Source of the DNA: an uncultured Pseudobdellovibrionaceae bacterium
GTDB taxonomy: Bacteria; Bdellovibrionota; FAC87; UBA2466
Assembly: GCA_964492125.1 (NCBI GenBank)
Contig: CAZBJE010000001.1
Span: 4,018-68,017 of the forward strand
Reading direction: 5' to 3'
Length of the DNA stretch: 64,000 nt
Under the pieces are notes generated by a model. That model did not search any database and was not told the origin of the DNA. It was given only the letters and a program-made list of their open reading frames with translations. This document shows, piece by piece, positions 1 through 64,000 of the stretch (positions within the stretch are counted from its first letter, which is position 1; each line of letters begins with the position of its first letter). The position numbers and the translations under genes are program-made.

Positions 1-101
1 GCGGCCAACCTAAGCCTGACCGAGAACGAGCTTTCTGGACTTGAGCGCATGAGCGAATTGAGGATGGGTATTCGACAGTAAGTTCCAGTTAAGGGGGAAA
101 A

Positions 102-1091
102 ATGGGGTCTGGGTTTTGGCGCATTTTCTTAGTCTTCGTTTGCCTTTGGACCGGGTACAGCTCTGCTGATCCGAGTCCCGAAAGATTCAAGACAGCTTAC
201 TCTTCCTACCTTGCTGGCGAGGCAGTGCAAATTCCACCTCAAAACCTCACCGCTTATGACTACCTGTTTTTTGCCGGTTTCCTTGGCGAAAAACTCAAAC
301 CCTTTTCCTGGTTTGAACTCGGCTACTTCGACGGGTTTCGTAAGGATTTGTTGAGTCAGGGCGTACCCCCCGATCAGGTTCCCCGTACCTATTACCCGTC
401 TTCTGCCATCGGTATTTGGAAAAACGCGGAAGACTTCATCGCTACTTCCGTGATGGAACGTTTTCAACGCACTGGCCGCAAGCAAGTCCTTTTTGGTCAT
501 AGCAAAGGAGCGGCAGAGCTTTTCGCCTTCGCGATCACCCACCCTAAATTTATCGAGGAAAATGTTGAAGCGATTTTCCTCTTCAGCGGAGCACTCCAAG
601 GTTCGGCGTTGGCCAATTTGGCGACTTTTAAGCCAACCGCTCCTGTGGGATTGCCGCTTTCCGTGGCCTCTTCAGCTGCGGCTCTTGCGGTTGCCCCCTT
701 TATCAATTTCTTTTGTCGGGCAGGCGCCGAGTCGCTTTGTGTTCCGCATGCTCGGCAACAACTCGCTTCGAGAATGGAAAAAGATCCAGAGAATGTGCGC
801 GCCGTTTTAAAGAAATCTCTTTTCGTTCAAACCAGCGTAAAGGGTTGGGATCGCGCACCGGCGGTTTGGCTTCCCGACGCTTTTCTATCCAATGAAGCAG
901 GGGAACCTTCCGATGGGATTGTTGTGCTCTCAGCCCAACTGCCCCCGGCCGACCTTGCCGATCCGCAACACGTTCAGCAGGTACATCTTGAAGGAGTTAA
1001 TCACTTGTTCCCGTGCCCCAAGTTTCTATCGATGTACTATTTTAGCCGCATCCCGCAGGCTATTTCTCTGGCGTCACTGGCCGCGTTCTAG
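102..1091 (+). CDS. secreted alpha/beta-hydrolase (putative lipase/esterase)
   Basis: 329-aa ORF; N-terminal hydrophobic signal-like segment; GHSKG nucleophile-elbow (GxSxG) motif typical of lipases/esterases. Confidence 0.5.
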   Translation: MGSGFWRIFLVFVCLWTGYSSADPSPERFKTAYSSYLAGEAVQIPPQNLTAYDYLFFAGFLGEKLKPFSWFELGYFDGFRKDLLSQGVPPDQVPRTYYPSSAIGIWKNAEDFIATSVMERFQRTGRKQVLFGHSKGAAELFAFAITHPKFIEENVEAIFLFSGALQGSALANLATFKPTAPVGLPLSVASSAAALAVAPFINFFCRAGAESLCVPHARQQLASRMEKDPENVRAVLKKSLFVQTSVKGWDRAPAVWLPDAFLSNEAGEPSDGIVVLSAQLPPADLADPQHVQQVHLEGVNHLFPCPKFLSMYYFSRIPQAISLASLAAF

Positions 1092-1097
1092 AAGCGG

Positions 1098-2261
1098 TTA
1101 CTTGCGCTTGGCGCGAATATCCATATAGACGGCCATGATGATGACGATTCCCTTGAAGACTTTTTGGTAATGCTCGGTGATGCCGACAAGGCTCATTCCA
1201 TTATTTAATACGCCCATCAAGAGAACCCCCAAAAGCGTGCCGGCCACACCACCCGAACCGCCCATGAGACTAGTGCCGCCGATGACGACGGCCGCAATGG
1301 CATCGAGTTCACCCAGCTCGCCCGCGGAAGGCACCGCCGCGTTTACCCGCGCGACGTCGAGCGCGCCGGCGAAACCAGCAAAGGCGCCCATCAAAATATA
1401 AACCGCCCAAAGGGTCCGCTGCACCGGCACGCCGGAAAGCTCCGCCGCCTCGCGGTTGTCGCCGATAGCGTAAACGAAACGGCCGAAGCGGGTGTAGCCA
1501 AGCAATAACCAAACTCCCAAGGCACACGCCGCCGCCAGAAAAACCATCGTAGGGATCCCGCGGTAACCGCAAAATGCATGCACCGCGAATGCGCAACCCG
1601 CAGCGCCAGCTGCCGCGCGTTTGAGCGCTTTCCCCGCGCTGGATCGACCCCGACGATAAGACTGAAACTGCAGCGCGATAATCAAGGCAGCAATCGTCGC
1701 CAAAACGCCGAAGCTAGGCATGGGAGGCAAATAACTAGAACTGAGTGCACCGAAGGAATCACCAATGGGGGCCACCGCTTGCGCCCCCGACACAATCAAA
1801 GTGAGCCCACGGCAGATGACCATCATGCCCAAAGTCACGATGAACGGCGTAATCCGCAACCGGCTGATAGCGAACCCGCTCGTCGCGCCGCAAGCGCCTC
1901 CCACCGCTAACGACAGGCCGATGGAGAAAATCGCCCCCATCATCCCTGCATTCGCTGCACCCCAGTGGAGCTGACTGATTGCCGCCACCATTCCCGACAT
2001 CGCCAACACACTGCCCACGGAAAGATCAATTCCCGACGTGAGGATTACAACCGTCATTCCAACCGACAACGTCAGGTTCACGCAAACCTGGCGGGAGAGA
2101 TTGCTCAAATTGCGCGAGGTGAGAAAGCTGCCGTCGCTCCAATATTCAAATAAGAGGGCACAAACCAGAAGCGCCAGCAGCGGCACCCATTCCGCGACGG
2201 AGAAACGTCGCCGAGCGGAGGCGGGAGCCAAGCTAATTTTCATCGCACTCGTTGCACTCAT
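1098..2261 (-). CDS. monosaccharide ABC transporter permease (RbsC/XylH-like)
   Basis: 387-aa polytopic membrane protein; C-terminal Gly-rich motif GGTSLMGGSGGVAGTLLGVLLMGVLNNG characteristic of sugar ABC permeases; 4-nt overlap with upstream ATPase gene. Confidence 0.75.
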   Translation of the reverse strand: MSATSAMKISLAPASARRRFSVAEWVPLLALLVCALLFEYWSDGSFLTSRNLSNLSRQVCVNLTLSVGMTVVILTSGIDLSVGSVLAMSGMVAAISQLHWGAANAGMMGAIFSIGLSLAVGGACGATSGFAISRLRITPFIVTLGMMVICRGLTLIVSGAQAVAPIGDSFGALSSSYLPPMPSFGVLATIAALIIALQFQSYRRGRSSAGKALKRAAAGAAGCAFAVHAFCGYRGIPTMVFLAAACALGVWLLLGYTRFGRFVYAIGDNREAAELSGVPVQRTLWAVYILMGAFAGFAGALDVARVNAAVPSAGELGELDAIAAVVIGGTSLMGGSGGVAGTLLGVLLMGVLNNGMSLVGITEHYQKVFKGIVIIMAVYMDIRAKRK

Positions 2262-3847
2262 ACAGGAACCTCATTCAAAGTAGAGCCGCCCGAAGGCGCA
2301 ACACCCGCACCGGCGCGAGCCGCGTGGGTCAAAATTGTTTCTTGGGTTAAGCCGCGGTTTGCTAAGTCGGCCACACACCGGCCTTCACGCAAAACCAAAA
2401 CCCGGTGGCAGAGCGCTAAAATCTCCGGCAACTCCGACGACACCACAATGACACCAACGCCGCTCTTAGCGAGCTCGCCGATAACTTCGTAGATTTCGCC
2501 TTTAGCGCCCACGTCGATACCGCGGGTTGGTTCGTCTAGCATCAAAAGCTTGGGCGAGCGGGCGACCATTTTCCCAAGCAACACCTTTTGTTGATTGCCG
2601 CCGCTGAGCGACTTAATGGGTTGGGTGGCGTCGGCGAACTTAACCCGTAAGTGCCGCCGCAATTCCTCGATGCGCTGCTTTTCTCGGTCGAAGTCGATCC
2701 ATTTCACTCGATTGACTAGAGAATCTAAAATCGAAACAGTGAAGTTGAATCCCACTCCGAGATCCAGAAAAAGGCCCTCTTTCTTTCGATCTTCGGGCAC
2801 GAACGACACGCCGTCGTTCATTGCTTCGATAATCGAATTCCAATGCACCGGCTTACCGTGATAGCGCACCGAGCCTTCTCGGCTTCCCGGCAGCGCACCC
2901 ACCAAGGAACGCAGCAATTCACTGCGGCCCGACCCCATCAACCCCGCAATTCCCAACACTTCACCCGGCCGCAAATCGAAAGAAATTCCTAGAAGTTTCG
3001 TTTCGCCCCAGGGATCGCGGTGAGTGAGATTGCTCACTTCGAGCAGTTTATCGGCGGTGGGCGTAGCGCCGCTGAAGTATTGCTTATCCAGAATCGGGCG
3101 GCCTACCATCCAGCGCACGACTTCTTCGGGGGTAGTTTCTGCTACAGGCTTATCCGCCACTGCGGTGCCGTCGCGCAGAACCACAATCCGCGTGGCCAGC
3201 GAAAAAATTTCGTCCAGTTTATGGGAAATATAAATCAGAGTGACGCCCGCGCCCTTTAGTCGATCGAGCACGGCAAAAAGTTGGCGCACCTCTCGATCCG
3301 AAAGCGCGGAAGTGGGTTCGTCTAAGATCAGCAATCGCGCTTGGTGATGGACGGCCTTGGCGATTTCGACCATTTGGCGTTGAGCCACGCTCAAATCGCC
3401 CACCCGGGCGCGCGCGTCGATATCAAAACCCAAATCCGCCAAAAGTTCGGATGCCTTTTCAAACATCTGGCGCCACGGCACTCGCCGCAACATTTTGGAC
3501 GAAGGCGTACCGTCGTATGGCGCGTCCTCGGTGAGAAAAAGGTTTTCCGCTACCGACAATTTGGGAAACAGGCAAAGCTCTTGGTGAATAATCGAGATGC
3601 CAGCGCGGCGCGCTTCCAGCGGCGAATTCACTTGCAGCGGCTTGCCATCAAAAGCGACTTGGCCTTCGTAGCTTCCCTGAGGCCAGACCCCACTGAGGAT
3701 TTTCATCAGAGTGGATTTACCGGCGCCGTTTTCTCCCACAAGCGCGAGCGTTTCGCCCGCCGACAATTCAAACGTGACGTCTTTCAACGCCGCTATTCCG
3801 CCAAACGATTTGGCCACGTGGGTGACACTGAGCAAAGAGGGCTTCAT
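2258..3847 (-). CDS. sugar ABC transporter ATP-binding protein, duplicated ATPase domains (RbsA/MglA-like)
   Basis: 529 aa with two Walker A sites (GENGAGKST; GLMGSGRSE), ABC signature LSGGNQQK and Walker B LLMLDEPT. Confidence 0.85.
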   Translation of the reverse strand: MKPSLLSVTHVAKSFGGIAALKDVTFELSAGETLALVGENGAGKSTLMKILSGVWPQGSYEGQVAFDGKPLQVNSPLEARRAGISIIHQELCLFPKLSVAENLFLTEDAPYDGTPSSKMLRRVPWRQMFEKASELLADLGFDIDARARVGDLSVAQRQMVEIAKAVHHQARLLILDEPTSALSDREVRQLFAVLDRLKGAGVTLIYISHKLDEIFSLATRIVVLRDGTAVADKPVAETTPEEVVRWMVGRPILDKQYFSGATPTADKLLEVSNLTHRDPWGETKLLGISFDLRPGEVLGIAGLMGSGRSELLRSLVGALPGSREGSVRYHGKPVHWNSIIEAMNDGVSFVPEDRKKEGLFLDLGVGFNFTVSILDSLVNRVKWIDFDREKQRIEELRRHLRVKFADATQPIKSLSGGNQQKVLLGKMVARSPKLLMLDEPTRGIDVGAKGEIYEVIGELAKSGVGVIVVSSELPEILALCHRVLVLREGRCVADLANRGLTQETILTHAARAGAGVAPSGGSTLNEVPV

Positions 3848-3852
3848 GCGAC

Positions 3853-4929
3853 TTACGTCTTCCCCGGGCCGAAGACCGATTCGGCGGAATGAAAACCTGA
3901 ACCGACCACCACGTCGCGCAAGTTTTCTTTCAGCACTTTTTCCACCGGCGTGTTCAACACCGGAATATCTGCAAAGCCGTTGTTCATCGAAGCGTCGGTT
4001 TTGACCGGCTGTTTGCGCGCCAGCGCCACGGCCGCACGGGCCGCTGCTTCCGCCAAGGGACGAATCCCTTTGAGCACCGTCATGGGTTGCTTCCCGGTGA
4101 GCACGTTGCGGACGGCGGTGAGATCAGCGTCCGCGCCAGCCACGAAAACTTTGCCGGCCAAGCTTTGTTCTTCCAAGGCTTTAACCGCACCCAAGGCCAT
4201 GCCGTCGTTGTTGGCCAAGACCGCGCCGATCTGGTTCTTGTAGCGAGTCAGGGCGTTTTCGACGGTAGCCAATGCACCGGCTGTCGACCAACCCGGGTGG
4301 CTCTGGCGCACCACCACCTGAATGGCGGAGTATTTTTCCAAGACGGAAAGGTTGCCTCGGGTGATTTCGTCGGCAACCGAGTGGCCCGGCTCACCGGAAA
4401 GGATCACCACGTTGCCCTTGCCTCCCAACGCTTTGACGGCCTCTTCCGCTTGGTAGACGCCCACTTGAAAACTGTTTTGCGTCACATAGAGGTCGATGGG
4501 GGCGTTTCGGATAAGCCGGTCGTACGAAATGACCGGCACCCCGTCGGCCTTGGCGGACTTGGCCATGGCGGCGGCGGCTTCCGAATGCACGGGTTGGATC
4601 ACCAGGGCATCCACCCCTTTGGCGAGCAGGTTTTCCACCCGAGAAGTCTGTAAATCCACCTTGTTATCGCAAGCGGCGAACTCGACGTCGGCCCCCAGCG
4701 ACTTGGCCATGGCGGTGAAATAATCGCGATCCTTGAGGTAGCGCTCCTCGTTCATCGTCGCCAGAACGAAGCCGATGCGGGTGTTGCGCGGAGAATGAGA
4801 GGCGGTACGCGTGCATGACGCGCTCAGGCAAACCAAGAACAACGTGAGCGCGCAGGCCGCAAACCCACGTAATTTCAAAAACATCGTACCCCCACGGGTA
4901 TTTAACAAAACCCTGAAACTGTCTGTCAA
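3853..4929 (-). CDS. periplasmic sugar-binding protein (PBP type 1, RbsB-like)
   Basis: 358 aa, signal peptide plus lipobox-like SASC; periplasmic binding fold signature; first gene of the SBP-ATPase-permease operon. Confidence 0.7.
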   Translation of the reverse strand: MTDSFRVLLNTRGGTMFLKLRGFAACALTLFLVCLSASCTRTASHSPRNTRIGFVLATMNEERYLKDRDYFTAMAKSLGADVEFAACDNKVDLQTSRVENLLAKGVDALVIQPVHSEAAAAMAKSAKADGVPVISYDRLIRNAPIDLYVTQNSFQVGVYQAEEAVKALGGKGNVVILSGEPGHSVADEITRGNLSVLEKYSAIQVVVRQSHPGWSTAGALATVENALTRYKNQIGAVLANNDGMALGAVKALEEQSLAGKVFVAGADADLTAVRNVLTGKQPMTVLKGIRPLAEAAARAAVALARKQPVKTDASMNNGFADIPVLNTPVEKVLKENLRDVVVGSGFHSAESVFGPGKT

Positions 4930-4976
4930 ACGTTTGACTCGTGGGCTGTCGGAATTAGAAAGAAACTAAACCCTGT

Positions 4977-6452
4977 TCACTTCTTTTCGATGCTGTGTGC
5001 TTCTTCTTTCTTTAAATGCGGGCGGTCCCTGCTCGTCTCAGGGTGTTCATAATCTTGCACGGCAGCTTTTGCGATTTCCTCACAGCTACCCCTTACGAGA
5101 TCCTCACGGAGAATTTCTAGATGAGGATGATAGTAGTTCCGTTTTTCTTTCCTTTTTATCGCCGAATCCAAACCCTGCAAGTGCTGAGGGATGTAAGTTT
5201 GCAGACTAATGCCACCCGTATTGTATTGGAGCGGCGAGTGCGAACTGTAAGACTTTAGGAAGGAGAAGAACCTGTCCGGGACTAGGAGCTCTTCCTCCTC
5301 GTCTAGCCTCTGGGTCAGCATAATCGTGCCAGGAGAGACACCGAGGTAATCAAGCAGCATCAGTAGTCGAATCGAATGTTCTATATCGGGACGATTCTGC
5401 TCTTTGGCAAACTGTGAAATTCCCTCTTCAACCTTGGTCCATTTTGCATGCCGAATACGGTTGTGCTTTTTGAAGTCCGCGCGAATCCATTGGATGCTTT
5501 GTTCAATCATAGGAGGGGACAAAGTGTAGTTACCCTCCCCGTCTTTTAAACGAGAAGTTAGACAGCCGGAGAGCATGTACAAAAGCACGTGCTTGAATTT
5601 TGAGTACCGTTCCGGATGTGTTTTTTGTACGCGAAGCGCGACCGAGCGAGCCGCCCGGGCACCCAGCAGAGCGGAAAGACTTTCATTGGGAAGACCGCCA
5701 ATTAGTTCACGCCTCTCATGAAACGAAAAAAGTTTGCCGGCAGGAGGCGGAGGTAACTCCTTTGGATTCACCGAACCACCTCCGTCCTGCTCTCCAGATT
5801 CCGCGATCTCTTTCTGGATATTCTTCTCCTGCTCCGGGGTCGCCAAATGGAGCTGCCAATAAGGAAAAGAGGCCCGCGCATCTTTCGGAAATAGCGGGGC
5901 GAATGCTGGATGCGCCTTCAGTTTTTTAAAGTTCGCATCCTCCGGATCGATTCTATCGTCGGCTTCACCCAAAAAGCCCTTCCATGTCTTTTTTACTGAG
6001 TCGTTGTCGTATTCACCCCAGATATAGGTGAATTCCGAACGGGAGCCATGACAAGAGGCGCATGCCGCCGGATTATTGGTTACGTGGGGTTCGCCGCCCT
6101 TAGTGTCTGTGAGACGAATCAAATAGGGTGTGATTGCTCCATCAATATCTTCCGCCATCTCCATCGTTTTCGACCCAGGTGCTAGACCCAAAACGACCGT
6201 TGCATCGTCACCGAAAAGTAGACCCCGCATACCTCCTTGAGAGGAAGCACTGTCGAAGGCGAGGGTGAATCCCTTGCCGGTTTCCTTGGCTAACGTACTC
6301 GTCAGATGGGGGACGTCTTGAGATTCGAGGCCGCGGATTTCAGTCAGCAGTATCTCCAATTTGGGTCCCCGCACCTCTTTGCTTTCGGGGCGCCCCGCAA
6401 AAGAGAACGATGCGATACCGGCAAGTGCCACAACCAGAGAAAGTTTCCGCAT
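4977..6452 (-). CDS. secreted hypothetical protein with single CxxCH heme-binding motif
   Basis: 491 aa, N-terminal signal peptide, one CASCH motif (NNPAACASCHGS); no second heme motif seen; no other recognisable family. Confidence 0.4.
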   Translation of the reverse strand: MRKLSLVVALAGIASFSFAGRPESKEVRGPKLEILLTEIRGLESQDVPHLTSTLAKETGKGFTLAFDSASSQGGMRGLLFGDDATVVLGLAPGSKTMEMAEDIDGAITPYLIRLTDTKGGEPHVTNNPAACASCHGSRSEFTYIWGEYDNDSVKKTWKGFLGEADDRIDPEDANFKKLKAHPAFAPLFPKDARASFPYWQLHLATPEQEKNIQKEIAESGEQDGGGSVNPKELPPPPAGKLFSFHERRELIGGLPNESLSALLGARAARSVALRVQKTHPERYSKFKHVLLYMLSGCLTSRLKDGEGNYTLSPPMIEQSIQWIRADFKKHNRIRHAKWTKVEEGISQFAKEQNRPDIEHSIRLLMLLDYLGVSPGTIMLTQRLDEEEELLVPDRFFSFLKSYSSHSPLQYNTGGISLQTYIPQHLQGLDSAIKRKEKRNYYHPHLEILREDLVRGSCEEIAKAAVQDYEHPETSRDRPHLKKEEAHSIEKK

Positions 6453-6513
6453 CCGACTAAAATAACTTAGCCGACCCGCTTCGTCATTGGCATCAGCAAA
6501 TGAGTTCGTAGAC

Positions 6514-6527
6514 TACTGTAATTACAG
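6514..6527. promoter_or_regulatory. perfect 14-bp palindrome ACTGTAATTACAGT in divergent promoter region
   Basis: Read directly; lies between the divergent CxxCH-protein gene and the pilW-like gene; CTGT-N4-ACAG core; a TATAAT-like -10 and GAGGAG RBS follow at about 6640-6660. Confidence 0.3.
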
Positions 6528-6665
6528 TGAAATTTTCGATTCATGAAGTAGCACAGACGAACCCGCCACCGCAAGGCAACGACGAACCTCCCGATGTTCG
6601 GCAAATGCGCCTCCTTACTTGGAAGAAGTGACGTCGTGCAGCTATAATGAAGAGAGGAGAAAACC

Positions 6666-7430
6666 GTGAGTAAATCAGCCAAAATCCAGTGGACGTCGTT
6701 CGGAGTCCTAGCCGGGGTGCTGCTTTCCGGTTGTGCGGGCTTTGTCAGCCAAAAGGATCGCGAGGTTTCGCGGGTCCATCTCCAGCATGCTTCTGACTTG
6801 CTCGGTCAACGCGATTACAGCAAAGCTATTGAAGCCGCCAACGACGCGCTCAAAGCCGATCCGACGCTTGCGCCGGCGTACAACGTGATTGCCCTCACCT
6901 ATCTGGAAACCAAACGCTACGAAAAGAGCGAGGAAGCGTTTCAAAAAGCGCTCGCGATTCAGCCAGCGTACCCGGAAGTGTTTAATAATTTGGGCGTGCT
7001 TTATAACCGGCAGGAAAAGTTTGACCTCGCTGTGCCGTGGTTCAAGAAGGCTCTGGCCGACGACAATTACCTCACGCCCGAAAACGCGTACACCAATTTA
7101 GGTTATGCCCTTTACCGCCAGGGCAAATATGCCGATGCATTGGACAACCACCAAAAAGCGCTGGATGTTTCGCCGCTTTTTTGTCTGGCCAGTAAGAACA
7201 TGGGTGACGTTTTTGCCAAACAAAAGGCGTACGCCAAGGCTTCTCGTTACTACGACAAGGCCGTTACGAATTGCCCGCTCTACCAGGAAAGCCAATACAA
7301 GCTGGGGTTGGTTCTGATGAAGATGGGCAACCGCAAGGTAGCCAAGGCAGAGCTGGAAAAGCTAGTACGTCGCCACAAAACAGGTCCTTACGTCGAAAGA
7401 TCGTCCGAAGTTCTCAAGTGGCTTAAGTAA
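6666..7430 (+). CDS. pilW: TPR-repeat lipoprotein, type IV pilus biogenesis PilW/PilF-like
   Basis: 254 aa, GTG start, lipobox LSGC, about 6 TPR units (NLGVLY, NLGYALY...); conserved position immediately upstream of rodZ. Confidence 0.6.
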   Translation: MSKSAKIQWTSFGVLAGVLLSGCAGFVSQKDREVSRVHLQHASDLLGQRDYSKAIEAANDALKADPTLAPAYNVIALTYLETKRYEKSEEAFQKALAIQPAYPEVFNNLGVLYNRQEKFDLAVPWFKKALADDNYLTPENAYTNLGYALYRQGKYADALDNHQKALDVSPLFCLASKNMGDVFAKQKAYAKASRYYDKAVTNCPLYQESQYKLGLVLMKMGNRKVAKAELEKLVRRHKTGPYVERSSEVLKWLK

Positions 7431-7495
7431 AAAAGCAATGAAGAGGTAGTTTAGTCTGGACGAGACTGCCGCTTCTCTTTAAGAATCGCAAAAGC

Positions 7496-8446
7496 ATGGA
7501 AAATTTTGGCGCCTACCTAAAAGCGCACCGCGAAAAAAAGGGTATTCGGCTCGAGGAAATTGCCTCGATCACCAAGATTCACCCTCACAGCCTTGAGCTG
7601 CTCGAGAACAACAAGTGGGAACAGCTCCCGCCCGAGCCTTTTATCCGTGGATTTATCCTAGCTTACGCAAAATATGTGGGACTGAGCACGCACGAAGTGC
7701 TCGAAAATTACCGCGAGGCCACCGGCGCCCTCCCCGAGCCCGTGGAAGCCAACCCGGAAACCGCAACCATTCCCGGCCCCAGCCGTGCGCGCCCAGTGAT
7801 GAGTACGCCCAACGATTTGATTACCCAGGTTCGCCTTCCGTCTGGCGCCAAAATGATCACGGCCGCTTCGTTGATTGCGGTCGTTGGCCTGGCTGCTTTA
7901 CTGATTAACGTGGGCCGCGACGCGGAAAAACCGCCCACACCCGTGGCCGTCACCATGACGCCCGAAACGCCCGCGACTCCTCCGGCGGTGACGCCTGCCG
8001 AGGAAACCCGAAAGGTAGCCAACGAACCGGCCAAGCCTGCCGCGAAGAGTGAAAAACCTGCTGCGACCAAGCCAGTCGCCGCTGCGGCGGTGGCCACGGT
8101 CGAACTGCCTCCCACGACAGAATCCGGCACCCCCGCGCACGAAATTGTGGTGGAAGGCAAAGAACGTACTTGGATGAAGGTAGTCATCGACGATGCCCCT
8201 CCTCAGGAAGTTTTCTTGGGTGAAGGCAAGTCGGCCACCTACAAAGCCAACAAGAAAATCAAAGTAGTCTTGGGCAACTCCACCGGTTCCAAAGTCGTCT
8301 ACAACGGCAAGGAACAGGCGGGCACTCAGTTCTCGGGAACGATCCGCTACTATAAGTTCCCGGCCAACGCGCGTTTCCCCCAAGACAATCCGGCGAAGCG
8401 CCCCACCGCCTCTTCCGAGACAGAGCCCAAAACGGTTACCGAGTAA
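7496..8446 (+). CDS. rodZ: cytoskeleton protein RodZ
   Basis: N-terminal XRE-type HTH (GIRLEEIASITKIHPHSLELLENNKW), single TM helix, Pro/Ala/Thr-rich linker, C-terminal DUF4115-like domain (GKERTWMKVVIDD...YYKFP). Confidence 0.6.
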   Translation: MENFGAYLKAHREKKGIRLEEIASITKIHPHSLELLENNKWEQLPPEPFIRGFILAYAKYVGLSTHEVLENYREATGALPEPVEANPETATIPGPSRARPVMSTPNDLITQVRLPSGAKMITAASLIAVVGLAALLINVGRDAEKPPTPVAVTMTPETPATPPAVTPAEETRKVANEPAKPAAKSEKPAATKPVAAAAVATVELPPTTESGTPAHEIVVEGKERTWMKVVIDDAPPQEVFLGEGKSATYKANKKIKVVLGNSTGSKVVYNGKEQAGTQFSGTIRYYKFPANARFPQDNPAKRPTASSETEPKTVTE

Positions 8447-8476
8447 AACCGCTCGTTTAAGGCAACCTGCGTTTGG

Positions 8477-9109
8477 CTATTTAATCAGCTTTCGATCCAA
8501 GCCACGCCACAAGTACCAAGCGCCAACGGAATAAACGCCGTCCCAATGCGCTGCCAGTTCCGCGACCTCCTTCGGCTTGGGTAGCGCTTCCAATTTATGC
8601 AAAAGCTGCAACGCTTTTTGCACTCCGTAGTCACCCACCGGCAGAATGTTCGTACGTCCCAAACAGAAGATTTGAAACATATGCGCCGTCCACTCGCCGA
8701 TGCCTTTGACCTCGGTGAGCAGCCGTTGCACTTCCGCTTCCGAGTGGCTTTCCCAAGCCGCCCGGGTTTTAGGAAGACGATCCCAATGCTCGCTCAAAGA
8801 TTGTAGGTACCCAATTTTCTGTTTGGAGAAACCGGCCGCCGCCAGCCGCGGGGCTTTGAAACGACGCACTTGATTGGGGCCTGGAAAAGGAGGGTGTAAA
8901 GCTTCAAACTTCAATAAGATAGCCCGGGCCGAGGCGGTCGAAAGCTGCTGGGACACTATACTGCGCACGAGGGATTCCCAGGGGTCCAGCCGTAAGGTGA
9001 GGTCGGGTGGCCCCACTTTATCAATCACCGCAGCCAAGAGCGGCTCGCGTTGGCGCAGGGTAACCGCGCCCTTTTTCCAAAGTTTGAGAATGCGTTCCAT
9101 GGCGCGCAA
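8477..9109 (-). CDS. HhH-GPD base-excision DNA glycosylase (AlkA / 3-methyladenine glycosylase II-like)
   Basis: 210 aa; helix-hairpin-helix region VKGIGEWTAHMFQIFCLGRTNILPVGDYGVQKA with catalytic Asp context. Confidence 0.6.
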   Translation of the reverse strand: MRAMERILKLWKKGAVTLRQREPLLAAVIDKVGPPDLTLRLDPWESLVRSIVSQQLSTASARAILLKFEALHPPFPGPNQVRRFKAPRLAAAGFSKQKIGYLQSLSEHWDRLPKTRAAWESHSEAEVQRLLTEVKGIGEWTAHMFQIFCLGRTNILPVGDYGVQKALQLLHKLEALPKPKEVAELAAHWDGVYSVGAWYLWRGLDRKLIK

Positions 9110-9130
9110 GGTACCTGCTATATTTGGTTT

Positions 9131-9985
9131 ATGGAACCCCTGTCGTTAGGACACTTAGCTGTTTGGCGGCATACCCCGGCGCAGGGGACCCCCAAGGCGC
9201 GCGTCCTCCTTATCCACGGAATTTGCGAGCACAGTGGCCGGCATATGCCTACCGTGCAGGCCTTGAACGCGACGGGGGTCGAAGTCGTGCGGTTTGATTT
9301 GCGGGGGTCGGGCCTCAGTGGCGGCCGCCGTCAGTACATCGAGCAATTCGATGACTATGTCGCCGATGTGGTGCGGGTGTACAACTGGATTGGCAGTGAC
9401 CTGCCCCCGTGCCCCCTTTTTGTGATGGGGCATAGTATGGGTGGCGCAATCGCCCTTCACTTTGCTTCGCAGTACACCGCCCTCTTTCACGGCTTAATCT
9501 TAAGCGCGCCCGGCTACCTAACCGGTGCCGGTATTTCGCCGCTCAAAATCGCGGTGGGCCGTCTGGTGTGCAAGTTTTTGCCGACGCTGCGGATCCAAGC
9601 AGGCGATCCCACAAACCTGTCGCGCGATCCGGAAGTTGTACGCGCCTATAGCGAAGACACCCTGGCCTCCCACTTCAACACTCTGCGCCAAGGCGAAAAA
9701 GTTCTGAACGCATTCACGGAAATTCCGGCGCGCTGCAAGCAGGTACGTAATCCGACGCTGATCGTGCATGGCACTTCGGACAAAGTCATTCTACCCGCAG
9801 GTAGCTTTACCGTTCTGCAGGCCCTAGCTTCCCCCTCCAAAGAGCTGCACTATTTGCCCGGGGTTTACCACGAGCCGCATTTAGATTTGGAACGGGAAAA
9901 ATATTTTGGGCTGCTCACCCGCTGGGTAGAGCAACACACCCCCGCCCGACGCGCCAGCGACCGGGCCACTTCCATCCGCACTTAA
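9131..9985 (+). CDS. alpha/beta hydrolase, lysophospholipase / monoacylglycerol lipase-like
   Basis: GHSMGG nucleophile elbow, HG oxyanion motif (LIHGICEHSGRH), C-terminal His; start moved to internal ATG at 9131 (ORF track start 9050 overlaps the divergent gene). Confidence 0.65.
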   Translation: MEPLSLGHLAVWRHTPAQGTPKARVLLIHGICEHSGRHMPTVQALNATGVEVVRFDLRGSGLSGGRRQYIEQFDDYVADVVRVYNWIGSDLPPCPLFVMGHSMGGAIALHFASQYTALFHGLILSAPGYLTGAGISPLKIAVGRLVCKFLPTLRIQAGDPTNLSRDPEVVRAYSEDTLASHFNTLRQGEKVLNAFTEIPARCKQVRNPTLIVHGTSDKVILPAGSFTVLQALASPSKELHYLPGVYHEPHLDLEREKYFGLLTRWVEQHTPARRASDRATSIRT

Positions 9986-10004
9986 CTAAACCGGATTGGC
10001 CAGG

Positions 10005-10556
10005 CTAGCGCTGCCGCGGGTTCCAAGGAGTATCTTCGATAGACTCCAGCTGATTCGCCAGACGACTCATGGTGAATAAAAAATCCGAGAGCCGGTTGAT
10101 ATAAATCAGCAACCAGCCGTCGACTTCTTCCCCGTCCATGGACTTTAGCTCCACCATCGAGCGCTCCGCCCGCCGACAAACCGTCCGGGCCAGATGCAAG
10201 AACGCAGCGGTGCGCCCTCCACCCGGCAGAATAAAGGTTTTGAGCGGCGGCAAACTATTAGCCACTACGTCGATTTGCCGCTCCAAGAAATCCACGTGGG
10301 AGGCGGTAATGATTTCGATCTTCGTGTCGCGCTTTGGAGACGCCAATTGGGCGCCCACTGTGAAAAGGGCCGACTGCACCTGAGCGAGCGAATCTCGGAT
10401 GGGTGCGTGCGGCGTTTCGGCGCACACAATTCCCAATACCGCATTCAACTCATCGATCTCTCCGTAAGCCGCGATGCGCGGGGAGCTCTTAGCAACGCGC
10501 TCCCCGCCATACAGCCCGGTCGTTCCGGTGTCGCCTGTCTTGGTATAAATTTTCAT
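10005..10556 (-). CDS. ATP:cob(I)alamin adenosyltransferase, PduO type
   Basis: N-terminus MKIYTKTGDTGTTGL is the hallmark of PduO/MMAB adenosyltransferases; 183 aa. Confidence 0.8.
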   Translation of the reverse strand: MKIYTKTGDTGTTGLYGGERVAKSSPRIAAYGEIDELNAVLGIVCAETPHAPIRDSLAQVQSALFTVGAQLASPKRDTKIEIITASHVDFLERQIDVVANSLPPLKTFILPGGGRTAAFLHLARTVCRRAERSMVELKSMDGEEVDGWLLIYINRLSDFLFTMSRLANQLESIEDTPWNPRQR

Positions 10557-11167
10557 TATTTGTACTTAACCGAGCAGCCGTAGGATTTGGTAGATGGCTT
10601 GGCGATCGGCTTGCCCGCCATACCCGCATCCAACGCGGCCGCCACATAGTTGGTGGCGGTTTTCACGTCGGCAATGTCGGTGGTGTTTTTATCGTCGATG
10701 GCACCCATGTAAGCGAGTTTGCCCTGCGGGTTGATAACGTACATGGCCGGAGTGGTCTGCGCTCCATAGGCAGTTCCCACTTTTCCGTCGGAGTCCAACA
10801 AAACGGCAGTGGGTTTAGCCGTGTGTTTTTGGATGTCGGCAGTGACTTCCGCCGGTGTGGAATACCCTTGTTTGCCGGGGGCCGACGAAATCACCGAGTA
10901 CCAGACAACGCCTTTGCCCGTATATTTGGTTTGTAGCGCCTGCATGTTGCCCGAGTCGTAGTGTTTTTGCACAAACGGGCAGCCGTGATTGAGCCATTCC
11001 AAGACGACCCACTTACCTTTGGCGTCTCCGAGGGAAACTTTGTTGCCGGTGCTATCGACTACGGTGAATTCCGGGGCGGTGGCGCCGATTTTCACGTTGG
11101 CCGCTGAAGCGATGCCTTCTACTAAAACGACCATCACGAACAAGAATTTTAGTGCGGTGCGGCGCAT
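10556..11167 (-). CDS. periplasmic thioredoxin-fold (redoxin family) protein
   Basis: Signal peptide; redoxin-like core with single Cys in WLNHGCPF; start set at internal ATG 11167 preceded by AAGGAG; 1-nt overlap with the PduO gene. Confidence 0.5.
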   Translation of the reverse strand: MRRTALKFLFVMVVLVEGIASAANVKIGATAPEFTVVDSTGNKVSLGDAKGKWVVLEWLNHGCPFVQKHYDSGNMQALQTKYTGKGVVWYSVISSAPGKQGYSTPAEVTADIQKHTAKPTAVLLDSDGKVGTAYGAQTTPAMYVINPQGKLAYMGAIDDKNTTDIADVKTATNYVAAALDAGMAGKPIAKPSTKSYGCSVKYK

Positions 11168-11317
11168 ATGAAAGTCTCCTTTAATTGCAGGTACTAAGCC
11201 AGACGCAAAAATACTCCCGCCCCGCCGGGCGGGCAAGGCTTTGCCCAAAACGCGCCATGTCATTGGTTGGCTTCACTTTTTCTGTTCAGTCTGCCGAAAA
11301 GCTCTAGGAGGGGTTCA

Positions 11318-11518
11318 ATGATCCGACTAACAAAATTTGACGGCAAATCCATCATGCTCAATGCGGAGTGGATCCAGAGTGTGGAACCCACTCCGGACAC
11401 GCTCATTACCCTCACCACCGGCTTCAAGCTCATCGTGCAAGAGCCCGTGGATAAGGTCGTCGCGGCGTTTTGTGAATACCAACGCGACAAACAATTTAAC
11501 GCAAAGAAATCGGCTTAG
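11318..11518 (+). CDS. flbD: flagellar protein FlbD
   Basis: MIRLTKFDGKSIMLNAEWIQSVE matches the FlbD family; AGGAGG RBS 9 nt upstream of ATG 11318; immediately precedes motA. Confidence 0.6.
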   Translation: MIRLTKFDGKSIMLNAEWIQSVEPTPDTLITLTTGFKLIVQEPVDKVVAAFCEYQRDKQFNAKKSA

Positions 11519-11536
11519 GAAAAAGAGGACAAGCTT

Positions 11537-12325
11537 ATGATCGTCAACTGGTTGGGCGTCATTATCGGTTTCGCTGCCATCTTGGGCGGCAACTGGCTCG
11601 AAGGCGGTCACATCGCGGCACTCGTTCAGCCCACTGCCGCGCTCATCGTGGCCGGAGGAACCATCGGTGCTACCATGCTCGCTTCCACAGGGGCGGAGCT
11701 CGCCGGAGCTTTTGCCGCCATGAAAGCAGTATTTCTGGGTGGCCCTCCAAATAACGCAGCCCTAGTGAAAGAAATTGCCGCCCTCGCAGCCCAAGCCCGC
11801 AAAGACGGTATCTTGTCGCTGGAAGGCTCCGTCGGCAAAATCAAGAACCCTTTCATGTCCAAGAATTTGCGCTCGATCATCGATGGATACGATCCGGCGG
11901 TGCTTAAGCAAATGATGGAAGATCAAATCTCCCACACCGAAGAACAGAAGAACGCCATCGCCAAGGTTTTTGAAACCGCGGGCGGTTTCTCTCCGACCAT
12001 CGGAATTATCGGTGCGGTTATGGGTCTGATTCACGTGATGTCGAACTTGTCTGACTCCTCCAAGCTCGGTTCCGGTATCGCGGTCGCCTTCGTGGCGACG
12101 GTGTACGGAGTAGGCGCGGCCAACCTGGTGCTCATTCCCTTGGGAGGAAAGCTCAAAAAAGTGGGTAAGGCGCAGATGGTCGAAATGGAAATCATTTACC
12201 AAGGTCTGACCGGCATTCAAGACGGGCTCAACCCGCGCATCATCGAAGACCGTTTGAAAAACCTTTTGGGCGACCACGGTGGCAAAGGCCACGGGGATGA
12301 AGCCGCCGCCAAGAAAGCCGCGTAA
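11537..12325 (+). CDS. motA: flagellar motor stator protein MotA
   Basis: 262 aa, 4 TM helices, MotA/TolQ/ExbB proton-channel signature (GLIHVMSNL...AFVATVYGVGAANLVLIP). Confidence 0.85.
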   Translation: MIVNWLGVIIGFAAILGGNWLEGGHIAALVQPTAALIVAGGTIGATMLASTGAELAGAFAAMKAVFLGGPPNNAALVKEIAALAAQARKDGILSLEGSVGKIKNPFMSKNLRSIIDGYDPAVLKQMMEDQISHTEEQKNAIAKVFETAGGFSPTIGIIGAVMGLIHVMSNLSDSSKLGSGIAVAFVATVYGVGAANLVLIPLGGKLKKVGKAQMVEMEIIYQGLTGIQDGLNPRIIEDRLKNLLGDHGGKGHGDEAAAKKAA

Positions 12326-12330
12326 ACCAA

Positions 12331-13128
12331 ATGGCACGTAAGAAACACCACGAAGAACACGAGAACCTGGAGCGGTGGCTGGTAAGCTACGCCGACTTCA
12401 TTACCCTTCTGTTCGCGTTTTTTACCGTGCTTTACGCTCTTTCTCAGTCAGATAAGGCCAAGTACAAAGATGCTGCCGAAAATATCCAACGTGCTTTTTT
12501 ATCGTCGGGCGGGATCTTTACCTTGAAGGGCGTGCCCTTTAGTCCTATCGACGCAGCCCCCACTCAGGGCGCAGCACCTTCGGGCTCCGAGGATACGGGC
12601 CGAATGACCAAGTTCGAGCAAGAAGAGCCGATGGATCGCATCGCCCAACAGCTGCGCGGTCTTTTCAAACAGAGCACCGGTCTTTCACTGTCTCCCGGAT
12701 CGATCGAAGTCATTAAATCCGATAAGGGCTACCGTATTCGCCTAGGTGAGTACCTGCTCTTCAAGCCCGGCAGCGACAAAATCAAAGTGGCCAACCTGCC
12801 ATTCTTGGTGTCGGTGGGTAAGCGCCTGGTGCGCATGGGCCACTCTGTGCAAGTGGAAGGGCACTCGGATAACGCACCGGCCACCAGCCCTCAGGCTAAC
12901 TGGCAACTATCGTTGAACCGCGCTTTTAACGTCGTACAATTCCTGGTCGCGGCCGTAAATTTCCCGCCCGATCGCATTTCGCTCTCCGGCTTCGGCGACA
13001 CCCACCCTGTTCAGGGCGCCGACAATAGCACGGTACAAGGCCGCCAACGCAATCGCCGCGTGGAACTGGTGGTAACTGTGGATGATGAAAAAGAAGAGTC
13101 CTATAGCTGGGAACACAGCGAAGAGTAA
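12331..13128 (+). CDS. motB: flagellar motor stator protein MotB (OmpA-like C-terminal domain)
   Basis: N-terminal plug/TM (WLVSYADFITLLFAFF) and C-terminal OmpA-like peptidoglycan-binding domain (GHSDNAP...NRRVEL). Confidence 0.85.
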   Translation: MARKKHHEEHENLERWLVSYADFITLLFAFFTVLYALSQSDKAKYKDAAENIQRAFLSSGGIFTLKGVPFSPIDAAPTQGAAPSGSEDTGRMTKFEQEEPMDRIAQQLRGLFKQSTGLSLSPGSIEVIKSDKGYRIRLGEYLLFKPGSDKIKVANLPFLVSVGKRLVRMGHSVQVEGHSDNAPATSPQANWQLSLNRAFNVVQFLVAAVNFPPDRISLSGFGDTHPVQGADNSTVQGRQRNRRVELVVTVDDEKEESYSWEHSEE

Positions 13129-13149
13129 ACCTACCCGCTCTCCCCTGAT

Positions 13150-13482
13150 CTAACGAGGCATGCTGATCAAGTTTGGGTTACCGTCATGGCCGGGATTCGG
13201 CATGGAGAGCTCGCCCGTGGTAGTAGACGAGGGCTTTTCCGGGTGATTCACCTGCATTAGCACATCCAAATCGCCCTTCAATTCGTCATAAAATTCTTGA
13301 TCGCCCGCCTTCTCGTCGGCAAGGGCCTGTTCATCACTCAAAACCGACGGGCCTCGGGATGGGGTCGTGGTGGAACGCGAGGACGAGTGCACGGGTTTCT
13401 TGGATTCGTGCCCATCCGCGAAAGCAAGGGTCGCCACCCCAATCAGGGTGACGACCACAATGAAGGCTACTTGTTGAATCAT
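13150..13482 (-). CDS. small membrane-anchored hypothetical protein translationally following ftsZ
   Basis: 110 aa; N-terminal TM/signal anchor then Ser/Thr/Pro-rich low-complexity region; ATG 19 nt downstream of the ftsZ stop. Confidence 0.4.
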   Translation of the reverse strand: MIQQVAFIVVVTLIGVATLAFADGHESKKPVHSSSRSTTTPSRGPSVLSDEQALADEKAGDQEFYDELKGDLDVLMQVNHPEKPSSTTTGELSMPNPGHDGNPNLISMPR

Positions 13483-13501
13483 AAAGTCCCCGCAGTATTA
13501 C

Positions 13502-14695
13502 TTAGTCGTGCTGCCGGCGCAAGAAGGTCGGGATATCGTATTCTTCGCTCTCGAAGAAGCGCTTCCCAATCTCGCGTGCGAGCTGCCGAGCTGATTTGAG
13601 ATCCGTGGAAAGGTTCTCTTTGCGTTGAACCGGGGTCCCCGAGGTCTGGGCAACCTGCAATTCCTGGGTGGCAATCGCGGGGGCTTCGAGTTCGGGAGCT
13701 TTCTTTTCCACTTCGGCGGCAACGTCTTTGGTGACCACCGGGCTGAAGCCCGTGGCAATCACGGTTACCCGCACTTCGTCCTTCAAGGAATCGTCGATGA
13801 CCGAACCGAAAATGATTTCGCAGTCGTCGTCGGCTTCTTCCGTGATGAGCGAGCTGGCTTCGTTGACCTCGAACAGGGTGAGGTCCGAACCGCCGGTGAT
13901 ATTGATAATGATGCCGGTGGCGCCATTAATGCTCACATCTTCCAGCAGCGGCGAGGCAATCGCCTTGCGCGCGGCTTCGATGGCCCGGTTTTCACCGGAA
14001 GCGCTTCCGGTTCCCATCAACGCGAGGCCCTTATTCGCCATCACCGCGCGGACGTCCGCGAAGTCGAGGTTGATAAGACCGCGGATGTTGATCAAATCCG
14101 AAATCCCTTTTACCGCCTGGTACAGCACTTCATCCGCTTTGCGGAAGCAGTCCAGCATCGTGGTGGTTTCGTTGGCTACGTAGAGCAACCGCTGATTAGG
14201 GATGCAAATCAAAGTATCGACCGCCGCCTTCAGCTCTTCGATGCCTTTGTCGGCGTTGCGACGCCGGCGCTTGCCTTCGAAGTTAAAGGGCTTGGTGACC
14301 ACCCCAACCGTCAACGCGCCCGCTTCCTTGGCGATGTTGGCGATGACCGGAGCGCCGCCCGTTCCCGTACCGCCGCCCATTCCAGCGGTGATGAAGACCA
14401 TGTCCGCGCCATAAAGCATTTCTGCGATGCGGCCACTATCTTCCAAAGCGGCTTGACGACCTACTTCGGGGTTGGCACCCGCGCCCAAACCTTTGGTCAG
14501 CTCGTTGCCGAGTTGAATGTGGTAAGGAGCCGGGTGAGTGGCGAGCGCCTGGTTGTCGGTGTTGGCTGCGACAAAGTCGACGCCATTCAGACCCAAGGCG
14601 ATCATGGTTGCGATGGCGTTGGTTCCGCCTCCGCCGACGCCGATCACTTTAATTTTTGCGCCCTGCACTGTTTCTTTCTCCACAATTTCAAACAT
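13502..14695 (-). CDS. ftsZ: cell division protein FtsZ
   Basis: GGGTGTG tubulin signature and [14 protein letters not shown]-terminus; 397 aa. Confidence 0.95.
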
Positions 14696-14720
14696 ACCGT
14701 CTCCTTGGATATGCGTTTCC

Positions 14721-15965
14721 TTAAAATACTTCGCCGAGCCAAGTCTTCATGCGGGTAACGACTTTTCCGTAGAGGTTGTCGTTGTCCCGAATGCGGAACT
14801 TCACTTCAGAGCGATTCTTCATGCCGTACAGGATCAACCCCACCGCGGTGGAGTAGATGGGCGAACTCACCACATCCAACAGCCCGCCGACCCCTTGAGG
14901 GAACCCGCGACGGACCGGCATTTCTAAGATGAATTCCGCGAGCTCGGAGGAGCCCTCCAGTAGAGAGGCTCCTCCGGTAATCACGACGCCCGTGGACAAG
15001 AGGTGCTTGTAGCCGCTAGCGGCGATTTCTCGGCCAACGAGGGAGAAAATCTCCTCCACACGCGGCTCGATGATCTTGGTGAGGACGCTGCGCGAAATTT
15101 CACGCGTCTTGCGTCCCCCCACGCTGGGCACTTCCAAAACTTTGTCTTCCTGCAGCAACGACGACATAGCGCAGCCGCTGGCAATCTTGATGGCTTCTGC
15201 ATCCTGAATCGAGGTGCGTAAACCCACCGCGATGTCGTTGGTAATGTGGTTTCCGCCCATGGCGATGACGCCGGTGTGCACCACACTGCCGCGCACATAC
15301 AGCGCAATGTCGGTAGTGCCACCGCCGATATCAACCAACGCGACGCCCAATTCTTTTTCATCGTGCGTCAAGGCCGCTTCGGCCGAGGCCAAAGGCTCGA
15401 GCACGATGTCGCTCACATTGATGCCCGCCTGATTGGCGCACTTGATGATGTTTTGCGCGGACGAGACGGCCCCGGTCACAATGTGCACGTTGCTTTCTAA
15501 ACGCACACCCGCCATGCCGATGGGATCCTTGACCCCTTCTTGCTCGTTCACTTTATATTCTTGAGGAATCACATGAATGACTTCCCGATCCAGCGGGATA
15601 GCCACGGCTTTCGCGGCATCGATAGCCCGGTCGACATCTGACGACGAGACCTCTCGATCCTTGATCGCCACGACCCCATTGCTGTTGAAACCCTTGATGT
15701 GCCCACCGGCGATACCGGCATAGGCGGTGGTAATCTTGCACCCCGCCATGAGTTCCGCCACTTCCACGGCTTTCTTCACCGCTTCCACTGTCTGCGGAAT
15801 GTTCACCACCACGCCCTTGCGGATGCCGTGAGAGGCTTGTTTGCCTATCCCAACAATCTCGATTCCGTCGGGCGTAGGTTTCCCCACGACGACGCAAATA
15901 TTGGTGGTCCCAAAATCGATCCCCACCAAGACATCGGTCCCGTGTGGCGGTCTACGGGTACTCAT
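14721..15965 (-). CDS. ftsA: cell division protein FtsA
   Basis: Actin-fold ATPase; [15 protein letters not shown] phosphate-1 motif; position between ftsQ and ftsZ. Confidence 0.9.
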
Positions 15966-16063
15966 GCGACTACCCCCAAAAAAATAATTCTAAAAACTTT
16001 GTTACTGACGCGTAAAAAAAAGGAAAGCCGGCCGTCATATTTATGACTAGCCTCACCCTGAGC

Positions 16064-16789
16064 TTAGTGGGGAACAGGAAAACTGACAACAGCTTTTTTG
16101 GGAAAAACTAAATTGATCTTGCTGGCTTGTCCGATTTGGCGAGGCGGTCGACTCAGCACGTCGATAAAAAACGGCAGCTGAGATTCGTAGGTATGTTGGC
16201 TGAAGAGAATTTCCAGCGGCGGGGTGGTCAGGAAAACTTTGAAATACGGCGGATCGGTCGGCACCAGCTGGGACACCCGGAACTTGGGCGCAGCCACCTT
16301 GTGCAAGGTCTGCAAGATACCGACGAGAGTGCGCGAATTCCAAAGCTTGGCGGTCTCCGGTTTGTCGAAAGCAATCACCGGCAAATCCAAGTCGGCCGCG
16401 CGCCCGGGTGCCCAGCGATCTATTTCGGCACCGTTGTCGTCGAGAAAAATTAAACGCCCAGCTTCTTGTCGCGTGGCCACTGGCTTCTTGGCTTGAGCGC
16501 TGAGCACTAGCCGATCGGGGTATTCTTTTTTTACGGTAGCGGATAACACCCAAGGGTTCTGGCGCATTTTTTCCATCAGTGAGTTGCCGCTTACTAAAAG
16601 AAGGTTTTTACCGACGAGCAAAGGCAAAGTTCGGCGCACCTCCAATTCGGTCAGCGGGGCCTCCACAGTCACCACCACTTCCCGAATGCGCAAGTATTCC
16701 ACATCGGGTAACCAACTAGGGTAGCGATACACAGCCACTCCCCCGGCAATTACTGCGAGCAGAAAAACCAGACGCACTATTTTTTTCAT
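16064..16789 (-). CDS. ftsQ: cell division protein FtsQ/DivIB (POTRA domain)
   Basis: 241 aa, N-terminal TM anchor, POTRA-like domain; synteny upstream of ftsA. Confidence 0.7.
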   Translation of the reverse strand: MKKIVRLVFLLAVIAGGVAVYRYPSWLPDVEYLRIREVVVTVEAPLTELEVRRTLPLLVGKNLLLVSGNSLMEKMRQNPWVLSATVKKEYPDRLVLSAQAKKPVATRQEAGRLIFLDDNGAEIDRWAPGRAADLDLPVIAFDKPETAKLWNSRTLVGILQTLHKVAAPKFRVSQLVPTDPPYFKVFLTTPPLEILFSQHTYESQLPFFIDVLSRPPRQIGQASKINLVFPKKAVVSFPVPH

Positions 16790-17757
16790 TAGGCCGCCGC
16801 TGATTGGCGCGCGCGAGCGCGCGGTAACAAAACCGTTCGGTACTGCTCCAAGACTCTATCAAGAGGAAACCGCTTAGCTAAACTCTGGCGCAGTTTGTCG
16901 CCGAGCGCGGCTCGGAGACTTTCGTTTTCAGCGAGGCGAGTGATGAGTTCCCCCACCGGACGCACCTCGTTGACCGGCACCACAAAACCGTCTTGTCCGT
17001 CGGTAATCAGGTCCTCAATTCCGGGAACATCGCTGGTAAGCACGGGCACCCCGTGAGCAGCCTCCCAGAGCACTGGGATAAATGTTTCGCTTTTCAGCGG
17101 AGCATGCAGGAGGACGTCCATGGCATGGGCCTCATCCAAGGGCTCGAAGTAATCCTGCAACTGCAAATCCGCGATCATCGCCTGCAAATGCGCGAAGAGC
17201 ACACCGGTTTGTCGGACATGAAACCGCACCGGCACCCCGTGCTGGGACACGTAGTGCGCCACCGAAACCAAGAACGCCAAATTCGCGTCCGAGGTCAGCG
17301 CCGCCAAGCAACCTACCCGCAAGGGACCACGAGAGCGGGGTCGAACTTCAGCCATAAACCCAGGAAGTGGCAGCTCCACTAAATTTTCCGACGGAACCCG
17401 CTCCATTTCCTTCAAAAAGCGGTGGGCGTAGGGACTGTGAGCCAGCAGCTTTACTTTGAGCTTCGAAGACGGATTCCAGCCTCGGTCAAAAAGCCCGAAC
17501 CAACGAGGGCGCGCGCGCATCCCCAAAACCGAAACAAAAACTTCGCCCCCGTGCCGCGCAGGCAACTGTCGTAAGGCGGCTCGCCAATCGCGGGCAATGA
17601 TCCAAACTCGAGAAGCCTGAGCAAGCGGCTCGGAACCCCCCAAGTCGCGCACGCGGACACCCATTTGGCTTTCCAGCGCGCGCAGCAGTGCCATGAAATA
17701 ATGGCGCTCCCACGGCAGCAGGTCGCCGCCCATCAAGCACTCTAAGTTTTGTTCCAT
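16789..17757 (-). CDS. GT-B fold glycosyltransferase (GT4-like C-terminal domain)
   Basis: C-terminal EX7E-type motif region (VLWEAAHGVPVLTSDVPGIEDLITDGQDGFVVPVNE); stop overlaps ftsQ start (translational coupling). Confidence 0.55.
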   Translation of the reverse strand: MEQNLECLMGGDLLPWERHYFMALLRALESQMGVRVRDLGGSEPLAQASRVWIIARDWRAALRQLPARHGGEVFVSVLGMRARPRWFGLFDRGWNPSSKLKVKLLAHSPYAHRFLKEMERVPSENLVELPLPGFMAEVRPRSRGPLRVGCLAALTSDANLAFLVSVAHYVSQHGVPVRFHVRQTGVLFAHLQAMIADLQLQDYFEPLDEAHAMDVLLHAPLKSETFIPVLWEAAHGVPVLTSDVPGIEDLITDGQDGFVVPVNEVRPVGELITRLAENESLRAALGDKLRQSLAKRFPLDRVLEQYRTVLLPRARARQSAAA

Positions 17758-17766
17758 TCCCCGCTA

Positions 17767-19005
17767 TTATATCGCGTGGTCGTTAATAAAGTCGATAAAC
17801 GCCCGGAGCGAGCCGTAGTCGCGGCGATCGTACGGAAAGACGAGCCGCGGCAATTTGGCCAATTCAGGCTCATTGCCCTCTTCCGCGAGCGGGCCGCTGG
17901 TCTTAATCTCGCCGCCCTTGGCCAAGAAACCGAACTTTTCGTTCAGCTGTTTGACTACCGCAGGGCTGAGCTGTTTTTTCAGACGGACCACCGCGCGATC
18001 CCGCGTAAAGCGCATGGAATGGTAGGTGCTGTAGAAGTGATCGATATGGTCGAGCGCCTCTTTGGGAGTATGGAAAATCCGGTAAAGATTCTTGTCAGAT
18101 TCAGCGATAAAACCGTCGTGTAAAACGGTTTCGTATAAAAACTTCACAAGGTTGGTCCAAAAACCAAATCCCTCGGGCTCTACCATCACCACCGGAATCA
18201 AATTGGACTTGCCGGTCTGAATGAGCGTTAAAACCTCAAAGGCCTCATCGAACGTGCCAAAACCGCCCGGAAAAAAAGCAAACGCCCAGGCTTCCTTCAC
18301 CAAAAAAAGTTTACGGGTGAAAAAATACTTGTAGTGAATGAGCATGTTCTCGTCGTCGAGAAACGGGTTGTGGGTCTGCTCAAACGGCAACCGAATATTC
18401 AAACCGAAGCCGGATTTTTCTTCCGCGCCTTCGTTACCCGCCGCCATAATCCCCGGCCCGCCACCAGTGATAATCATGTACTCCCGTCGCGCCGCTTCGG
18501 CTGCGAAATCGCGGGCAAAATTGTAGAGCGGCGTGCCCGCTGGCACCCGCGCGGAACCGAACATTGTAATCTTGGGGCGGTGGCGATGCGGGTAGAAAGT
18601 CTTGAAGGAAAAACGCAGTTCCTTAATTGTCGTGGCAGTGATCTTCAGGTTTAGGGTCCCGGGGCTTTCCATCGCAAGCTTAGCGGCAGCCCGGAAAATA
18701 TCGCCGATAACAGGCAAACGGTGCGGCTTTTGCTCCTTGGCCAACTTGTGCACGATGGCGTCGAGATCCTCTTCCCACTTTTCCAGAGGCCGTTTGCTTC
18801 GGCGCCGATCTGCCACGGCGGCTGCGGCAGCGGGGGTCCCGGTCTTGCCTTCGTTGGGGGCCTTGGCAGACGCGATGTCAACGCCCTTGAGTCTAGCGGC
18901 CTTTTTGGGCTGCACTTTCTTGGCTGGTTTAGATTTCGGACTCTTGCTCTTGCTCGGATTCTTTGCTTTGGAGTGCTTAGTCTTTGTCGTTTTCTTCTGC
19001 GCCAT
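17767..19005 (-). CDS. LOG-family nucleotide 5'-monophosphate nucleosidase, PpnN/YgdH-like, with Lys-rich N-terminal tail
   Basis: LOG motifs GGGPGIMAAGNEGA and PGGFGTFDE with flanking domains as in long-form PpnN; about 60-aa N-terminal extension rich in K/P/S/A (KKTTKTKHSKAKNPSKSKSPKSKPAKK). Confidence 0.6.
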   Translation of the reverse strand: MAQKKTTKTKHSKAKNPSKSKSPKSKPAKKVQPKKAARLKGVDIASAKAPNEGKTGTPAAAAAVADRRRSKRPLEKWEEDLDAIVHKLAKEQKPHRLPVIGDIFRAAAKLAMESPGTLNLKITATTIKELRFSFKTFYPHRHRPKITMFGSARVPAGTPLYNFARDFAAEAARREYMIITGGGPGIMAAGNEGAEEKSGFGLNIRLPFEQTHNPFLDDENMLIHYKYFFTRKLFLVKEAWAFAFFPGGFGTFDEAFEVLTLIQTGKSNLIPVVMVEPEGFGFWTNLVKFLYETVLHDGFIAESDKNLYRIFHTPKEALDHIDHFYSTYHSMRFTRDRAVVRLKKQLSPAVVKQLNEKFGFLAKGGEIKTSGPLAEEGNEPELAKLPRLVFPYDRRDYGSLRAFIDFINDHAI

Positions 19006-19056
19006 TTGGAGCCTTTCCCTTTGCCTGCCTACGGACCTTATACGATAATACTCGCG

Positions 19057-20268
19057 ATGACAGCCACACTTACATCACGGCGTTGGTACTTCTTGCAGTT
19101 AATTCTCGCCGCCCTAGGAGCGGGCACCAGTCTTTATCTCCTAGTGCAACATATCCGATTGAAAACGGGAATCCAAGTTGGCTCGAGCTTCTGCACCCTC
19201 GGCCAATACGCCGACTGCAATGTCGTGAATGCCAGCCAATACTCCGAAGTCGCCGGTATCCCGCTGGCGGCGCTGGGCGTGGTCTACTTTGTTTGCCTTT
19301 TCATGTTGGGCGTGACCCAACCGCCGATTAGCCGGGGCTTTGCCCGCGCTCAAGTGTGGATGGCGCGGCTGGCGATACTGGCACTGGCCGTCGACGTGTT
19401 TCTCTTTGGCGTGCAGGCTTTTGCCGTGCACAGTTTCTGCCTGCTTTGTTTGTTTACCTATTTATGTACCGCGGGGCATTTGGCCGCCAATTGGCTCAAC
19501 CAACCCAGGGGCGTGCGCAATGGCCGCCATTGGCTGGTAGGCGAGCGCAAGGCCCAACTGGCCTCTTTCGCCATCGCTGCGAATCTAGTGGTCCTCATCG
19601 GCGTGTCCACCGCTCTTTTCCAGTACGTATTTGGAAGTGCGGCAGCGGAGCACATTGCGAATTTAGAGCAGTCCAAGAAAGTGTTTTTGGAAACCTGGTC
19701 CACGCGGCCCGCAAAATCCATCCCGATAGGCGAAAAAGATCCGAGTTGGGGCAACCCGCAAGCCAAGGTGCGCATCGTCGTTTTTAGCGACTTCGAATGC
19801 CCTCATTGCCAACGCGCCGCCTTTGCCCTGCACACGGCACTAGCGTCGTCCGAATCCCAGGTGCAACTGGTTTACAAAAACTTCCCTTTAGACATGGCGT
19901 GCAACCCCCTGCTGAAGCAGCCGATGCATACCAATTCTTGTGCTTTGGCAAAATTGGGGTTTTGCGCCAACGAAAAGAAAAAGTTTTGGGAATTCCACGA
20001 CCGGGTTTTCTTTAAACTCTCCGCCCGAGAAATCTCCAGCGATCAAAATGCCATGCACGATGGCATGAAACATATTTTCACCCGCAAGGAATTTGATGAG
20101 TGCCTGGCCAATCAAGACGCCCTAAGCCATACGCAGCGGGATATCGACTTAGGCCGCAATTTGGAAATCGATTCCACGCCGGCAATCTTTATTAACGGTA
20201 AAAGAGTTGCCTTTACTCCTACGGTGGATCTCATCCGCGACCTCGTACAAAGAGAACTCCCAAAATAA
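19057..20268 (+). CDS. vitamin K epoxide reductase (VKOR) domain fused to DsbA-like thioredoxin domain
   Basis: N-terminal polytopic VKOR-like region with Cys pairs (CTLGQYADC; CLLC); C-terminal thioredoxin fold with CPHC active site (FSDFECPHCQRAA); start set at ATG 19057. Confidence 0.7.
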   Translation: MTATLTSRRWYFLQLILAALGAGTSLYLLVQHIRLKTGIQVGSSFCTLGQYADCNVVNASQYSEVAGIPLAALGVVYFVCLFMLGVTQPPISRGFARAQVWMARLAILALAVDVFLFGVQAFAVHSFCLLCLFTYLCTAGHLAANWLNQPRGVRNGRHWLVGERKAQLASFAIAANLVVLIGVSTALFQYVFGSAAAEHIANLEQSKKVFLETWSTRPAKSIPIGEKDPSWGNPQAKVRIVVFSDFECPHCQRAAFALHTALASSESQVQLVYKNFPLDMACNPLLKQPMHTNSCALAKLGFCANEKKKFWEFHDRVFFKLSAREISSDQNAMHDGMKHIFTRKEFDECLANQDALSHTQRDIDLGRNLEIDSTPAIFINGKRVAFTPTVDLIRDLVQRELPK

Positions 20269-20316
20269 CCGTCCCAGCCCAAGCGAAACGGCTTGCGCTA
20301 AGCAAACGCAAATCGA

Positions 20317-21168
20317 CTAGAAAACACCGCCCGAGTGTACCTCTCGCGCGAGAGGCGCTCGAGCGGCGGGCCCCAGACCTGGGAAGTCCTTGCTTCCCAA
20401 CATGAGATTGTGCGCACGACATAAAACCCTGAGGTTTTCAATTTCCCGGCTACTTCCGCCCTTAGCCCAGGGCCTTATATGGTCGATTTGGAGGTGCGCC
20501 GTTTGGTTGCAGCGCACACCGGTCGGGCTTTGGTAGCTGCAGCGATGCCCGTCGGACTCCATAACGTGACGGCGCAGAGCAGCCGAAACAACACGTGTAT
20601 GCTTAACGGCTTTTAAAACTCGGCGAGGGCGCTTACTGACGACTTCCTTCAACGCCCGCTTAATCAAAAGGAGACGATCTTTTTGTCCATAAAGCTTACC
20701 AGCTTCCATGAGCAATCCCCGGAGCTCCTCGTCGATAGGCAAATTCAAAAACTCGGCCGGCGCCACGACGTCAAAATGCTCCGCCAACACTTGAGCAATC
20801 TCACGAGTGGACTGTCGTTCGACCAACGGCAACATCTCCGAAGCATTGGAGGGAGTAAGATGGGGCGCAATCAAACTCAAGCCAGAGAGCGAAAGGTCGT
20901 TGCGCGCGAGCAAAGGCTTTGCCTCGGGAACTCTTAATAAGCACCGCGCAGCCTGTATCCGCCTCCAAGCCTCGCTCTCAGAATAATTCAGATAGCGGAC
21001 ACAGAAGTCCTGCAAACTCGAATAACCCTCTTCTTTCCAGAGCTGACGGCAATCCACCGCGGCGAGATATTCGAGAACCACCAGCGTCGACTGCTTTTCC
21101 AGTTCCACACTCCGCTTAGTTTCCAAAAGCAAAACGGACTTTTCTAATTCCATGTATTTCATGGGCAC
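20317..21168 (-). CDS. HNH endonuclease domain protein with unassigned about 190-aa N-terminal domain
   Basis: C-terminal HNH motif (HRCSYQSPTGVRCNQTAHLQIDHIRPWAKGGSSREIENLRVLCRAHN); isolated gene convergent with the VKOR-dsbA gene. Confidence 0.65.
   Translation of the reverse strand: MPMKYMELEKSVLLLETKRSVELEKQSTLVVLEYLAAVDCRQLWKEEGYSSLQDFCVRYLNYSESEAWRRIQAARCLLRVPEAKPLLARNDLSLSGLSLIAPHLTPSNASEMLPLVERQSTREIAQVLAEHFDVVAPAEFLNLPIDEELRGLLMEAGKLYGQKDRLLLIKRALKEVVSKRPRRVLKAVKHTRVVSAALRRHVMESDGHRCSYQSPTGVRCNQTAHLQIDHIRPWAKGGSSREIENLRVLCRAHNLMLGSKDFPGLGPAARAPLAREVHSGGVF
20339..20357. repeat. 19-bp palindromic repeat ACCTCTCGCGCGAGAGGCG, copy 1
   Basis: Read directly; core CCTCTCGCGCGAGAGG is a perfect 16-bp palindrome; lies inside the last codons of the HNH ORF. 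Confidence 0.55.
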
Positions 21169-21484
21169 CTCGATTGTGAATACATAGGTATGTGTTTAGG
21201 GGAGGGTAGGCAATAGGAAAGAGCGATTAATCGTCGATAAATGGGGAGCGCGCGCTCCGATTTTTCGAAAAAAACAAAAAGTAAAAACTCCGAATTCCGA
21301 ATCGCATTCCAGGCAAGGCCAACGCAGAAAGCCAGTAGCAAAAAAACGGGTTGCACCGAACAAGACCCAACGCAAATCGCTCAGCAGCGAACGGGCCAAG
21401 ACTCTAAGACGAGTCGAAAGCTAAAAATCAAGAAGAGCGAAGCGACAGCAAAGACAAATCGTTCCCAAATAAAACCGACCACCC

Positions 21485-21503
21485 ACCTCTCGCGCGAGAG
21501 GCG
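21485..21503. repeat. 19-bp palindromic repeat ACCTCTCGCGCGAGAGGCG, copy 2
   Basis: Identical 19-mer 1146 bp from copy 1, on the other side of the HNH gene inside the non-coding tract. Confidence 0.55.
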
Positions 21504-21711
21504 AAAGTTAACCAAATACCAAAAACCATGGCTTCGGCTTGAGAGAGGCCACTCCCCACCTGTCCAAAGTTTGGACAGCCAAGTAAGCATTAGCCACCCC
21601 TCCACGACGTAGGCGATCTCGCTAAGTTAGACCGCTGAAATCATTGACTAATGCAGCCACAAACTAGGCCTCTGGATTGCTTCTAAGTAGAGGTGGAGGT
21701 CTAGGCATCTC

Positions 21712-23217
21712 GTGCGTACGGCTTGGCTCATTTTAGCTCTCTTGGCTACTTCGGCACCCGCCTGGGCGACGCCCGAGGACGCGGATAGGTCTGAAGAAAA
21801 AGCCCGCGCGTCGTTCGTGGATCAATTCACCAAATTCATGCAAGACAGGAACGTCCAAGGCCGCGCCAAATCGCCGGATGGAAAAGTGGTCGGGGGCGGT
21901 AAGAAAACCCGCTTCAACGGTGACGACGGTCTCGCGTTTCAGTCCGAATTGACCTACCACGACAACGCGTTCAATGCGGTGGTAATGGCGCCTGGCCAAG
22001 GGGCCATGGATGCTAAAAATGGGAAACAGGAAGAAGAAAAGAAAGAAAAGGTTTTGCACGCCTTCGTATCGCCGCACGGTGGTTTGACCGCCGCCGGGGG
22101 ATCATCGCTCTTGGAGAGGACTGCGTACCAGTTTGACCAACAGTATGCCGAGCAAGATGCAAAGAATAAGAACCAGCAAGAAACGCCCGGCGTGAAGTAC
22201 CGTTCCATTTTTAAGATTACGACTAAAGAAGTTTTCGAAGAAGGCAAAGGCGCGGGCCAAACACCGCCTGCTGGTGGCGGCAATGCCAAGATGGAAAAAG
22301 ATAAAGTCGACCGCTACGAATTGCGCGACGAAGTTAAACAAGCAGTGGATAAGGTCGGCGTTACTTCCAGCGAATCGATCCTGCAAGCCGCCCGCGGCGA
22401 AGGCAACGAAAACGATGACAAGGCGTTAGGAAACGGGGTGCTGCTGCGCGCGGCGGCCGCAGAAGCCAGTAAAGCGCTTTGGAATTCCACTTTATCGAAC
22501 TTGTCGCAACGCCGAATCAACCGTGCGATCCGCGCCGGTAGTTTACCCTTCTCGGTGCAAACCACCGAAGGTGCGCCTCGTTGCGAAGTTTGGGCGCAAG
22601 AAGCCACCAACCAAATCAATCAGGTGCAGGGCCGCAAACCGGAAGACACGAAAGCCATGCTCCAAGACGTGCAGCGCATGTTGCAGCAGTGCAAGCAAGT
22701 GGCAGCGGTTCCGTACAATATGATTAACCCGACCTTTAAGACCGACGAAAAAGGCGCGGAGAATTTGGAATCGCAAGGTACGACTAAGGAAGACTCCTTT
22801 CAGCGCGACTCCCGCATTCAATTGGAGATTTTGGCCAAGGCCGGCAAGAGCGTGACGGAAGTTCCCTCCAACTGGCAGTATGGAAAAGATGCCGATAAGG
22901 CCCGCATGACTATTCAGTACGACGAAGGCCAGGCCAAAGAAGGCACGCGCTCTATGGCCGAACAACTCGATTCGTACAATAAGAATTTAGAAAGCGCTCA
23001 GGAAGGGTACGACGAAGTCGCTACTCGCTTGCCCGGCATGAAAACCGGCAAACCGCTGGACTATGTTATTCAGCCGGGTACTCGTTCGCTAGTCGAAATC
23101 AATCAACCGCCGGCTTCGGCCTTTGACGAAGTGGGCATCCAGAAGGCGCCGCCCAGCCCAACGGGACCGGTACCGCAAACCTACGACCAACTCTTGCAAC
23201 GCGCCCAAACCAATTGA
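21712..23217 (+). CDS. secreted hypothetical protein (501 aa, hydrophilic, low complexity)
   Basis: Signal peptide MRTAWLILALLATSAPAWA; charged Lys/Glu/Gln-rich; no recognisable domain. Confidence 0.5.
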   Translation: MRTAWLILALLATSAPAWATPEDADRSEEKARASFVDQFTKFMQDRNVQGRAKSPDGKVVGGGKKTRFNGDDGLAFQSELTYHDNAFNAVVMAPGQGAMDAKNGKQEEEKKEKVLHAFVSPHGGLTAAGGSSLLERTAYQFDQQYAEQDAKNKNQQETPGVKYRSIFKITTKEVFEEGKGAGQTPPAGGGNAKMEKDKVDRYELRDEVKQAVDKVGVTSSESILQAARGEGNENDDKALGNGVLLRAAAAEASKALWNSTLSNLSQRRINRAIRAGSLPFSVQTTEGAPRCEVWAQEATNQINQVQGRKPEDTKAMLQDVQRMLQQCKQVAAVPYNMINPTFKTDEKGAENLESQGTTKEDSFQRDSRIQLEILAKAGKSVTEVPSNWQYGKDADKARMTIQYDEGQAKEGTRSMAEQLDSYNKNLESAQEGYDEVATRLPGMKTGKPLDYVIQPGTRSLVEINQPPASAFDEVGIQKAPPSPTGPVPQTYDQLLQRAQTN

Positions 23218-23248
23218 GTGCCCAAGCCCCCCATGCTATAGCCACCCC

Positions 23249-23713
23249 ATGCTTGAAACCAACGGGTTGGTCCTACTAAAAGCTTTCGCCGCGCGGCCCG
23301 TCTGCCAACGTGCGACTGCACCACTTCGAGTAGGCTCCGAAATGGCGATTCAGGTTGACCAAGGCCCGGTGTTGACCTTGCGGCGCACAAAGACTCAGTT
23401 GGAAGTCGTTACCGAAACGACTACTAAGCCGGATCTCAGCTTCAAAATTCCGTTGAAATCTTTGCAGGCCTTGGCCACCGACACTTCCGACGATATCGGC
23501 GAAGTGGGCATTGAGCTCCTGAAGCTTTTGGCCGCCCCACAGGCCGAGGACCGGATGGAAGCCAAGGTGCACATCGGCCCTATGGAGCTTTTTCTGCGGG
23601 GGTATCTCGGCGTGCTGCCGTTAGGCGGGCCGTCGGTGATGAAATTTTTGGCCAACAAAGGCTTTTCCAGTATTTCCAAAATCAAGGAAGGCCTCTCCCG
23701 CTTCCGAGGGTAA
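23249..23713 (+). CDS. hypothetical protein (154 aa)
   Basis: ORF immediately upstream of and coupled to hpt (3-nt gap); start chosen at ATG 23249 (track start 23123 overlaps the previous gene); no recognisable motif. Confidence 0.35.
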   Translation: MLETNGLVLLKAFAARPVCQRATAPLRVGSEMAIQVDQGPVLTLRRTKTQLEVVTETTTKPDLSFKIPLKSLQALATDTSDDIGEVGIELLKLLAAPQAEDRMEAKVHIGPMELFLRGYLGVLPLGGPSVMKFLANKGFSSISKIKEGLSRFRG

Positions 23714-23715
23714 TT

Positions 23716-24255
23716 ATGCCAAAACTTCACGTGCACATTTCCGCCGCCGAAATCGATAAAATGAACGAGGAGCTCGCGGCTCGTATCAGCGCCGACTACG
23801 CCCGGGTGATGAAACCGGGTGAGGAGCTTTTGGTCATCGTGACGCTCAAAGGGGCGGTGTTTTTTGCCGCCGATCTAATGCGCAAGATTACGGTGCCTTG
23901 CTGCATCGATTTTGTGCGCCTTTCCAGTTACGGGGCCGGCACCCAGTCTAGCGGCACCGTGAAGATGAGCAAAGGTCTGGAAGACGCCATCACCGGCAAA
24001 CACGTTTTAGTCCTCGATGAAATCGTCGATTCCGGCCGTACTTTGAGCTACCTGGTCGAGCGACTAAAAGGCGATGCGCCAGCATCGCTGAAACTTTGCG
24101 CGCTACTCAGTAAACCCAGTCGCCGCGAAGTGAAGGTGGACGTGGAGTACCTCGGTCAAGAAGTCGAAGACAAATTCTTGGTGGGCTATGGCCTCGATCA
24201 CGGGGAACGTTACCGCAATCTTAAAGAGATCTATTGGCTGGAAAACGACGCTTAG
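23716..24255 (+). CDS. hpt: hypoxanthine phosphoribosyltransferase
   Basis: PRPP-binding motif VLVLDEIVDSGRTL and overall Hpt architecture; 179 aa. Confidence 0.85.
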   Translation: MPKLHVHISAAEIDKMNEELAARISADYARVMKPGEELLVIVTLKGAVFFAADLMRKITVPCCIDFVRLSSYGAGTQSSGTVKMSKGLEDAITGKHVLVLDEIVDSGRTLSYLVERLKGDAPASLKLCALLSKPSRREVKVDVEYLGQEVEDKFLVGYGLDHGERYRNLKEIYWLENDA

Positions 24256-24922
24256 CGGTTTTGTTTTAGGAGCGCTTTTCGCTCTCCCCGGTTTTTTGAC
24301 AGGCATCACCCACGGACCCCGCGACACGAAGCGGGTGGCTCTGACTCTCGACGACGGCCCCAACCCGCCCTACACAGAGATGTTCCTGCGGATTCTCGCT
24401 CAGGAAAACATCCCAGCAACTTTTTTCATGTTAGGGCGAAATATCGAGATGTACCGGCTGTCCGCGCTGCGCGTAGCGGCCGGCGGGCACGAAATCGGTA
24501 ACCATAGTTTTTCCCATACGGCTTTGGCGTTCTCAAGTCCACGCAGGACCTTGTGGGAGATTGAAAGAACCGACGCGCTGATTCGGGGGTTGGGCTACGA
24601 GGGCAATGTGCCTTTTCGCTCGCCCTACGGAGAACGGTTTGGGCTGCACGCTTGGATTTTGCTTTGGCTAGACCGAGGGAATTTTCTCTACGACGTACCG
24701 CCAATCCCCCCGGACTACTTTCGTTCCGATCCCCAAGCCATGGCCGATTCGGCGGTAGCACGGGCACAGAATGGATCGATTCTGCTTTTTCACGACGGAG
24801 AAGGACTTCGGGTGGAGTCGCTGGAGGCCACCGCCCAATCCGTGCGGCGATTGAAAGCAGCGGGTTACGAATTTGTTCGGCTCACCGAGTTGGGGCACGG
24901 CGGAAAAGCACATCCGCCTTGA
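24188..24922 (+). CDS. polysaccharide deacetylase (NodB homology domain)
   Basis: TLDDGP motif 1 and HEIGNHSFSH motif 2 of carbohydrate esterase family 4; N-terminal TM/signal; start overlaps hpt 3' end (start uncertain). Confidence 0.6.
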   Translation: MASITGNVTAILKRSIGWKTTLSGFVLGALFALPGFLTGITHGPRDTKRVALTLDDGPNPPYTEMFLRILAQENIPATFFMLGRNIEMYRLSALRVAAGGHEIGNHSFSHTALAFSSPRRTLWEIERTDALIRGLGYEGNVPFRSPYGERFGLHAWILLWLDRGNFLYDVPPIPPDYFRSDPQAMADSAVARAQNGSILLFHDGEGLRVESLEATAQSVRRLKAAGYEFVRLTELGHGGKAHPP

Positions 24923-25364
24923 AATGCAAAACGCGCGGCTCGTCGGGAGATTCCATAGACAGATCTTCGATGTAAACGCGCACCACCCCGCCTGCCACCG
25001 TGCGCTCTTGGGTAAGCAACGCTTGGGGGATGCCCCGCACCCCGGGGTGCTTGTCGAGATACGCTCGGGCGTTTTTCATCAGTTCTGTGAGATCCATTTC
25101 GGCGTCTACCTGGGCGTCGCGGACCCGCAACCGCGGGGGCGAAGCTTTCCACTCCACCTGGTAGGTGCGGCCCCCGTGGGTGACGGCGTGGGACTTTGCG
25201 TCGCCGTCGAAGGTGCGGAAAAACTCAAAACGCGAAAGCCAGTCGAATCCTACGACATCGTACTCAGGCGGGTAGAGAGTCGTGAGAGATACATAAGCGG
25301 CAAACGCAGCAGCGCTCCGCGTCAGACCCCAAAGCGCGATCCCCACCCCCAAACGCGTCCGCAT
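24882..25364 (-). CDS. hypothetical secreted protein
   Basis: 160-aa ORF with signal-like N-terminus; no recognisable motif. Confidence 0.3.
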   Translation of the reverse strand: MRTRLGVGIALWGLTRSAAAFAAYVSLTTLYPPEYDVVGFDWLSRFEFFRTFDGDAKSHAVTHGGRTYQVEWKASPPRLRVRDAQVDAEMDLTELMKNARAYLDKHPGVRGIPQALLTQERTVAGGVVRVYIEDLSMESPDEPRVLHFKADVLFRRAPTR

Positions 25365-25439
25365 GGGCCTATCTTACACTTAGCCAGTGACAAGCTGCCG
25401 AGCGGATTTTAAATTTCGTCGGTATCCCAAGGAGAAATC

Positions 25440-25979
25440 ATGCGCCGCGCTCTACTCGCTCTATTGATCAGTTTTAGTTTTGCTCTTTCCAGTTTCGCCG
25501 CCCCGGCAGTGCCGGCTACGCCAGGTTCGAATCTCGAACCCGAAGCGCCACAGTGGAAAGGCAAACCATACGACACACGTTTCCAGTTCTCCGCGTTGAC
25601 GGGCGTCGGCCTCATGGGCGCCAATACCGGATTTAGCCTCTACGGGGCCGCCGCGTACAAACTTTTGCACGAAGGTTTTTTGGAAGACATCAACGACCAA
25701 GTCTATTTGGAAGTGATGGGCGGACCCATTTTTGTCTCTGGCAACGTGGGCGGGGTGGTCAGTGGCCACTTGCGTTGGGATTTCCACCGTACCGAGATCT
25801 GGTCATTCTATGCCTTGGGCGGTATCGGGTTTGAATTCGGTGGCTTGGCCTTGGGCAATATCAAAATGTTTCACCCTCGCTTCGGCGCGGGAGTGATGTG
25901 GAACCTTTTTGAATTCCTGAGCTTCCGAGGCGAAGTCAGCCATGAGTTCACGGGCATCGGCGTCGTCTATTTGCTTTAA
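25440..25979 (+). CDS. putative outer-membrane beta-barrel protein
   Basis: Signal peptide then alternating hydrophobic/Gly-rich amphipathic strands (SALTGVGLMGANTGFSLYGAAAY...). Confidence 0.4.
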   Translation: MRRALLALLISFSFALSSFAAPAVPATPGSNLEPEAPQWKGKPYDTRFQFSALTGVGLMGANTGFSLYGAAAYKLLHEGFLEDINDQVYLEVMGGPIFVSGNVGGVVSGHLRWDFHRTEIWSFYALGGIGFEFGGLALGNIKMFHPRFGAGVMWNLFEFLSFRGEVSHEFTGIGVVYLL

Positions 25980-26051
25980 TTAATTCCCGATTTTAAGCGT
26001 TGTCGAAGAGCTTGATCGCCGGTATGGAGGGGGATTCCTGAAAGGGTCTCC

Positions 26052-27383
26052 ATGAACCGTTTTCGGCTTTTGATCGCGCTCTTACCCCTATTGGCATTTA
26101 GCTCCTCCGCCTTTGGTGATTGGAAGACCGCCCAATTCTGGCGGATGTCGATGTTGAAGTCGGTGGAGTATTTCAACACGCATGCCTGGGACGAAAAAAG
26201 CGGCTCGTACGCTTCCGAAATTGGGCGCGACGGAAAACGACTCAGCGAAAAACGCCACCTGATCGCAACCGGCCGTATGATCTACGGTCTCGCGCACGCT
26301 GCCCAAGGCAACCCTGAGTACTTGCAACGCGCTCGGCGCACGGCGGAATTTCTGACCACCAAGATGATCTCCCACGACGCCTTGGGCCCGTATTTCCTTT
26401 CGACGGTGGACGCGAAGGGAAAAGACCTCGCGCACCAGACCACCCTAATCGTTAACGAACAGGCCTATGGGTTATGCGGGTTGGTGGCGCTGTACCAAGT
26501 CACTGGGGATCATACGGTGCTCGAAACGTTGCGTGAGATGTACTACGCCTTCGTAAAGCGTTTTCACGACCTAGCTGATAAAGGCTTTTTCGACGGCTAT
26601 GATCTGGAAAAACAGGGGCCCGTCCGCACCAAAAGCTTCGATTCTACCGTCTATGTTGCCACGTCCTTTTTATTGGAATTTGCTCAAGCAGACGCCATAA
26701 ACCGTAACCACGCCAATAAGCTGCTCACCGAGCTCGCCGACAAAGTGGTGGCACACTTTCCAGACGATAAGTTGGGTTTTATTCACGAACAATTCGATGC
26801 GTCTTGGAACCCGAGTTGGAGTGGCTGGCGTAAGCAGGGTAAGAACACGATTTCCATTGTCGGCCATGGCTTTCAGGCGGCTTGGTTCTTGATGCGCGCC
26901 AGCGACTTGACCGGGAATGGCCGTACGCGCTATCGACAAACTGCCGCGAAAATTATTCGCCAGTTATTGCATCACGGAGTTGCGGACGCCACCCGGGGCG
27001 GGTTCTACAACGCCTATAAGCGCGAGGACGCGACCCTAATGTGGGGCAGCGACAAACACTGGTGGCAGCAGGCGGAAGCGATTTTGGCTCTCACTCTGGC
27101 CGACCGACTCAATCTGGTGTCGAGTCAGCAAGCCTGGAAAGCCCGCAGCCAAGCGATTGATTTCTACTTCAAGCATTTTGTGGATCCTGCGGGAGGCGAG
27201 TTCGATGTCGTAGATGAACAAGGCCACCCAACGAAAGACGCCGTCAAAGGCAGCATGGGAAAATCCACGTACCATAGCGTGGAATTTGCGCGTTATATGT
27301 TGCTCTATCTCTTCCCGGGATGTTCCGGAAACATAGTCCTACAAAGCAAAACGACCCCGGGGAATGTCCCCGAGGTCGATTAG
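26052..27383 (+). CDS. AGE-family (N-acyl-D-glucosamine 2-epimerase-like, six-hairpin) protein with signal peptide
   Basis: 443 aa; signal peptide; alpha/alpha-toroid repeat pattern with conserved W/H/E positions resembling N-acylglucosamine/cellobiose 2-epimerase fold. Confidence 0.5.
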   Translation: MNRFRLLIALLPLLAFSSSAFGDWKTAQFWRMSMLKSVEYFNTHAWDEKSGSYASEIGRDGKRLSEKRHLIATGRMIYGLAHAAQGNPEYLQRARRTAEFLTTKMISHDALGPYFLSTVDAKGKDLAHQTTLIVNEQAYGLCGLVALYQVTGDHTVLETLREMYYAFVKRFHDLADKGFFDGYDLEKQGPVRTKSFDSTVYVATSFLLEFAQADAINRNHANKLLTELADKVVAHFPDDKLGFIHEQFDASWNPSWSGWRKQGKNTISIVGHGFQAAWFLMRASDLTGNGRTRYRQTAAKIIRQLLHHGVADATRGGFYNAYKREDATLMWGSDKHWWQQAEAILALTLADRLNLVSSQQAWKARSQAIDFYFKHFVDPAGGEFDVVDEQGHPTKDAVKGSMGKSTYHSVEFARYMLLYLFPGCSGNIVLQSKTTPGNVPEVD

Positions 27384-27405
27384 TTACTGCGTCTTTGCGT
27401 TTTTA

Positions 27406-28692
27406 TTAATTACGTTTCAAGTTGATCACTTCTTCCAACATCTGGTCGGCGCTGGTGATCGATTTTGCGCTCGCTTGGAATCCACGTTGCGCGCGGATCA
27501 TTTCTACGAATTCCGAGGCCAAGTCGATGTTCGAATGCTCCAGGCTGCGGGTTTGGATTGCGCCGCGGCCGTTCGTCTTCGCTTTACCGACTAGTGCTTG
27601 GCCCGATCCCGGGGTTTCCACGAAGGAGTTGGCACCCACCTTCGACAGTTTCTCGGTGGCATCGAAACGTGCCACCGCGATTTGGCCTAAGGTCCGGTTT
27701 TCACCGTTGGAATATACGCCGGTGATGAGACCGTCGGAATCCACTACTGTATCGGCCAACACGCCCGCCGTGTAACCGTCCTGAGTATTGCGGAAGACTT
27801 GGTTTGCTGTTCCGTACATCGTAGTGCCCTTAATGCCGGTTCCTTGAAGATCCATCGGGTCGCCGAAATCGAAGAATAGATTTTGTTCCGGAATCGCACC
27901 GCCGCGGAAGGAGGAATTTACCACCTGCTGCGCGCTGGTAGCCAAACGGCCGCTCTGGTCGAACGTCAATACACCGTTAGCGACTTCACCTGGCTTGCCG
28001 TCTTCTCCATTCACCAGCTGACCACCGTCGGTCATGGCATGCCATTCCCAGGTGTTGTCCGCCGTGCGGTTGAAATACAAGCTAACCGAGTGCGCGTTAC
28101 CGACCGAATCGTACACCTGCATCGCCGAGGCGAAGGTAGCCGTGTCTTCCGGGCGAGTAAGATCCAGGGGACCACCCACGGGTAGACGCGCATCTAAGTT
28201 GGCGTACAGTTCGACTTTTTGCGAGGCCCGGGCGGGGATGGCTTTGAAATCGAGGCGGATATCATCCAGACGACCGCCGATGCGACCGTCGGAGTCGGCT
28301 TTATAGGCCTGCACTTTCGAGCCGCCAATTGTCGTCAGCCAGCCTTCTTTGTCGAAGCGGAAAGATCCGTCCCGAGTGTAAGCGGTACCTTCATCACTGC
28401 GAGTGATGAAGAAGCCGTTGCCGTTCAAGGCCATGTCTGTGCTGTTGTTGGTGCGGGAAACCGAACCTTGAGTAAAGTTGGCGGTGACTCCGGCAACTTT
28501 AGCCCCTTGTCCGATTTGCTCGCCACCGGAAGCGTGAAATACGTCGGCGGCTATGAGGGAGTGGAACTCAGCGCGCGAGCCTTTGAAGCCGGTAGTATTG
28601 GCGTTAACGATGTTATCCGAGATGACGCTTAACATTTCGCCATTGGCTTCAAGGCCGGAAATGGCGGTAGACATAGACGATACAACACCCAT
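27406..28692 (-). CDS. flgE: flagellar hook protein FlgE
   Basis: N-terminal rod/hook consensus (MSTAISGLEANGEMLSVISDNIVNANTTGFKGS) and C-terminal consensus (ITSADQMLEEVINLKR); start at ATG 28692 with GGAGG RBS. Confidence 0.85.
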   Translation of the reverse strand: MGVVSSMSTAISGLEANGEMLSVISDNIVNANTTGFKGSRAEFHSLIAADVFHASGGEQIGQGAKVAGVTANFTQGSVSRTNNSTDMALNGNGFFITRSDEGTAYTRDGSFRFDKEGWLTTIGGSKVQAYKADSDGRIGGRLDDIRLDFKAIPARASQKVELYANLDARLPVGGPLDLTRPEDTATFASAMQVYDSVGNAHSVSLYFNRTADNTWEWHAMTDGGQLVNGEDGKPGEVANGVLTFDQSGRLATSAQQVVNSSFRGGAIPEQNLFFDFGDPMDLQGTGIKGTTMYGTANQVFRNTQDGYTAGVLADTVVDSDGLITGVYSNGENRTLGQIAVARFDATEKLSKVGANSFVETPGSGQALVGKAKTNGRGAIQTRSLEHSNIDLASEFVEMIRAQRGFQASAKSITSADQMLEEVINLKRN

Positions 28693-28817
28693 GGGATCCT
28701 CCGTTAGACAGTTAATGCAAGTGCTTCTATGGAGGGCCACAGGCCAGCACTTGCAGGTTTTGGAATTCCGACGCCGCTAATCCTGCGTCGAAAACTTTTG
28801 AAAATTGTTGGGCGCTA

Positions 28818-29237
28818 TCAAACGATGACGGCGCTATCGATGTTCGTGAAGATGCGCTCTTTTAGGTTAGCGGCGTCCATGGCGGTAATGACGGTGCGCG
28901 ATTTCACATTCGCGATCACGGCGACATTGCCCGCCAGAATCAAAGTTTCCCGGCTGCCTTTTTCGCGCGCCGAATCAATTCCGCCGCTTACCCGACGCTC
29001 TAAGTCTTCGTTCCAATTAATGGCGCGGGACTTGATGCGGGTCTCGGCGTGGTTTGAAAATTTAAGTCCGGAATCAGCCGGCGTTTCCGGCTTGCCGGGG
29101 AGTTCATTGTGCCGGAGCAGGACTTTCTCGAAGTCCGATACTTCGCCCGGCTTGGGCATGGGCTCCGGCGTGCTGCCGATGCGCGGCTCGACCGGGCCTA
29201 TGGGCCCCATCGTCCTGTAGAGGTCCGCGATGCTCAT
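28818..29237 (-). CDS. flagellar operon protein (small protein between flgD and flgE, TIGR02530-like)
   Basis: 139 aa; conserved position between flgD and flgE as in Firmicute/spirochete loci; 4-nt overlap with flgD. Confidence 0.4.
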   Translation of the reverse strand: MSIADLYRTMGPIGPVEPRIGSTPEPMPKPGEVSDFEKVLLRHNELPGKPETPADSGLKFSNHAETRIKSRAINWNEDLERRVSGGIDSAREKGSRETLILAGNVAVIANVKSRTVITAMDAANLKERIFTNIDSAVIV

Positions 29238-30073
29238 GGTTTACCCTCCATCCAACGTTGACCGGGATCGTAGTAACCGCTGCGCGGTGCCCACTCCTGA
29301 TCAGCGGAATTGGAGTTGGCCGCCACCGGCTTGTTCTCCGTCGGTGCGGGTGCGGGCTTAGCCCCCGCCGCTGGCATCTTGCCGTCGGCTGCTTTCTTGT
29401 CGTCTTCCGACCCGATGTTTTGGATCTTGGACAACTCGATCTTTTGCTGGCCGTTGGGTGCGTCGATGAGCAACATCGGGCTGTTGTTCACCATCTCCAC
29501 GCCGATGACTCGACCGGAGAGATGGGCGGACGATTCCTTAGCCTTGCCGTCGGGACCAGTGCCAGCTACACGGAACATGTATTTGCCGGTGGGTAATTTG
29601 GCGCCATCTTTGTCTTTGCCGTCCCAAGTGACCATCTTGCCGCCACCCTTGGGATCGACGTCGATTTCACGAACGAACTTACCGTCTCCGGCGTAAACGG
29701 AGACCTTTAACGGAGTGAATCCATTTTCAGGATTCACATGGATATCCGTTGGCTGATTTTCGATAAGCGAGACCTCGGCCGAACTGGCCTTGACCTGCTT
29801 GCCGATCATCCCCAACGCCTGCATTTTTTGCTCCTCCCCCATCCCACCTTCGAGTTTGTGGATTCCGTCGCCAATTTGCGTCAGCTTTTCGAGCGACGCG
29901 AACTGAGCGAGCTGGGCTCCGAACTCTTTGTGATCCATCGGGTTCAGGGGGTCCTGATTTTGCAGTTGGGCCATCATCAACTTCATGAAGTCGTCTTTGC
30001 CCATGGTTGTTTTATCCGCGACTTCGCCGCGATCCGTTAAATGCGAAGGTAATGCGCCGGTAAGTTCGTTCAT
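29234..30073 (-). CDS. flgD: flagellar hook assembly/capping protein FlgD
   Basis: FlgD N-terminal motif GKDDFMKLMMAQLQNQDPLNPMD; 279 aa. Confidence 0.8.
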   Translation of the reverse strand: MNELTGALPSHLTDRGEVADKTTMGKDDFMKLMMAQLQNQDPLNPMDHKEFGAQLAQFASLEKLTQIGDGIHKLEGGMGEEQKMQALGMIGKQVKASSAEVSLIENQPTDIHVNPENGFTPLKVSVYAGDGKFVREIDVDPKGGGKMVTWDGKDKDGAKLPTGKYMFRVAGTGPDGKAKESSAHLSGRVIGVEMVNNSPMLLIDAPNGQQKIELSKIQNIGSEDDKKAADGKMPAAGAKPAPAPTENKPVAANSNSADQEWAPRSGYYDPGQRWMEGKP

Positions 30074-30086
30074 GAATCAACTTTCC

Positions 30087-31394
30087 TTACACACGGACGT
30101 CCAAGCGTCCCGCGTTCCGGTTCCGTGTTACCGGTGTCTCCGCAAGGAGATCGCGAGACCAAAGCCGCTCTTCCCGGGTCTGACGAGAGAAGCTCCCGCT
30201 TCCCTCCCGTGAGGATTGACCTTGCTGGTGGTTAGTACCTTGACCGAAGTTCATCGAGGCGAACGAGGATTCGCGCGCCGTATGCACTTCAGCGCTGGTC
30301 AGATTCAAGTCCTGCGATTGCAGGGCTTGTTGCAGATCAGCCATCCCACCTTCCAGGGCAGTGCGCGTTGTTTGGCTATCCGAATGGATAGACAATTCAA
30401 CATTCTTGCCACGGGTGGTGAGTTCGATCGTGAGTTTGCCCAGCTCTGGTGGGTCGAGCAGCATCGTCAATTTGCCCCCGCCCTGCTGCACTAGGTCCTC
30501 CAACTTAGGAAGAACTTGTGGAATCAGCTTGGGGGTACTGGCGACATGCCCGACTTCCGGCTTCACTGCGGCCTCAAACGATGTGGACGAATCTTGGATT
30601 CGCTCACCCGTTGTGGACGTGAGAAACGCGGTATCAGGTTGGGTTTTCTTCTCTTCCTTGATCTTCGGTGCTGTCTCGGGCAGTTCCGGAGAAGACTGCA
30701 CTGGCATCGGCACAACCGACTTAGCTGAAGCCTTCTCAGCCACGTTGGTTGGAATCTGCGTTTGCTTTTGTACAGTTACCCGATTATCTCGCTCGACGTT
30801 TGCGGCCATCAGCTTCATCAAGCTGTGCTGGCTAGAATCGGCGTGCGAGTGGATCGGAGCTTCCTCTACCTTCACTTCCTTAACGTCGCCCCAAACGGAA
30901 CTCAGAAGTTGCTGCAGCTGTTTAGGCTGAAGGTCCTCCACTGGCGCTTGTAACAAGGCTTGAACATCCACCCCTGTTAGAACCGCCGCGTTCCCGTCGG
31001 AAAGCGGTTCGGAAATTTGGAAGAAATCGATATTCGGATCCAGAACCACGTTTTCAGGCGTGGCTTTCGGTACCGGTATCGGATTCGGCGTAATCGTATT
31101 CGTAGTCGTATCTTGCGTACCAGGAACTGTCGGAGTCGGTAACGGCAGATTCAACGCACTCAGCGCTTGCTCGGCTACCATCGGCATTGCCGCATCTTGG
31201 CCGAAGTTCTGCGCCCCCAGGTTGAAGCCTGTGGTTGCGTCGGGATCTGTTTGCCACCATTCCGGAGTCTGGCTCGCTGCTTGGAGGCCCAGTAAAGCGC
31301 TCATAAAATCGAAGCCTTCTGTCCCAAGCTGCTGGCCGTCCGGTGACTGGGTCGCTAGTCCCGGACTCTTTTGGATTGATTGTATATTTGCCAT
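30087..31394 (-). CDS. fliK: flagellar hook-length control protein FliK
   Basis: Low-complexity Pro/Thr-rich N-region and conserved FliK C-terminal domain (LTMLLDPPELGKLTIELTTRGKNVELSIHS); strong RBS AAAGGAGG. Confidence 0.65.
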   Translation of the reverse strand: MANIQSIQKSPGLATQSPDGQQLGTEGFDFMSALLGLQAASQTPEWWQTDPDATTGFNLGAQNFGQDAAMPMVAEQALSALNLPLPTPTVPGTQDTTTNTITPNPIPVPKATPENVVLDPNIDFFQISEPLSDGNAAVLTGVDVQALLQAPVEDLQPKQLQQLLSSVWGDVKEVKVEEAPIHSHADSSQHSLMKLMAANVERDNRVTVQKQTQIPTNVAEKASAKSVVPMPVQSSPELPETAPKIKEEKKTQPDTAFLTSTTGERIQDSSTSFEAAVKPEVGHVASTPKLIPQVLPKLEDLVQQGGGKLTMLLDPPELGKLTIELTTRGKNVELSIHSDSQTTRTALEGGMADLQQALQSQDLNLTSAEVHTARESSFASMNFGQGTNHQQGQSSREGSGSFSRQTREERLWSRDLLAETPVTRNRNAGRLDVRV

Positions 31395-31451
31395 TTCATA
31401 TTCACCTCCTTTCTAATTCTGGAAAGCCCCGGTAACCGGCGCTTGTATGAC

Positions 31452-32108
31452 CTAAGGATTTAAAATTGTAGTGGCCGGCGGCTTTTCATTTGCCGACGAC
31501 AAAAATCGTTTTGTGATGTCCCGTGCTTTAGCCGGATCCATTTTCGCCAAAATGTCCGCTGCGTGCTGCTGGCGCATACCAGACAAAACCCGTCCAGCGA
31601 GTTCGGCTTCCAAGTCATCTAAAATTCGAGCCGCTTTCTTAGCTTCCATTTTCTCGTAAACGCTGCGGAACGCGTTCACCTTCTCATCGCGGGCCGATTC
31701 AAGCGCCTTCACTTCACCTCGGAGCTTGGCCAATGTGCCTTCGTACTTTCCGAGCTGTTGTTCTAGGAATGCCTGCTTTTCATTGAGCTCACGTTCCCGG
31801 TTTTTCAGCGCGGCTTCGCGTTCGTCGACCTTCTTCTCTCGGTCCTTCAAAACACCGTGGAGCTTCTGCAGATCTTGCTCAGAAGGCCCCGTGTGGGCCG
31901 TAGCCTCGGGAGTGGAGGCCAGTTCGCGCGCTTTGGAGAGTTCCTCCAAGCGCTTGTGGTAGCGCTCCCGCAGTTCTGCATGAGAGGGCTCGCGCGGAGG
32001 TGCACCGGCGGCCGCTGGCGGTGGCGCCGACTCATGGCCATTGGCGTACGCAGGTTGGGCGACTAGCAGAGCGCCAATGAAACTCGCAATTGTGAATACT
32101 CTCTTCAT
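31452..32108 (-). CDS. MotE/YlxF-like flagellar protein (MgtE-N-like helical domain)
   Basis: Signal peptide, coiled-coil, C-terminal motif YEKMEAKKAARILDDLE...ADILAKMDPAKARDI; position between fliJ and fliK as ylxF in Bacillus. Confidence 0.45.
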   Translation of the reverse strand: MKRVFTIASFIGALLVAQPAYANGHESAPPPAAAGAPPREPSHAELRERYHKRLEELSKARELASTPEATAHTGPSEQDLQKLHGVLKDREKKVDEREAALKNRERELNEKQAFLEQQLGKYEGTLAKLRGEVKALESARDEKVNAFRSVYEKMEAKKAARILDDLEAELAGRVLSGMRQQHAADILAKMDPAKARDITKRFLSSANEKPPATTILNP

Positions 32109-32110
32109 GG

Positions 32111-32563
32111 CTAGTCTCGATCCCCTTGTGACGCAATTCCGCGAGCCCGACGCAACTGCACAAAATCGTCGATGGCTTTTTGTTCTTTGCGCGTACGGTC
32201 CAATCTAAACTCCGCGATCCGTTTTTCTTTCAGCGACTCCAGCGAACGCCGGCGTTGCGAAAGACGAATCAAAGCTTTCTGTTTCTTATCCAGCGCTTCG
32301 TACTCTTCCACCCGGAGCGCCGCAATACGGCGATTTTCCTCCATGGTCGGCACGATGGAATGCCGGTGAGCATCCCCTTCCAAGGTATTCACCGCCCGGG
32401 TACTCACCTCAATGGCGGTGCGGATCTTGGTCTCCAGTTTGGCGGTGTACTTATCCAAGAAGGAGATACGCTGCAGAATCCCGGCAATCTGAGTCTTGGT
32501 TTGGTTCTCTCGCAAAAGTGCGAACCGCAACGCTCGCTCCAGGCGAAAGGCGAACTTGCGCAT
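32111..32563 (-). CDS. fliJ: flagellar export chaperone FliJ
   Basis: 150-aa coiled-coil protein, directly downstream of fliI with 1-nt overlap. Confidence 0.55.
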   Translation of the reverse strand: MRKFAFRLERALRFALLRENQTKTQIAGILQRISFLDKYTAKLETKIRTAIEVSTRAVNTLEGDAHRHSIVPTMEENRRIAALRVEEYEALDKKQKALIRLSQRRRSLESLKEKRIAEFRLDRTRKEQKAIDDFVQLRRARGIASQGDRD

Positions 32564-33894
32564 TAACCATTACCCATCAGGTCGAGAACCTGGGAACGGG
32601 TGGATGCGAAATCTCCGCGTTCATCCCGATCCTGCTTCAAAAATTTGCGGATTTTAGGCGCCATTTCGATGCAGTGGTCGATCTCGGGATCGCTACCACG
32701 GCTGTACATCTGGTACTGAATGGCGTCCTCGTTCTCCTGGTAACGCGCGAGCAATTCTTTGAGCTCACGTGCGGCTTTGCGGTGCTCCGGAGTCACCACC
32801 GAGTCCATCACCCGGCTGATGCTTTGCAAAATATCAATCGCCGGGTACTGCCCGCGATTCGCCAAGCGCCGCGACAAAACAATATGGCCGTCCAAAATAG
32901 CGCGGGCGGCATCGGCGACGGGATCTTCCATGTCGTCGCCTTCGACCAGCACGCTGTATAGACCCGTGATGCTGCCGGCTTTGCCCCAGTTCCCGGCGCG
33001 TTCCACGAGCCGAGCGAGGGAAGTAAACACAGAAGCGGGGTACCCCTTAGACGTCGGCGCTTCGCCGGCCGCGCTTCCGATTTCTCTTTGCGCCATAGCA
33101 AAGCGAGTGAGCGAATCCATGAGCAACAAAACATTTTTGCCATCGCGGCGGAAGTACTCCGCGACAGCGGTGGCCACATAGGCGCCTCGCACGCGGCGCA
33201 CAGGCGATGTATCGGCGGTTTCGGCAATCACCACCATTTTCTTACGCGCCTCGGGTCCCAACTCATGCTCCAAGAAATCGCGTAGCTCGCGACCGCGCTC
33301 ACCAATCAACGCGAGCACCACTACGTCGGCAGAGGTATGGCGGGCCAGCATTCCTAGCAAAACGCTCTTGCCCACACCCGAACCGGCAAAAATCCCCAAA
33401 CGCTGCCCCTGACCACAGGTGAGGCACGCGTTCACTGCGCGTACTCCCAGATCTAGGGGCCTTAAAATCCGTTCCCGTTCCATGGGATTCAAAGGCAACC
33501 CGTAGAGTGGGATTCGCTCGTGCAAACCTTCGATTTTGCCACCTTCGTAAGACCGAAGCGTCGAATCAACCACCGCCCCCAACAAACCGGGGCCCGCCGG
33601 AATGTAACCCGTCTCCTCCGACAGCACGACCGAGTCGCCCAGCTGCACGCCCGTCAAATCATCGAGCGGCATGGCAATATGGCCCTCGGGGTGCAAACCC
33701 ACGATCTCCACCGCCACAGGGCCACTGAGGCATTGAATTAGGCAAAGCGAACCCACACGAGCTCCGGGCATATTGATGCGCACGGAATCCCGACTCACCC
33801 GTTTCACTTCGCCATAAAACTGCACGAAGGTCTCGGAGCGAACGGCTTCGCTATAGCGTTCAAGGGGTGTTTGCATGAGCTCCCAAAAATTCAT
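32563..33894 (-). CDS. fliI: flagellum-specific ATP synthase FliI
   Basis: Walker A GSGVGKSVLLGM, F1/T3SS ATPase core; 443 aa. Confidence 0.9.
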   Translation of the reverse strand: MNFWELMQTPLERYSEAVRSETFVQFYGEVKRVSRDSVRINMPGARVGSLCLIQCLSGPVAVEIVGLHPEGHIAMPLDDLTGVQLGDSVVLSEETGYIPAGPGLLGAVVDSTLRSYEGGKIEGLHERIPLYGLPLNPMERERILRPLDLGVRAVNACLTCGQGQRLGIFAGSGVGKSVLLGMLARHTSADVVVLALIGERGRELRDFLEHELGPEARKKMVVIAETADTSPVRRVRGAYVATAVAEYFRRDGKNVLLLMDSLTRFAMAQREIGSAAGEAPTSKGYPASVFTSLARLVERAGNWGKAGSITGLYSVLVEGDDMEDPVADAARAILDGHIVLSRRLANRGQYPAIDILQSISRVMDSVVTPEHRKAARELKELLARYQENEDAIQYQMYSRGSDPEIDHCIEMAPKIRKFLKQDRDERGDFASTRSQVLDLMGNG

Positions 33895-34588
33895 TAATCT
33901 TGTCGGTCAGCTTTTCCACTTCCGCTTGTGGCGCAAAGAGGATTCCGCCGCCGTCGAGTTCCACCCGCATTTGCTGGTCGGAAAGCGAGCGATCTTCGGC
34001 CCATTCCCAGTGGGGGGCGGAACCGGTGGCACTGGCGCGCACGCGCTCCATCACCGACGGTGCCAACACCACCCGAATCTTGGCCTGACGGGACAAGTCT
34101 CCAATCGACTCTTCCAACCAGGACTTCAAACCTTTGAGCCGTTCCGGATCGAGCGGGATCAGAAACCGGCGGCCCAAATGCGCAATGGCCTCGCACCACA
34201 ATCTTTCGTGCGCGTGCAAGAGCGCTTCTTTCTCTCGAATAAGCGTGGCCGCAACCTGTTCTAGATCCGCAAAAAGCTTTTGGGCTTGGGTGCGGGCTTC
34301 TGCCAGCCCCTGCTCCATGCCCTGCTGCCGCGCGCCTTCGAATATCGCTACCCGCTGCGGAGCCGACTCCGAATCAATCATTTGCTTGGCACGTGCCTCC
34401 ACGCGCTCTTCAAATTCCTTTTTCACCTCGGCATCTCTTTCCAGGGTCTCCCAGAATGCAGAAGGCATGGTGAAACGCACCGGCTTCGTGACGGGCATGG
34501 GGATGCCAATCGATCCGGAGGAGAGTGGAGCGCCGGAAACTAACGGCGACAACTCAGGGAATAACTTCTTGGTCTTCGCTGAATCCAA
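33860..34588 (-). CDS. fliH: flagellar assembly protein FliH
   Basis: Position between fliG and fliI; charged coiled-coil N-half, FliH/NtpE-like C-half; TTG start in track, true start may be an internal ATG. Confidence 0.5.
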   Translation of the reverse strand: MDSAKTKKLFPELSPLVSGAPLSSGSIGIPMPVTKPVRFTMPSAFWETLERDAEVKKEFEERVEARAKQMIDSESAPQRVAIFEGARQQGMEQGLAEARTQAQKLFADLEQVAATLIREKEALLHAHERLWCEAIAHLGRRFLIPLDPERLKGLKSWLEESIGDLSRQAKIRVVLAPSVMERVRASATGSAPHWEWAEDRSLSDQQMRVELDGGGILFAPQAEVEKLTDKINEFLGAHANTP

Positions 34589-35630
34589 TGACTATCTTCC
34601 CTTCATCTTGGAGCCGTTTCATAACTGTTGCGATTTGGCGCTGCGCGCTCTCTACGTCGGACACCTTTTGAGGACCGAGAGCCCCTAAATCCTCGCGCAA
34701 CATTTCGGCAGCGCGCTGGGACATCGCGGAGAAAATCTTTTCCCGCACTTCTTCGGGGGCACTCTTTAGCGCCAACAGCAGACGATCTTGGGGAACTTCG
34801 CGCAGAATGAGCTGTACGCCGCGGTCGTCGATTTTGCCGATATCCGCAAAAGTGAGCATGTGTTGACGAATTTCCTCGGCCAAGATGGGGTCCTTGTCTT
34901 CCAACCGGGTCATCAACGAGTTCATCGTTTTTTTGTCCAGGTTGTTGACGAGTTCTGCCACCGCCAGGACGCCGCCAAATTTATTGGTGCGCGCCTTTCC
35001 GGAGCTAGCCAATTCCTTCTTGAGCATGTCGTCGAGCTCGTCCACCTTTTCTGGCGCCACGTATTCAAGACTCGCCATGCGCAGCACAACTTCGGTGCGA
35101 ATAGAGTCGGGGAAGTTGCGCAGGGTCGAAATCTGCTTGGTAAGGTCCATGTGGGCCATCACCAATGCGATGGTCTGAGGGTGCTCCTCCACTAAGAACT
35201 CGGCGATTACTTTGGGCTCGACGGACTCGAGTACCGTAAGATGCTTTTGATCGACCAGATTGACTGCGCTGAGCGATCCGAAAATCGCTTTGGCCCGTTC
35301 TTCGCCCAAGCCTTCTTTGATCACATTGGGTTCCGAAAGTTTTTCGTCGAAAATAATATCTTCCCGCTCAGAAATCTTGAAAAGGTACTCACGCAACACG
35401 CTATTGATCAAGGCGATGGGGGCCTTGCGCATTTCGCCCATCACTTTGAGCAAGCGGCGGACGTCCGTGTCTTTAAGGTCCTTCATCATGCCGAACGACT
35501 TCTCTTTGCCGAGAACGTTCATCAGGATCGCAGTTTTTTCCAACCCACTAAGCGTGGCGGCCTTACTTTTGGTCGTCGGGGGCTTGGGTTGTTTCACTGC
35601 CATGGCAGCGACGGCGGCATTCGATTTCAT
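34554..35630 (-). CDS. fliG: flagellar motor switch protein FliG
   Basis: FliG middle and C-terminal domains (EHPQTIALVMAHMD..., charged torque helix region); 358 aa. Confidence 0.8.
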   Translation of the reverse strand: MKSNAAVAAMAVKQPKPPTTKSKAATLSGLEKTAILMNVLGKEKSFGMMKDLKDTDVRRLLKVMGEMRKAPIALINSVLREYLFKISEREDIIFDEKLSEPNVIKEGLGEERAKAIFGSLSAVNLVDQKHLTVLESVEPKVIAEFLVEEHPQTIALVMAHMDLTKQISTLRNFPDSIRTEVVLRMASLEYVAPEKVDELDDMLKKELASSGKARTNKFGGVLAVAELVNNLDKKTMNSLMTRLEDKDPILAEEIRQHMLTFADIGKIDDRGVQLILREVPQDRLLLALKSAPEEVREKIFSAMSQRAAEMLREDLGALGPQKVSDVESAQRQIATVMKRLQDEGKIVIGFSEDQEVIP

Positions 35631-35640
35631 TCGTTCCTCA

Positions 35641-37365
35641 TTAGGGGGTAGCTAGCGCGCGCAAGAGAGGCCTGTCCGAGACCCCGCCTTCGCGGCGATC
35701 ATCGGGCTCTTCCAACCACTCTTCGATAACCGCTAAACCCTTCTTGGGTGTGGCACCTAGGCGGTCCATGATGCGACGGCGAAGTTCCATTTCCTCACGC
35801 TTTTCCAGCGGCTCGGCTTCTTCAGGAAGCACTCCGTCGGCGAGCGCTAAACCCGGGGCGCTGCCGGAGGCGGCTGCGAGGCCGTTGGCACCGGCGGTTT
35901 CAGCTTGGATTTCCGCTACTGTGCGCGGGAATTGCTCCAGGCTTGCCTCCAACGAGCTGCGGCGTGAACGACGGCGCAAGAAGAGCAGCATTCCCATCGA
36001 GAGCGGGATCATCGCGGCCAAGAAAATCAAGCCCACGCGCATCGCAATGGGTTGGCTTTGGAACCAGCCGACCGTTGGCGCGGGGACTTCTTCGGGGAGA
36101 AATTCTGTTGAGCGAAATGGCAAGCAGGACACCGTAATTGAATCGCGGCGCTGTTCGTCGAAGCCCACCGAATTGGCCACCAACTGCTGCAAGCGTTTCA
36201 GCTCTTCATCCGAGCGCGGAGAGAACTGCTCGGTGCCATTCACGGTGGTGTAGTAGCCATCCACAATTACGGCAACGGTCAGGCGCTTGAGATTCCCCGA
36301 TGGCTTATCAGTAACTTGGATTTTGCGTGGGACGTTGTAGCTGGTGTTCTTAACGCTCTTTTCGGAGCTCGTGCTGGCCATGGGAACGGCGGGACTCACT
36401 GCCTCCGCGCCAGGTAGGTTCGAGCGGCTGCCCGGAATACCAATCGGATTGGGCTTACTACCCGTGGTGGTTTCCTCGTTGCTGACGGAATTACGTACCG
36501 CCGACTTCTCTGGATCAAAACTCTCTTCGGTGGTGTTTACGCGGGAGGGATCGATTTCGGCAGCAACTTTGGCGCGTACTTTTCCCATCCCGACCACGGG
36601 GCTTAGAATTTCCTCTACGCGTTTCTCGAACTCGACTTCCATGTTGTGCTGATTTTCCAGCAGTGTGGTAGACAGGCCCGAGGCTGCACCCTCGTCTTCG
36701 GGGCGGTGGAGAAAGTTGCCTTGAGTATCGACGATGGAGACATTGTTAACCTTAAGGCCTTCCACAGCACTAGCCACTAGATGGGCAATACCGTTGATTT
36801 CGCCCTTAGAGGGACGTTGCCCGCGACGCAGCTCCAGAATAACCGATGATTTGGGCGGTTCCTCTTCTTCCAAGAAGGTTTTCTTGGGGGGAATGCTGAT
36901 ATGGACCCGCGCCCGTTTTACTGACGCCAACTGCTGAATGGAGCGAGTCAGTTCGCCTTGCACCGCGCGCACATACTGAATGCGCTGGACATAGCTCGAC
37001 ATCCCTAAAGTTGCCGAATCGAACTTTTCAAAACCCACCACGCTGCTACCCGGCAGGCCGACCTTAGCCAACTCCATCCGAGCCCGCGCGACTTCACTCG
37101 CGGGTACGCTGACAGTAGTGTTGTCGGGTGACATTAAGTGATTGATCTTCTGCTCACCCAACGCCTTCGCCACGCCGCGCGCCTCTTCGGCCTGCAGGTC
37201 TGTATAGAGAACTTGCATGGGATCTTGGCTACCAATAATTTTGGCAGCCACCACTCCCAGCACTGCCACGCCTGCTATCACGGCAACGCCGAGACGCATT
37301 GTGGCAGACTGTTTTCCCCACCACAGCTGGACCGTGGCGATAGCTTTCGACAGCGTTTCATTCAT
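35641..37365 (-). CDS. fliF: flagellar M-ring protein FliF
   Basis: 574 aa; N-terminal TM, YscJ/FliF secretin-like periplasmic domains, second TM near C-terminus (AMRVGLIFLAAMIPLSMGMLLFL). Confidence 0.85.
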   Translation of the reverse strand: MNETLSKAIATVQLWWGKQSATMRLGVAVIAGVAVLGVVAAKIIGSQDPMQVLYTDLQAEEARGVAKALGEQKINHLMSPDNTTVSVPASEVARARMELAKVGLPGSSVVGFEKFDSATLGMSSYVQRIQYVRAVQGELTRSIQQLASVKRARVHISIPPKKTFLEEEEPPKSSVILELRRGQRPSKGEINGIAHLVASAVEGLKVNNVSIVDTQGNFLHRPEDEGAASGLSTTLLENQHNMEVEFEKRVEEILSPVVGMGKVRAKVAAEIDPSRVNTTEESFDPEKSAVRNSVSNEETTTGSKPNPIGIPGSRSNLPGAEAVSPAVPMASTSSEKSVKNTSYNVPRKIQVTDKPSGNLKRLTVAVIVDGYYTTVNGTEQFSPRSDEELKRLQQLVANSVGFDEQRRDSITVSCLPFRSTEFLPEEVPAPTVGWFQSQPIAMRVGLIFLAAMIPLSMGMLLFLRRRSRRSSLEASLEQFPRTVAEIQAETAGANGLAAASGSAPGLALADGVLPEEAEPLEKREEMELRRRIMDRLGATPKKGLAVIEEWLEEPDDRREGGVSDRPLLRALATP

Positions 37366-37380
37366 AAATTAGCTCTAGAA

Positions 37381-37683
37381 TCAGACCTGCATGCGCAGAA
37401 TTTCGTTGTAGGCTTCAATCGCTTTGGTACGGAACTGCACCATCAGCTTAAAGGCGGTCTCCGCTTTTTCGGTTGCCACCATGGACTCGTGGAGGTTTTC
37501 GGTCTTACCCAAAGCCAAATCAGTCGCTTTGTTGTCAGACTCGTTCAAAAGTTGATTTACCTCGCCCATCGATTTTTCGAGATAGGACAGGAAGGAAGAG
37601 CCTTCGCCGCGTTCTTCGAAAACCTTTGGAGAGGAAATCTCCATTGGTTGCATCATGGGCATTCTATCGAATTTTATTTCCAT
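37381..37683 (-). CDS. fliE: flagellar hook-basal body protein FliE
   Basis: 100 aa with FliE C-terminal consensus (ATEKAETAFKLMVQFRTKAIEAYNEILRMQV). Confidence 0.75.
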   Translation of the reverse strand: MEIKFDRMPMMQPMEISSPKVFEERGEGSSFLSYLEKSMGEVNQLLNESDNKATDLALGKTENLHESMVATEKAETAFKLMVQFRTKAIEAYNEILRMQV

Positions 37684-37686
37684 CTA

Positions 37687-38118
37687 TTATCTCCGCCCGA
37701 TATCCAGGGCTTTGTTCATCATGTTGCGAGTGGTGTTGATCACCGTCACATTCGCTTCAAAAGTCCGGCTGGCGGTGATGAGGTTAACCATCTCTTCCAT
37801 GGTGTTGATGTTGGGATAGGCCACATAACCTTCCGTATTCGCATCCGGGTGGTCGGGCTGATAAACCATCTTGGGAGGGTTTGGGTCCGAGATCACGTCC
37901 GCGACGCCCACTTTGTGCAAGGGGGCATTCATTTGCGAAGCCAGTTCGTCTGCGAAAGGCCGGGCCTCAAACACGGCGTCCTTCCGACGGTACGGACCAC
38001 CCTCGGGAGTGCGAGTAGTTTGGGCGTTGGCCAAGTTGCTCGAAGTAACGTTCATGCGCAAGCGTTCGGCAGAGAGTGCGGATGCGCTTACGTCTAAGGA
38101 GTCGAAGAAATCACTCAT
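37687..38118 (-). CDS. flgC: flagellar basal-body rod protein FlgC
   Basis: N-terminal rod motif ALSAERLRMNVTSSNLANAQTTR and C-terminal consensus. Confidence 0.85.
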   Translation of the reverse strand: MSDFFDSLDVSASALSAERLRMNVTSSNLANAQTTRTPEGGPYRRKDAVFEARPFADELASQMNAPLHKVGVADVISDPNPPKMVYQPDHPDANTEGYVAYPNINTMEEMVNLITASRTFEANVTVINTTRNMMNKALDIGRR

Positions 38119-38498
38119 CGATCACTGCCTCCTGAAATAGCGTATTTGAGCAAGGCAAACTTCTTAGAAATCATTTGGGTGGCGGCGCTGTACTGCACGT
38201 CGTTCTTGGTCATGCGCGCCATTTCTTTATCCATGTCGACCGTATTGAGATCCTGGCCCAATTCAGTGTCGGCATCCTGGCGAATCTGAGGGCGCACCGA
38301 TTCGATTTCCACTCCGGCCAATCCTTGTTCCTCGGAAGCTACGGCGCGTTGAAGTTCGGATTCGAAATTGACCTCGCGAGATTTATAGAAAGGCGTCTCC
38401 GCATTGGCGATGTTGTCCGCAATCACGTTGTGACGCGTGAGATACATATCCATCGACTTTTCGAGGGCTCGGGTTGAAGTATCGAAGAGTGAGCTCAT
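38115..38498 (-). CDS. flgB: flagellar basal-body rod protein FlgB
   Basis: Rod motif YLTRHNVIADNIANAETPFYK; 4-nt overlap with flgC. Confidence 0.85.
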   Translation of the reverse strand: MSSLFDTSTRALEKSMDMYLTRHNVIADNIANAETPFYKSREVNFESELQRAVASEEQGLAGVEIESVRPQIRQDADTELGQDLNTVDMDKEMARMTKNDVQYSAATQMISKKFALLKYAISGGSDR

Positions 38499-38542
38499 TT
38501 TTTCCCTAAAGTTATTCGAGGAAAGTGCCGATACATTTAATG

Positions 38543-38558
38543 CTGCAATCTAAGTACC
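38543..38558 (-). promoter_or_regulatory. sigma54 (RpoN) -24/-12 promoter match upstream of flgB
   Basis: Minus-strand sequence TTGGTAC-ttaga-TTGCA matches TGGCAC-N5-TTGCW with correct 10-nt GG-to-GC spacing; predicted leader about 33 nt before the flgB ATG; adjacent gene encodes a sigma54 activator. Confidence 0.5.
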
Positions 38559-38622
38559 AATGTTTCAGGCACGACGCACACGCGTCGCCCGGCAAAAAAC
38601 TCCACCAACCGGCAGAATTTTC

Positions 38623-39564
38623 CTACGCGGAGAACTCTTTCAACTTGTTGCGTAACGTCCGAACACTAATACCCAACTTCTTTGCTGCCTCAGTGCGGTT
38701 GCCGTCAGTAGTAGTGAGCGTTTGCAGAATATGCTTCTGCTCCACACCGGCCAGATCCACAGGGGCCGCCGTCGCGATCTCCGGCGTGTGCAAGGGACGC
38801 AAATCAAAGTGTTCGACACCCAGCTGGGGTCCATCACAAAGCAACAAAGCCCGTTCGACCGCATTTTGCAGTTCGCGTACATTGCCCGGCCATCCATAGC
38901 GTCGCAGTTTTTCCATGGCAGCTGGGGAAATACGCTTGGGTTCTAGCCCGCTTTCCTGGCAAGAGCGGTGCATGATATCGGTAGCCAACGCTTCCACGGC
39001 TTCGCTCCGGCCGCCCAGCGGAGCACAATCAATTCGAATCACATTCAGTCGATAGAATAAATCTGCGCGGAAAGATTCGCGTCGAATCAATTCAATTGGT
39101 TCCACGTTAGTGGTGGCAATAATGCGGGTGCGGATGGGTACCGGGTGGCTCCCGCCCAAGCGATCGATCTCGCCCTCTTGCAAGACCCGAAGCAATTTGG
39201 CCTGCAGGTGCACAGGCATTTCGCTCACTTCATCCAAAAGTAAAGTCCCGCCGCTCGCGCGCTCAAAGCGTCCAATGCGTTGGGCGACAGCCCCAGTGAA
39301 AGCACCGCGCTCATACCCAAACAACTCGGCTTCCATCAAACCTTCCGGAATCGCCGCGCAGTTAATCGAAACAAACTGACCGCGAGCACGTTCGCCCCGC
39401 TCGTGGATGTAGCGGGCGATAAGCTCTTTACCGGTGCCGCTCGGCCCTACGATCAAAACCGGCATGGTGGACTGGGCAGCGCGGGAGGCCAGATCCAGCG
39501 TCTGTTCCATCAATGCATCGGCCACAACCATGGATCGGTTTCGAAATTCGATGGTTTTGATCAT
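38623..39564 (-). CDS. sigma54-dependent transcriptional activator lacking an N-terminal regulatory domain (AAA+ core plus Fis-type HTH)
   Basis: 313 aa beginning directly with the AAA+ sigma54-interaction domain (Walker A GPSGTGKE, GAFTGA loop ELFGYERGAFTGA, Walker B LLLDEV, GWPGNVREL); C-terminal HTH (EAAKKLGISVRTLRNKLKEF); no receiver/GAF/PAS domain. Confidence 0.8.
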   Translation of the reverse strand: MIKTIEFRNRSMVVADALMEQTLDLASRAAQSTMPVLIVGPSGTGKELIARYIHERGERARGQFVSINCAAIPEGLMEAELFGYERGAFTGAVAQRIGRFERASGGTLLLDEVSEMPVHLQAKLLRVLQEGEIDRLGGSHPVPIRTRIIATTNVEPIELIRRESFRADLFYRLNVIRIDCAPLGGRSEAVEALATDIMHRSCQESGLEPKRISPAAMEKLRRYGWPGNVRELQNAVERALLLCDGPQLGVEHFDLRPLHTPEIATAAPVDLAGVEQKHILQTLTTTDGNRTEAAKKLGISVRTLRNKLKEFSA

Positions 39565-39588
39565 GGGCTTCCTTTGACTGAAATCGGA

Positions 39589-41907
39589 TCAGGGGGCTAA
39601 CAGCTTCATTTCACTCTGGGCCAAAGGGCTCCAGAAACTATCTTTCAACTGCACAGCCTTGCTCCATTCCTGGCGGGCGGCTTCGGGCTTTTTCTCGGCC
39701 AGCCAGCACTTGCCTAGGCGAAAGTGCGAACCTGCCGCTTGCGGGGCATCGGGCGTCATCTTGAATGCGTTCTCAAAAAGTGGGATGGCCTGCTTGCACT
39801 GGCGGCTTTCATACAGCGCGCGCGCGGCCAAATGATAGTAGGGCCCCAGATCCTTGGGCTCAGAGAATGTGGCGCGTGCGGTTTGAAGCAACTCCCCGCC
39901 CATATTCCAAACCTTCATGGTGTCGACGATCTCACTCATCTCAGCCACTAATTTTTTCTGGGTGGCGGCATCGGCGCCGGTCAGCCGACGCTTGACCAAG
40001 TTAAAGGCACGCGGGCCGTCACCGAGCGCTTTAGCCAGTTCGATGCGCTCGAGCAAGATGGAGCTATTCCATTTCGGGTCATCCAACGTCTGAAGGAGTC
40101 CCTGCGCCGACTTAGCATCCCCACTCAAACGCAAGCCTTGTGCAGTGGCCAAGCGATACAGAGTGACTTGATCGCTAGGCAATGCACCCACTTGCGAAGC
40201 AGGTTCACGGGCATCGCGTGAGCCTTTGGCTTGCAAAAGCGTTTCCGCAAACCAACCTAGAATCGCGTATTCCGGCGCCACGACCGAGTCTAAAATGCTG
40301 CGCGATTGCCCCACTTTGAGCACGAGGGGACTATCGGCTCCGCCCAAGTAAAGTGCGCGCAAAGTGTGGTAGCCGATCTTCAAACGTACCGCTTTAGGGG
40401 GACCTTGTGGCGACCAAAGGGGAGAAGCTTGCCAACGATGCAAAAGTTCCAAGCCGGCGTCCAGCTCGCCTTTGTCGACGAGCGCGGCGTAGCTATCTCC
40501 GGCGATCTTGGCGTAAAATTCGACTGCCCAAGTAGCCGAGGGCGTCCCTTTGAGCCAATCGGAATAGACGGACTCGATGGCTTTCTCGATCGCTGGCGAA
40601 TCCAACTCGGCGAGCTTTCCAGCTTCCAAAAGCCCAATCAACTTGTGCCGAATGAAGTCGCCCGTTTTACCTTTATCAATCACGAATCGGGTTTTACCGC
40701 GCAGGTTGTTGAGGTAGTTCACTGCTTCGATTTTGCCTAAATCCAAGAGCGTTAAGCCCTTTTCGACGTAGATGCGGGACCGGAGATCTTCGTTGCCGAT
40801 GGAGTCGACTTCCGCATCCACTAGGCGAATGCGGCGATCGAGTTCACCGCCCGGCTTCAACTGAGGGTCGGTGAGCAAGCCATGGGCATAGGCGAAGCGA
40901 CCCATATCGGTTTTGGGAAACTTGTCGTATACCGCCAAATAGCGGCCCGTGACTTTGCCTGGCTTGTCGCCCATGCGGGCCGCCAGATCCGCTTGGCGTT
41001 TAGCAACGTAAGGCATGCAGTCAGACTGACTGCGCTCCGTGGTCGTGTAGCGGTCGAAGAAGTAACCTGCTTCTTTCCACTTTCCAGCGCGATAAAGCAA
41101 TTCACCTAAATTCGCCAGAGTCGGTTGGTAAAAACGCTCGATAAACGGGCTTTCGTCGGCCACCAGTTTCTCATAGCCCTCTACGACACCACTTTTGCCT
41201 TGCTGCCATTTCAAGTCGACTTTGCGAATGAGCGCCGCCGCTCGTAGGCGGAAGTTTACACACGTGGCCATCACGCGATCGTACGCCGCCTCGGCGACAT
41301 CCCATTTGCGCAGCAGAAACTGAGTTTCCGCCACCCCCATCAGGAAGGTGCAATACAACGGATCTTGGGTAAACGTGTTCACTCCGGTCTCGTAGATCGC
41401 CAGACTTCGTTGGTAGTTGCCCGTGCGAAGCCAATGGGCTCCGGCGGTGGCTGTGAGCACGGGGGCGAAATCGGATTTGGGGTACAGCAACAACGCGCCC
41501 CTTAGCTTGCGCTCAGCCCGACGGCCATCTTCGTCTTCCACACCCGTGGTGTCTTGGTCGAAAAGCGATTGGACTTCTAAGAAAGTTACCGCCTCCCGAA
41601 GGGGGCTGGATTCAAAGGTGGTGCGGAACGTGGTGATACCGTGTTCCAACTCAGACCATTTTCGATCGCGGAACAGGCGGATCAGCTGGTTGTACTCACG
41701 CTTACCGGCAACGTCGTTCGCTACTTCAAAAAAACTTTCTTTCCCAATCCCCAACGCAATAGGGCGCTCGCAGACCGGGTGGTCCAGATCAAAGTCTTCC
41801 CAGCTGCTAAATTCCCGCGCCGCGTAAGCGACTTTTGGAACCAGCAAAAGCAAGGGGAGTAAAATGCGGGCAGAGGTAGGGTAAGGCACCAACGTATTAC
41901 ATAGCAA
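39589..41907 (-). CDS. large secreted TPR-repeat protein (772 aa)
   Basis: Signal peptide; multiple TPR-like helical repeats (e.g. ...AWLRTGNYQRSLAIYE..., ...YRAGKWKEAGYFFD...); 24-bp gap to the sigma54 activator gene. Confidence 0.5.
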   Translation of the reverse strand: MLCNTLVPYPTSARILLPLLLLVPKVAYAAREFSSWEDFDLDHPVCERPIALGIGKESFFEVANDVAGKREYNQLIRLFRDRKWSELEHGITTFRTTFESSPLREAVTFLEVQSLFDQDTTGVEDEDGRRAERKLRGALLLYPKSDFAPVLTATAGAHWLRTGNYQRSLAIYETGVNTFTQDPLYCTFLMGVAETQFLLRKWDVAEAAYDRVMATCVNFRLRAAALIRKVDLKWQQGKSGVVEGYEKLVADESPFIERFYQPTLANLGELLYRAGKWKEAGYFFDRYTTTERSQSDCMPYVAKRQADLAARMGDKPGKVTGRYLAVYDKFPKTDMGRFAYAHGLLTDPQLKPGGELDRRIRLVDAEVDSIGNEDLRSRIYVEKGLTLLDLGKIEAVNYLNNLRGKTRFVIDKGKTGDFIRHKLIGLLEAGKLAELDSPAIEKAIESVYSDWLKGTPSATWAVEFYAKIAGDSYAALVDKGELDAGLELLHRWQASPLWSPQGPPKAVRLKIGYHTLRALYLGGADSPLVLKVGQSRSILDSVVAPEYAILGWFAETLLQAKGSRDAREPASQVGALPSDQVTLYRLATAQGLRLSGDAKSAQGLLQTLDDPKWNSSILLERIELAKALGDGPRAFNLVKRRLTGADAATQKKLVAEMSEIVDTMKVWNMGGELLQTARATFSEPKDLGPYYHLAARALYESRQCKQAIPLFENAFKMTPDAPQAAGSHFRLGKCWLAEKKPEAARQEWSKAVQLKDSFWSPLAQSEMKLLAP

Positions 41908-42120
41908 AGGGCGTGCCGAACGGGTCCTGCCCGGGCCCTGCTAATCGAAGAGCTTCTTTCGTTTCTTTCCTGTCAGGGCGTCAAGGTTTTGTCGACAGAA
42001 ACGCCGCGCCGCGATAAAAACACTCCCGGCGCATTGAACTTTTGCTGCGGTGCTTCTGGAATTTCCTAACAGTTCTACCGATAAGCACAGGGAATGGGAC
42101 CCTTTTATCATCAAGTGACT

Positions 42121-42615
42121 ATGCAAACTGCCCTGCGTTGGATTCTGTCGTCGGTATTTGCGATCTGCCTGGGCGCTTGCGCCATCGTGGGCGGCGGTAC
42201 GGATTTGGAGCACGCCTCTGGTTATTCCGTCACGCCGCCAGCAGACTGGAAAACCCAAGGACGTGGCGACGGCGACCGCGCCTATAAACTGCCCTCCGGT
42301 AATGTGGTGAGCTTAGTAAGCAGTTGCAACCGCAACCCCGACGCGCCATTGGATGTGCTGACCCGCCATCTTTTAATGGGCACCCGCAACGTAACCGTTT
42401 CGGCCAGGGAGAAGAAAACGTTCGGCGCCAACGAAGGGCTCTATTCCAAGGTGGTCACCCGGTTAGAGGGTAAGCCCTTCCATTTGGATTTGTTTGTTTT
42501 GGCCAAAGAGAAATGCGTTTTCGATTTTTCTTTGATTAGTCCTAAGCCCATTGGCGAAACCGATTCCAAGGCATTTAAGGAATTCATCGAAAGCTTCCAC
42601 TATGGAAAAAACTAA
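42121..42615 (+). CDS. hypothetical lipoprotein upstream of mlaE
   Basis: Lipobox ICLGAC after hydrophobic signal; start chosen at internal ATG 42121. Confidence 0.4.
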   Translation: MQTALRWILSSVFAICLGACAIVGGGTDLEHASGYSVTPPADWKTQGRGDGDRAYKLPSGNVVSLVSSCNRNPDAPLDVLTRHLLMGTRNVTVSAREKKTFGANEGLYSKVVTRLEGKPFHLDLFVLAKEKCVFDFSLISPKPIGETDSKAFKEFIESFHYGKN

Positions 42616-43414
42616 GGAACTGCTGCACCATACGAGCCGTCGCTCGCTCAACGCATTCCTGGGATTCATTTCCGCCTTGGGAGGCGGGGTGAACCTGCTT
42701 TATTCGACCGCCTATGCGCTGTTTCGCCCCCCGTTTTACTTCCGGTTGTTCACTGAGCAACTGTACCAGCTCGGCTTCAAGTCGCTTTCGCTCACTCTGA
42801 TCACCGCCCTTTCCACCGGTATGGTGATGACTTTGCAGTTCGGCTTGGGCCTCGAACGTTTTGGCGGCAAGCTTTATGTTCCTAAGATTGTCGGTCTCTC
42901 CATTTTGCGCGAGTTGGGCCCCATTCTCACTTGCTTGATGTTAGCGGGCCGAGTGGGCTCGGGAGTCGCTGCGGAAATCGGCTCGATGAAAGTGACCCAG
43001 CAGATTGACGCCATCCGCGCTCTCGGAACCGACCCCATCAAACGCATTGTGGTGCCGCGGGTGCTCGCAATGGTGCTGATCGCCCCCATGCTTACCCTCT
43101 TTGCCGACATTGTCGGAATTGTGGGCGGGATCTTCATCGCATATGTGGAATTGAACATCGACCCCACTTTCTACTTCCATGAAGCTTTGGTGGGATTGCG
43201 GCCCATCGATTTTGTGGTGGGTATCAGCAAAACCGTTTTGTTCGGACTTACCATCGGCGTGACCGGTTGTTACTACGGTCTTTCCACGGAAGGCGGCACT
43301 CAAGGTGTGGGACAAGCGACCACCCGCTCCGTGGTAACCGCTTCGATCTTGATTGTGGTCCAAGATTTCATTCTGACCAAGGTTTGGTGGCTATACGAGC
43401 GAGGCATGCAATGA
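42602..43414 (+). CDS. mlaE: phospholipid ABC transporter permease MlaE (YrbE family)
   Basis: MlaE/YrbE permease conserved core (ILRELGPILTCLMLAGRVGSGVAAEIGSMKVTQQIDA); start at ATG 42602. Confidence 0.8.
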   Translation: MEKTKELLHHTSRRSLNAFLGFISALGGGVNLLYSTAYALFRPPFYFRLFTEQLYQLGFKSLSLTLITALSTGMVMTLQFGLGLERFGGKLYVPKIVGLSILRELGPILTCLMLAGRVGSGVAAEIGSMKVTQQIDAIRALGTDPIKRIVVPRVLAMVLIAPMLTLFADIVGIVGGIFIAYVELNIDPTFYFHEALVGLRPIDFVVGISKTVLFGLTIGVTGCYYGLSTEGGTQGVGQATTRSVVTASILIVVQDFILTKVWWLYERGMQ

Positions 43415-44166
43415 GAGAGATGCCCGAAAAGGACGAACCCCTCATCGAGGTCCGGGATCTGTACAAAAATTTCCAGGGCAAGCAGGTGCATTCCGGGGTC
43501 AATCTCAAGATCTATAAGGGTGAAATTTTGACCCTCATGGGCGGGAGCGGATCAGGCAAAAGCGTGCTACTGCGTTGCTTGATTGGTCTCGAGCGCCCCG
43601 ACAAAGGACAGATTATTTTCCGGGGTCAGGACATCACTCAGCTAGACGAAGAAGCCCTAGTGGATGTGCGCAAGCAGATTGCCTACGTCTTTCAGTATGG
43701 GGCTCTTTTCGACAGCCTCACGATTGGCGAGAATCTGAGCTACCCGCTCCGCGAGCACACGACGCTCACGGAAAAAGCGATGGAGAAGAAAGTAAAGGAA
43801 TCGCTCGGTCAAGTGGGGCTCGATGGCAGCCAAGCGCTCTTCCCCGGCGATTTAAGCGGTGGGATGCAGCGCCGGGTCGGCGTGGCCCGGGGAATCATTA
43901 TGGGTCCCGAGGTGATTTTGTACGATGAACCTACTACCGGCTTGGATCCTTACAATACCCGCCAAATTTTGAAGATTATTGTGGAACTGAAAAAGAAAGG
44001 CGCCACTTCCGTGCTGGTTACGCACGACATGTCGTCGATCTTCACGGTTACCGATCGAGTCGCGTTCTTGAAAGATGGCAAGATCCGGGCGTTGGGTACG
44101 GCCCAGGAAATCAAGGACTCCTCCGATCGGGACTTGCACGGCTTTATTCACGGAGAAACGATGTAA
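43411..44166 (+). CDS. mlaF: phospholipid ABC transporter ATP-binding protein MlaF
   Basis: Walker A GGSGSGKS, ABC signature LSGGMQRR, Walker B ILYDEPT; ATG 43411 overlaps mlaE stop (ATGA). Confidence 0.85.
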   Translation: MREMPEKDEPLIEVRDLYKNFQGKQVHSGVNLKIYKGEILTLMGGSGSGKSVLLRCLIGLERPDKGQIIFRGQDITQLDEEALVDVRKQIAYVFQYGALFDSLTIGENLSYPLREHTTLTEKAMEKKVKESLGQVGLDGSQALFPGDLSGGMQRRVGVARGIIMGPEVILYDEPTTGLDPYNTRQILKIIVELKKKGATSVLVTHDMSSIFTVTDRVAFLKDGKIRALGTAQEIKDSSDRDLHGFIHGETM

Positions 44167-44930
44167 TGGATAAAAAAATCGCCAACAACATCATCGTCGG
44201 CATCATGGTGGCGCTGGGCTTTGTGGCTTTCGTTTTCGTCTTGTTTAACATAGGCGGCGGCGGGGTTCTTCAATCTCAGTTCACGCTGTATGCGACTTTT
44301 ACTCACGTGAAAGGCCTGCATATGGGCTCCGAAGTTTCCTTGGCTGGCTTGCGAATCGGGGTGGTGAAGAAGATCACGGTGGCCAACGACAAGAACAAAG
44401 ATTTGATCGTGGAATTATCGCTGGCCCGCACGGCGCAAGAATATATTCGTAAAGACTCGGTCGCCGAAATCCGTACGGCCGGGGTGTTGGGTGACAAATA
44501 CATTGAAATCAGCTTTGGATCCACGGATTCACCGGTCCTCAAACACGGCGACGCTATTACCTCGTTGGAAGCCGAGGATATGTTTTCTCAAGGCGGCAAG
44601 CTAATGGGGGGGCTATCCAAAAAGTTCTCCGACGGCGGCGATTTCGACAGCATGATGCGCAACCTGAACACGGTGGCAAAGAATTTGGCCACGATTACCA
44701 CCGAATTCCGGCAGGAAAAGAGTGCGGAGAAAATGGGCAAGGCGGTTTCGTCTCTGCAAGCCATTCTAGCCAAGGTAGAAAAAGGCGAAGGTACTCTGGG
44801 TGGGTTGATTACGGATCCGACGGTTTACGAGGATTTGAAGTCGATCACGGGCGGCGCGAAGCGTAGCGCTATTTTGCAGTATTTCATGAAACAGTTCATC
44901 AGCGACGGCAAAAAGGCCCAGCCAGAGTAG
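44166..44930 (+). CDS. mlaD: MCE-domain protein MlaD
   Basis: N-terminal TM anchor then MCE domain (GLHMGSEVSLAGLRIGVVKKI); directly follows mlaF. Confidence 0.75.
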   Translation: MDKKIANNIIVGIMVALGFVAFVFVLFNIGGGGVLQSQFTLYATFTHVKGLHMGSEVSLAGLRIGVVKKITVANDKNKDLIVELSLARTAQEYIRKDSVAEIRTAGVLGDKYIEISFGSTDSPVLKHGDAITSLEAEDMFSQGGKLMGGLSKKFSDGGDFDSMMRNLNTVAKNLATITTEFRQEKSAEKMGKAVSSLQAILAKVEKGEGTLGGLITDPTVYEDLKSITGGAKRSAILQYFMKQFISDGKKAQPE

Positions 44931-44951
44931 TCGCGGATCCCGCTCCAACCT

Positions 44952-46313
44952 CTAGTTGGTAATCCGCAAACCTTTGCGCTTGAGCTTTTCAACCAAGGTC
45001 GTCCGGTTCAAATTCAGTAGGGTCGCGGCTTTGTTCTTATTCCCCTCGGTCTTCTGCAGGGCCTGCAAAATCAGCTCGTTCTCAAACTCATTCACCGCAT
45101 CGTTAAAATCCAATCCATCATCGGGCAATGCGACACTCGCCACGAAACGGTCCAGGCGCACATTGGCAAAGTAGGCCGACGGGAAGTCCTTCAATTCAAT
45201 CACGCCGTTGTCGCGCTTGAGCACCAAAACCCGTTCCATCAGGTTTTCCAACTCCCGCACATTGCCGGGCCAGTGGTACTGCATGAGCGTCTTCATGGCA
45301 TCTTCGGAAATGCCCCGCATAGGTTTGTTCTGCAAGTCGGCAAACCGACGCAAGAAACTGGAAACCAGCAGCGGAATATCGGATTTTCTCTGGCGCAAGG
45401 GCGGCAGGAAAACCGGGATTACGTTGAGGCGATAGTAGAGATCCTGGCGAAACTTTTTCTCGCTGACCGCAACTTCAAGGTCCTGATTGGTGGCCGCAAT
45501 AATGCGAGCATCCAACGTTTGGCTATGGGCGCTACCGACCGGATCGAATTCGCGCATTTGGATCGCACGCAGCAGTTTGGCCTGAAGATCGAACGGCAAA
45601 TCGCTAATTTCGTCGAGAAAGAGCGTGCCGTTGCCGGCCAGCTGAAAACGGCCCAGCCGGTTTTGCACGGCGCCGGTGAAGGCCCCTTTCACGTGACCAA
45701 AAAGTTCACTCTCCAGCAAACTAGGCGGAATCGCGCCACAGTTGATCGCAACCCAAGGATTTTTACGCCTTTGGCTTACGTCGTGGAGCGAACGCGCCAC
45801 CACTTCCTTACCCGTTCCGCTTTCCCCGGTGATGAGGATGGTGGAATCCGTGTCTTTGATACTCAATATCAATCGGAAAATTTCCCGCATCCGCGGATGC
45901 CGGCCCACGAAATGGGGAAACGGAGAGTCCGCCATATCGTCGTCATCGGCTTCGGGACAAGTTTGGGCAAGCAATTGGGCCACGCGGGGGCCAAGCGAAC
46001 TAGCATCCGCGTCGTGCACCCAGAAATCGGAGGCGCCGGAACGGATCGCGGCGACGATCAGCGCGGGATGGCCCACCGAACTGGTGGCAATAATGCCGGA
46101 CCAAGGGCGAAGGTTTTTTAAGGTCTGAAGGTGAGAGACATCGGCGTCATTCTCCACGGACCAAAGGCAAACGTGGAAAAGCTGCTTTTTAACCAACGCC
46201 AAAGCATCCTCGGCATTGGAAGAGGCAACAACCCAATAGTGCTTCTTTTCAAGCAACTCTTTGTACGCATTGCAGCGGACAGAGTCCGGCTCGAAGATTA
46301 GAACACGATTCAT
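44952..46313 (-). CDS. sigma54-dependent regulator with atypical (possibly non-phosphorylatable, FleQ-like) receiver domain
   Basis: N-terminal REC-like fold but no Asp at the canonical acceptor position (HVCLWSV); AAA+ sigma54 domain (GESGTGKE, GAFTGA, GNVREL) and C-terminal HTH. Confidence 0.75.
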   Translation of the reverse strand: MNRVLIFEPDSVRCNAYKELLEKKHYWVVASSNAEDALALVKKQLFHVCLWSVENDADVSHLQTLKNLRPWSGIIATSSVGHPALIVAAIRSGASDFWVHDADASSLGPRVAQLLAQTCPEADDDDMADSPFPHFVGRHPRMREIFRLILSIKDTDSTILITGESGTGKEVVARSLHDVSQRRKNPWVAINCGAIPPSLLESELFGHVKGAFTGAVQNRLGRFQLAGNGTLFLDEISDLPFDLQAKLLRAIQMREFDPVGSAHSQTLDARIIAATNQDLEVAVSEKKFRQDLYYRLNVIPVFLPPLRQRKSDIPLLVSSFLRRFADLQNKPMRGISEDAMKTLMQYHWPGNVRELENLMERVLVLKRDNGVIELKDFPSAYFANVRLDRFVASVALPDDGLDFNDAVNEFENELILQALQKTEGNKNKAATLLNLNRTTLVEKLKRKGLRITN

Positions 46314-46415
46314 CCCGCTCCCCAGACTCGAGGTCGTTTACCCTGTACTGATTTTGAATTTAAATTGTAATGAAGGAACGCTTACCCTTTCAGAATAAGG
46401 CTCACAGGAAAAAAT

Positions 46416-46429
46416 GTCAATTAATTGAC
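46416..46429. promoter_or_regulatory. perfect 14-bp palindrome GTCAATTAATTGAC in divergent promoter region
   Basis: Read directly, in AT-rich region between the sigma54 regulator gene and thiL; a second short palindrome AATTTAAATT lies at about 46346-46355. Confidence 0.3.
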
Positions 46430-46490
46430 CCTAATCTCCGACGATAAAACGAAGGGCTCTCTTATTTGAAATGATAAACTGGGCGTACCG

Positions 46491-47477
46491 ATGAAAAACA
46501 AAATCAATCTTCGACTGGCGACCCAGGCAGCTTTGGAACCTTTGCGTGCGGCAGGAAGTGCACCCCCAGCCGTATTGGGGCTAGCCAAGGCCGGCCAATT
46601 GGTTTCGATGCGCCACGATATTGAAGGCGTGCATTTTGATTCTGCTTTTGTGACGCCGTACGACTTGGGGCGTAAGACATTGGCAGTGGCGCTCTTCGAA
46701 TTGGTGGGCAGCGGGGTCGTTCCGCGTCGCGTGCAGTTGACCACCGGGGTAAATCAAGCAACCACCGAGACTTTTTTAGATGAAGTGTTTCGTGGGTTTA
46801 AGAAAGTGGCGGATGAATTCGAAATCGAACTCGGTTTTGGAAATGCGTTTCACTCCCCTACCTGTTTTTTCATGAGCGTGCTCACCGTAAGCGATCGACG
46901 CCCGGCACTACCCCAGGCCAAAGCCGGCGATATCCTAGCAGTCACCGGCAAAGTAGGCGCCGCCGCCGCAGGCCTGAATGTGTTACGCCGGTTTGGTTGG
47001 CCAGCCGTAAAAGATTACTCGGAAGTAGTGAAGGCCCACTTGTGCCCCCAGCCGCCACTCGAAATGAGCTTGGCGTTGGCCAAAGCCAAATCGATCACTT
47101 CAATGACGCCCGGCATCGACGGGGCCTCAGCGGATCTGCATCGGCTTTGTGAGATGACGGGGCTGGGCATCCACTTGGACGAGGCCTCATTGCCCGTTTC
47201 TGAAGAAACCACCAAGGTAGCAGGGCTACTGGGGTCCAACCCCCGTCGCTGGGCACTCTTCGGCGGCGAAGACTACGGAATGTTTTTGACGGTGCCGGCG
47301 AAGAATTGGAAAGCGGTTCAGGCAAAGTGCCACAAAGCCGGCACCCCGCTCACTGCCGTTGGGGAATTGCGGCCCAAAGCCTACTCCATTCAAATGCAAA
47401 ATATCGAAGGCGAAAAAATTCGCCTTGCGAACCGCAGTTGGAACCCGCTGGTACGCCGGCGCATTTCGAAAAACTAG
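46491..47477 (+). CDS. thiL: thiamine-monophosphate kinase (PurM/AIR-synthase-related fold)
   Basis: PurM-like N and C domains; C-terminal RWALFGGEDYGMFLTVP matches ThiL RWALSGGEDYELCFTVP. Confidence 0.65.
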   Translation: MKNKINLRLATQAALEPLRAAGSAPPAVLGLAKAGQLVSMRHDIEGVHFDSAFVTPYDLGRKTLAVALFELVGSGVVPRRVQLTTGVNQATTETFLDEVFRGFKKVADEFEIELGFGNAFHSPTCFFMSVLTVSDRRPALPQAKAGDILAVTGKVGAAAAGLNVLRRFGWPAVKDYSEVVKAHLCPQPPLEMSLALAKAKSITSMTPGIDGASADLHRLCEMTGLGIHLDEASLPVSEETTKVAGLLGSNPRRWALFGGEDYGMFLTVPAKNWKAVQAKCHKAGTPLTAVGELRPKAYSIQMQNIEGEKIRLANRSWNPLVRRRISKN

Positions 47478-48133
47478 CCCAAAATATCTTCGTGAAAAGC
47501 GCCGAATTGGCGAGTGGGGTGCCTGAGTTGGATCTCCAAAATCCAGCGTTGCGCCGCCGGAGCGAAGTTGAGCGATTCCAAATTTCCGCGGTGGTAGAGC
47601 ACGTGCGGAAAATCTGCGATACGGTGACCGCTGGCACCTCGCAAAATAAATTCCCACCCCATAGCTTTCGCTTCGGCAGTGGCAAAAGCATAAAGCGCTC
47701 GCCCGCTTACCCCAAGATCCGCCCAATGATCGCGGACCCGCTTAAAGAGATCGCGCGCCGCTTGTGCGCAACCGAGCATCTCGGGGTCTTCCCCCACGGT
47801 AAACGTGGCACCCACGTCGGCCTCGTACCCATCGAACACGGGCCCGAAATCCAGAAAGAAAATATCGCGAGATTGCAAGCGCACGCCAGGCAAAGAGGTA
47901 TCGGAAAAAGAACGCAACGTATTAACGCCGAAGCGGACATGGGTGCGGTGCCAGAAGCGCTCAGCACCCTTCTCTTTCAAGACCTCCGCCGCGATCTCCC
48001 GGGCTTCAGTTTCCAACATACCCGGCTGCATCCGCGCGGCAATAATCTGAACAGCTTCCCAAGCGCGGGCTTGGGCCGCATCGAGTTTTTGGGGAGAAAA
48101 ATCGGCTTTAACTTTTTCGAGTTCCGGGTGCAT
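47474..48133 (-). CDS. M24-family metallopeptidase-like protein (pita-bread fold, catalytic domain only)
   Basis: 219 aa; metal-ligand pattern DFGPVFDGYEADVGATF as in MetAP/prolidase catalytic domain. Confidence 0.45.
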   Translation of the reverse strand: MHPELEKVKADFSPQKLDAAQARAWEAVQIIAARMQPGMLETEAREIAAEVLKEKGAERFWHRTHVRFGVNTLRSFSDTSLPGVRLQSRDIFFLDFGPVFDGYEADVGATFTVGEDPEMLGCAQAARDLFKRVRDHWADLGVSGRALYAFATAEAKAMGWEFILRGASGHRIADFPHVLYHRGNLESLNFAPAAQRWILEIQLRHPTRQFGAFHEDILG

Positions 48134-48818
48134 CGGAGATCCTCAGAAAGAATCTATCGAATATCTCCGGCAATTCGGCAAGTACCACTTCTTTGAGTTC
48201 CAACCCAGAGGCCGCAAGAACGCCACGCAAATGGGCCGCGGAATGCTGCTCGAAGAGACGCTGGGCGGTGGGGGCGTGACTGAGGTGCCAACGCTCGGGT
48301 TTAACACCACCCAAATCTGTTTGGTAAGGACGGTAGAAACCTTCTTCCGCCATATGCCGATCCAGCCAGTCGTGCAGATTAGAAAACATCCCACCCGGAT
48401 CCACTTCCGCCGGAATCAACTGAACTTGGTACCGCGGGGGCACGGAAAGACGATCGATCACGTCCAAGTCGGTGCCCCAGTGGTGGCGTGAGGCGCCGGG
48501 CAACGCGGACCATTGAAGGATCGCAAACACGATTTGCTTAGGCGTAAGGCGGCCAAAATCTAGTGGATGCCCTTGGGCGTCCAGCAAAGCACGCTGCCCC
48601 GTCGCTTTCTGATTCCAAATGCGCATCTGGGCGTCAAAGCCGCGAAAGGTACTCACGGCCTCCAGTTCGAACCCAGCGCGGAATGCTTTGGCGCGCAGCC
48701 GCTCAAACGGGGCTGCCACTTCGTGGTGAACCAGGAATTTGGAGTCCGGCAAAGGCACCAGATGCGCTTCGGTTTGACCCGTCAGCACCCGTTGATCGTC
48801 GCGAATTTCGGGTTTCAC
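48108..48818 (-). CDS. M15-family D-Ala-D-Ala dipeptidase/carboxypeptidase-like protein (VanX/VanY fold)
   Basis: SxHxxGxAxD-type zinc motif (ASRHHWGTDLDV); 236 aa. Confidence 0.5.
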   Translation of the reverse strand: MKPEIRDDQRVLTGQTEAHLVPLPDSKFLVHHEVAAPFERLRAKAFRAGFELEAVSTFRGFDAQMRIWNQKATGQRALLDAQGHPLDFGRLTPKQIVFAILQWSALPGASRHHWGTDLDVIDRLSVPPRYQVQLIPAEVDPGGMFSNLHDWLDRHMAEEGFYRPYQTDLGGVKPERWHLSHAPTAQRLFEQHSAAHLRGVLAASGLELKEVVLAELPEIFDRFFLRISDAPGTRKS

Positions 48819-48973
48819 AAGACTAGTGTATCGCGTATTCCCATTGTAATCACAGGGGTTTTCGGGTGCCCTTTTTCGTCACCGTGGCTAGCAAAACAAT
48901 GTCGAATTGTTTCCAGCAATAACTGCCTCAATCACTCCCAAGCCTAGTTCCCGACGCCGGGCCAGTGGCATAG

Positions 48974-49465
<492 letters not shown>

Positions 49466-49505
49466 AGCCTTTCAATATTACCGACCCCGCGGGTCGGAGG
49501 GCGCG

Positions 49506-50006
49506 TTAGATACGCATCGCCACTCCGACCTGCGGGTAGAAGGTAACGTTTAGGCCGAAAAGTCCGACGTTCGTGCGAAAGAAAAGATCCACGCTCTGAG
49601 TGAGCATGAATTCAAAGCCCGGGTTGATCAGCAGCATAAACTCCACGAGCTTATTGCCGTTTCCAAAACCCAACACAATCCCCATACCCATTCCCAATGT
49701 CGGCACGATTGTCCGACTCATCGGGAATCGTTCGTAGGCCATCACAACGGCCGGAACCAAAAATCCCACGCCTGGCGCAGTTTGAACAAAAAATCCTGAA
49801 TCAAGCCCGAAATAGAGATCGCGTCTCGATTTGATCAAGTTGAAGGATCCCGAGAGCCCGACCCCCGGGGCGCTCATAGATCCTGCCACAATAAACCCGG
49901 GCCCTACATGTCCCACTCGCGATGCACCTGAAGCTCCGCCAGCGGCGAAGGCCGGCAAAGCCCATAGAAGCGCCAGTGCGCCGACGACAGCTACCCGATA
50001 TCTCAT
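49506..50006 (-). CDS. putative small outer-membrane/secreted protein
   Basis: Start set at internal ATG (MRYRVAVVGALALLWALPAFAAGG signal); Gly-rich amphipathic strands; longer ORF-track version overlaps the divergent GATase gene. Confidence 0.35.
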   Translation of the reverse strand: MRYRVAVVGALALLWALPAFAAGGASGASRVGHVGPGFIVAGSMSAPGVGLSGSFNLIKSRRDLYFGLDSGFFVQTAPGVGFLVPAVVMAYERFPMSRTIVPTLGMGMGIVLGFGNGNKLVEFMLLINPGFEFMLTQSVDLFFRTNVGLFGLNVTFYPQVGVAMRI

Positions 50007-50096
50007 GCTAAGATCTTTCAGCCGGCGTCCGAAGCCGTCAACGCTTTTGGCTGGCACCCCCTGACGCAAAGCGATACACCCAATTGAGGAGGCCAC

Positions 50097-50759
50097 TTGA
50101 TTCGACAGATTGCGGTGATTGATCCGGCTGTAAAAACCGCCGAAACAGACTGCTTTAACCGACTGGTCATGGAAAGCCCGCTGCCGCTTACCTACCATTT
50201 GCCCAAGATTGGGGGCATGGATTCCTTGCTCGGCCTCCACGGAGAACTGGCGGGGATTATCGTTTTGGGCAGCGGCAGTAGCGTCAATGACGCCGAACCC
50301 TGGCAGCTGGCCATGAATCAGTGGCTCAAACCCCAGATGGATAAGGGAGTCCCCACCATCGGGCTTTGTTACGGCCATCAACTCATTGCCCACCTTTTCG
50401 GGGCCAAGGTAGATTTTATCTTTGCCGACAAACACAAACACCTGGGCTTCCGCACCGTTTCGCTAAAGGCCAATCGCCTTTGGGACAACCACGCCATGGA
50501 CGGTGAACTGGTGGTATCGCACCGTGAGCAAGTAGTGGATTGCCCACCCGGCTTTGAAATTGTCGGATGCAGTCCCGAAATCAAGGTGGACGCGTTAGCA
50601 CACAAAAGCTTGCCGATCTGGAGTTTCCAGTCGCACCCTGAAAGCACCGCGAGCTTTCTGAAAAGCCAGGGCATCCCTCTGCCCAGCCAGGCGAACCGGC
50701 TCTGCTTCGGGCACGCTATTATGGGAGATTTTTTGAAGTTTGTGGCGGGGCGGACTTAA
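50097..50759 (+). CDS. class I glutamine amidotransferase-like protein
   Basis: Catalytic triad context GLCYGHQ (Cys) and SFQSHPE (His/Glu); 220 aa. Confidence 0.7.
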   Translation: MIRQIAVIDPAVKTAETDCFNRLVMESPLPLTYHLPKIGGMDSLLGLHGELAGIIVLGSGSSVNDAEPWQLAMNQWLKPQMDKGVPTIGLCYGHQLIAHLFGAKVDFIFADKHKHLGFRTVSLKANRLWDNHAMDGELVVSHREQVVDCPPGFEIVGCSPEIKVDALAHKSLPIWSFQSHPESTASFLKSQGIPLPSQANRLCFGHAIMGDFLKFVAGRT

Positions 50760-50768
50760 CGTTCGCCG

Positions 50769-52718
50769 CTACGCAACTTGGTTCGCGGGGCGTGGCTGAG
50801 TTACATCGAATATTTTCTTCTCGACAAAAATTTCATACAACACTGGATCCAACTGCCCGGCGGCTACTTCCCGAGCCAAGATATCCAATGCCTTTTGGGT
50901 AGGCACAGCTTCCTTGTACCAGCGATCAGCGGCAGTGAGCGCATCGAAAATATCGGCGATCGTCATGATTTTTGATTGCAAAGGAATTTCATGCGAGGTC
51001 AAACCGCGCGGGTACCCGCTGCCGTCTAGTTTTTCATGGTGGCAGTAGGCAATCTCCGGCAGATGGCGGAAATCCTTCGTCCACGGGATCATTTTCAAAA
51101 ATTGGTACGTGTGGCGAACATGCGACTCAATTTCAAGCCGTTCGCTATCAGTGAGCGATCCCTGGGCGACGGAGAGCGCGTGGTACTCTTCCTCGGTAAG
51201 AACGGAAATCGGTGTACCGTCGGGTAAGAGCATTTGCTCGTGACGAATGCGTTCCAACCCGGCTTTGTTTTCTTTTTTGAGCACGTTCGGCTCATTGGCC
51301 GCAATAATGACGGCCCAATAATATTCGATTTCTTCCAGGCGCCGTTGGTAATCCTGCTCCGCTTTGGCAGCGTTGCCGCCTTTTAACTGAGTTTCCAAGA
51401 ACGCAATTTTAGCGGCGGCCTTACAAATTTTGACACGTTCTTTCACGGCTTCGAGTTGGTAAGAGTGCAGCTTTTTGGCTTTCACCAGAACTTCTTCGCG
51501 TACGCCGATTTTACCGAAATCGTGTAGCAGAGCCGCGTATTCCAACTCCCGAATTTCCTCTTCTTTAAAACGGACCGACCGATAGATCCCGGTGGTGACA
51601 TCGTTGGTGGCGCGAGCCAAGCCCACGCAGAGTTTCGCAACCCGTTCGGAGTGCCCGCCGGTGCTGGGATCGCGTGCTTCAATCGCGGTAATCGAGGCTT
51701 TGATGAAGCCTTCGAATAGGCGTTGAATATCGGCGTATAAATCGAGGTTCTCCAAGCAGATTGCGGCTTGGGTAGCAAATGAGGAGAGCAGGCTCTCGTC
51801 CCCAATTTCAAACGAGCAAATGGGGCTCGCAGAATCATGGGCATCTTCTTTTTTATTGGCCAATTGCAAAACGGCGGTAATTTCATTGCGACCGTTTTTC
51901 AGCGGAACCGTCAAAACCGAGCGTGTGGCTGACGTACCGGAGTAATCCACCGTCTTCTGCCACTGTGGCACAGTGAGGGGCACGAGCTTTTCAATGTCGG
52001 AAATATTGGAGGACTTGGCGGTCATCGCGACGTAACCGCAAACGCTTGTCTCAACCACCTTGAGCATTTGCTCGGTGAAATGGACTTCTTTCCCCCGCTC
52101 GACTGAAATCTTGATCCGGAAATAGAGTTCGCCATCCACTTCCTGGATCATGTACAGGGTGCCGCCCTCGGCGCCCGTGAGATCCAAACTGCGACGCAGA
52201 ATAGTGGCAAGCAATCGCTGAGGATTGCGCTCCGCCGACAAATCGATGAAAATTTCGTTCAGCTGCTCGAGAGTGCGGCGATCGACTCCGGGCTTGCTGG
52301 TGTCTTCCGCCCGTACCAATTGGCGCACAGCACGTAGCAAGTGAAACGCGAGATCGCGTTTCGCATCCCGATCGGAGAGCACTTCTAATAGCTCCACAAA
52401 ACCCGAACGCTGCGAAAGAAACTCCGAGGGCTTTTCGGCCACCACCACCAAGCCGTAGCTGAGCGAGTTGTCATCGCGCAACCGCCGTTTGAAGAGTTCC
52501 AAAACAGCCAAAAAATGCTCTGCCGAAACCAGAACAATCAGACGGAGTTTTTCCGTGCGCGCCGTTTCCAAAGCCGCCAACAATTCGTCATTCACCTTGG
52601 TTTGGACCGTGCGCCAATCAGGCGGAAACGCCAAACCCTCGGTCAGGGCCGACAGGTGAACGAGGAAGAGGGACTTTTTGGAATGAATGCCTAAGGAGCC
52701 AAGCATGCGAGACCTCAA
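50769..52718 (-). CDS. multi-domain signalling protein with GAF-like region and C-terminal HD-GYP phosphodiesterase domain
   Basis: HD motif AALLHDFGK, metal-ligand HHEKLDGSGYPRGL (HD-GYP signature GYP); 649 aa. Confidence 0.75.
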   Translation of the reverse strand: MRSRMLGSLGIHSKKSLFLVHLSALTEGLAFPPDWRTVQTKVNDELLAALETARTEKLRLIVLVSAEHFLAVLELFKRRLRDDNSLSYGLVVVAEKPSEFLSQRSGFVELLEVLSDRDAKRDLAFHLLRAVRQLVRAEDTSKPGVDRRTLEQLNEIFIDLSAERNPQRLLATILRRSLDLTGAEGGTLYMIQEVDGELYFRIKISVERGKEVHFTEQMLKVVETSVCGYVAMTAKSSNISDIEKLVPLTVPQWQKTVDYSGTSATRSVLTVPLKNGRNEITAVLQLANKKEDAHDSASPICSFEIGDESLLSSFATQAAICLENLDLYADIQRLFEGFIKASITAIEARDPSTGGHSERVAKLCVGLARATNDVTTGIYRSVRFKEEEIRELEYAALLHDFGKIGVREEVLVKAKKLHSYQLEAVKERVKICKAAAKIAFLETQLKGGNAAKAEQDYQRRLEEIEYYWAVIIAANEPNVLKKENKAGLERIRHEQMLLPDGTPISVLTEEEYHALSVAQGSLTDSERLEIESHVRHTYQFLKMIPWTKDFRHLPEIAYCHHEKLDGSGYPRGLTSHEIPLQSKIMTIADIFDALTAADRWYKEAVPTQKALDILAREVAAGQLDPVLYEIFVEKKIFDVTQPRPANQVA

Positions 52719-52970
52719 AAGCTTTTCGGTAAATAGGCAGGAAACCGTGAGGAAAAGCAGGCTGGAATGTTTGGGGATGACGCGGTGCTAAGCGATTGTT
52801 TTGATATGGTTAATAGCTGGAGAAGGAAGATCGGCCAGCCGCTAGCGGCTATCAGGGAACGGGTTTCCGGGATCAGCGACCGGGGACCGGTGGTCGGCGA
52901 GTCGAGCATCTAGCGGATCCCTCTGAGTGCAGTCTACCGATCCCAGTTCCCGGAATCCCGTTCCCCGATA

Positions 52971-52996
52971 GCTGCTGGCTGCTGGCTGCTGGCTGA
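52971..52996. repeat. 7-bp tandem repeat (GCTGGCT)x3.4
   Basis: Read directly: gctgctggctgctggctgctggctga immediately 3' of the recG stop. Confidence 0.5.
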
Positions 52997-52998
52997 TC

Positions 52999-55080
52999 TT
53001 AGTAGCCGCCTTGAAGGCGTTCGATTTTATCTTTCCACCGATTCTCAACCACGCCCCGAATGAGTTTATTCTCGGGCTTGGACAAGTCCGGGTCGTTTAG
53101 GAGCAGAGCCACGGCCTCTTCGCGCGCCTTCCCCAACAACGCTCCATCCTGGACGATATGCCCTGCCCTAAATCCCGGCAGGCCACTCTGGTGCGTTCCC
53201 AAGAATTCCCCGGGGCCGCGGAACTTCAGGTCTTCTTCTGCGATCTCAAACCCGTCTTCACTTTGCTCCATGATTCGCAAACGCGGCGGCACGCTGTCTT
53301 CCACCATCAGAATACACTCGGAGGGTAATTCACCCCGCCCTACCCGTCCACGCAACTGGTGTAGCTGCGAAAGTCCCAAACGCTCGGGGTGTTCAATCAC
53401 CATCAAAGTCGCATTGGCGACGTCGATACCCACTTCGATTACAGTGGTGGAAACGAGCATGCGGTATTTTCCGGCCTTGAAGTCGGACAGAATCAGGTCC
53501 TTCTCCTCCGGCTTCATCCGCCCGTGCAGCAAGGCCACCGAGAACTCTGGGAAAACTTCCTTACTCAGTGCCTGGTGCATTCGGGTGGCAGATTTAAGAT
53601 CCAGCTTTTCGGAATCCTCGACCAACGGATAAATGAAGTAGACCTGCTCGCCGCGTTTGAGAAATCCGCGGATTTTTGAATACAGAGTGGGCCGATCTTT
53701 CTCGCGCAAGATACGGGTGACAATCGGTTTGCGATTGGCCGGCTTCTCCCGGATCCAAGTAAGATCCAGATCACCGTAGATGGTCAGAGCGAGTGTCCGA
53801 GGAATGGGAGTGGCAGTCATCATCAGCAAGTGAGGCACGCCGTGCACTGACTTGCGCATCAATTCACCCCGCTGCTCCACTCCAAAACGGTGTTGCTCAT
53901 CGACAATCACCAGTCCCAAATCTTTAAACTTCACCCGCTCCTGAAAAAGCGCATGCGTGCCGATGACTACCTTCGCAAAACCACTTTCGACCACTTGGCG
54001 GTATTCCAACTGCGAAGCTGTCTCCTGAGAAAATAAAACGCAGGGAACTCCAAGCGGCGCCAGAAGCTTTTCGGCGGTGCGCAGGTGCTGCTGGGCCAAG
54101 ATTTCGGTAGGAGCCATGATAGCGGTTTGCACGCCCTGGCTGGCAGCCACGCAGGCCGCAGCTAAGGCTACGACGGTTTTCCCCGATCCCACGTCGCCTT
54201 GAATCAGCCGGGTCATCGATTGCGATTTGGCCATGTCGCTTACAATGGCGGCGACGGCAGCTTTCTGATCGCCGGTCAAATCAAAGGGCAATCCGGCATT
54301 GAATTTGGGCAAAAGGTTTTTGACGTCGATAAGCGGACGCGCTTTTTCCTTCTTGCGCAGTTCTTTTTTCAGACCCAAACCCAGCTGCAGCACGAAAAAT
54401 TCTTCAAAGGCAATCCGTCGAAAGGGAGCCTCTTGGCGACCTTCCTCGGGAAAGTCTTTGGGAAAATGCAGCGCCACGAAACTCTCCCGCAGCGAGGGAA
54501 GCTTGAGGCGACCGCGCATATCTTCAGACAGCGGTTCGTCCAGTTCACCCAAAGACTCTTTAAGAACCTGGGCCATTATCCGGCGCACTGTTTTTTGGTG
54601 CAGCCCTTCGGTCTCGCTGTAAATCGGGACTACCCGCCCAAAGTGATAGGAGGGAATCGGCCGGCCGTCTTGCGTTTCTTTGACCACTTCATAATCGGGG
54701 TGAGTCATGCGCGCAAAGCCGCCAAAGAAAGTCACTTCGCCGTGCACCAGCACCTGCTTGCCGTCGGCAAAATCTTCCTTCAACGAGGGAAAAGAGCGGA
54801 ACCAAAACAGGCGAATTCCACCGGTTGGGTCGAGACCCGTCACTTCAAAACGGGCAGTGCGGCCCTGGCGGGCTTCTCGCCCCCCCTTACAGGTGATCAT
54901 CAGAGTAGCCGTCTGGCCAGCGACGAGATCTTTTATGGGAGTGAGCTTACGGCGATCTTCGTACGCACGCGGCAAGAAATACAGCGCGTCTTCAACCGTA
55001 CGGATGCCTTTTTTGGACAGGAGCCGCGCCGCTTGCGGACCGACGTATTTGATCGTTCCAATAGGCGCGGAGAGGTCCAC
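52999..55080 (-). CDS. recG: ATP-dependent DNA helicase RecG
   Basis: 693 aa; wedge domain then SF2 helicase motifs (DVGSGKT, DEQHRFG, TATPIPRT). Confidence 0.9.
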   Translation of the reverse strand: MDLSAPIGTIKYVGPQAARLLSKKGIRTVEDALYFLPRAYEDRRKLTPIKDLVAGQTATLMITCKGGREARQGRTARFEVTGLDPTGGIRLFWFRSFPSLKEDFADGKQVLVHGEVTFFGGFARMTHPDYEVVKETQDGRPIPSYHFGRVVPIYSETEGLHQKTVRRIMAQVLKESLGELDEPLSEDMRGRLKLPSLRESFVALHFPKDFPEEGRQEAPFRRIAFEEFFVLQLGLGLKKELRKKEKARPLIDVKNLLPKFNAGLPFDLTGDQKAAVAAIVSDMAKSQSMTRLIQGDVGSGKTVVALAAACVAASQGVQTAIMAPTEILAQQHLRTAEKLLAPLGVPCVLFSQETASQLEYRQVVESGFAKVVIGTHALFQERVKFKDLGLVIVDEQHRFGVEQRGELMRKSVHGVPHLLMMTATPIPRTLALTIYGDLDLTWIREKPANRKPIVTRILREKDRPTLYSKIRGFLKRGEQVYFIYPLVEDSEKLDLKSATRMHQALSKEVFPEFSVALLHGRMKPEEKDLILSDFKAGKYRMLVSTTVIEVGIDVANATLMVIEHPERLGLSQLHQLRGRVGRGELPSECILMVEDSVPPRLRIMEQSEDGFEIAEEDLKFRGPGEFLGTHQSGLPGFRAGHIVQDGALLGKAREEAVALLLNDPDLSKPENKLIRGVVENRWKDKIERLQGGY

Positions 55081-55087
55081 TTGATTC

Positions 55088-55561
55088 CTAAACGTATTTT
55101 ACGGACAGGACCTCGTACTCTACTTGGCCCTTCGGGACTCGAACCGTTACGGTATCGCCGGCTTCTTTATTTAGCAACTGGCGCGCGACCGGAGAGTCGA
55201 TGGACAAGCGACCTTCGTGGACATTGGATTCATCCGAACCGACGATCTGAAAAACTTTTTTCTCGTCGCTATCCACGTCGAGCAATTCGACTGTAGCGCC
55301 AAACACAATTTTGGTGGTGTTCAACTCGAGGTAGTTAATTACCTGAGCGCGCGCCAACTTATCGTCGATTTCCTTAATGCGGCCTTCGATGAACGACTGC
55401 TTTTCCTTCGCGGCATCGTACTCCGCGTTTTCGGACAAGTCGCCGTGGGCGCGTGCGGTTGCAATGGCTTCAATCACCCGAGGCCGTTCGACCGTCTTGA
55501 GGTGCTTGATTTCGTCTTCTAACTTTTTCTTACCCTGCGGGGTCATCGGAACCGAACTCAT
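55088..55561 (-). CDS. greA: transcription elongation factor GreA
   Basis: N-terminal coiled-coil with acidic tip (GDLSENAEYDAAKE) and C-terminal FKBP-like domain; 157 aa. Confidence 0.9.
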   Translation of the reverse strand: MSSVPMTPQGKKKLEDEIKHLKTVERPRVIEAIATARAHGDLSENAEYDAAKEKQSFIEGRIKEIDDKLARAQVINYLELNTTKIVFGATVELLDVDSDEKKVFQIVGSDESNVHEGRLSIDSPVARQLLNKEAGDTVTVRVPKGQVEYEVLSVKYV

Positions 55562-58500
55562 CTAAACTCTCTCCTGCAAACAGTGCGTTTCTAGGCTATT
55601 GCGCTTGTACTCCAAAATTGCCTGGGCGCCCGCTCGGGCCGAAGCAATCGTCGTAAAGTAGCACAGGTTGCGCATTAATGTCGCACGGCGTAATTCGTAG
55701 GCCGCCCCGACTTCATGCACTCCCAAGGCAGAGGTGTTTATAACAAGTTGAATTTCATCATTCTTAATGCGGTCGACCACATGGGGCCGTCCCTCATTCA
55801 CTTTATTAACGACCGCGACTTTGAAGCCACGTTCTTCTAAATACGCGCAAGTGCCGCGCGTACCGCAAAGCTCAAAACCGAGATCCAAAAGCTGTTGGGC
55901 AATCGGCAAAAGGGCGGCCTTATCGGCGTCTTTTACGCTCAAAAAGGCCCGCCCTGTGACTGGCAAGCGGAAGCCTGCGCCGATCATCGCCTTGCCGAAC
56001 GCCTCGGCAAAATTCTTACCCACGCCCATTACTTCCCCGGTGGAGCGCATTTCGGGACCGAGCACTATGTCGGTGCCAGGAAAGCGGTTAAAGGGGAATA
56101 CGGCTTCTTTTACATAAACCAGATTCCCGCCCGCCGGCTTAATGGGAAACTCTTTGAGTTTGCGGCCGAGCATGATTTTCATGGCGATCGTGGAGTACGG
56201 CACGCCCCGAGCCTTGCTCGAAAAGGGAACCGTGCGCGACGCACGCGGGTTTACTTCCAAAATGAAAATCTTTCCATTTTCGATAGCAAACTGAATATTG
56301 ATTAGCCCTTTCACATCCAGCGCCAAAGCCATGGCTCTGGTCTGGCGTTCGAGCTCCTGCACGGTTTCGGGGGCGATGGTTTGTACCGGCAACACGCAAG
56401 CAGAGTCACCAGAGTGCACTCCCGCTTCTTGGATTTGCTCCAAGGTACCGCAGATCAAAACGTCGGTACCGTCGCAGACGGCGTCGACGTCCACTTCGAT
56501 GGCATTGTTCAAGAACCGATCGATGAGCAGCGGCATTTCCACGCTCATCTCCACACCCCGTGACAGCCAACGATCAAAATCGCGGGTGTTGTAAAGAATT
56601 TCCATGCCGCCGCCGCCTAGGACGAACGAAGGGCGAACCAGCAGCGGAAAACCGAGCTTCTCGGCGGCTTCGGCAGCCTGCTCCCGACGCGTAACAATCA
56701 AACTATTGGGTTGGCTGATGGCCAAACGGTTGCACAGATCTCGAAATTTATCTCGGTCCTCGGCGATATCAATGGCATCGGCGGAGGTTCCCAAGATGGG
56801 GTAGCCATGCTTGAAAAGTTTACGGCTTAGATTCAGCGGGGTTTGCCCGCCGAAATGCACCACGGTGCCCAGTGCTTTTTCACGGTCGAGAATTTCGGAG
56901 ATATCTTCGAAAAACAGAGGCTCGAAATACAGCTTATCGCTGACATCATAGTCGGTGCTAACCGTCTCGGGGTTGCAGTTGACCATGATCGATTCATAGC
57001 CCTCTTCGCGCAACGCCATGGCCGCACGCACGCAGCAGTAATCAAACTCGATACCCTGCCCAATTCGGTTGGGGCCACCGCCCAAAATGACGACTTTTTT
57101 GCGGCCCGTATCTTTCACCGGGTCGGACGTGGGTTCGTATGTCGAATACAGATACGGGGTTTCGGATTCAAACTCCGCCGCACACGTATCCACCATTTTG
57201 TAGCTAGGGCGAATCTTGAGAGAATGACGGTGGGCACGCACTTGGTCTTCGGTGCTACCGATAAAATGGGCAATACCCGCATCAGAGAAGCCTTTGCGCT
57301 TCCAACCCAGAAGCTCTTTGTGGGGGATCGCGTTTAGCCGCCCCTTCCACTCCGCCATTTTGGATTCGGTTTCGACCAAACGGTGAATTTGGCGCAAGAA
57401 CCAGGGGTCGATCTTAGTAATCGCCGCAATCTCTTCGACGCTTAATCCTTCGCGCATCCCTTGCGCCAGCCAGAGCAAGCGATCGGCCTTGGCGTTCTTG
57501 ATGTAGTTGCGGATGCCATCGACCCAGTTTTGGCCGGAGCGCAGCTTGCGGCGATCCCCAAAGGGTTGAAAGCCCCAAACCTTCGTTTCCAAAGAGCGCA
57601 GTGCTTTCTGCACGGACTCCTGAAAAGTGCGGCCGAAAGCCATGGCTTCGCCGACCGAGCGCATCGACGGCGAAAGCTTCGAATCCGAGCGCGGGAATTT
57701 CTCAAAAGCGAAACGAGGAATCTTGGTCACTACATAGTCGATGCTCGGCTCAAAGCAAGACAGCGTTTTTTTGGTGATGTCGTTGTGAATTTCGTCGAGC
57801 GTGTAACCGATGGCCAACTTAGTAGCGATTTTGGCGATCGGAAAACCGGTGGCCTTAGACGCCAAAGCAGAACTGCGCGATACCCGCGGGTTCATTTCGA
57901 TGGCCACCAAACGACCGGTTTTGGGGCAAACCCCAAATTGCACGTTGGCGCCGCCCGTTTCCACGCCCACTTCGCGGATGATGCGAATCGCGGCATCGCG
58001 CATTTTCTGGTACTCGACGTCGGTAAGAGTTTGGGCCGGAGCAACGGTGATGCTGTCGCCGGTGTGGACTCCCATCGGATCAAAATTTTCGATAGAGCAG
58101 ACAATAACGACGTTGTCTTTGAGATCGCGCACGACCTCGAGCTCGTATTCTTTCCACCCTAGAACGGATTCATCGATCAGCACTTCGCCTACCGGGCTTG
58201 CTTCCAAACCCTTGGCGACCTCGGTGACAAATTCTTCGATGTTATAGGCTACCGAGGCTCCCGTACCGCCCATTGTATAAGAGGGCCGGATAACGCAAGG
58301 AAAGCCGGTCATCTCTACGACCTTCTTGCCTTCATCGATTGATTTAACCGCCCCGCACTTCGGGTATTCCACGCCGCAGCGATCGAGAACGCCCTTGAAT
58401 AAGTCGCGGTTTTCGCCCAACTCGATCGAGCGCACTTTCGCGCCGATGAGCTCTACGCCATATTTTTCTAGTGTGCCTGATTTGGCGAGCTGCATGGCCA

Positions 58501-58792
58501 AGTTCAAAGCGGTCTGGCCGCCCATGGTGGCCAGCATGGCTTGGGGCCGCTCTTTGCGGATAACGTCTTCTACATATTCCGGACGCAAGGGCTCGACGTA
58601 GGTTTTGTCGGCCATTTCCGGGTCGGTCATGATGGTGGCGGGGTTGCTGTTGACCAGCACCACTTCATAGCCCTCTTCCCGCAACGTTTTGCAGGCTTGA
58701 GTTCCCGAATAGTCAAATTCACACGCCTGACCGATTACGATCGGACCCGAGCCCAGGATCAGGATCTTTTTAATGTCTGTACGGCGAGGCAT
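55562..58792 (-). CDS. carB: carbamoyl-phosphate synthase large subunit
   Basis: 1076 aa with two ATP-grasp halves and MGS-like C-terminal domain; N-terminus [33 protein letters not shown] is canonical CarB. Confidence 0.95.
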
Positions 58793-58794
58793 TC

Positions 58795-59469
58795 TTAAAT
58801 TCGACTATTGTCGTCGTAAATCTTCTCAATCGGCATCTGGGGGTAAATGCGGTGCTTTAAGTACATTCCCACCAGCAACCAAAGCCAGGACTGGTACGTA
58901 GCATAGTCCTGAGATTTGCGAAACACGCGTACCTGGGCCTTGATGTACGGGTGGACGGCTTCCATGTGGTACGAAGGCCGGCGCACGAAACTAAAACCCT
59001 TTTTGGGATCAGTGGACCGGCTAATGAGGCGGCCTTCGACGATATCACCGCGCGAAATCCCCAGATAATCATTGGGCGCATTTTTAGGAACTAGGTAGCT
59101 CTTACCGCTATACAGATCCTTCAACTTCAGCCCGGCGTCGCCCGCACGACTCACCGAAAAGAGACTACGCGTATTGCCGCCGTGAATATGGTTCCAGTGG
59201 GAGCGCTCCTCCGCCGTTAAACCGGTCAGCATTTCGGGAAGCTGTTGTTCGAACACACACCAGTCATAGAAAAAGTCCCAGAGGTCTTCGATAAGGTCTG
59301 CGTTATCGGGCTGGGTGAGCGTCAGCCGCAAGCGGGTGTGGAAATCACGCCGCAGCTCCGTGAGGCGTTCTTTCTCCACCGTCTCAATAATACGCCGGAC
59401 TAAAACTTCAAACTCGGGATGGATCATCCCGAATTGCGGCACTGCTTGGTCTTCCATTTGCACAATCAT
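58795..59469 (-). CDS. hypothetical cytoplasmic protein embedded between carA and carB
   Basis: 224-aa ORF with no recognisable motif; start overlaps carA stop and stop abuts carB start (translationally coupled). Confidence 0.5.
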
Positions 59470-60569
59470 CGCAGGAACCCCTTTACGAAGCTTTCAAACA
59501 CGCTGTCGGCATCATGCGGCCCCGGACTGGCTTCCGGGTGGAACTGCACGCTGGAAAAAAGCATCTTCTCGGACGAAAAACCTTCGACGGTACCGTCGTT
59601 TAAACTCACGTGCGCAAGAGCGATATCGCGGCTCTGGAGATCCTCGGCTTTCACCGCAAACCCATGGTTTTGCGACGTGATCAAAATCTTGCCCGTCCGC
59701 AGGTCCTTCACCGGGTGGTTAACGCCGTGGTGACCAAACTTCAGCTTATACGTTTCACATCCCAAGGCCCGCGCCAAGAGCTGGTGTCCCATGCAAATAG
59801 CTTGGATGGGTACTTTGCCAATCAACCCCTGGATCTCGCCCACTGCGCCCGGCACGCCAGCCGGATCGCCGGGTCCATTGGACAGAACCACCGCCACCGG
59901 TTTTTCGGCCAAAACATCTTGGTGTGGGTAATGGTACGGAACGACACGAACCTTGAAGCCGTAGGATTTAAGCGAGCGCAAAATGCCGTACTTCACGCCG
60001 TAGTCGTAAACCACCACGGTGCCAGAGTCGGTGCCCTGGCCGGGGTCGAATTCCCATGGCTTTACGCAGCTCACCTGGCTCACTAATTCCAAACCGTCCA
60101 TGGACGGAATATCGGATAAGAGTTTTGCGGCATACCCTTTGACGTCATTACCAGCCGCTTGGCTCGGAAAAATCACTGCGCGCTGCGCACCTTCGCCACG
60201 CACGATGCGCGTGATTTCCCGGGTATCGACTTCGGCGATGCCGGGGACTCGGCTCTTTAACAACTGCTCGTGGAGCGACCGTTTGGAACGATAATTGGAG
60301 GGCTCGGGTTCGTATTCCCGCGCGACCACTCCTTTTAAATAGAAGTGCGGCGATTCGATATCTTGGTCGTTGAGGCCGTAATTGCCCAAGTGGGGATAAG
60401 TCATCACCACTACTTGGTGCGAATAAGAAGGATCGGTGAAAATTTCTTGGTAACCCGACATGCCGGTATTGAAAACCAGCTCCCCGCCGTTGGAGTGATC
60501 GGAGCCAAAGCCCTGACCGTGGAAAACGTGGCCATTTTCTAGATAAAGAACCGCGTCCCAAGTCGTCAT
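59466..60569 (-). CDS. carA: carbamoyl-phosphate synthase small subunit (glutamine amidotransferase)
   Basis: CarA N-domain plus GATase1 with catalytic Cys (ICMGHQLLA) and His (HPE); 367 aa. Confidence 0.9.
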   Translation of the reverse strand: MTTWDAVLYLENGHVFHGQGFGSDHSNGGELVFNTGMSGYQEIFTDPSYSHQVVVMTYPHLGNYGLNDQDIESPHFYLKGVVAREYEPEPSNYRSKRSLHEQLLKSRVPGIAEVDTREITRIVRGEGAQRAVIFPSQAAGNDVKGYAAKLLSDIPSMDGLELVSQVSCVKPWEFDPGQGTDSGTVVVYDYGVKYGILRSLKSYGFKVRVVPYHYPHQDVLAEKPVAVVLSNGPGDPAGVPGAVGEIQGLIGKVPIQAICMGHQLLARALGCETYKLKFGHHGVNHPVKDLRTGKILITSQNHGFAVKAEDLQSRDIALAHVSLNDGTVEGFSSEKMLFSSVQFHPEASPGPHDADSVFESFVKGFLR

Positions 60570-61870
60570 CGGGTTTCCTTTGAGTCCTCGGAATTATATA
60601 CCACCCGCCCGGCTACGATTGTATAGCGGACTTTCCCCTGCACTTCCCACCCCTCAAACGGGGTGTTGCGGCTCTTGGATCGAAACAGGAGCTTGTCAAT
60701 GCGGTAAGTTTTCTCGGGATCAAAAATGGAGACATCCGCATCCGCGCCTACTTTTAAAGTGCCCTTGGGGATGCCCAATACTTTTGCCGGCTCGGTGGTA
60801 AGTGACGCAATAAGTCGAGAAAGCGCTACGCCGTTTTTCAAACACATGCGGTAGTAAAGGGGGAAGGCGGTTTCCAAGCCCACCATCCCAAATTCGGCCA
60901 AATCGTACTCGACCAGCTTATCCTCGATGGCATGCGGCGCATGATCGGAAGCCACGATGTCGATGGTGCCGTCGGCCAACGCTTCCCGCACCGCGTCCAC
61001 ATCGCGCTGTTCGCGCAGGGGCGGAGCTACTTTGGTATTGGTGTCGTAATTAGCCACCGCATCGTCGGTGAGGTTCAGGTGATGAGGGGTAACTTCCGCG
61101 GTGACCCGCACACCCCGTTTTTTCGCCCAACGAACGAGATCCACACTACCCACCGTCGACAGATGGGCCACATGGATGCGAGCGCCGGTCAGCTCGGCTA
61201 ATAAAATATCGCGGGCCACGATGAGATCTTCGGAGGTGCGAGGAATCCCCCGCAGACCAAAACGGGCTGAGTTAAAACCCTCGTTCATTACGCCCTTGCC
61301 CTTGAGATTTACATCTTCGGCGTGGCTGATGACAGCGAGATCAAACTTTTTGGAATAGTCGAGCGCCTTACGCATCAGGTAGGAATTCATGACGGTTTTA
61401 CCGTCGTCTGATAGCGCGGAAATCCCGGCTTCGTACATCGATCCGATCTCGGCGAGCTCCTCGCCCTTCAGACCCTTGGTAATGGCGCCAATCGGGTAAA
61501 CATTGATCACCGAATCCGCGGCCGCTTTTTGGTGGATGTACGCGGTAATGAAAGCGCTGTCGTTTACAGGATTGGTGTTGGCCATGCAGGCGATGGAGGT
61601 CATGCCTCCCGCCGCCGCGGCCTGAGTGCCGGTAAGAATGGTTTCCTTGTTGGAGGCCCCGGGCTCGCGCAAGTGGGTGTGCATGTCGATCCAACCCGGC
61701 GTCACCACTAACCCCTGGGCTGCCAATACAGGAATGGATTTGTCGACGGGCATTTCGATGCGGCCGACCGCCTTAACTTTACCATTTTCGATCAGCAAGT
61801 CGCCGACAGTATCTAAACCCTGGCTGGGGTCGACCAGTCGTCCGCCCTGAATCAAGATCGATTTACTCAC
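60566..61870 (-). CDS. pyrC: dihydroorotase
   Basis: Amidohydrolase metal motifs (DMHTHLREPG; carboxylated-Lys region; DHAPH); 434 aa; coupled to carA and pyrB. Confidence 0.85.
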   Translation of the reverse strand: MSKSILIQGGRLVDPSQGLDTVGDLLIENGKVKAVGRIEMPVDKSIPVLAAQGLVVTPGWIDMHTHLREPGASNKETILTGTQAAAAGGMTSIACMANTNPVNDSAFITAYIHQKAAADSVINVYPIGAITKGLKGEELAEIGSMYEAGISALSDDGKTVMNSYLMRKALDYSKKFDLAVISHAEDVNLKGKGVMNEGFNSARFGLRGIPRTSEDLIVARDILLAELTGARIHVAHLSTVGSVDLVRWAKKRGVRVTAEVTPHHLNLTDDAVANYDTNTKVAPPLREQRDVDAVREALADGTIDIVASDHAPHAIEDKLVEYDLAEFGMVGLETAFPLYYRMCLKNGVALSRLIASLTTEPAKVLGIPKGTLKVGADADVSIFDPEKTYRIDKLLFRSKSRNTPFEGWEVQGKVRYTIVAGRVVYNSEDSKETR

Positions 61871-62826
61871 TTGCCACCTTCTTTGAGCACTTCGCCGCCA
61901 GTGAGCAAGTGCAGCGCAGCCATGCGAACCACCACGCCATTGGAAACCTGATTCAAAATCACACTGCGCGGTCCGTCGGCTACTTCAGTCGATAGTTCGA
62001 TTCCGCGGTTCATCGGGCCCGGGTGCATGACCAGCACGTCTGGTTTACATAGCGCGGCAACCCGATTGGTCATGCCCCAGTACTTAAGATACTCGCCCTT
62101 AGAGGGTGTTTGACCGGCCTCGAAACGCTCGAACTGGATGCGCAAAAGGATAATGACGTCTTTATCCACGACCGCTTTGTCTAAATCGTAGGAAACTTGG
62201 ACGCCCAGTTTTTCCACCTTGGGGGGAAGCAACGTGGGCGGGCCGCAAACGGTGACGTCCGCGCCCATAGTCTTCAAAAGATAAATATTGGAGCGCGCCA
62301 CTCGGCTATGAGCGATATCGCCGACTATGAGAACTTTTTGGCCCGCGATCTTGCCTTTGAACTCCTCGATGGTCATGGCGTCGAGCAAGGCCTGCGTGGG
62401 GTGTTCGTGAAAACCATCTCCCGCGTTGATGACCGGCACGTGCAAAACCTGGTTGAGAAAGTGGGGCGATCCAGCGGAGGGGTGCCGAAGCACGATGACA
62501 TCGGGTTCCATGGCTTGCAGGGTTTTCGCCGTGTCGTAGAGGGTTTCCCCTTTGCCGGCCGAGCTCCCCTCATTGCCCAGAAAAACAGTATTGGCGCCCA
62601 AACGCTTGGCGGCCAATTCGAACGAGACCCGGGTGCGAGTGCTCGGCTCAAAGAAAAAGAGCACGATGGTTTTGCCTGCCACCGGGGTCTTCAACGGAGT
62701 ATTGCGCCAGTTCTTCTTAAAGAAAAAGGCGGTGTCGAGAATTTTTCGTATTTGGTCGGCGCCGAGATTTTCCGTGCTCAGGATCGAGCGCGTTCCCAGC
62801 GCATTTTCAGAGGGTGGAACTGCCAT
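61867..62826 (-). CDS. pyrB: aspartate carbamoyltransferase catalytic subunit
   Basis: STRTR carbamoyl-phosphate motif and HPTQ/HPLP ATCase motifs; start set at ATG 62826 (track TTG start 62874 gives a non-conserved extension). Confidence 0.9.
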   Translation of the reverse strand: MAVPPSENALGTRSILSTENLGADQIRKILDTAFFFKKNWRNTPLKTPVAGKTIVLFFFEPSTRTRVSFELAAKRLGANTVFLGNEGSSAGKGETLYDTAKTLQAMEPDVIVLRHPSAGSPHFLNQVLHVPVINAGDGFHEHPTQALLDAMTIEEFKGKIAGQKVLIVGDIAHSRVARSNIYLLKTMGADVTVCGPPTLLPPKVEKLGVQVSYDLDKAVVDKDVIILLRIQFERFEAGQTPSKGEYLKYWGMTNRVAALCKPDVLVMHPGPMNRGIELSTEVADGPRSVILNQVSNGVVVRMAALHLLTGGEVLKEGGK

Positions 62827-63059
62827 GTTTGAGCTTTGAGGCGGTACATTATGCGAAACAGCCCTACATTGCAATACTCCCCCCCTTGTCCCTGGAACAC
62901 CCTAGCCCAGGCCGGCCAACAAGGGCTTACCTAGGCCAAACCCCGCGGAACCCCCGCGAGGACCCGATCGTAAGGCATTGATAACGTGGGCCTTTGGGGG
63001 CTGCGGTTGCTTTGCGAGGGCACGTAAGCTATGAGTTTTAGTCTCTTTTTGGAGGTTCG

Positions 63060-63935
63060 ATGTCCGAGATGAAATTGAAAACGGGATTAGCGGAAATGCT
63101 CAAGGGCGGCGTCATCATGGATGTCGTGAATCGCGAGCAAGCGCAGCTTGCTGAAAAAGCAGGCGCCGTCGCTGTCATGGCGCTCGAGCGTGTGCCGGCC
63201 GACATTCGCAAAGAAGGCGGCGTTGCACGCATGGCGAATGCCGAAATCATTCTCGACATCATGGACACCGTTTCGATTCCCGTAATGGCAAAAGCGCGCA
63301 TCGGCCATTTTGTGGAAGCACAAGTTTTGGAAGCGCTCGGCGTAGACTATATCGACGAGAGCGAAGTACTCACTCCCGCTGACGAGCAGTACCACATCGA
63401 TAAATTTGCCTACACGGTGCCGTTTGTTTGCGGCGCGCGGAATTTGGGCGAAGCGCTCCGTCGCATCGGCGAAGGCGCCGCCATGATCCGGACCAAAGGC
63501 GAAGCCGGTAGCGGAAATATCGTCGAAGCAGTGCGCCACTTGCGCATGCTGCGTTCGCAGATGCGTCGCCTCACCACGCTAGGCGCGGAAGAATTAATGA
63601 ACGAAGCCAAAGAACTCGGCGCCCCGTTGGCGCTGGTGAAGATGGTCGCCCAAACCGGCAAGTTGCCCGTCCCCAACTTCGCGGCCGGCGGCGTTGCCTC
63701 CCCCGCCGATGCGGCCCTTTGCATGCAGCTCGGCGCGGAAGCGGTGTTTGTGGGCTCGGGAATTTTTAAGTCCGAAAACCCGGAAAAGCTGGCCCACGCG
63801 GTAGTGGAAGCCACCGCCAATTTTGCCGATCCCCAAGTATTGGCTCGTTGCTCGCGCGGCTTAGGCGCAGCGATGCGCGGGATCGAGATCAGCACCCTGC
63901 GCCCCGAAGAGCGCTTGCAGGAACGTGGCTGGTAA
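63060..63935 (+). CDS. pdxS: pyridoxal 5'-phosphate synthase lyase subunit PdxS
   Basis: Highly conserved PdxS/Pdx1 sequence ([11 protein letters not shown]...[13 protein letters not shown]...[15 protein letters not shown]); 291 aa. Confidence 0.95.
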
Positions 63936-64000
63936 AACCAAAGTAGGGATACTCGCGCTCCAAGGCGCCACTGAACCGCACGCGCGTTGCTTAGAACGAG

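Follow-up and report, generated by a model that had tools for sequence, protein, structure and literature searches.

The HNH nuclease gene of the window (the whole 64-kb stretch of DNA that was analyzed), together with the two identical palindromic 19-mers associated with it, has the appearance of a small, selfish gene cassette of a kind not described before. Chance does not account for the repeat pair, which is conserved in related loci and co-varies with the protein subclade. Tentatively, we favor reading the locus as an accessory cassette of ~1.2-1.4 kb that is complete in itself and probably selfish, with palindromes that serve its own HTH-HNH protein as sites in cis; we infer both mobility and cleavage of this cassette from sequence comparisons. 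Three readings had been offered in the earlier note, namely a mobile or selfish cassette, a single-gene defense module, and a gene with paired operator sites. The first is the best supported, because the paired end motif is found family-wide, four paralogs and solo palindromes are present, and the distant member L127 has inverted repeats; the third is borne out in part, and the second gained no positive support.

The 19-mer ACCTCTCGCGCGAGAGGCG occurs twice, at a spacing of 1146 nt from start to start (Table 1), and has a core, CCTCTCGCGCGAGAGG, that forms a perfect palindrome of 16 bp, exactly as had been described; the chance expectation for such 19-mer matches is 0.02, and the observed count was reached in 0/100 shuffles. 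It had also been reported that no other copy is present in the window, and indeed no further site was found in the 64 kb with ≤3 mismatches. Two of the three perfect palindromes of ≥16 bp in the window are the 19-mer sites themselves. The copies had been placed one on each side of the gene, and this has to be corrected, since the 3' copy lies inside the tail of the open reading frame, where it spans codons P272-E276 ("PLARE") of the non-conserved C-terminus. Protein homology stops at the palindrome, and the tails past it are unrelated among homologues. Because the reading frame through the 3' palindrome differs between homologues (PLARE vs. VSRARGS), the palindrome is not kept as a peptide. 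The two 19-mers of the window repeat each other directly, their asymmetric flanks reading CG...T in gene orientation; in the homologous loci L001 and L006, the asymmetric flanks are inverted relative to each other.

Table 1. Features of the HNH locus; positions are those of the window.
Feature	Position	Strand	Basis or remark
HTH-HNH nuclease ORF	20317..21168	minus	ORF list; 283 aa counted from GTG 21168
N-terminal all-helical domain, aa 1-178	20635..21168	minus	KorB/ParB-like DNA-binding fold
HNH (beta-beta-alpha-metal) nuclease domain, aa 196-261	20386..20583	minus	Motif residues intact
3' copy of 19-mer (CCTCTCGCGCGAGAGG palindrome)	20339..20357	unstranded	Within non-conserved ORF tail, 22 nt before stop
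Distal 5' copy of 19-mer	21485..21503	unstranded	~320 nt upstream of start codon
SD	21168-21174		After promoter-proximal block
Conserved promoter-proximal block: TTGCCT (-35-like), 17 nt, TACCTATGTATTCA	21180..21213	minus	Alignments; putative promoter
Operator-like box TTTATCGACGATTAA, also given as TTTATCGACGATAAA; family consensus TTTATCGnCGATAAA (7-1-7 palindrome)	21227..21241	minus	
Different perfect palindrome GGAGCGCGCGCTCC	21245..21258	unstranded	Immediately upstream of conserved box
T-rich stretch with palindrome TTTTTCGAAAAA and repeat ATTCGG-N-ATTCGG	21261..21330	minus	~80% identical to L001
Variable (accessory) segment vs. closest syntenic relative L150	20271..21660	unstranded	blastn

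The HNH gene and the VKOR-DsbA gene, whose end is at 20268, converge, in agreement with the earlier description. Its true start is more likely the ATG at 21162, which would give a protein of 281 aa, the length of database protein P0001, to which the window protein is a 100% match. An exact look-up of P0001 retrieved no contig. Full-length homologues number ~60, with identities of 44-70%. The protein scores above the cutoff for Pfam HNH (PF01844; E 9.7e-07, 29.3 bits, cutoff 21.4), and the HNH fold is present with its catalytic and Cys/His metal-ligand residues. In an alignment of 30 homologues, D229, H230, C210, C220, C250, H253, and N254 are invariant and N245 is nearly so, and nuclease activity is predicted for the window protein. 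The family is so far known only from the chromosomes of Bdellovibrionota-like bacteria.

A search with the N-terminal domain, as had been suggested, yielded a fold and no sequence family: fold comparison showed similarity to the DNA-binding domains of KorB, ParB, Spo0J, SopB, and VirB, and there was no sequence-level match in Pfam or PDB. KorB/ParB-type proteins bind short palindromic sites, and the resemblance of the N-terminal domain to their DNA-binding domains makes the flanking palindromes plausible sites for the gene's own product; the idea of paired operators thus survives in a different form from that first proposed. Unlike members of the KorB/ParB family, the window protein has no ParB/Srx CTPase domain at its N-terminus according to Pfam, the helical domain filling the whole N-terminal region; it also lacks a sequence match to that family and carries a fused C-terminal nuclease domain. 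The N-terminal domain alone matches 8167 cluster representatives, and it is fused to RuvA_C in distant relatives. Membership in DUF222 (PF02720), the type that had been suggested for this domain, was rejected (13.9 bits vs. a cutoff of 24.4, E 0.033, aa 30-124), and none of the more distant relatives matched DUF222 (0/20).

Paired palindromes recur in the related loci. The best 5'/3' match scored 15-19, where shuffles reached at most 11-13, in six of the nine loci tested (the window, L001, L003, L005, L006, and L141) and fell within the shuffle range in L004, L139, and L146; L154, outside the nine scored loci, has the same palindrome at both ends. An equivalent of the 3' palindrome is present in L001, L003, L005, L006, L141, L146, and L154. 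The GC-rich members examined are mostly bracketed by matching (CG)n-centered palindromes of 14-20 bp, with at least one copy upstream and one directly after the conserved coding region, and the paired motif is absent from low-GC freshwater homologues and from distant homologues. L127, a distant member, has 41-bp terminal inverted repeats that are 85% identical (score 23 vs. a shuffle maximum of 11), the right repeat beginning at the stop codon. The upstream copies vary in number and position (-110, -333, -423, and three copies in L154, the extra ones at -338 and -275), the matching 5' copy of L141 being likewise distal at -423; this variation fits arrays of binding sites as well as it fits element ends. 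Regarding the co-variation with the protein, P0004 and P0006 (72% identical) share the CTCTCGCGCGAGAG palindrome, and P0005 and P0012 (78% identical) have ATCGCGCGCGAT-type palindromes, the 3' copy of P0005 being degenerate; the two groups are ~50% identical to each other.

The variable segment delimited by blastn takes in the two 19-mers together with the HNH gene and the tract upstream of it. Window 18987-20270 corresponds to 218-1505 of L150 (78%), window 21661-24992 corresponds to 3686-6997 (74%), and the window interval between the two blocks has no counterpart in L150. In L150, which has the same flanks (its VKOR-DsbA is 84% identical), the slot is occupied by a BrnT/BrnA toxin-antitoxin pair and an XRE gene; in another relative, two unrelated genes occupy it. 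The absence of the HNH gene from the slot in L150 and L151 amounts to an insertion polymorphism, in place of the conserved synteny in all relatives that the earlier note had considered would speak against a cassette. The difference in L150 and L151 is a replacement by other genes and not a clean empty site, and neither such a palindrome nor a palindrome pair was found in the slot of the relatives lacking the HNH gene. The variable segment runs 68 nt and 157 nt past the two 19-mers. Orthology of the flanks of the window and L001 was rejected, their downstream genes being unrelated. The window and the four JTS-AC74 loci have no flanking genes in common, so that no empty-site comparison is available there.

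The window has a single copy of the HNH family gene. The Bdellovibrionota MAG GCA_041749855.1 encodes four divergent paralogs on four contigs in unrelated contexts, and also has three solo palindromes, with no HNH gene within the same 8-kb stretch, that are located in a convergent-gene gap, a tandem-gene gap, and a divergent promoter region; ~0.001 such palindromes per genome are expected by chance. With identities of 50-78% among the paralogs, and no near-identical copies, there is no record of a recent move; target-site duplications are not apparent at L127 or in the sequence flanking the palindromes. Neutral flanks would be randomized at the divergence of the paralogs, so that the points at the palindromes where conservation stops may be due to function instead of marking the ends of an element. 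Carriage by phages or plasmids was rejected, as tblastn against 50,697 phage and 72,556 plasmid records gave no match; IMG/VR yielded no relative either.

The atypical non-coding tract (21169-21711) had been thought to follow the gene, but it is the divergent intergenic region on its 5' side. In this region, a plus-strand ORF (21241-21612) for a small basic protein of 123 aa was rejected from the comparison with L001, in which changes fall mainly at codon positions 1 and 2. The T-rich stretch is similar in L001 despite a different downstream gene, and its substitutions, as read from the alignment, show no third-codon-position bias, indicating that the stretch is non-coding. The palindrome GGAGCGCGCGCTCC lies near the usual site of the promoter-proximal palindrome in most homologues; L146 has the GC-rich GCGCGCTCCCC before the box in common with the window, and a separate, adjacent palindrome further upstream. 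The operator-like box has one match within the 64-kb window at ≤2 mismatches. Its exact consensus occurs once per locus, ~65-85 nt upstream of the start codon, in 13 fetched loci that represent 6 distinct HNH genes (several loci re-sample one gene), and in none of the unrelated loci; the window, L001, L004, and L139 have the box with 1-2 mismatches. The TACCTATGTATTCA element of the promoter-proximal block includes the family motif ATACATATGTAT. We assign a promoter to this block provisionally, judging from its conservation; a sigma-70 scan gave no promoter at its own threshold.

It is less likely, but deserves serious consideration, that the HNH gene is a stationary accessory gene, and that the palindromes and the TTTATCGnCGATAAA box are autoregulatory or insulating sites for its own protein or for a host factor. 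Such sites would tightly repress a potentially toxic nuclease or connect one end of the gene with the other. Genes that come and go in the ordinary way in a variable slot would account for the patchy distribution, and the nuclease would serve the host, for instance in defense or repair. The KorB/ParB-like fold, the varying upstream copies (three in L154, distal in the window and L141), and the operator-like box at a fixed position before the promoter are all consistent with this, as are the age of the paralogs, judging from their divergence, and the toxin-antitoxin pair in the slot of the closest relative, which is typical of accessory or defense islands; the fusions of the N-terminal domain with RuvA_C in distant relatives hint at DNA repair. 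However, a stationary gene leaves unexplained why one copy is constantly located just past the coding region, why L127 has terminal inverted repeats that are long and non-palindromic, why solo copies lie in unrelated intergenic regions of the HNH-rich genome, and why each of four paralogs in unrelated contexts has its own matched pair. As for defense, PADLOC gave only PtuB, a weak match (E 0.018) over the HNH region, and neither PtuA nor other partner genes were found near the HNH gene. Assignment to a known anti-phage defense system was therefore rejected.

For the selfish cassette that we favor, the following course can be envisaged. The single encoded protein carries, in front of an intact HNH nuclease domain, a DNA-binding domain of the KorB/ParB-like helix-turn-helix type, and the cassette has a conserved putative promoter region and an operator-like box of its own. 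Judging from the fold, a dimer of the protein would bind the flanking palindromes via the helix-turn-helix domain, and the HNH domain could cut at or near them; the cassette might then be copied or moved into solo palindromes by break repair or by cutting and rejoining, and might also be lost again. By analogy, the box near the promoter would provide autorepression. To our knowledge, HNH nucleases are not among the known transposase classes, which counts against the selfish cassette, and our literature search found no description of a palindrome-flanked HTH-HNH architecture. The palindromes beside the gene are intact, which is unexpected for homing cleavage sites and is a further point against the selfish cassette. 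The overrun of the variable segment past the 19-mers, the three loci that score no higher than shuffles, and the homologues without a paired motif also weigh against it.

We consider it unlikely that the locus represents a new compact class of mobile element, in which the HTH-HNH nuclease would be its own "transposase," cutting the palindrome centers on both sides and re-entering at solo palindromes. For this to operate, a dimer would have to recognize the 16-20 bp palindromes, and the cassette would be rejoined or copied by break repair. If the element ends were the inner halves of the palindromes, each insertion would rebuild a full palindrome at both junctions and excision would leave a solo palindrome, making a natural "restriction-and-ligation" cassette. 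No transposase of a recognized type was found in the window protein, which has only the HNH and HTH-like domains.

We give still less credence to the palindrome being a REP-like or terminator-like intergenic repeat of the host, functionally independent of the HNH protein. The solo intergenic copies in GCA_041749855.1 would agree with a host repeat, as would the ability of the palindrome to fold as a hairpin with a 6-bp stem, and the palindrome counts in the genome collection are to be read as "at least." On the other hand, all core-palindrome matches (29/29; 19 sources, ~210 kb, of which ~150 kb non-redundant) are inside HNH cassettes. No unlinked core copy was found in the ~150 kb of non-redundant DNA around the HNH loci, nor in the other 62 kb of the window or the flanks of ten other loci. 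Among the matches listed in a scan of the genome collection for the CCTCTCGCGCGAGAGG 16-mer, which lay outside the source genome of the window, almost all were single copies from unrelated phyla at near-chance frequency, and the three viral matches were all singletons. The dispersed REP-like element that the earlier note had raised as a counter-indication is therefore not what was encountered. Moreover, 5'/3' pairing at fixed positions recurs across distinct genomes, the palindrome type changes with the protein clade inside one genome, the slot of relatives without the gene contains no such pair, and the 3' copy of the window is within the ORF and has no T-run.

An element acting at the RNA level, whose copies would pair or fold in the mRNA for stability or translation control, or whose upstream tract would encode a guide-like or regulatory RNA (cf. 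IscB/HEARO), is very improbable: the two copies are complementary to each other, NCBIfam IscB gives a weak match limited to the HNH part (31 bits vs. a cutoff of 175), and the gene strand has a terminator-like hairpin (21375-21351), but a structured or guide RNA in the upstream tract was rejected since there was no Rfam match at the gathering threshold or E≤1 and the tract folds no better than its shuffles (z = -0.06), the stretch from the distal palindrome to the promoter shows no homology between the window and L141, the window protein has neither a RuvC nor a PLMP domain (Pfam, NCBIfam), dimeric DNA-binding proteins are the more typical users of perfect palindromes without a loop, and the 5' palindrome would not be transcribed if the putative promoter downstream of it is used.

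HNH genes with an unannotated helical N-terminal domain are very common; annotations usually call them "HNH endonuclease" or "McrA," and nothing is known of their biology. For one clade there is now a concrete model, with a KorB/ParB-like module, candidate target sites in the palindromes flanking the gene and in the promoter box, and hints of gain and loss from comparisons between loci. Should the protein indeed act on the flanking palindromes, this would account for the spread of such genes, an HNH-based mechanism could join the short list of routes by which DNA cassettes move, and such proteins would be natural nucleases with long sites (16-20 bp). If the palindromes are only operators, the locus would be a tidy case of nuclease autoregulation, of modest interest.

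Several known systems resemble the locus in part. REP13E12 is named in a list of repeat classes (PMC10589994). The REP13E12/DUF222-HNH genes of mycobacteria are likewise multi-copy chromosomal genes encoding a helical N-terminal domain and a C-terminal HNH domain, comparable to the four paralogs of GCA_041749855.1, and REP13E12 is treated as a repetitive, possibly mobile element of unknown mechanism; the window protein differs in falling below the DUF222 cutoff, as do its distant relatives, and in belonging to a different host phylum. Matched palindromes flanking REP13E12 on both sides are not known to us from any report, and none was found in the literature search. The RAYT/REP system is similar in having a single nuclease gene between two short palindromic repeats, with a repeat type of its own for each paralog in one genome and with solo intergenic repeats. 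However, RAYT is a Y1 HUH enzyme and not an HTH-HNH protein, its repeats number hundreds per genome, whereas those described here are rare, perfect, and loop-less, and one repeat copy here is inside the ORF. Free-standing HNH homing endonucleases share the stand-alone nuclease gene, a sequence-specific DNA-binding module, presence or absence at a slot, and a long, rare potential recognition sequence, and the plausible operator in the promoter of the HNH gene recalls I-TevI, an autorepressor of its own promoter. Unlike homing endonuclease genes, the HNH gene has no phage or intron context, its copies lie in unrelated chromosomal contexts, and the gene does not split the putative sites, both of which are intact, the slot of the relatives having no palindrome. 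IscB/OMEGA systems differ in their RuvC and PLMP domains, which are missing here, as is any Rfam match, and the IscB score of the window protein is limited to the HNH part.

Small insertion sequences, including those of the IS200/IS605 type, lack counterparts here in that no DDE, HUH, serine, or tyrosine recombinase fold was found in the window protein, and neither identical copies nor target-site duplications were seen. They nevertheless resemble the locus in their size of ~1 kb, in having one ORF whose end overlaps the right end, and in ends that are palindromes or inverted repeats, and the long terminal inverted repeats of L127 are also of this kind. Outside L127, L001, and L006, the repeats are self-palindromes of variable number upstream, the two copies of the window being in direct orientation.

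Both 19-mers described in the earlier note (ACCTCTCGCGCGAGAGGCG, whose core is a perfect 16-bp palindrome) were recovered in the window (Table), and the absence of further copies also held, no third site being present anywhere in the 64 kb at up to three mismatches. From shuffles, 0.02 matches are expected, and two of the three perfect palindromes of at least 16 bp in the window are the 19-mer cores; the palindromes are non-random. The longest perfect palindrome of the window, ACCGGAAGCGCTTCCGGT, is unrelated in sequence to the 19-mer. The copies had been placed one on each side of the HNH gene: the 5' copy does lie upstream, but the 3' copy lies within the non-conserved tail of the ORF, in the codons PLARE, 22 nt ahead of the stop. 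The non-coding tract that was said to follow the gene is actually upstream of it; it measures 543 nt and lies in a divergent intergenic region. Because the GTG overlaps the Shine-Dalgarno sequence, ATG 21162 is the likelier start, and its 281-aa product is identical to database protein P0001.

Table. Positions of the HNH gene, palindromes and neighboring features in the window and in compared loci (negative values, nt relative to the HNH gene)
Feature	Position	Description
19-mer, 3' copy	20339-20357	window
19-mer, 5' copy	21485-21503	window
HNH ORF	20317-21168, minus	window; 283 aa
Promoter box copy	21227-21241	window; one mismatch
Palindrome GGAGCGCGCGCTCC	21245-21258	window; different from 19-mer; directly ahead of promoter box
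T-rich stretch	21261-21330	window; compared with L001:1-70
Terminator-like hairpins (two)	21351-21393, minus	window; HNH-gene strand
Variable segment	20271-21660	window; syntenic slot is L150:1506-3685
VKOR-DsbA ORF	18721-20268	window; 515 aa
Longest palindrome	13994-14011	window; 18 bp
L001 (P0002)		5' CTCTCGCGCGAGAG; 3' CCTCTCGCGCGAGAGG
L003, L005 (P0004, P0006)		5' AACCTCTCGCGCGAGAGGTT type; 3' same type
L006 (P0012)		5' ATATCGCGCGCGATG; 3' CATCGCGCGCGATAT
L004 (P0005)		5' CATCGCGCGCGCGATG; 3' degenerate copy
L141 (P0017)	5' -423	3' CTCTCGCGCGAGAG
L146 (P0021)	second 5' copy -247	5' ATCTCGCGCGAGAT; 3' CCTCTCGCGCGAAAGA
L154 (P0025)	5' -338, -275, -110 (L154:3663-3910); 3' 4789-4802	three 5' copies; one 3' copy, CG center 2 nt shorter
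Solo palindromes, JTS-AC74	L017:5181-5219; L091:5464-5483; L105:3622-3639	

About 60 full-length homologues (44-70% identity) were found in MAGs labelled Deltaproteobacteria, Bdellovibrionota or just "bacterium." The layout recurs in the loci examined, with a 5' palindrome about 100-120 nt ahead of the start codon and a 3' palindrome right after the last conserved codons, 18-62 nt ahead of the stop. The window has nothing palindromic at about -110, and the 5' partner of its 3' copy is distal. When the 500 nt upstream were compared with the 3' end, the best ungapped match scored 15-19 in six of the nine loci, where shuffles peaked at 11-13; in L004, L139, and L146 it did not rise above shuffles. 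By eye, L139 has similar hairpin-type motifs (GAACATTG..CAATGTTC upstream and GAACATG..CAATGTTG at the 3' end), which are statistically unremarkable. The triple upstream copies of L154 resemble a binding-site array. In place of palindromes, L127, a distant member with 49% identity, has imperfect terminal inverted repeats of 41 bp, the right one beginning at the stop codon (score 23; shuffle maximum 11). Judging from the asymmetric flanks, the copies are inverted in L001 and L006, and direct in the window. Protein homology stops at the palindrome, and the frame through the 3' copy varies among homologues (PLARE vs. VSRARGS), indicating conservation as DNA and not as peptide. Because the paired motif was found neither in low-GC freshwater homologues nor in more distant ones, the repeat pair is a sub-clade property. 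The Logan contigs L001 and L002, from two samples, both end 205 nt upstream of the HNH gene, as would be expected if assembly breaks at a repeat boundary.

The palindromes have persisted over long divergence; in many loci the copies match each other, and from locus to locus they differ by lineage. The Bdellovibrionota MAG JTS-AC74 (GCA_041749855.1) carries four HNH paralogs on four contigs in unrelated contexts. P0004 and P0006 are 72% identical and have the CTCTCGCGCGAGAG type in common, P0005 and P0012 are 78% identical and have the ATCGCGCGCGAT type in common, and between the two groups identity is about 50%. Like paralogs carry like palindromes, and therefore palindrome type tracks protein lineage inside one genome.

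All 29 core occurrences in 19 sources (the window, ten HNH loci, two syntenic relatives, and related contigs; about 210 kb, ~150 kb non-redundant) fall inside HNH cassettes. This makes it a rare palindrome, closely and almost exclusively tied to this HTH-HNH family, with a few solo copies. The dispersed repeat at many loci that the earlier note raised against a cassette was not seen, and in the sources scanned the palindrome does not behave as a high-copy REP. A 16-mer scan of one genome per species gave at least 117 stretches; nearly all of the matches listed occur once each in unrelated phyla, at about the level estimated for chance, and one stretch lies beside a family HNH gene. Also among the matches listed, JTS-AC74 has three more copies, solo and intergenic, whose 8-kb stretches contain no HNH gene; about 0.001 solo copies per genome are expected. 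That the palindrome is a host REP is improbable. In L017, an unrelated 20-bp perfect palindrome (AACTGGTCACGTGACCAGTT) lies 3 nt past the solo copy.

In the interval from the upstream palindrome to the start codon, four elements are conserved across paralogs whose spacers are otherwise randomized: a palindromic box of 7-1-7 form (TTTATCGnCGATAAA), the hexamer TTGCC, the motif ATACATATGTATTCAT, and a Shine-Dalgarno sequence, GGAGG. An exact copy of the box is present once per locus in 13 loci with a family HNH gene and in none of 136 other loci examined, mostly unrelated sequence. The 13 loci stand for six distinct genes, since some of them are repeat samplings of one gene. The promoter may have the form TTGCCn-17 nt-TACATA, a spacing that fails in L003 and L005, and the 5' palindrome would then stay untranscribed; a sigma-70 scan gave nothing at its own threshold. 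Rfam had no match, the upstream tract shows no excess of structure over shuffles, and an RNA-level role of the palindrome is very improbable. The T-rich non-coding stretch, about 80% identical to that of L001, contains the palindrome TTTTTCGAAAAA and the repeat ATTCGG-N-ATTCGG, and is more strongly conserved than the coding region despite a different downstream gene. The two terminator-like hairpins, one followed by a T-run, are situated in the upstream tract, with the distal palindrome on one side and the promoter region on the other; they could shield the HNH gene from transcription coming from upstream or terminate a short transcript.

The HNH gene comes and goes among genomes, and has multiplied within one. 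The closest relative, JGI contig L150 (Ga0558079_0014967), encodes a homologue of the VKOR-DsbA neighbor (84% protein identity) and aligns with window 18987-20270 (78% nucleotide identity) and 21661-24992 (74%). In the slot between, it has a BrnT/BrnA toxin-antitoxin pair and an XRE-type HTH gene, with neither the HNH cassette nor a 19-mer-type palindrome, and L151, a relative of 65% identity, has two other small unknown genes there. This comparison of orthologous loci, suggested in the earlier note, thus identifies a variable segment, a hotspot for accessory genes, and not synteny conserved in all relatives. The segment edges lie 68 nt and 157 nt outside the two 19-mers; the difference is a replacement, not a clean insertion. 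The VKOR-DsbA ORF is over-extended at its 5' end, where it overlaps the upstream minus-strand gene; its database counterpart, P0121, has 415 aa.

In the window protein, Pfam places an above-threshold HNH domain at aa 219-252, NCBIfam and PADLOC matches are confined to the HNH part, and PHROG matches concern the HNH domain only. Across 30 aligned homologues, the residues of the HNH motif vary little or not at all. For DUF222, suggested earlier for the N-terminal part, Pfam gave a sub-threshold match. The N-terminal domain matches the folds of KorB (8qa8, 6.8-6.9), the KorB-operator complex (1r71, 6.4-6.7), ParB (6s6h, 6.6-6.7), Spo0J (5.4-5.6), SopB (4.8-5.1), and VirB (4.2-4.4), all of them dimers binding 13-16 bp palindromes. 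Because the match to KorB/ParB is moderate and no sequence-level support was found, "KorB/ParB-like HTH" is supported as a fold assignment, not as family membership.

Judging from these patterns and the KorB/ParB-like fold, the simplest account is that the cassette's own protein recognizes the palindromes as cis-acting sites, which would make the cassette a selfish or accessory unit. We tentatively favor a mobile unit, which is quite possible: the nuclease would act at the flanking palindromes, the solo copies would be its targets or footprints, and the promoter box would serve autorepression. Mobility better explains the inverted-repeat ends of L127, the copy placed precisely where the coding region ends, the existence of solo copies, and the palindrome types specific to paralogs. 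The main rival, in which the gene does not move and the palindromes are operators or insulators, is less likely; it fits the varying number and position of the upstream copies as well as how old the paralogs are. Since no neutral flank survives at 50-78% identity, the end of homology at the palindrome alone cannot define element ends, and the intact sites beside the gene argue against classical homing. An HNH-driven cut-and-rejoin element landing in solo palindromes is unlikely.

Homologues of the HNH protein were found in neither the phage nor the plasmid collections searched, nor in IMG/VR. In mycobacteria, DUF222/HNH genes go by the name of REP13E12 repeats (PMC10589994). The literature searched contained no description of a palindrome-bracketed HTH-HNH architecture. 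We know of no earlier description of such an architecture with lineage-matched sites. This protein type is common, yet uncharacterized. Its N-terminal domain is widespread (8167 cluster representatives at E<=1e-3; 2205 at E<=1e-10); among ten sampled members, six have a C-terminal HNH and none matched any Pfam model for this domain. Some distant relatives (P0076, P0112, and P0187) carry a RuvA C-terminal domain by sub-threshold Pfam matches, a hint that the wider superfamily may be connected with the processing of branched DNA or Holliday junctions.

Follow-up and report, generated by a model that had tools for sequence, protein, structure and literature searches.

A receiver-less sigma-54 activator beside the sigma-54 promoter of flgB, and a conserved, putative antisense sigma-28-type promoter, in a Bdellovibrio-like lineage

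Introduction

Flagellar gene hierarchies based on sigma-54 are thought to depend on a sensor, either a kinase together with a receiver domain (FlrBC, FleSR, FlgSR) or a partner protein (FliX, FleN), and the sensor couples the expression of rod and hook genes to the assembly of the MS ring and the export gate. FlrC of Vibrio cholerae, FleR of Pseudomonas and FlgR of Campylobacter act on rod and hook genes by activating their sigma-54 promoters; the genes of these regulators have in turn a sigma-54 promoter which is under a master regulator. In Vibrio, Pseudomonas and Campylobacter the kinase checkpoint separates the MS-ring and export class of genes from the rod and hook class.

Sigma-54 activators (bEBPs) without a sensory domain are a recognised class, type Ic, which includes PspF, HrpR/S and LafK (Francke et al. 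2011). FleT of Rhodobacter sphaeroides, which consists of the AAA+ domain only, is encoded by the first gene of the sigma-54 operon fleT-fliEFGHIJ (Francke et al. 2011). Since both FleT and LafK lack a signal domain (Francke et al. 2011), the generalisation, made in an earlier note on the DNA analysed here, that REC or FleQ domains are the norm in flagellar bEBPs is too strong.

The window, i.e. the whole 64-kb stretch of DNA analysed in this work, carries a sigma-54 promoter before flgB and, adjoining it, the gene of a sensor-less activator. This observation had been made in the earlier note from the sequence of the region, and it is confirmed here by the promoter motif, its conservation and the domain content of the activator. 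Neither a bEBP without a sensor nor sigma-54 control of flgB is new. The new part is a predicted antisense sigma-28 promoter; in literature searches no description was found of the activator family, nor was an antisense FliA promoter described for flgB.

Materials and methods

Both strands of the 64-kb window were scanned for the motif TGGYAC-N5-TTGCW. Open reading frames were called from the first start codon following a stop codon. The comparison set consisted of 13 loci, the window and 12 relatives, with activator identities of 54-75 %. A search of metagenomes with an alignment of the TPR protein gave three loci, one of which was a duplicate of L081. Among the matches listed for genome contigs with the alignment of the activator there were only unrelated bEBPs.

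Results

The features of the region are listed in Table 1. The gene order TPR protein, activator, flgBC-fliEFG was kept in all 12 related loci, the order flgB-flgC-fliE-fliF-fliG being common to all of them. The identity of flgB was supported by TIGR01396 (104.5 bits against a cut-off of 59). The operon which it heads is tightly packed, with largest internal gaps of 57 and 77 nt, and combines rod, MS ring, rotor, export ATPase and hook genes in one unit. The gene fliA was absent from the window, rpoN (Bd0843 in B. bacteriovorus HD100) was not found among the window ORFs scanned, and no known RNA families were found anywhere in the window. We infer the presence of sigma-54 from two bEBP genes and two conserved promoters.

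Table 1 Features of the activator and flgB region, with positions counted from the first nucleotide of the window
Feature	Position	Strand	Description
UAS1	41970..41994	minus	Candidate enhancer, CGACAA-AACC-TTGACG-CCC-TGACAG, about 60 nt upstream of the -24 element of P1
P1	41903..41918	minus	Sigma-54 promoter of the TPR-activator operon, CGGCACGCCCTTTGCT; top -24/-12 score in the window
TPR protein gene	39589..41889	minus	766 aa; probable GTG start at 41889; signal peptide MPYPTSARILLPLLLLVPKVAYA
Sigma-54 activator (bEBP) gene	38623..39564	minus	313 aa; AAA+ core with GAFTGA, lid and Fis-type HTH
UAS2	38591..38623	minus	Two 13-bp palindromes, GGAAAATTCTGCC and GGAGTTTTTTGCC; consensus GGAA-N5-TTCC
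P2	38544..38559	minus	Sigma-54 promoter of the flgB operon, TGGTACTTAGATTGCA; sole TGGYAC-N5-TTGCW in the window; conserved
FliA (sigma-28)-type promoter	38507..38533	plus	TAAAG-N16-CCGATA, between P2 and the flgB ATG
Target operon	27406..38498	minus	flgB flgC fliE fliF fliG fliH fliI fliJ, 218-aa gene, fliK, flgD, 139-aa gene, flgE (Pfam/NCBIfam)

Pfam matches on the activator were Sigma54_activat (PF00158, residues 14-178, 2.5e-65), AAA_lid_14 (residues 186-255) and HTH_8 (residues 274-311), whereas no REC (Response_reg), FleQ, GAF, PAS or V4R domain was detected, so that the absence of a sensory or receiver domain, claimed in the earlier note, was borne out. The GAFTGA motif (ERGAFTGA), Walker A (GPSGTGKE) and Walker B (LLLDEV) were intact, and all three were invariant across 36 aligned activator sequences. 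A start codon further upstream, opening an additional regulatory domain, had been named as a circumstance that would overturn the claim. In frame with the activator ATG and 27 nt before it there is a TGA, with which the preceding TPR gene ends, and 35 aligned homologues (306-336 aa) start within about 3 residues of the same position. Together these findings exclude a hidden N-terminal domain. With the AAA+ domain beginning at residue 14 and the DNA-binding HTH_8 kept, the protein has the composition of a sensor-less bEBP of type Ic. The PF00158 match and the intact GAFTGA and Walker motifs, together with a -24/-12 target (P2) and a candidate enhancer (UAS2) to which binding is predicted, are likewise those of a bEBP.

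The chain of known structure closest to the activator was the AAA+ domain of V. cholerae FlrC (PDB 4qhs, E 4e-73, residues 8-255), and the top PDB matches were three FlrC entries. Profiles of FlgR and NtrC type matched only from about position 134-140. The best NCBIfam match, FlbD (NF050807), covered positions 115-439 of 454, i.e. AAA+ and HTH, with 362.4 bits against an equivalog cut-off of 750. The scores with the PspF models TIGR02974 and NF008622 were 259.9 and 216.6 bits, against cut-offs of 443.55 and 529, respectively. The family comprises at least 120 clusters; the best 120 homologue clusters were all 278-338 aa in length with an identical domain set, and homologues carry the label 'FlrC' in their sources. 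Judged from its sequence, the activator is an FlrC/FlbD-like bEBP which has lost its receiver, and its family is large.

In the promoter region of flgB, the minus strand reads cat TGGTAC TTAGA TTGCA gca at 38559-38544, the 3' end of the motif lying 45 nt before the flgB ATG (38498). The search for further TGGYAC-N5-TTGCW sites within the window returned P2 as the only one on both strands of the 64 kb; with 0.07 matches expected and matches in 7 of 100 shuffles, the motif is on this count alone only suggestive. The strong evidence for P2 is its conservation amid divergent intergenic DNA. Each of the 13 loci has the sequence GG-N8-TTGCA in the interval from the activator stop codon to flgB, although the mean column identity of the surrounding intergenic sequence was 43 %. 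The -24/-12 promoter that had been proposed before flgB is both real and conserved. Transcription from P2 is predicted to start near 38533, which gives a leader of about 35 nt. No sigma-70-like promoter or terminator was found in a scan of 38300-42300, which spans P1 to flgB.

The two palindromes of UAS2 are 20 bp apart centre to centre. Counted from the start predicted for P2, their centres lie at about -84 and -64, and the first of them overlaps the activator stop codon. Both copies were present in 12 of the 13 loci and one copy in L085, the spacing being kept at 20-21 bp. UAS2 is a likely enhancer of flgB and a candidate target of the activator.

The activator gene is predicted to be co-transcribed with the TPR gene from P1. 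The P1 motif, CGGCACG-N4-TTGCT, was conserved as CGGCA[CT][GA]-N4-TTGC[TA] in all 13 loci in otherwise divergent intergenic DNA. A TPR orthologue of 770-826 aa was located directly upstream of the activator in all related loci, sometimes with an overlap of 1-4 nt. In the TPR protein of the window, the repeats were confined to the C-terminus according to Pfam. The N-terminal hydrophobic stretch was conserved among the orthologues, and among solved structures there was no specific relative of the kind of PflA or PflB. P1 and the linkage to the TPR gene had been missed in the earlier note, as had the UAS2 palindromes and the sigma-28 element described below.

Upstream of P1, the UAS1 sequence was conserved as YGnCAA-N4-TTGACG-N4-YGACAG in 13 of 13 loci at the same distance from the promoter, and it was the sole match to TTGACG-N3-5-YGACA in the window. 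UAS1 is a candidate site for a higher-tier activator and resembles the FleQ box, GTCAAT-NN-ATTGAC (PMC10723142). A reading of UAS1 as a sigma-70 promoter with TTGACG as its -35 hexamer was rejected, there being no conserved -10 hexamer at 16-18 nt and none by scan. Elsewhere in the window, perfect GTCAA-N4-TTGAC palindromes at 46416 and 4925 contain TTGACA with plausible -10 boxes after it and are therefore probably ordinary sigma-70 promoters. UAS1 and UAS2 are each conserved but unlike one another, and their assignment to proteins, as made here from motif and position, could be swapped or shared.

The sigma-28 element points in the direction opposite to flgB, and a transcript from it would pass P2 and UAS2 and then enter the activator gene at its 3' end. 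The strict sigma-28 consensus had one match in the window, where 0.08 was expected, and strict matches were rare in 113 kb of related loci. The element, written T[A/C]AAG-N16-CCGATA, was present in all 13 loci. The bases that do not vary, T.AAG and CGA.A, are those of the core contacts of sigma-28, and the N16 spacer, also invariant, is that of the mapped B. bacteriovorus FliA consensus, TTAAG-N16-CCGATA (PMC3627812). The element thus has the sequence of a FliA promoter, and activity is predicted for it. Its distance to the -12 element ranged from 9 to 57 nt and that to the ATG from 6 to 51 nt across the loci, and this variation around a fixed internal spacer is the signature of a bipartite promoter. 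A protein-coding antisense transcript was considered and rejected, as there was no conserved antisense ORF.

As the -35 part of the element extends over the region of flgB where the ribosome binds, some of the conservation could have another cause. Read as TATCGG-N14-AACTTNAG, the element could be a feature of the flgB transcript or start region which mirrors the FliA consensus without being a promoter, for example an initiation-region preference, a translation signal or a protein-binding site. TATCGG indeed begins at the predicted +1 of P2 in most loci, and the AACTT(T/G)AG part overlaps purine-rich, Shine-Dalgarno-like bases; of the 11 loci measured, 8 have the end of this part at 6-7 nt from the ATG. 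We nevertheless regard such a non-promoter origin as rather unlikely, given the variable outer distances around an invariant spacer, the invariance of the core-contact bases, the agreement of N16 with the Bdellovibrio consensus and the scarcity of strict matches.

Discussion

The arrangement is best described, we believe with reasonable though not high confidence, as a sigma-54 circuit in two tiers, which would serve the flagellar genes of the early and middle stages in a Bdellovibrio-like lineage. A higher-tier activator would bind UAS1, with its FleQ-box-like GnCAA-N4-TTGAC and TGACAG parts, and fire P1, from which the exported TPR protein would be transcribed together with the 313-aa activator. 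The latter, having no receiver, would not need phosphorylation and would be active as soon as it is made, so that its activity would be set by its amount. It would then bind the two GGAA-N5-TTCC palindromes which end its own gene and open the sigma-54 closed complex at P2, giving expression of flgBC-fliEFGHIJ-fliK-flgD-flgE as one unit. With MS-ring, export, rod and hook genes in one operon, a kinase checkpoint has nothing to separate, and this fits the loss of the receiver. Once FliA is active, sigma-28 RNA polymerase may use the backward promoter, which overlaps or faces P2, and may occlude the sigma-54 complex or collide with it; the RNA made would be antisense to the activator 3' end and the early operon would be shut off. 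A hard-wired feedback from late to early genes of this kind, in which a FliA promoter in the flgB leader both displaces and antisense-silences the early operon and the activator, is put forward tentatively, as a possible rather than a probable part of the circuit.

The earlier note had read the sensor-less activator as being either constitutive or controlled in trans by a partner protein, as in PspF/PspA or HrpRS/HrpV. This reading is partly supported, in that the promoter is real and the activator lacks a sensory or receiver domain, but the local small partner gene did not materialise: no small negative-regulator gene (PspA-, HrpV- or FliX-like) was found beside the activator, whether in the window or in any of the 12 relatives. 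The sole conserved partner gene is that of the signal-peptide-bearing TPR protein. That this protein could be a cytoplasmic partner of the PspA type was rejected on account of the conserved signal peptide and of the lack of a PflA/PflB-like solved relative; being exported, it has no access to an ATPase in the cytoplasm. That the activator has a sigma-54 promoter of its own favours control by amount, in a cascade, over a switch of the PspF/PspA type, and because the element upstream of P1 differs from that before flgB, control is probably exerted in this way. A precedent is given by NtrC1 and DctD, whose receiver domains act negatively. Constitutive activity need not follow from the loss of REC, since in P. 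aeruginosa FleR the REC domain is reported to stabilise the active oligomer (PMC10696123).

A switch by a separate protein which binds the AAA+ domain and inactivates or activates the activator, as in the pairs PspA-PspF, HrpV-HrpS, FleN(FlhG)-FleQ and FliX-FlbD, would make the transcription of flgB depend on the state of assembly or on the number of flagella. The two closest relatives that have been characterised are under partial or complete control in trans, FlbD by FliX rather than by phosphorylation and FleQ by FleN, FlhG/FleN acting on the FleQ AAA+ domain and FliX on FlbD, and the activator keeps a conserved N-terminal stub of 13 residues in which Arg10 is nearly invariant. Such a switch is unlikely here, however, as no small conserved gene accompanies the activator in the 13 loci, the linked TPR protein is exported, FliX, PspA and FlhG had no match among the window ORFs scanned, and the activator's own sigma-54 promoter is already a control point. 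A partner encoded farther away, such as FlhG/FleN, may nevertheless act on the activator. That the sites are swapped, with the activator binding UAS1 and driving its own operon in a positive loop, read-through supplying flgB, and another bEBP, e.g. that encoded at 44952-46313, serving P2 via GGAA-N5-TTCC or forming mixed rings (as FleQ/FleT or HrpR/HrpS), is improbable. In its favour, no terminator was found from the activator gene to flgB, hetero-oligomeric bEBP pairs are documented for flagella and, 5.4 kb upstream on the same strand, there is a second bEBP gene, whose product has a weak REC match. Against it, this second bEBP has no specific flagellar family match and only about 41 % identity to the activator, and the position of UAS2 at the activator's own stop codon in every locus is the usual arrangement for a local regulator.

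The existence of a large, unstudied FlrC-like family without a receiver suggests simpler wiring in Bdellovibrio-like bacteria, in which timing would be set by the amount of the activator and not by its modification. The FliA feedback, if it exists, would replace the kinase/receiver checkpoint of other polar flagellates. In B. bacteriovorus, FliA promoters make up about two thirds of the attack-phase promoters, and the backward FliA promoter would be a testable link from the attack-phase switch to the shut-off of flagellar assembly genes. P1, P2, UAS1, UAS2 and the antisense promoter are defined targets for reporter and mutational work.

Among known regulators, PspF and HrpR/HrpS resemble the activator in consisting of an AAA+ core and HTH without an N-terminal domain, but they serve another regulon, and the activator has no linked partner gene of the PspA or HrpV type. 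FleT of Rhodobacter (Cereibacter) sphaeroides is, like the activator, a flagellar bEBP without a sensory domain; its gene is the first of a sigma-54-dependent operon that includes fliEFGHIJ, and the higher-tier bEBP FleQ activates this operon. FleT lacks a DNA-binding domain, however, and acts only as a hetero-oligomer with FleQ, whereas the activator described here has a complete HTH_8 and candidate sites. FlbD of Caulobacter crescentus is a flagellar sigma-54 activator independent of phosphorylation, but it retains a degenerate REC domain, while the activator has no REC domain, and no FliX-like gene was found in the window. The likeness to FlrC, FleR and FlgR lies in the AAA+ domain, which is closest to that of FlrC, and in the position of the gene, which adjoins the sigma-54 promoter of flgB...flgE. 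Those regulators have a REC domain and a kinase, whereas the activator has no REC domain, no sensor-kinase gene was found near it in the 13 loci, and the TPR gene occupies the place of the kinase (FlrB/FleS/FlgS). In Vibrio and Pseudomonas the MS-ring, rotor and export genes belong to one class earlier, whereas here they lie inside the target operon.

The receiver-less activator

The activator (bEBP) encoded directly upstream of flgB has the Pfam domains Sigma54_activat (residues 14-178, 2.5e-65), AAA_lid_14 (186-255) and HTH_8 (274-311), with GAFTGA, Walker A and Walker B all intact, and the Pfam scan found no other N-terminal domain. NCBIfam profiles of REC-bearing activators (FlbD, AtoC, NtrC, FlgR and ZraR) aligned to it only from about profile position 115-148. 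The top match was FlbD (362 bits, curated cut-off 750), PspF scored 260 bits (cut-off 443.6), and none of these profiles reached its curated cut-off. Among solved structures the V. cholerae FlrC AAA+ domain came first, with three entries (E 4e-73, over residues 8-255), ahead of ZraR, NtrC-family proteins, FleQ and PspF. A database search gave 8000 relatives, the best 120 clusters of which share 55-100 % identity and are all 278-338 amino acids long with the same three domains; homologues are labelled "FlrC" or generic sigma-54 regulator and come from Bdellovibrionales or "Deltaproteobacteria" MAGs.

The in-frame N-terminal extension considered in the earlier note is impossible, because the reading frame upstream of the ATG is closed after 27 nt by the stop codon of the preceding gene; the 24 nt between stop and ATG contain a ribosome site, AAGGAAG. 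N-termini line up within about 3 residues in a 36-sequence alignment, which together with the upstream stop rules out a mis-annotated longer gene. The domain scan, profile matches, upstream stop, aligned N-termini and closest structures identify the protein as an FlrC/FlbD-like bEBP that has lost its receiver domain; it is probably constitutively active.

Positions and strands of features in the window
Feature	Position	Strand	Details
Upstream neighbour (TPR) ORF	TGA 39591-39589	minus	772 codons
Activator ORF	ATG at 39564, TAG 38625-38623	minus	313 codons
UAS1, element upstream of P1	41994-41970		
P1, sigma-54 promoter before TPR gene	41918-41903	minus	CGGCACGCCCTTTGCT
UAS2 palindrome 1	38623-38611	minus	GGAAAATTCTGCC, 13 bp
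UAS2 palindrome 2	38603-38591	minus	GGAGTTTTTTGCC, 13 bp
P2, sigma-54 promoter before flgB	38559-38544	minus	TGGTAC TTAGA TTGCA
FliA-type promoter	38507-38533	plus	sole strict match in 64 kb, expected 0.08
flgB-flgE genes	38498 to 27406	minus	largest gap 77 nt
Sigma-28 -10-like element	42078-42083	plus	CCGATAAG
Second bEBP, 453 aa	44952-46313	minus	weak REC match, AAA+, HTH; no specific family assignment
Palindrome upstream of second bEBP gene	46416-46429		GTCAATTAATTGAC, perfect
Similar palindrome before ABC-transporter operon	4925-4938		GTCAAACGTTTGAC
66-codon ORF	11318-11518	plus	MIRLTKFDGKSIMLNAEWIQSV...

Organization and conservation of the locus

Downstream of P2 the genes are flgB, flgC, fliE, fliF, fliG, a FliH-like gene (weak match), fliI and fliJ, followed by those for a 218-aa protein, fliK, flgD, a 139-aa "Flagellar_put" protein and flgE. 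Since they run without any larger gap than that in the table, the rod, MS-ring, rotor, export ATPase and hook genes appear to be united in one operon. In 12 related loci (L081-L086 and L088-L093, activator identity 54-75 %) genes for a TPR protein (770-826 aa) and an activator (307-324 aa) are followed, without exception, by flgB, flgC, fliE, fliF and fliG in that order. In several of them the TPR gene runs 1-4 nt into the activator gene, so the two are predicted to be co-transcribed, and this is taken to hold in every locus.

The TPR protein is large (about 770 aa) and exported, with an N-terminal signal peptide (MPYPTSARILLPLLLLVPKVAYA), TPR repeats only in its C-terminal part, and invariant Cys and Trp positions among conserved orthologues. 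No specific Pfam, NCBIfam or PDB relative was found, and to assign it to the flagellar motor or sheath would be guesswork. Upstream of the TPR gene most of the 12 related loci have a divergent unknown-MlaE-ABC operon. In the window the sigma-28 -10-like element precedes this operon, upstream of a divergent 173-aa gene starting at 42094, with a poor -35 match (CTGGAATT). The element is kept as TTATCGG in L081 and L082 and is a variant in L084.

The flgB promoter and its candidate enhancer

P2 lies in the 124-nt spacer (minus strand) between the activator stop and the flgB ATG; a search of both strands of the 64-kb window turned up no other TGGYAC-N5-TTGCW site. Shuffled sequence gave a mean of 0.07 matches (one match in 7 of 100 shuffles); uniqueness alone is suggestive, not decisive. 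GG-N8-TTGCA is, however, present in this spacer in 13 of 13 loci, against a mean column identity of 43 % elsewhere in it, and its chance of occurring in one 150-nt spacer is about 0.02. A scan of 38300-42300 found neither a sigma-70-type promoter nor an intrinsic terminator. Both parts of the earlier observation, the sigma-54 promoter before flgB and the sensor-less activator beside it, are correct: the promoter is genuine, the domain has indeed been lost, and both features are conserved. That flgB should be under sigma-54 control is in itself nothing unusual; Geobacter is one case where it is predicted. A semi-conserved block, (C/T)GTGC(C/G)nGAA, is found about 8-12 nt before the GG of P2 in most loci (38560-38580, minus strand); the window copy folds into a CGACGC-GTGT-GCGTCG hairpin that the other loci do not share.

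The UAS2 palindromes (consensus GGAA-N5-TTCC, 20 bp centre to centre) begin at the last base of the activator stop codon. Both copies and their 20-21-bp spacing are kept in 12 of the 13 loci, with a single copy in L085, and relative to the predicted flgB transcript start the centres are near -84 and -64. Such a layout is typical for bEBP sites, making UAS2 a candidate enhancer, and we infer that it is bound by the adjacent activator.

A predicted sigma-28-type promoter facing away from flgB

All loci share TATCGG-N14-AACTT(T/G)AG between P2 and the flgB ATG. Its internal spacer is invariant while its distances to the -12 element (9-57 nt) and to the ATG (6-51 nt) vary, which is how an independent bipartite element behaves. 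The opposite strand reads CT(A/C)AAGTT-N14-CCGATA, i.e. T(A/C)AAG-N16-CCGATA; in B. bacteriovorus, experimental mapping of attack-phase promoters gave the FliA consensus TTAAG-N16-CCGATA (Karunker et al. 2013, PMC3627812). A relaxed pattern over 113 kb of related loci recovered the element in 12 loci, with 5 other, mostly degenerate matches; in L089, the one remaining locus of the 13, the -10 part reads CCGATG. The sigma-28 motif and its conservation are established.

The promoter has its predicted start inside the P2 -12 region in most loci, and its transcript is predicted to run antisense through UAS2 into the activator gene; no conserved antisense ORF was found downstream of it in the related loci, and the predicted transcript matched no Rfam family. 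Sigma-28 polymerase at this site would cause occlusion or convergent interference and produce antisense RNA, and we infer that the early operon would in this way be shut off once FliA is active.

Control of the activator gene

P1 has the top -24/-12 score of the whole window, and CGGCA[CT][GA]-N4-TTGC[TA] occupies its position in 13 of 13 loci. About 60 nt upstream, all 13 carry YGnCAA-N4-TTGACG-N4-YGACAG (UAS1), which is unlike the UAS2 sites and for which no -10 hexamer was found at sigma-70 spacing (13 loci; promoter scan of 38300-42300). The GnCAA-N4-TTGAC core of UAS1 is similar to GTCAAT-NN-ATTGAC, the FleQ box of P. aeruginosa (PMC10723142), a likeness that offers no more than a lead. 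Because P1 is conserved and UAS1 differs from UAS2, the activator gene is itself predicted to be sigma-54-dependent, with an enhancer different from that of flgB. This is the layout that a cascade from a master activator through the receiver-less activator to the structural operon would show; autoregulation of the activator gene is possible.

The probable TPR start codon (GTG 41889) is only 12-15 nt past the TTGCT of P1. This places it at about +2 to +6 relative to the predicted transcript start and would leave the mRNA with little or no leader, an uncommon situation both for transcripts from sigma-54 promoters and for genes that begin with GTG. Relatives have GTG, ATG or TTG, at the same position in L081, L082, L084-L086, L088 and L090-L092.

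The earlier interpretation stands as regards a sensor-less, probably constitutive activator, but its PspA-like partner is less favoured: no small conserved gene accompanies the activator in the 13 loci, and the co-transcribed TPR protein is exported. A distant partner is possible, with precedents in FleN acting on FleQ (PMC10723142) and FliX acting on FlbD. The evidence favours control through the activator's own sigma-54 promoter, possibly with the sigma-28 antisense promoter.

Other genes in the window

The search for rpoN, run within the 64-kb window, found none there, nor were fliA, flhG or fleQ-like, flhF or flagellin genes present; across the whole window no Rfam family scored as high as its gathering threshold. 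In the palindrome upstream of the second bEBP gene, TTGACA is followed 17 nt on by TATTCT, and the pair resembles a sigma-70 promoter. The 66-codon ORF directly upstream of motA/motB (11537-13128), which we take to resemble the small flagellar protein FlbD/SwrD, is preceded by no visible sigma-54 or strict sigma-28 motif. Housekeeping neighbours (ftsQ-ftsA-ftsZ, greA, recG and carB) lie at 13502-16789, 55088-55561 and 52999-55080, all minus.

Comparison with known systems

Neither this activator family nor a FliA promoter lying antisense at flgB was found described in reviews and literature searches. The activator itself falls in the recognised class of sensor-less bEBPs, which includes PspF, HrpR/S, LafK and FleT, the last without both end domains (Francke et al. 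2011). FleT of R. sphaeroides is its nearest analogue in logic, but lacks the HTH and needs FleQ; by sequence, FlrC and FlbD come closest, but each carries a REC domain. What is new about the locus as a whole, and makes it worth experiment, is the conserved arrangement of its promoters, the backward sigma-28 promoter most of all. The proposed cascade would parallel FlrA -> FlrBC -> class III in Vibrio and FleQ -> fleT-fliEFGHIJ in R. sphaeroides. In polar flagellates a kinase/receiver checkpoint stands between the MS-ring and export genes on one side and those for rod and hook on the other (Burnham et al. 2020), whereas here both classes share one operon and the receiver is absent, two features that would fit together.
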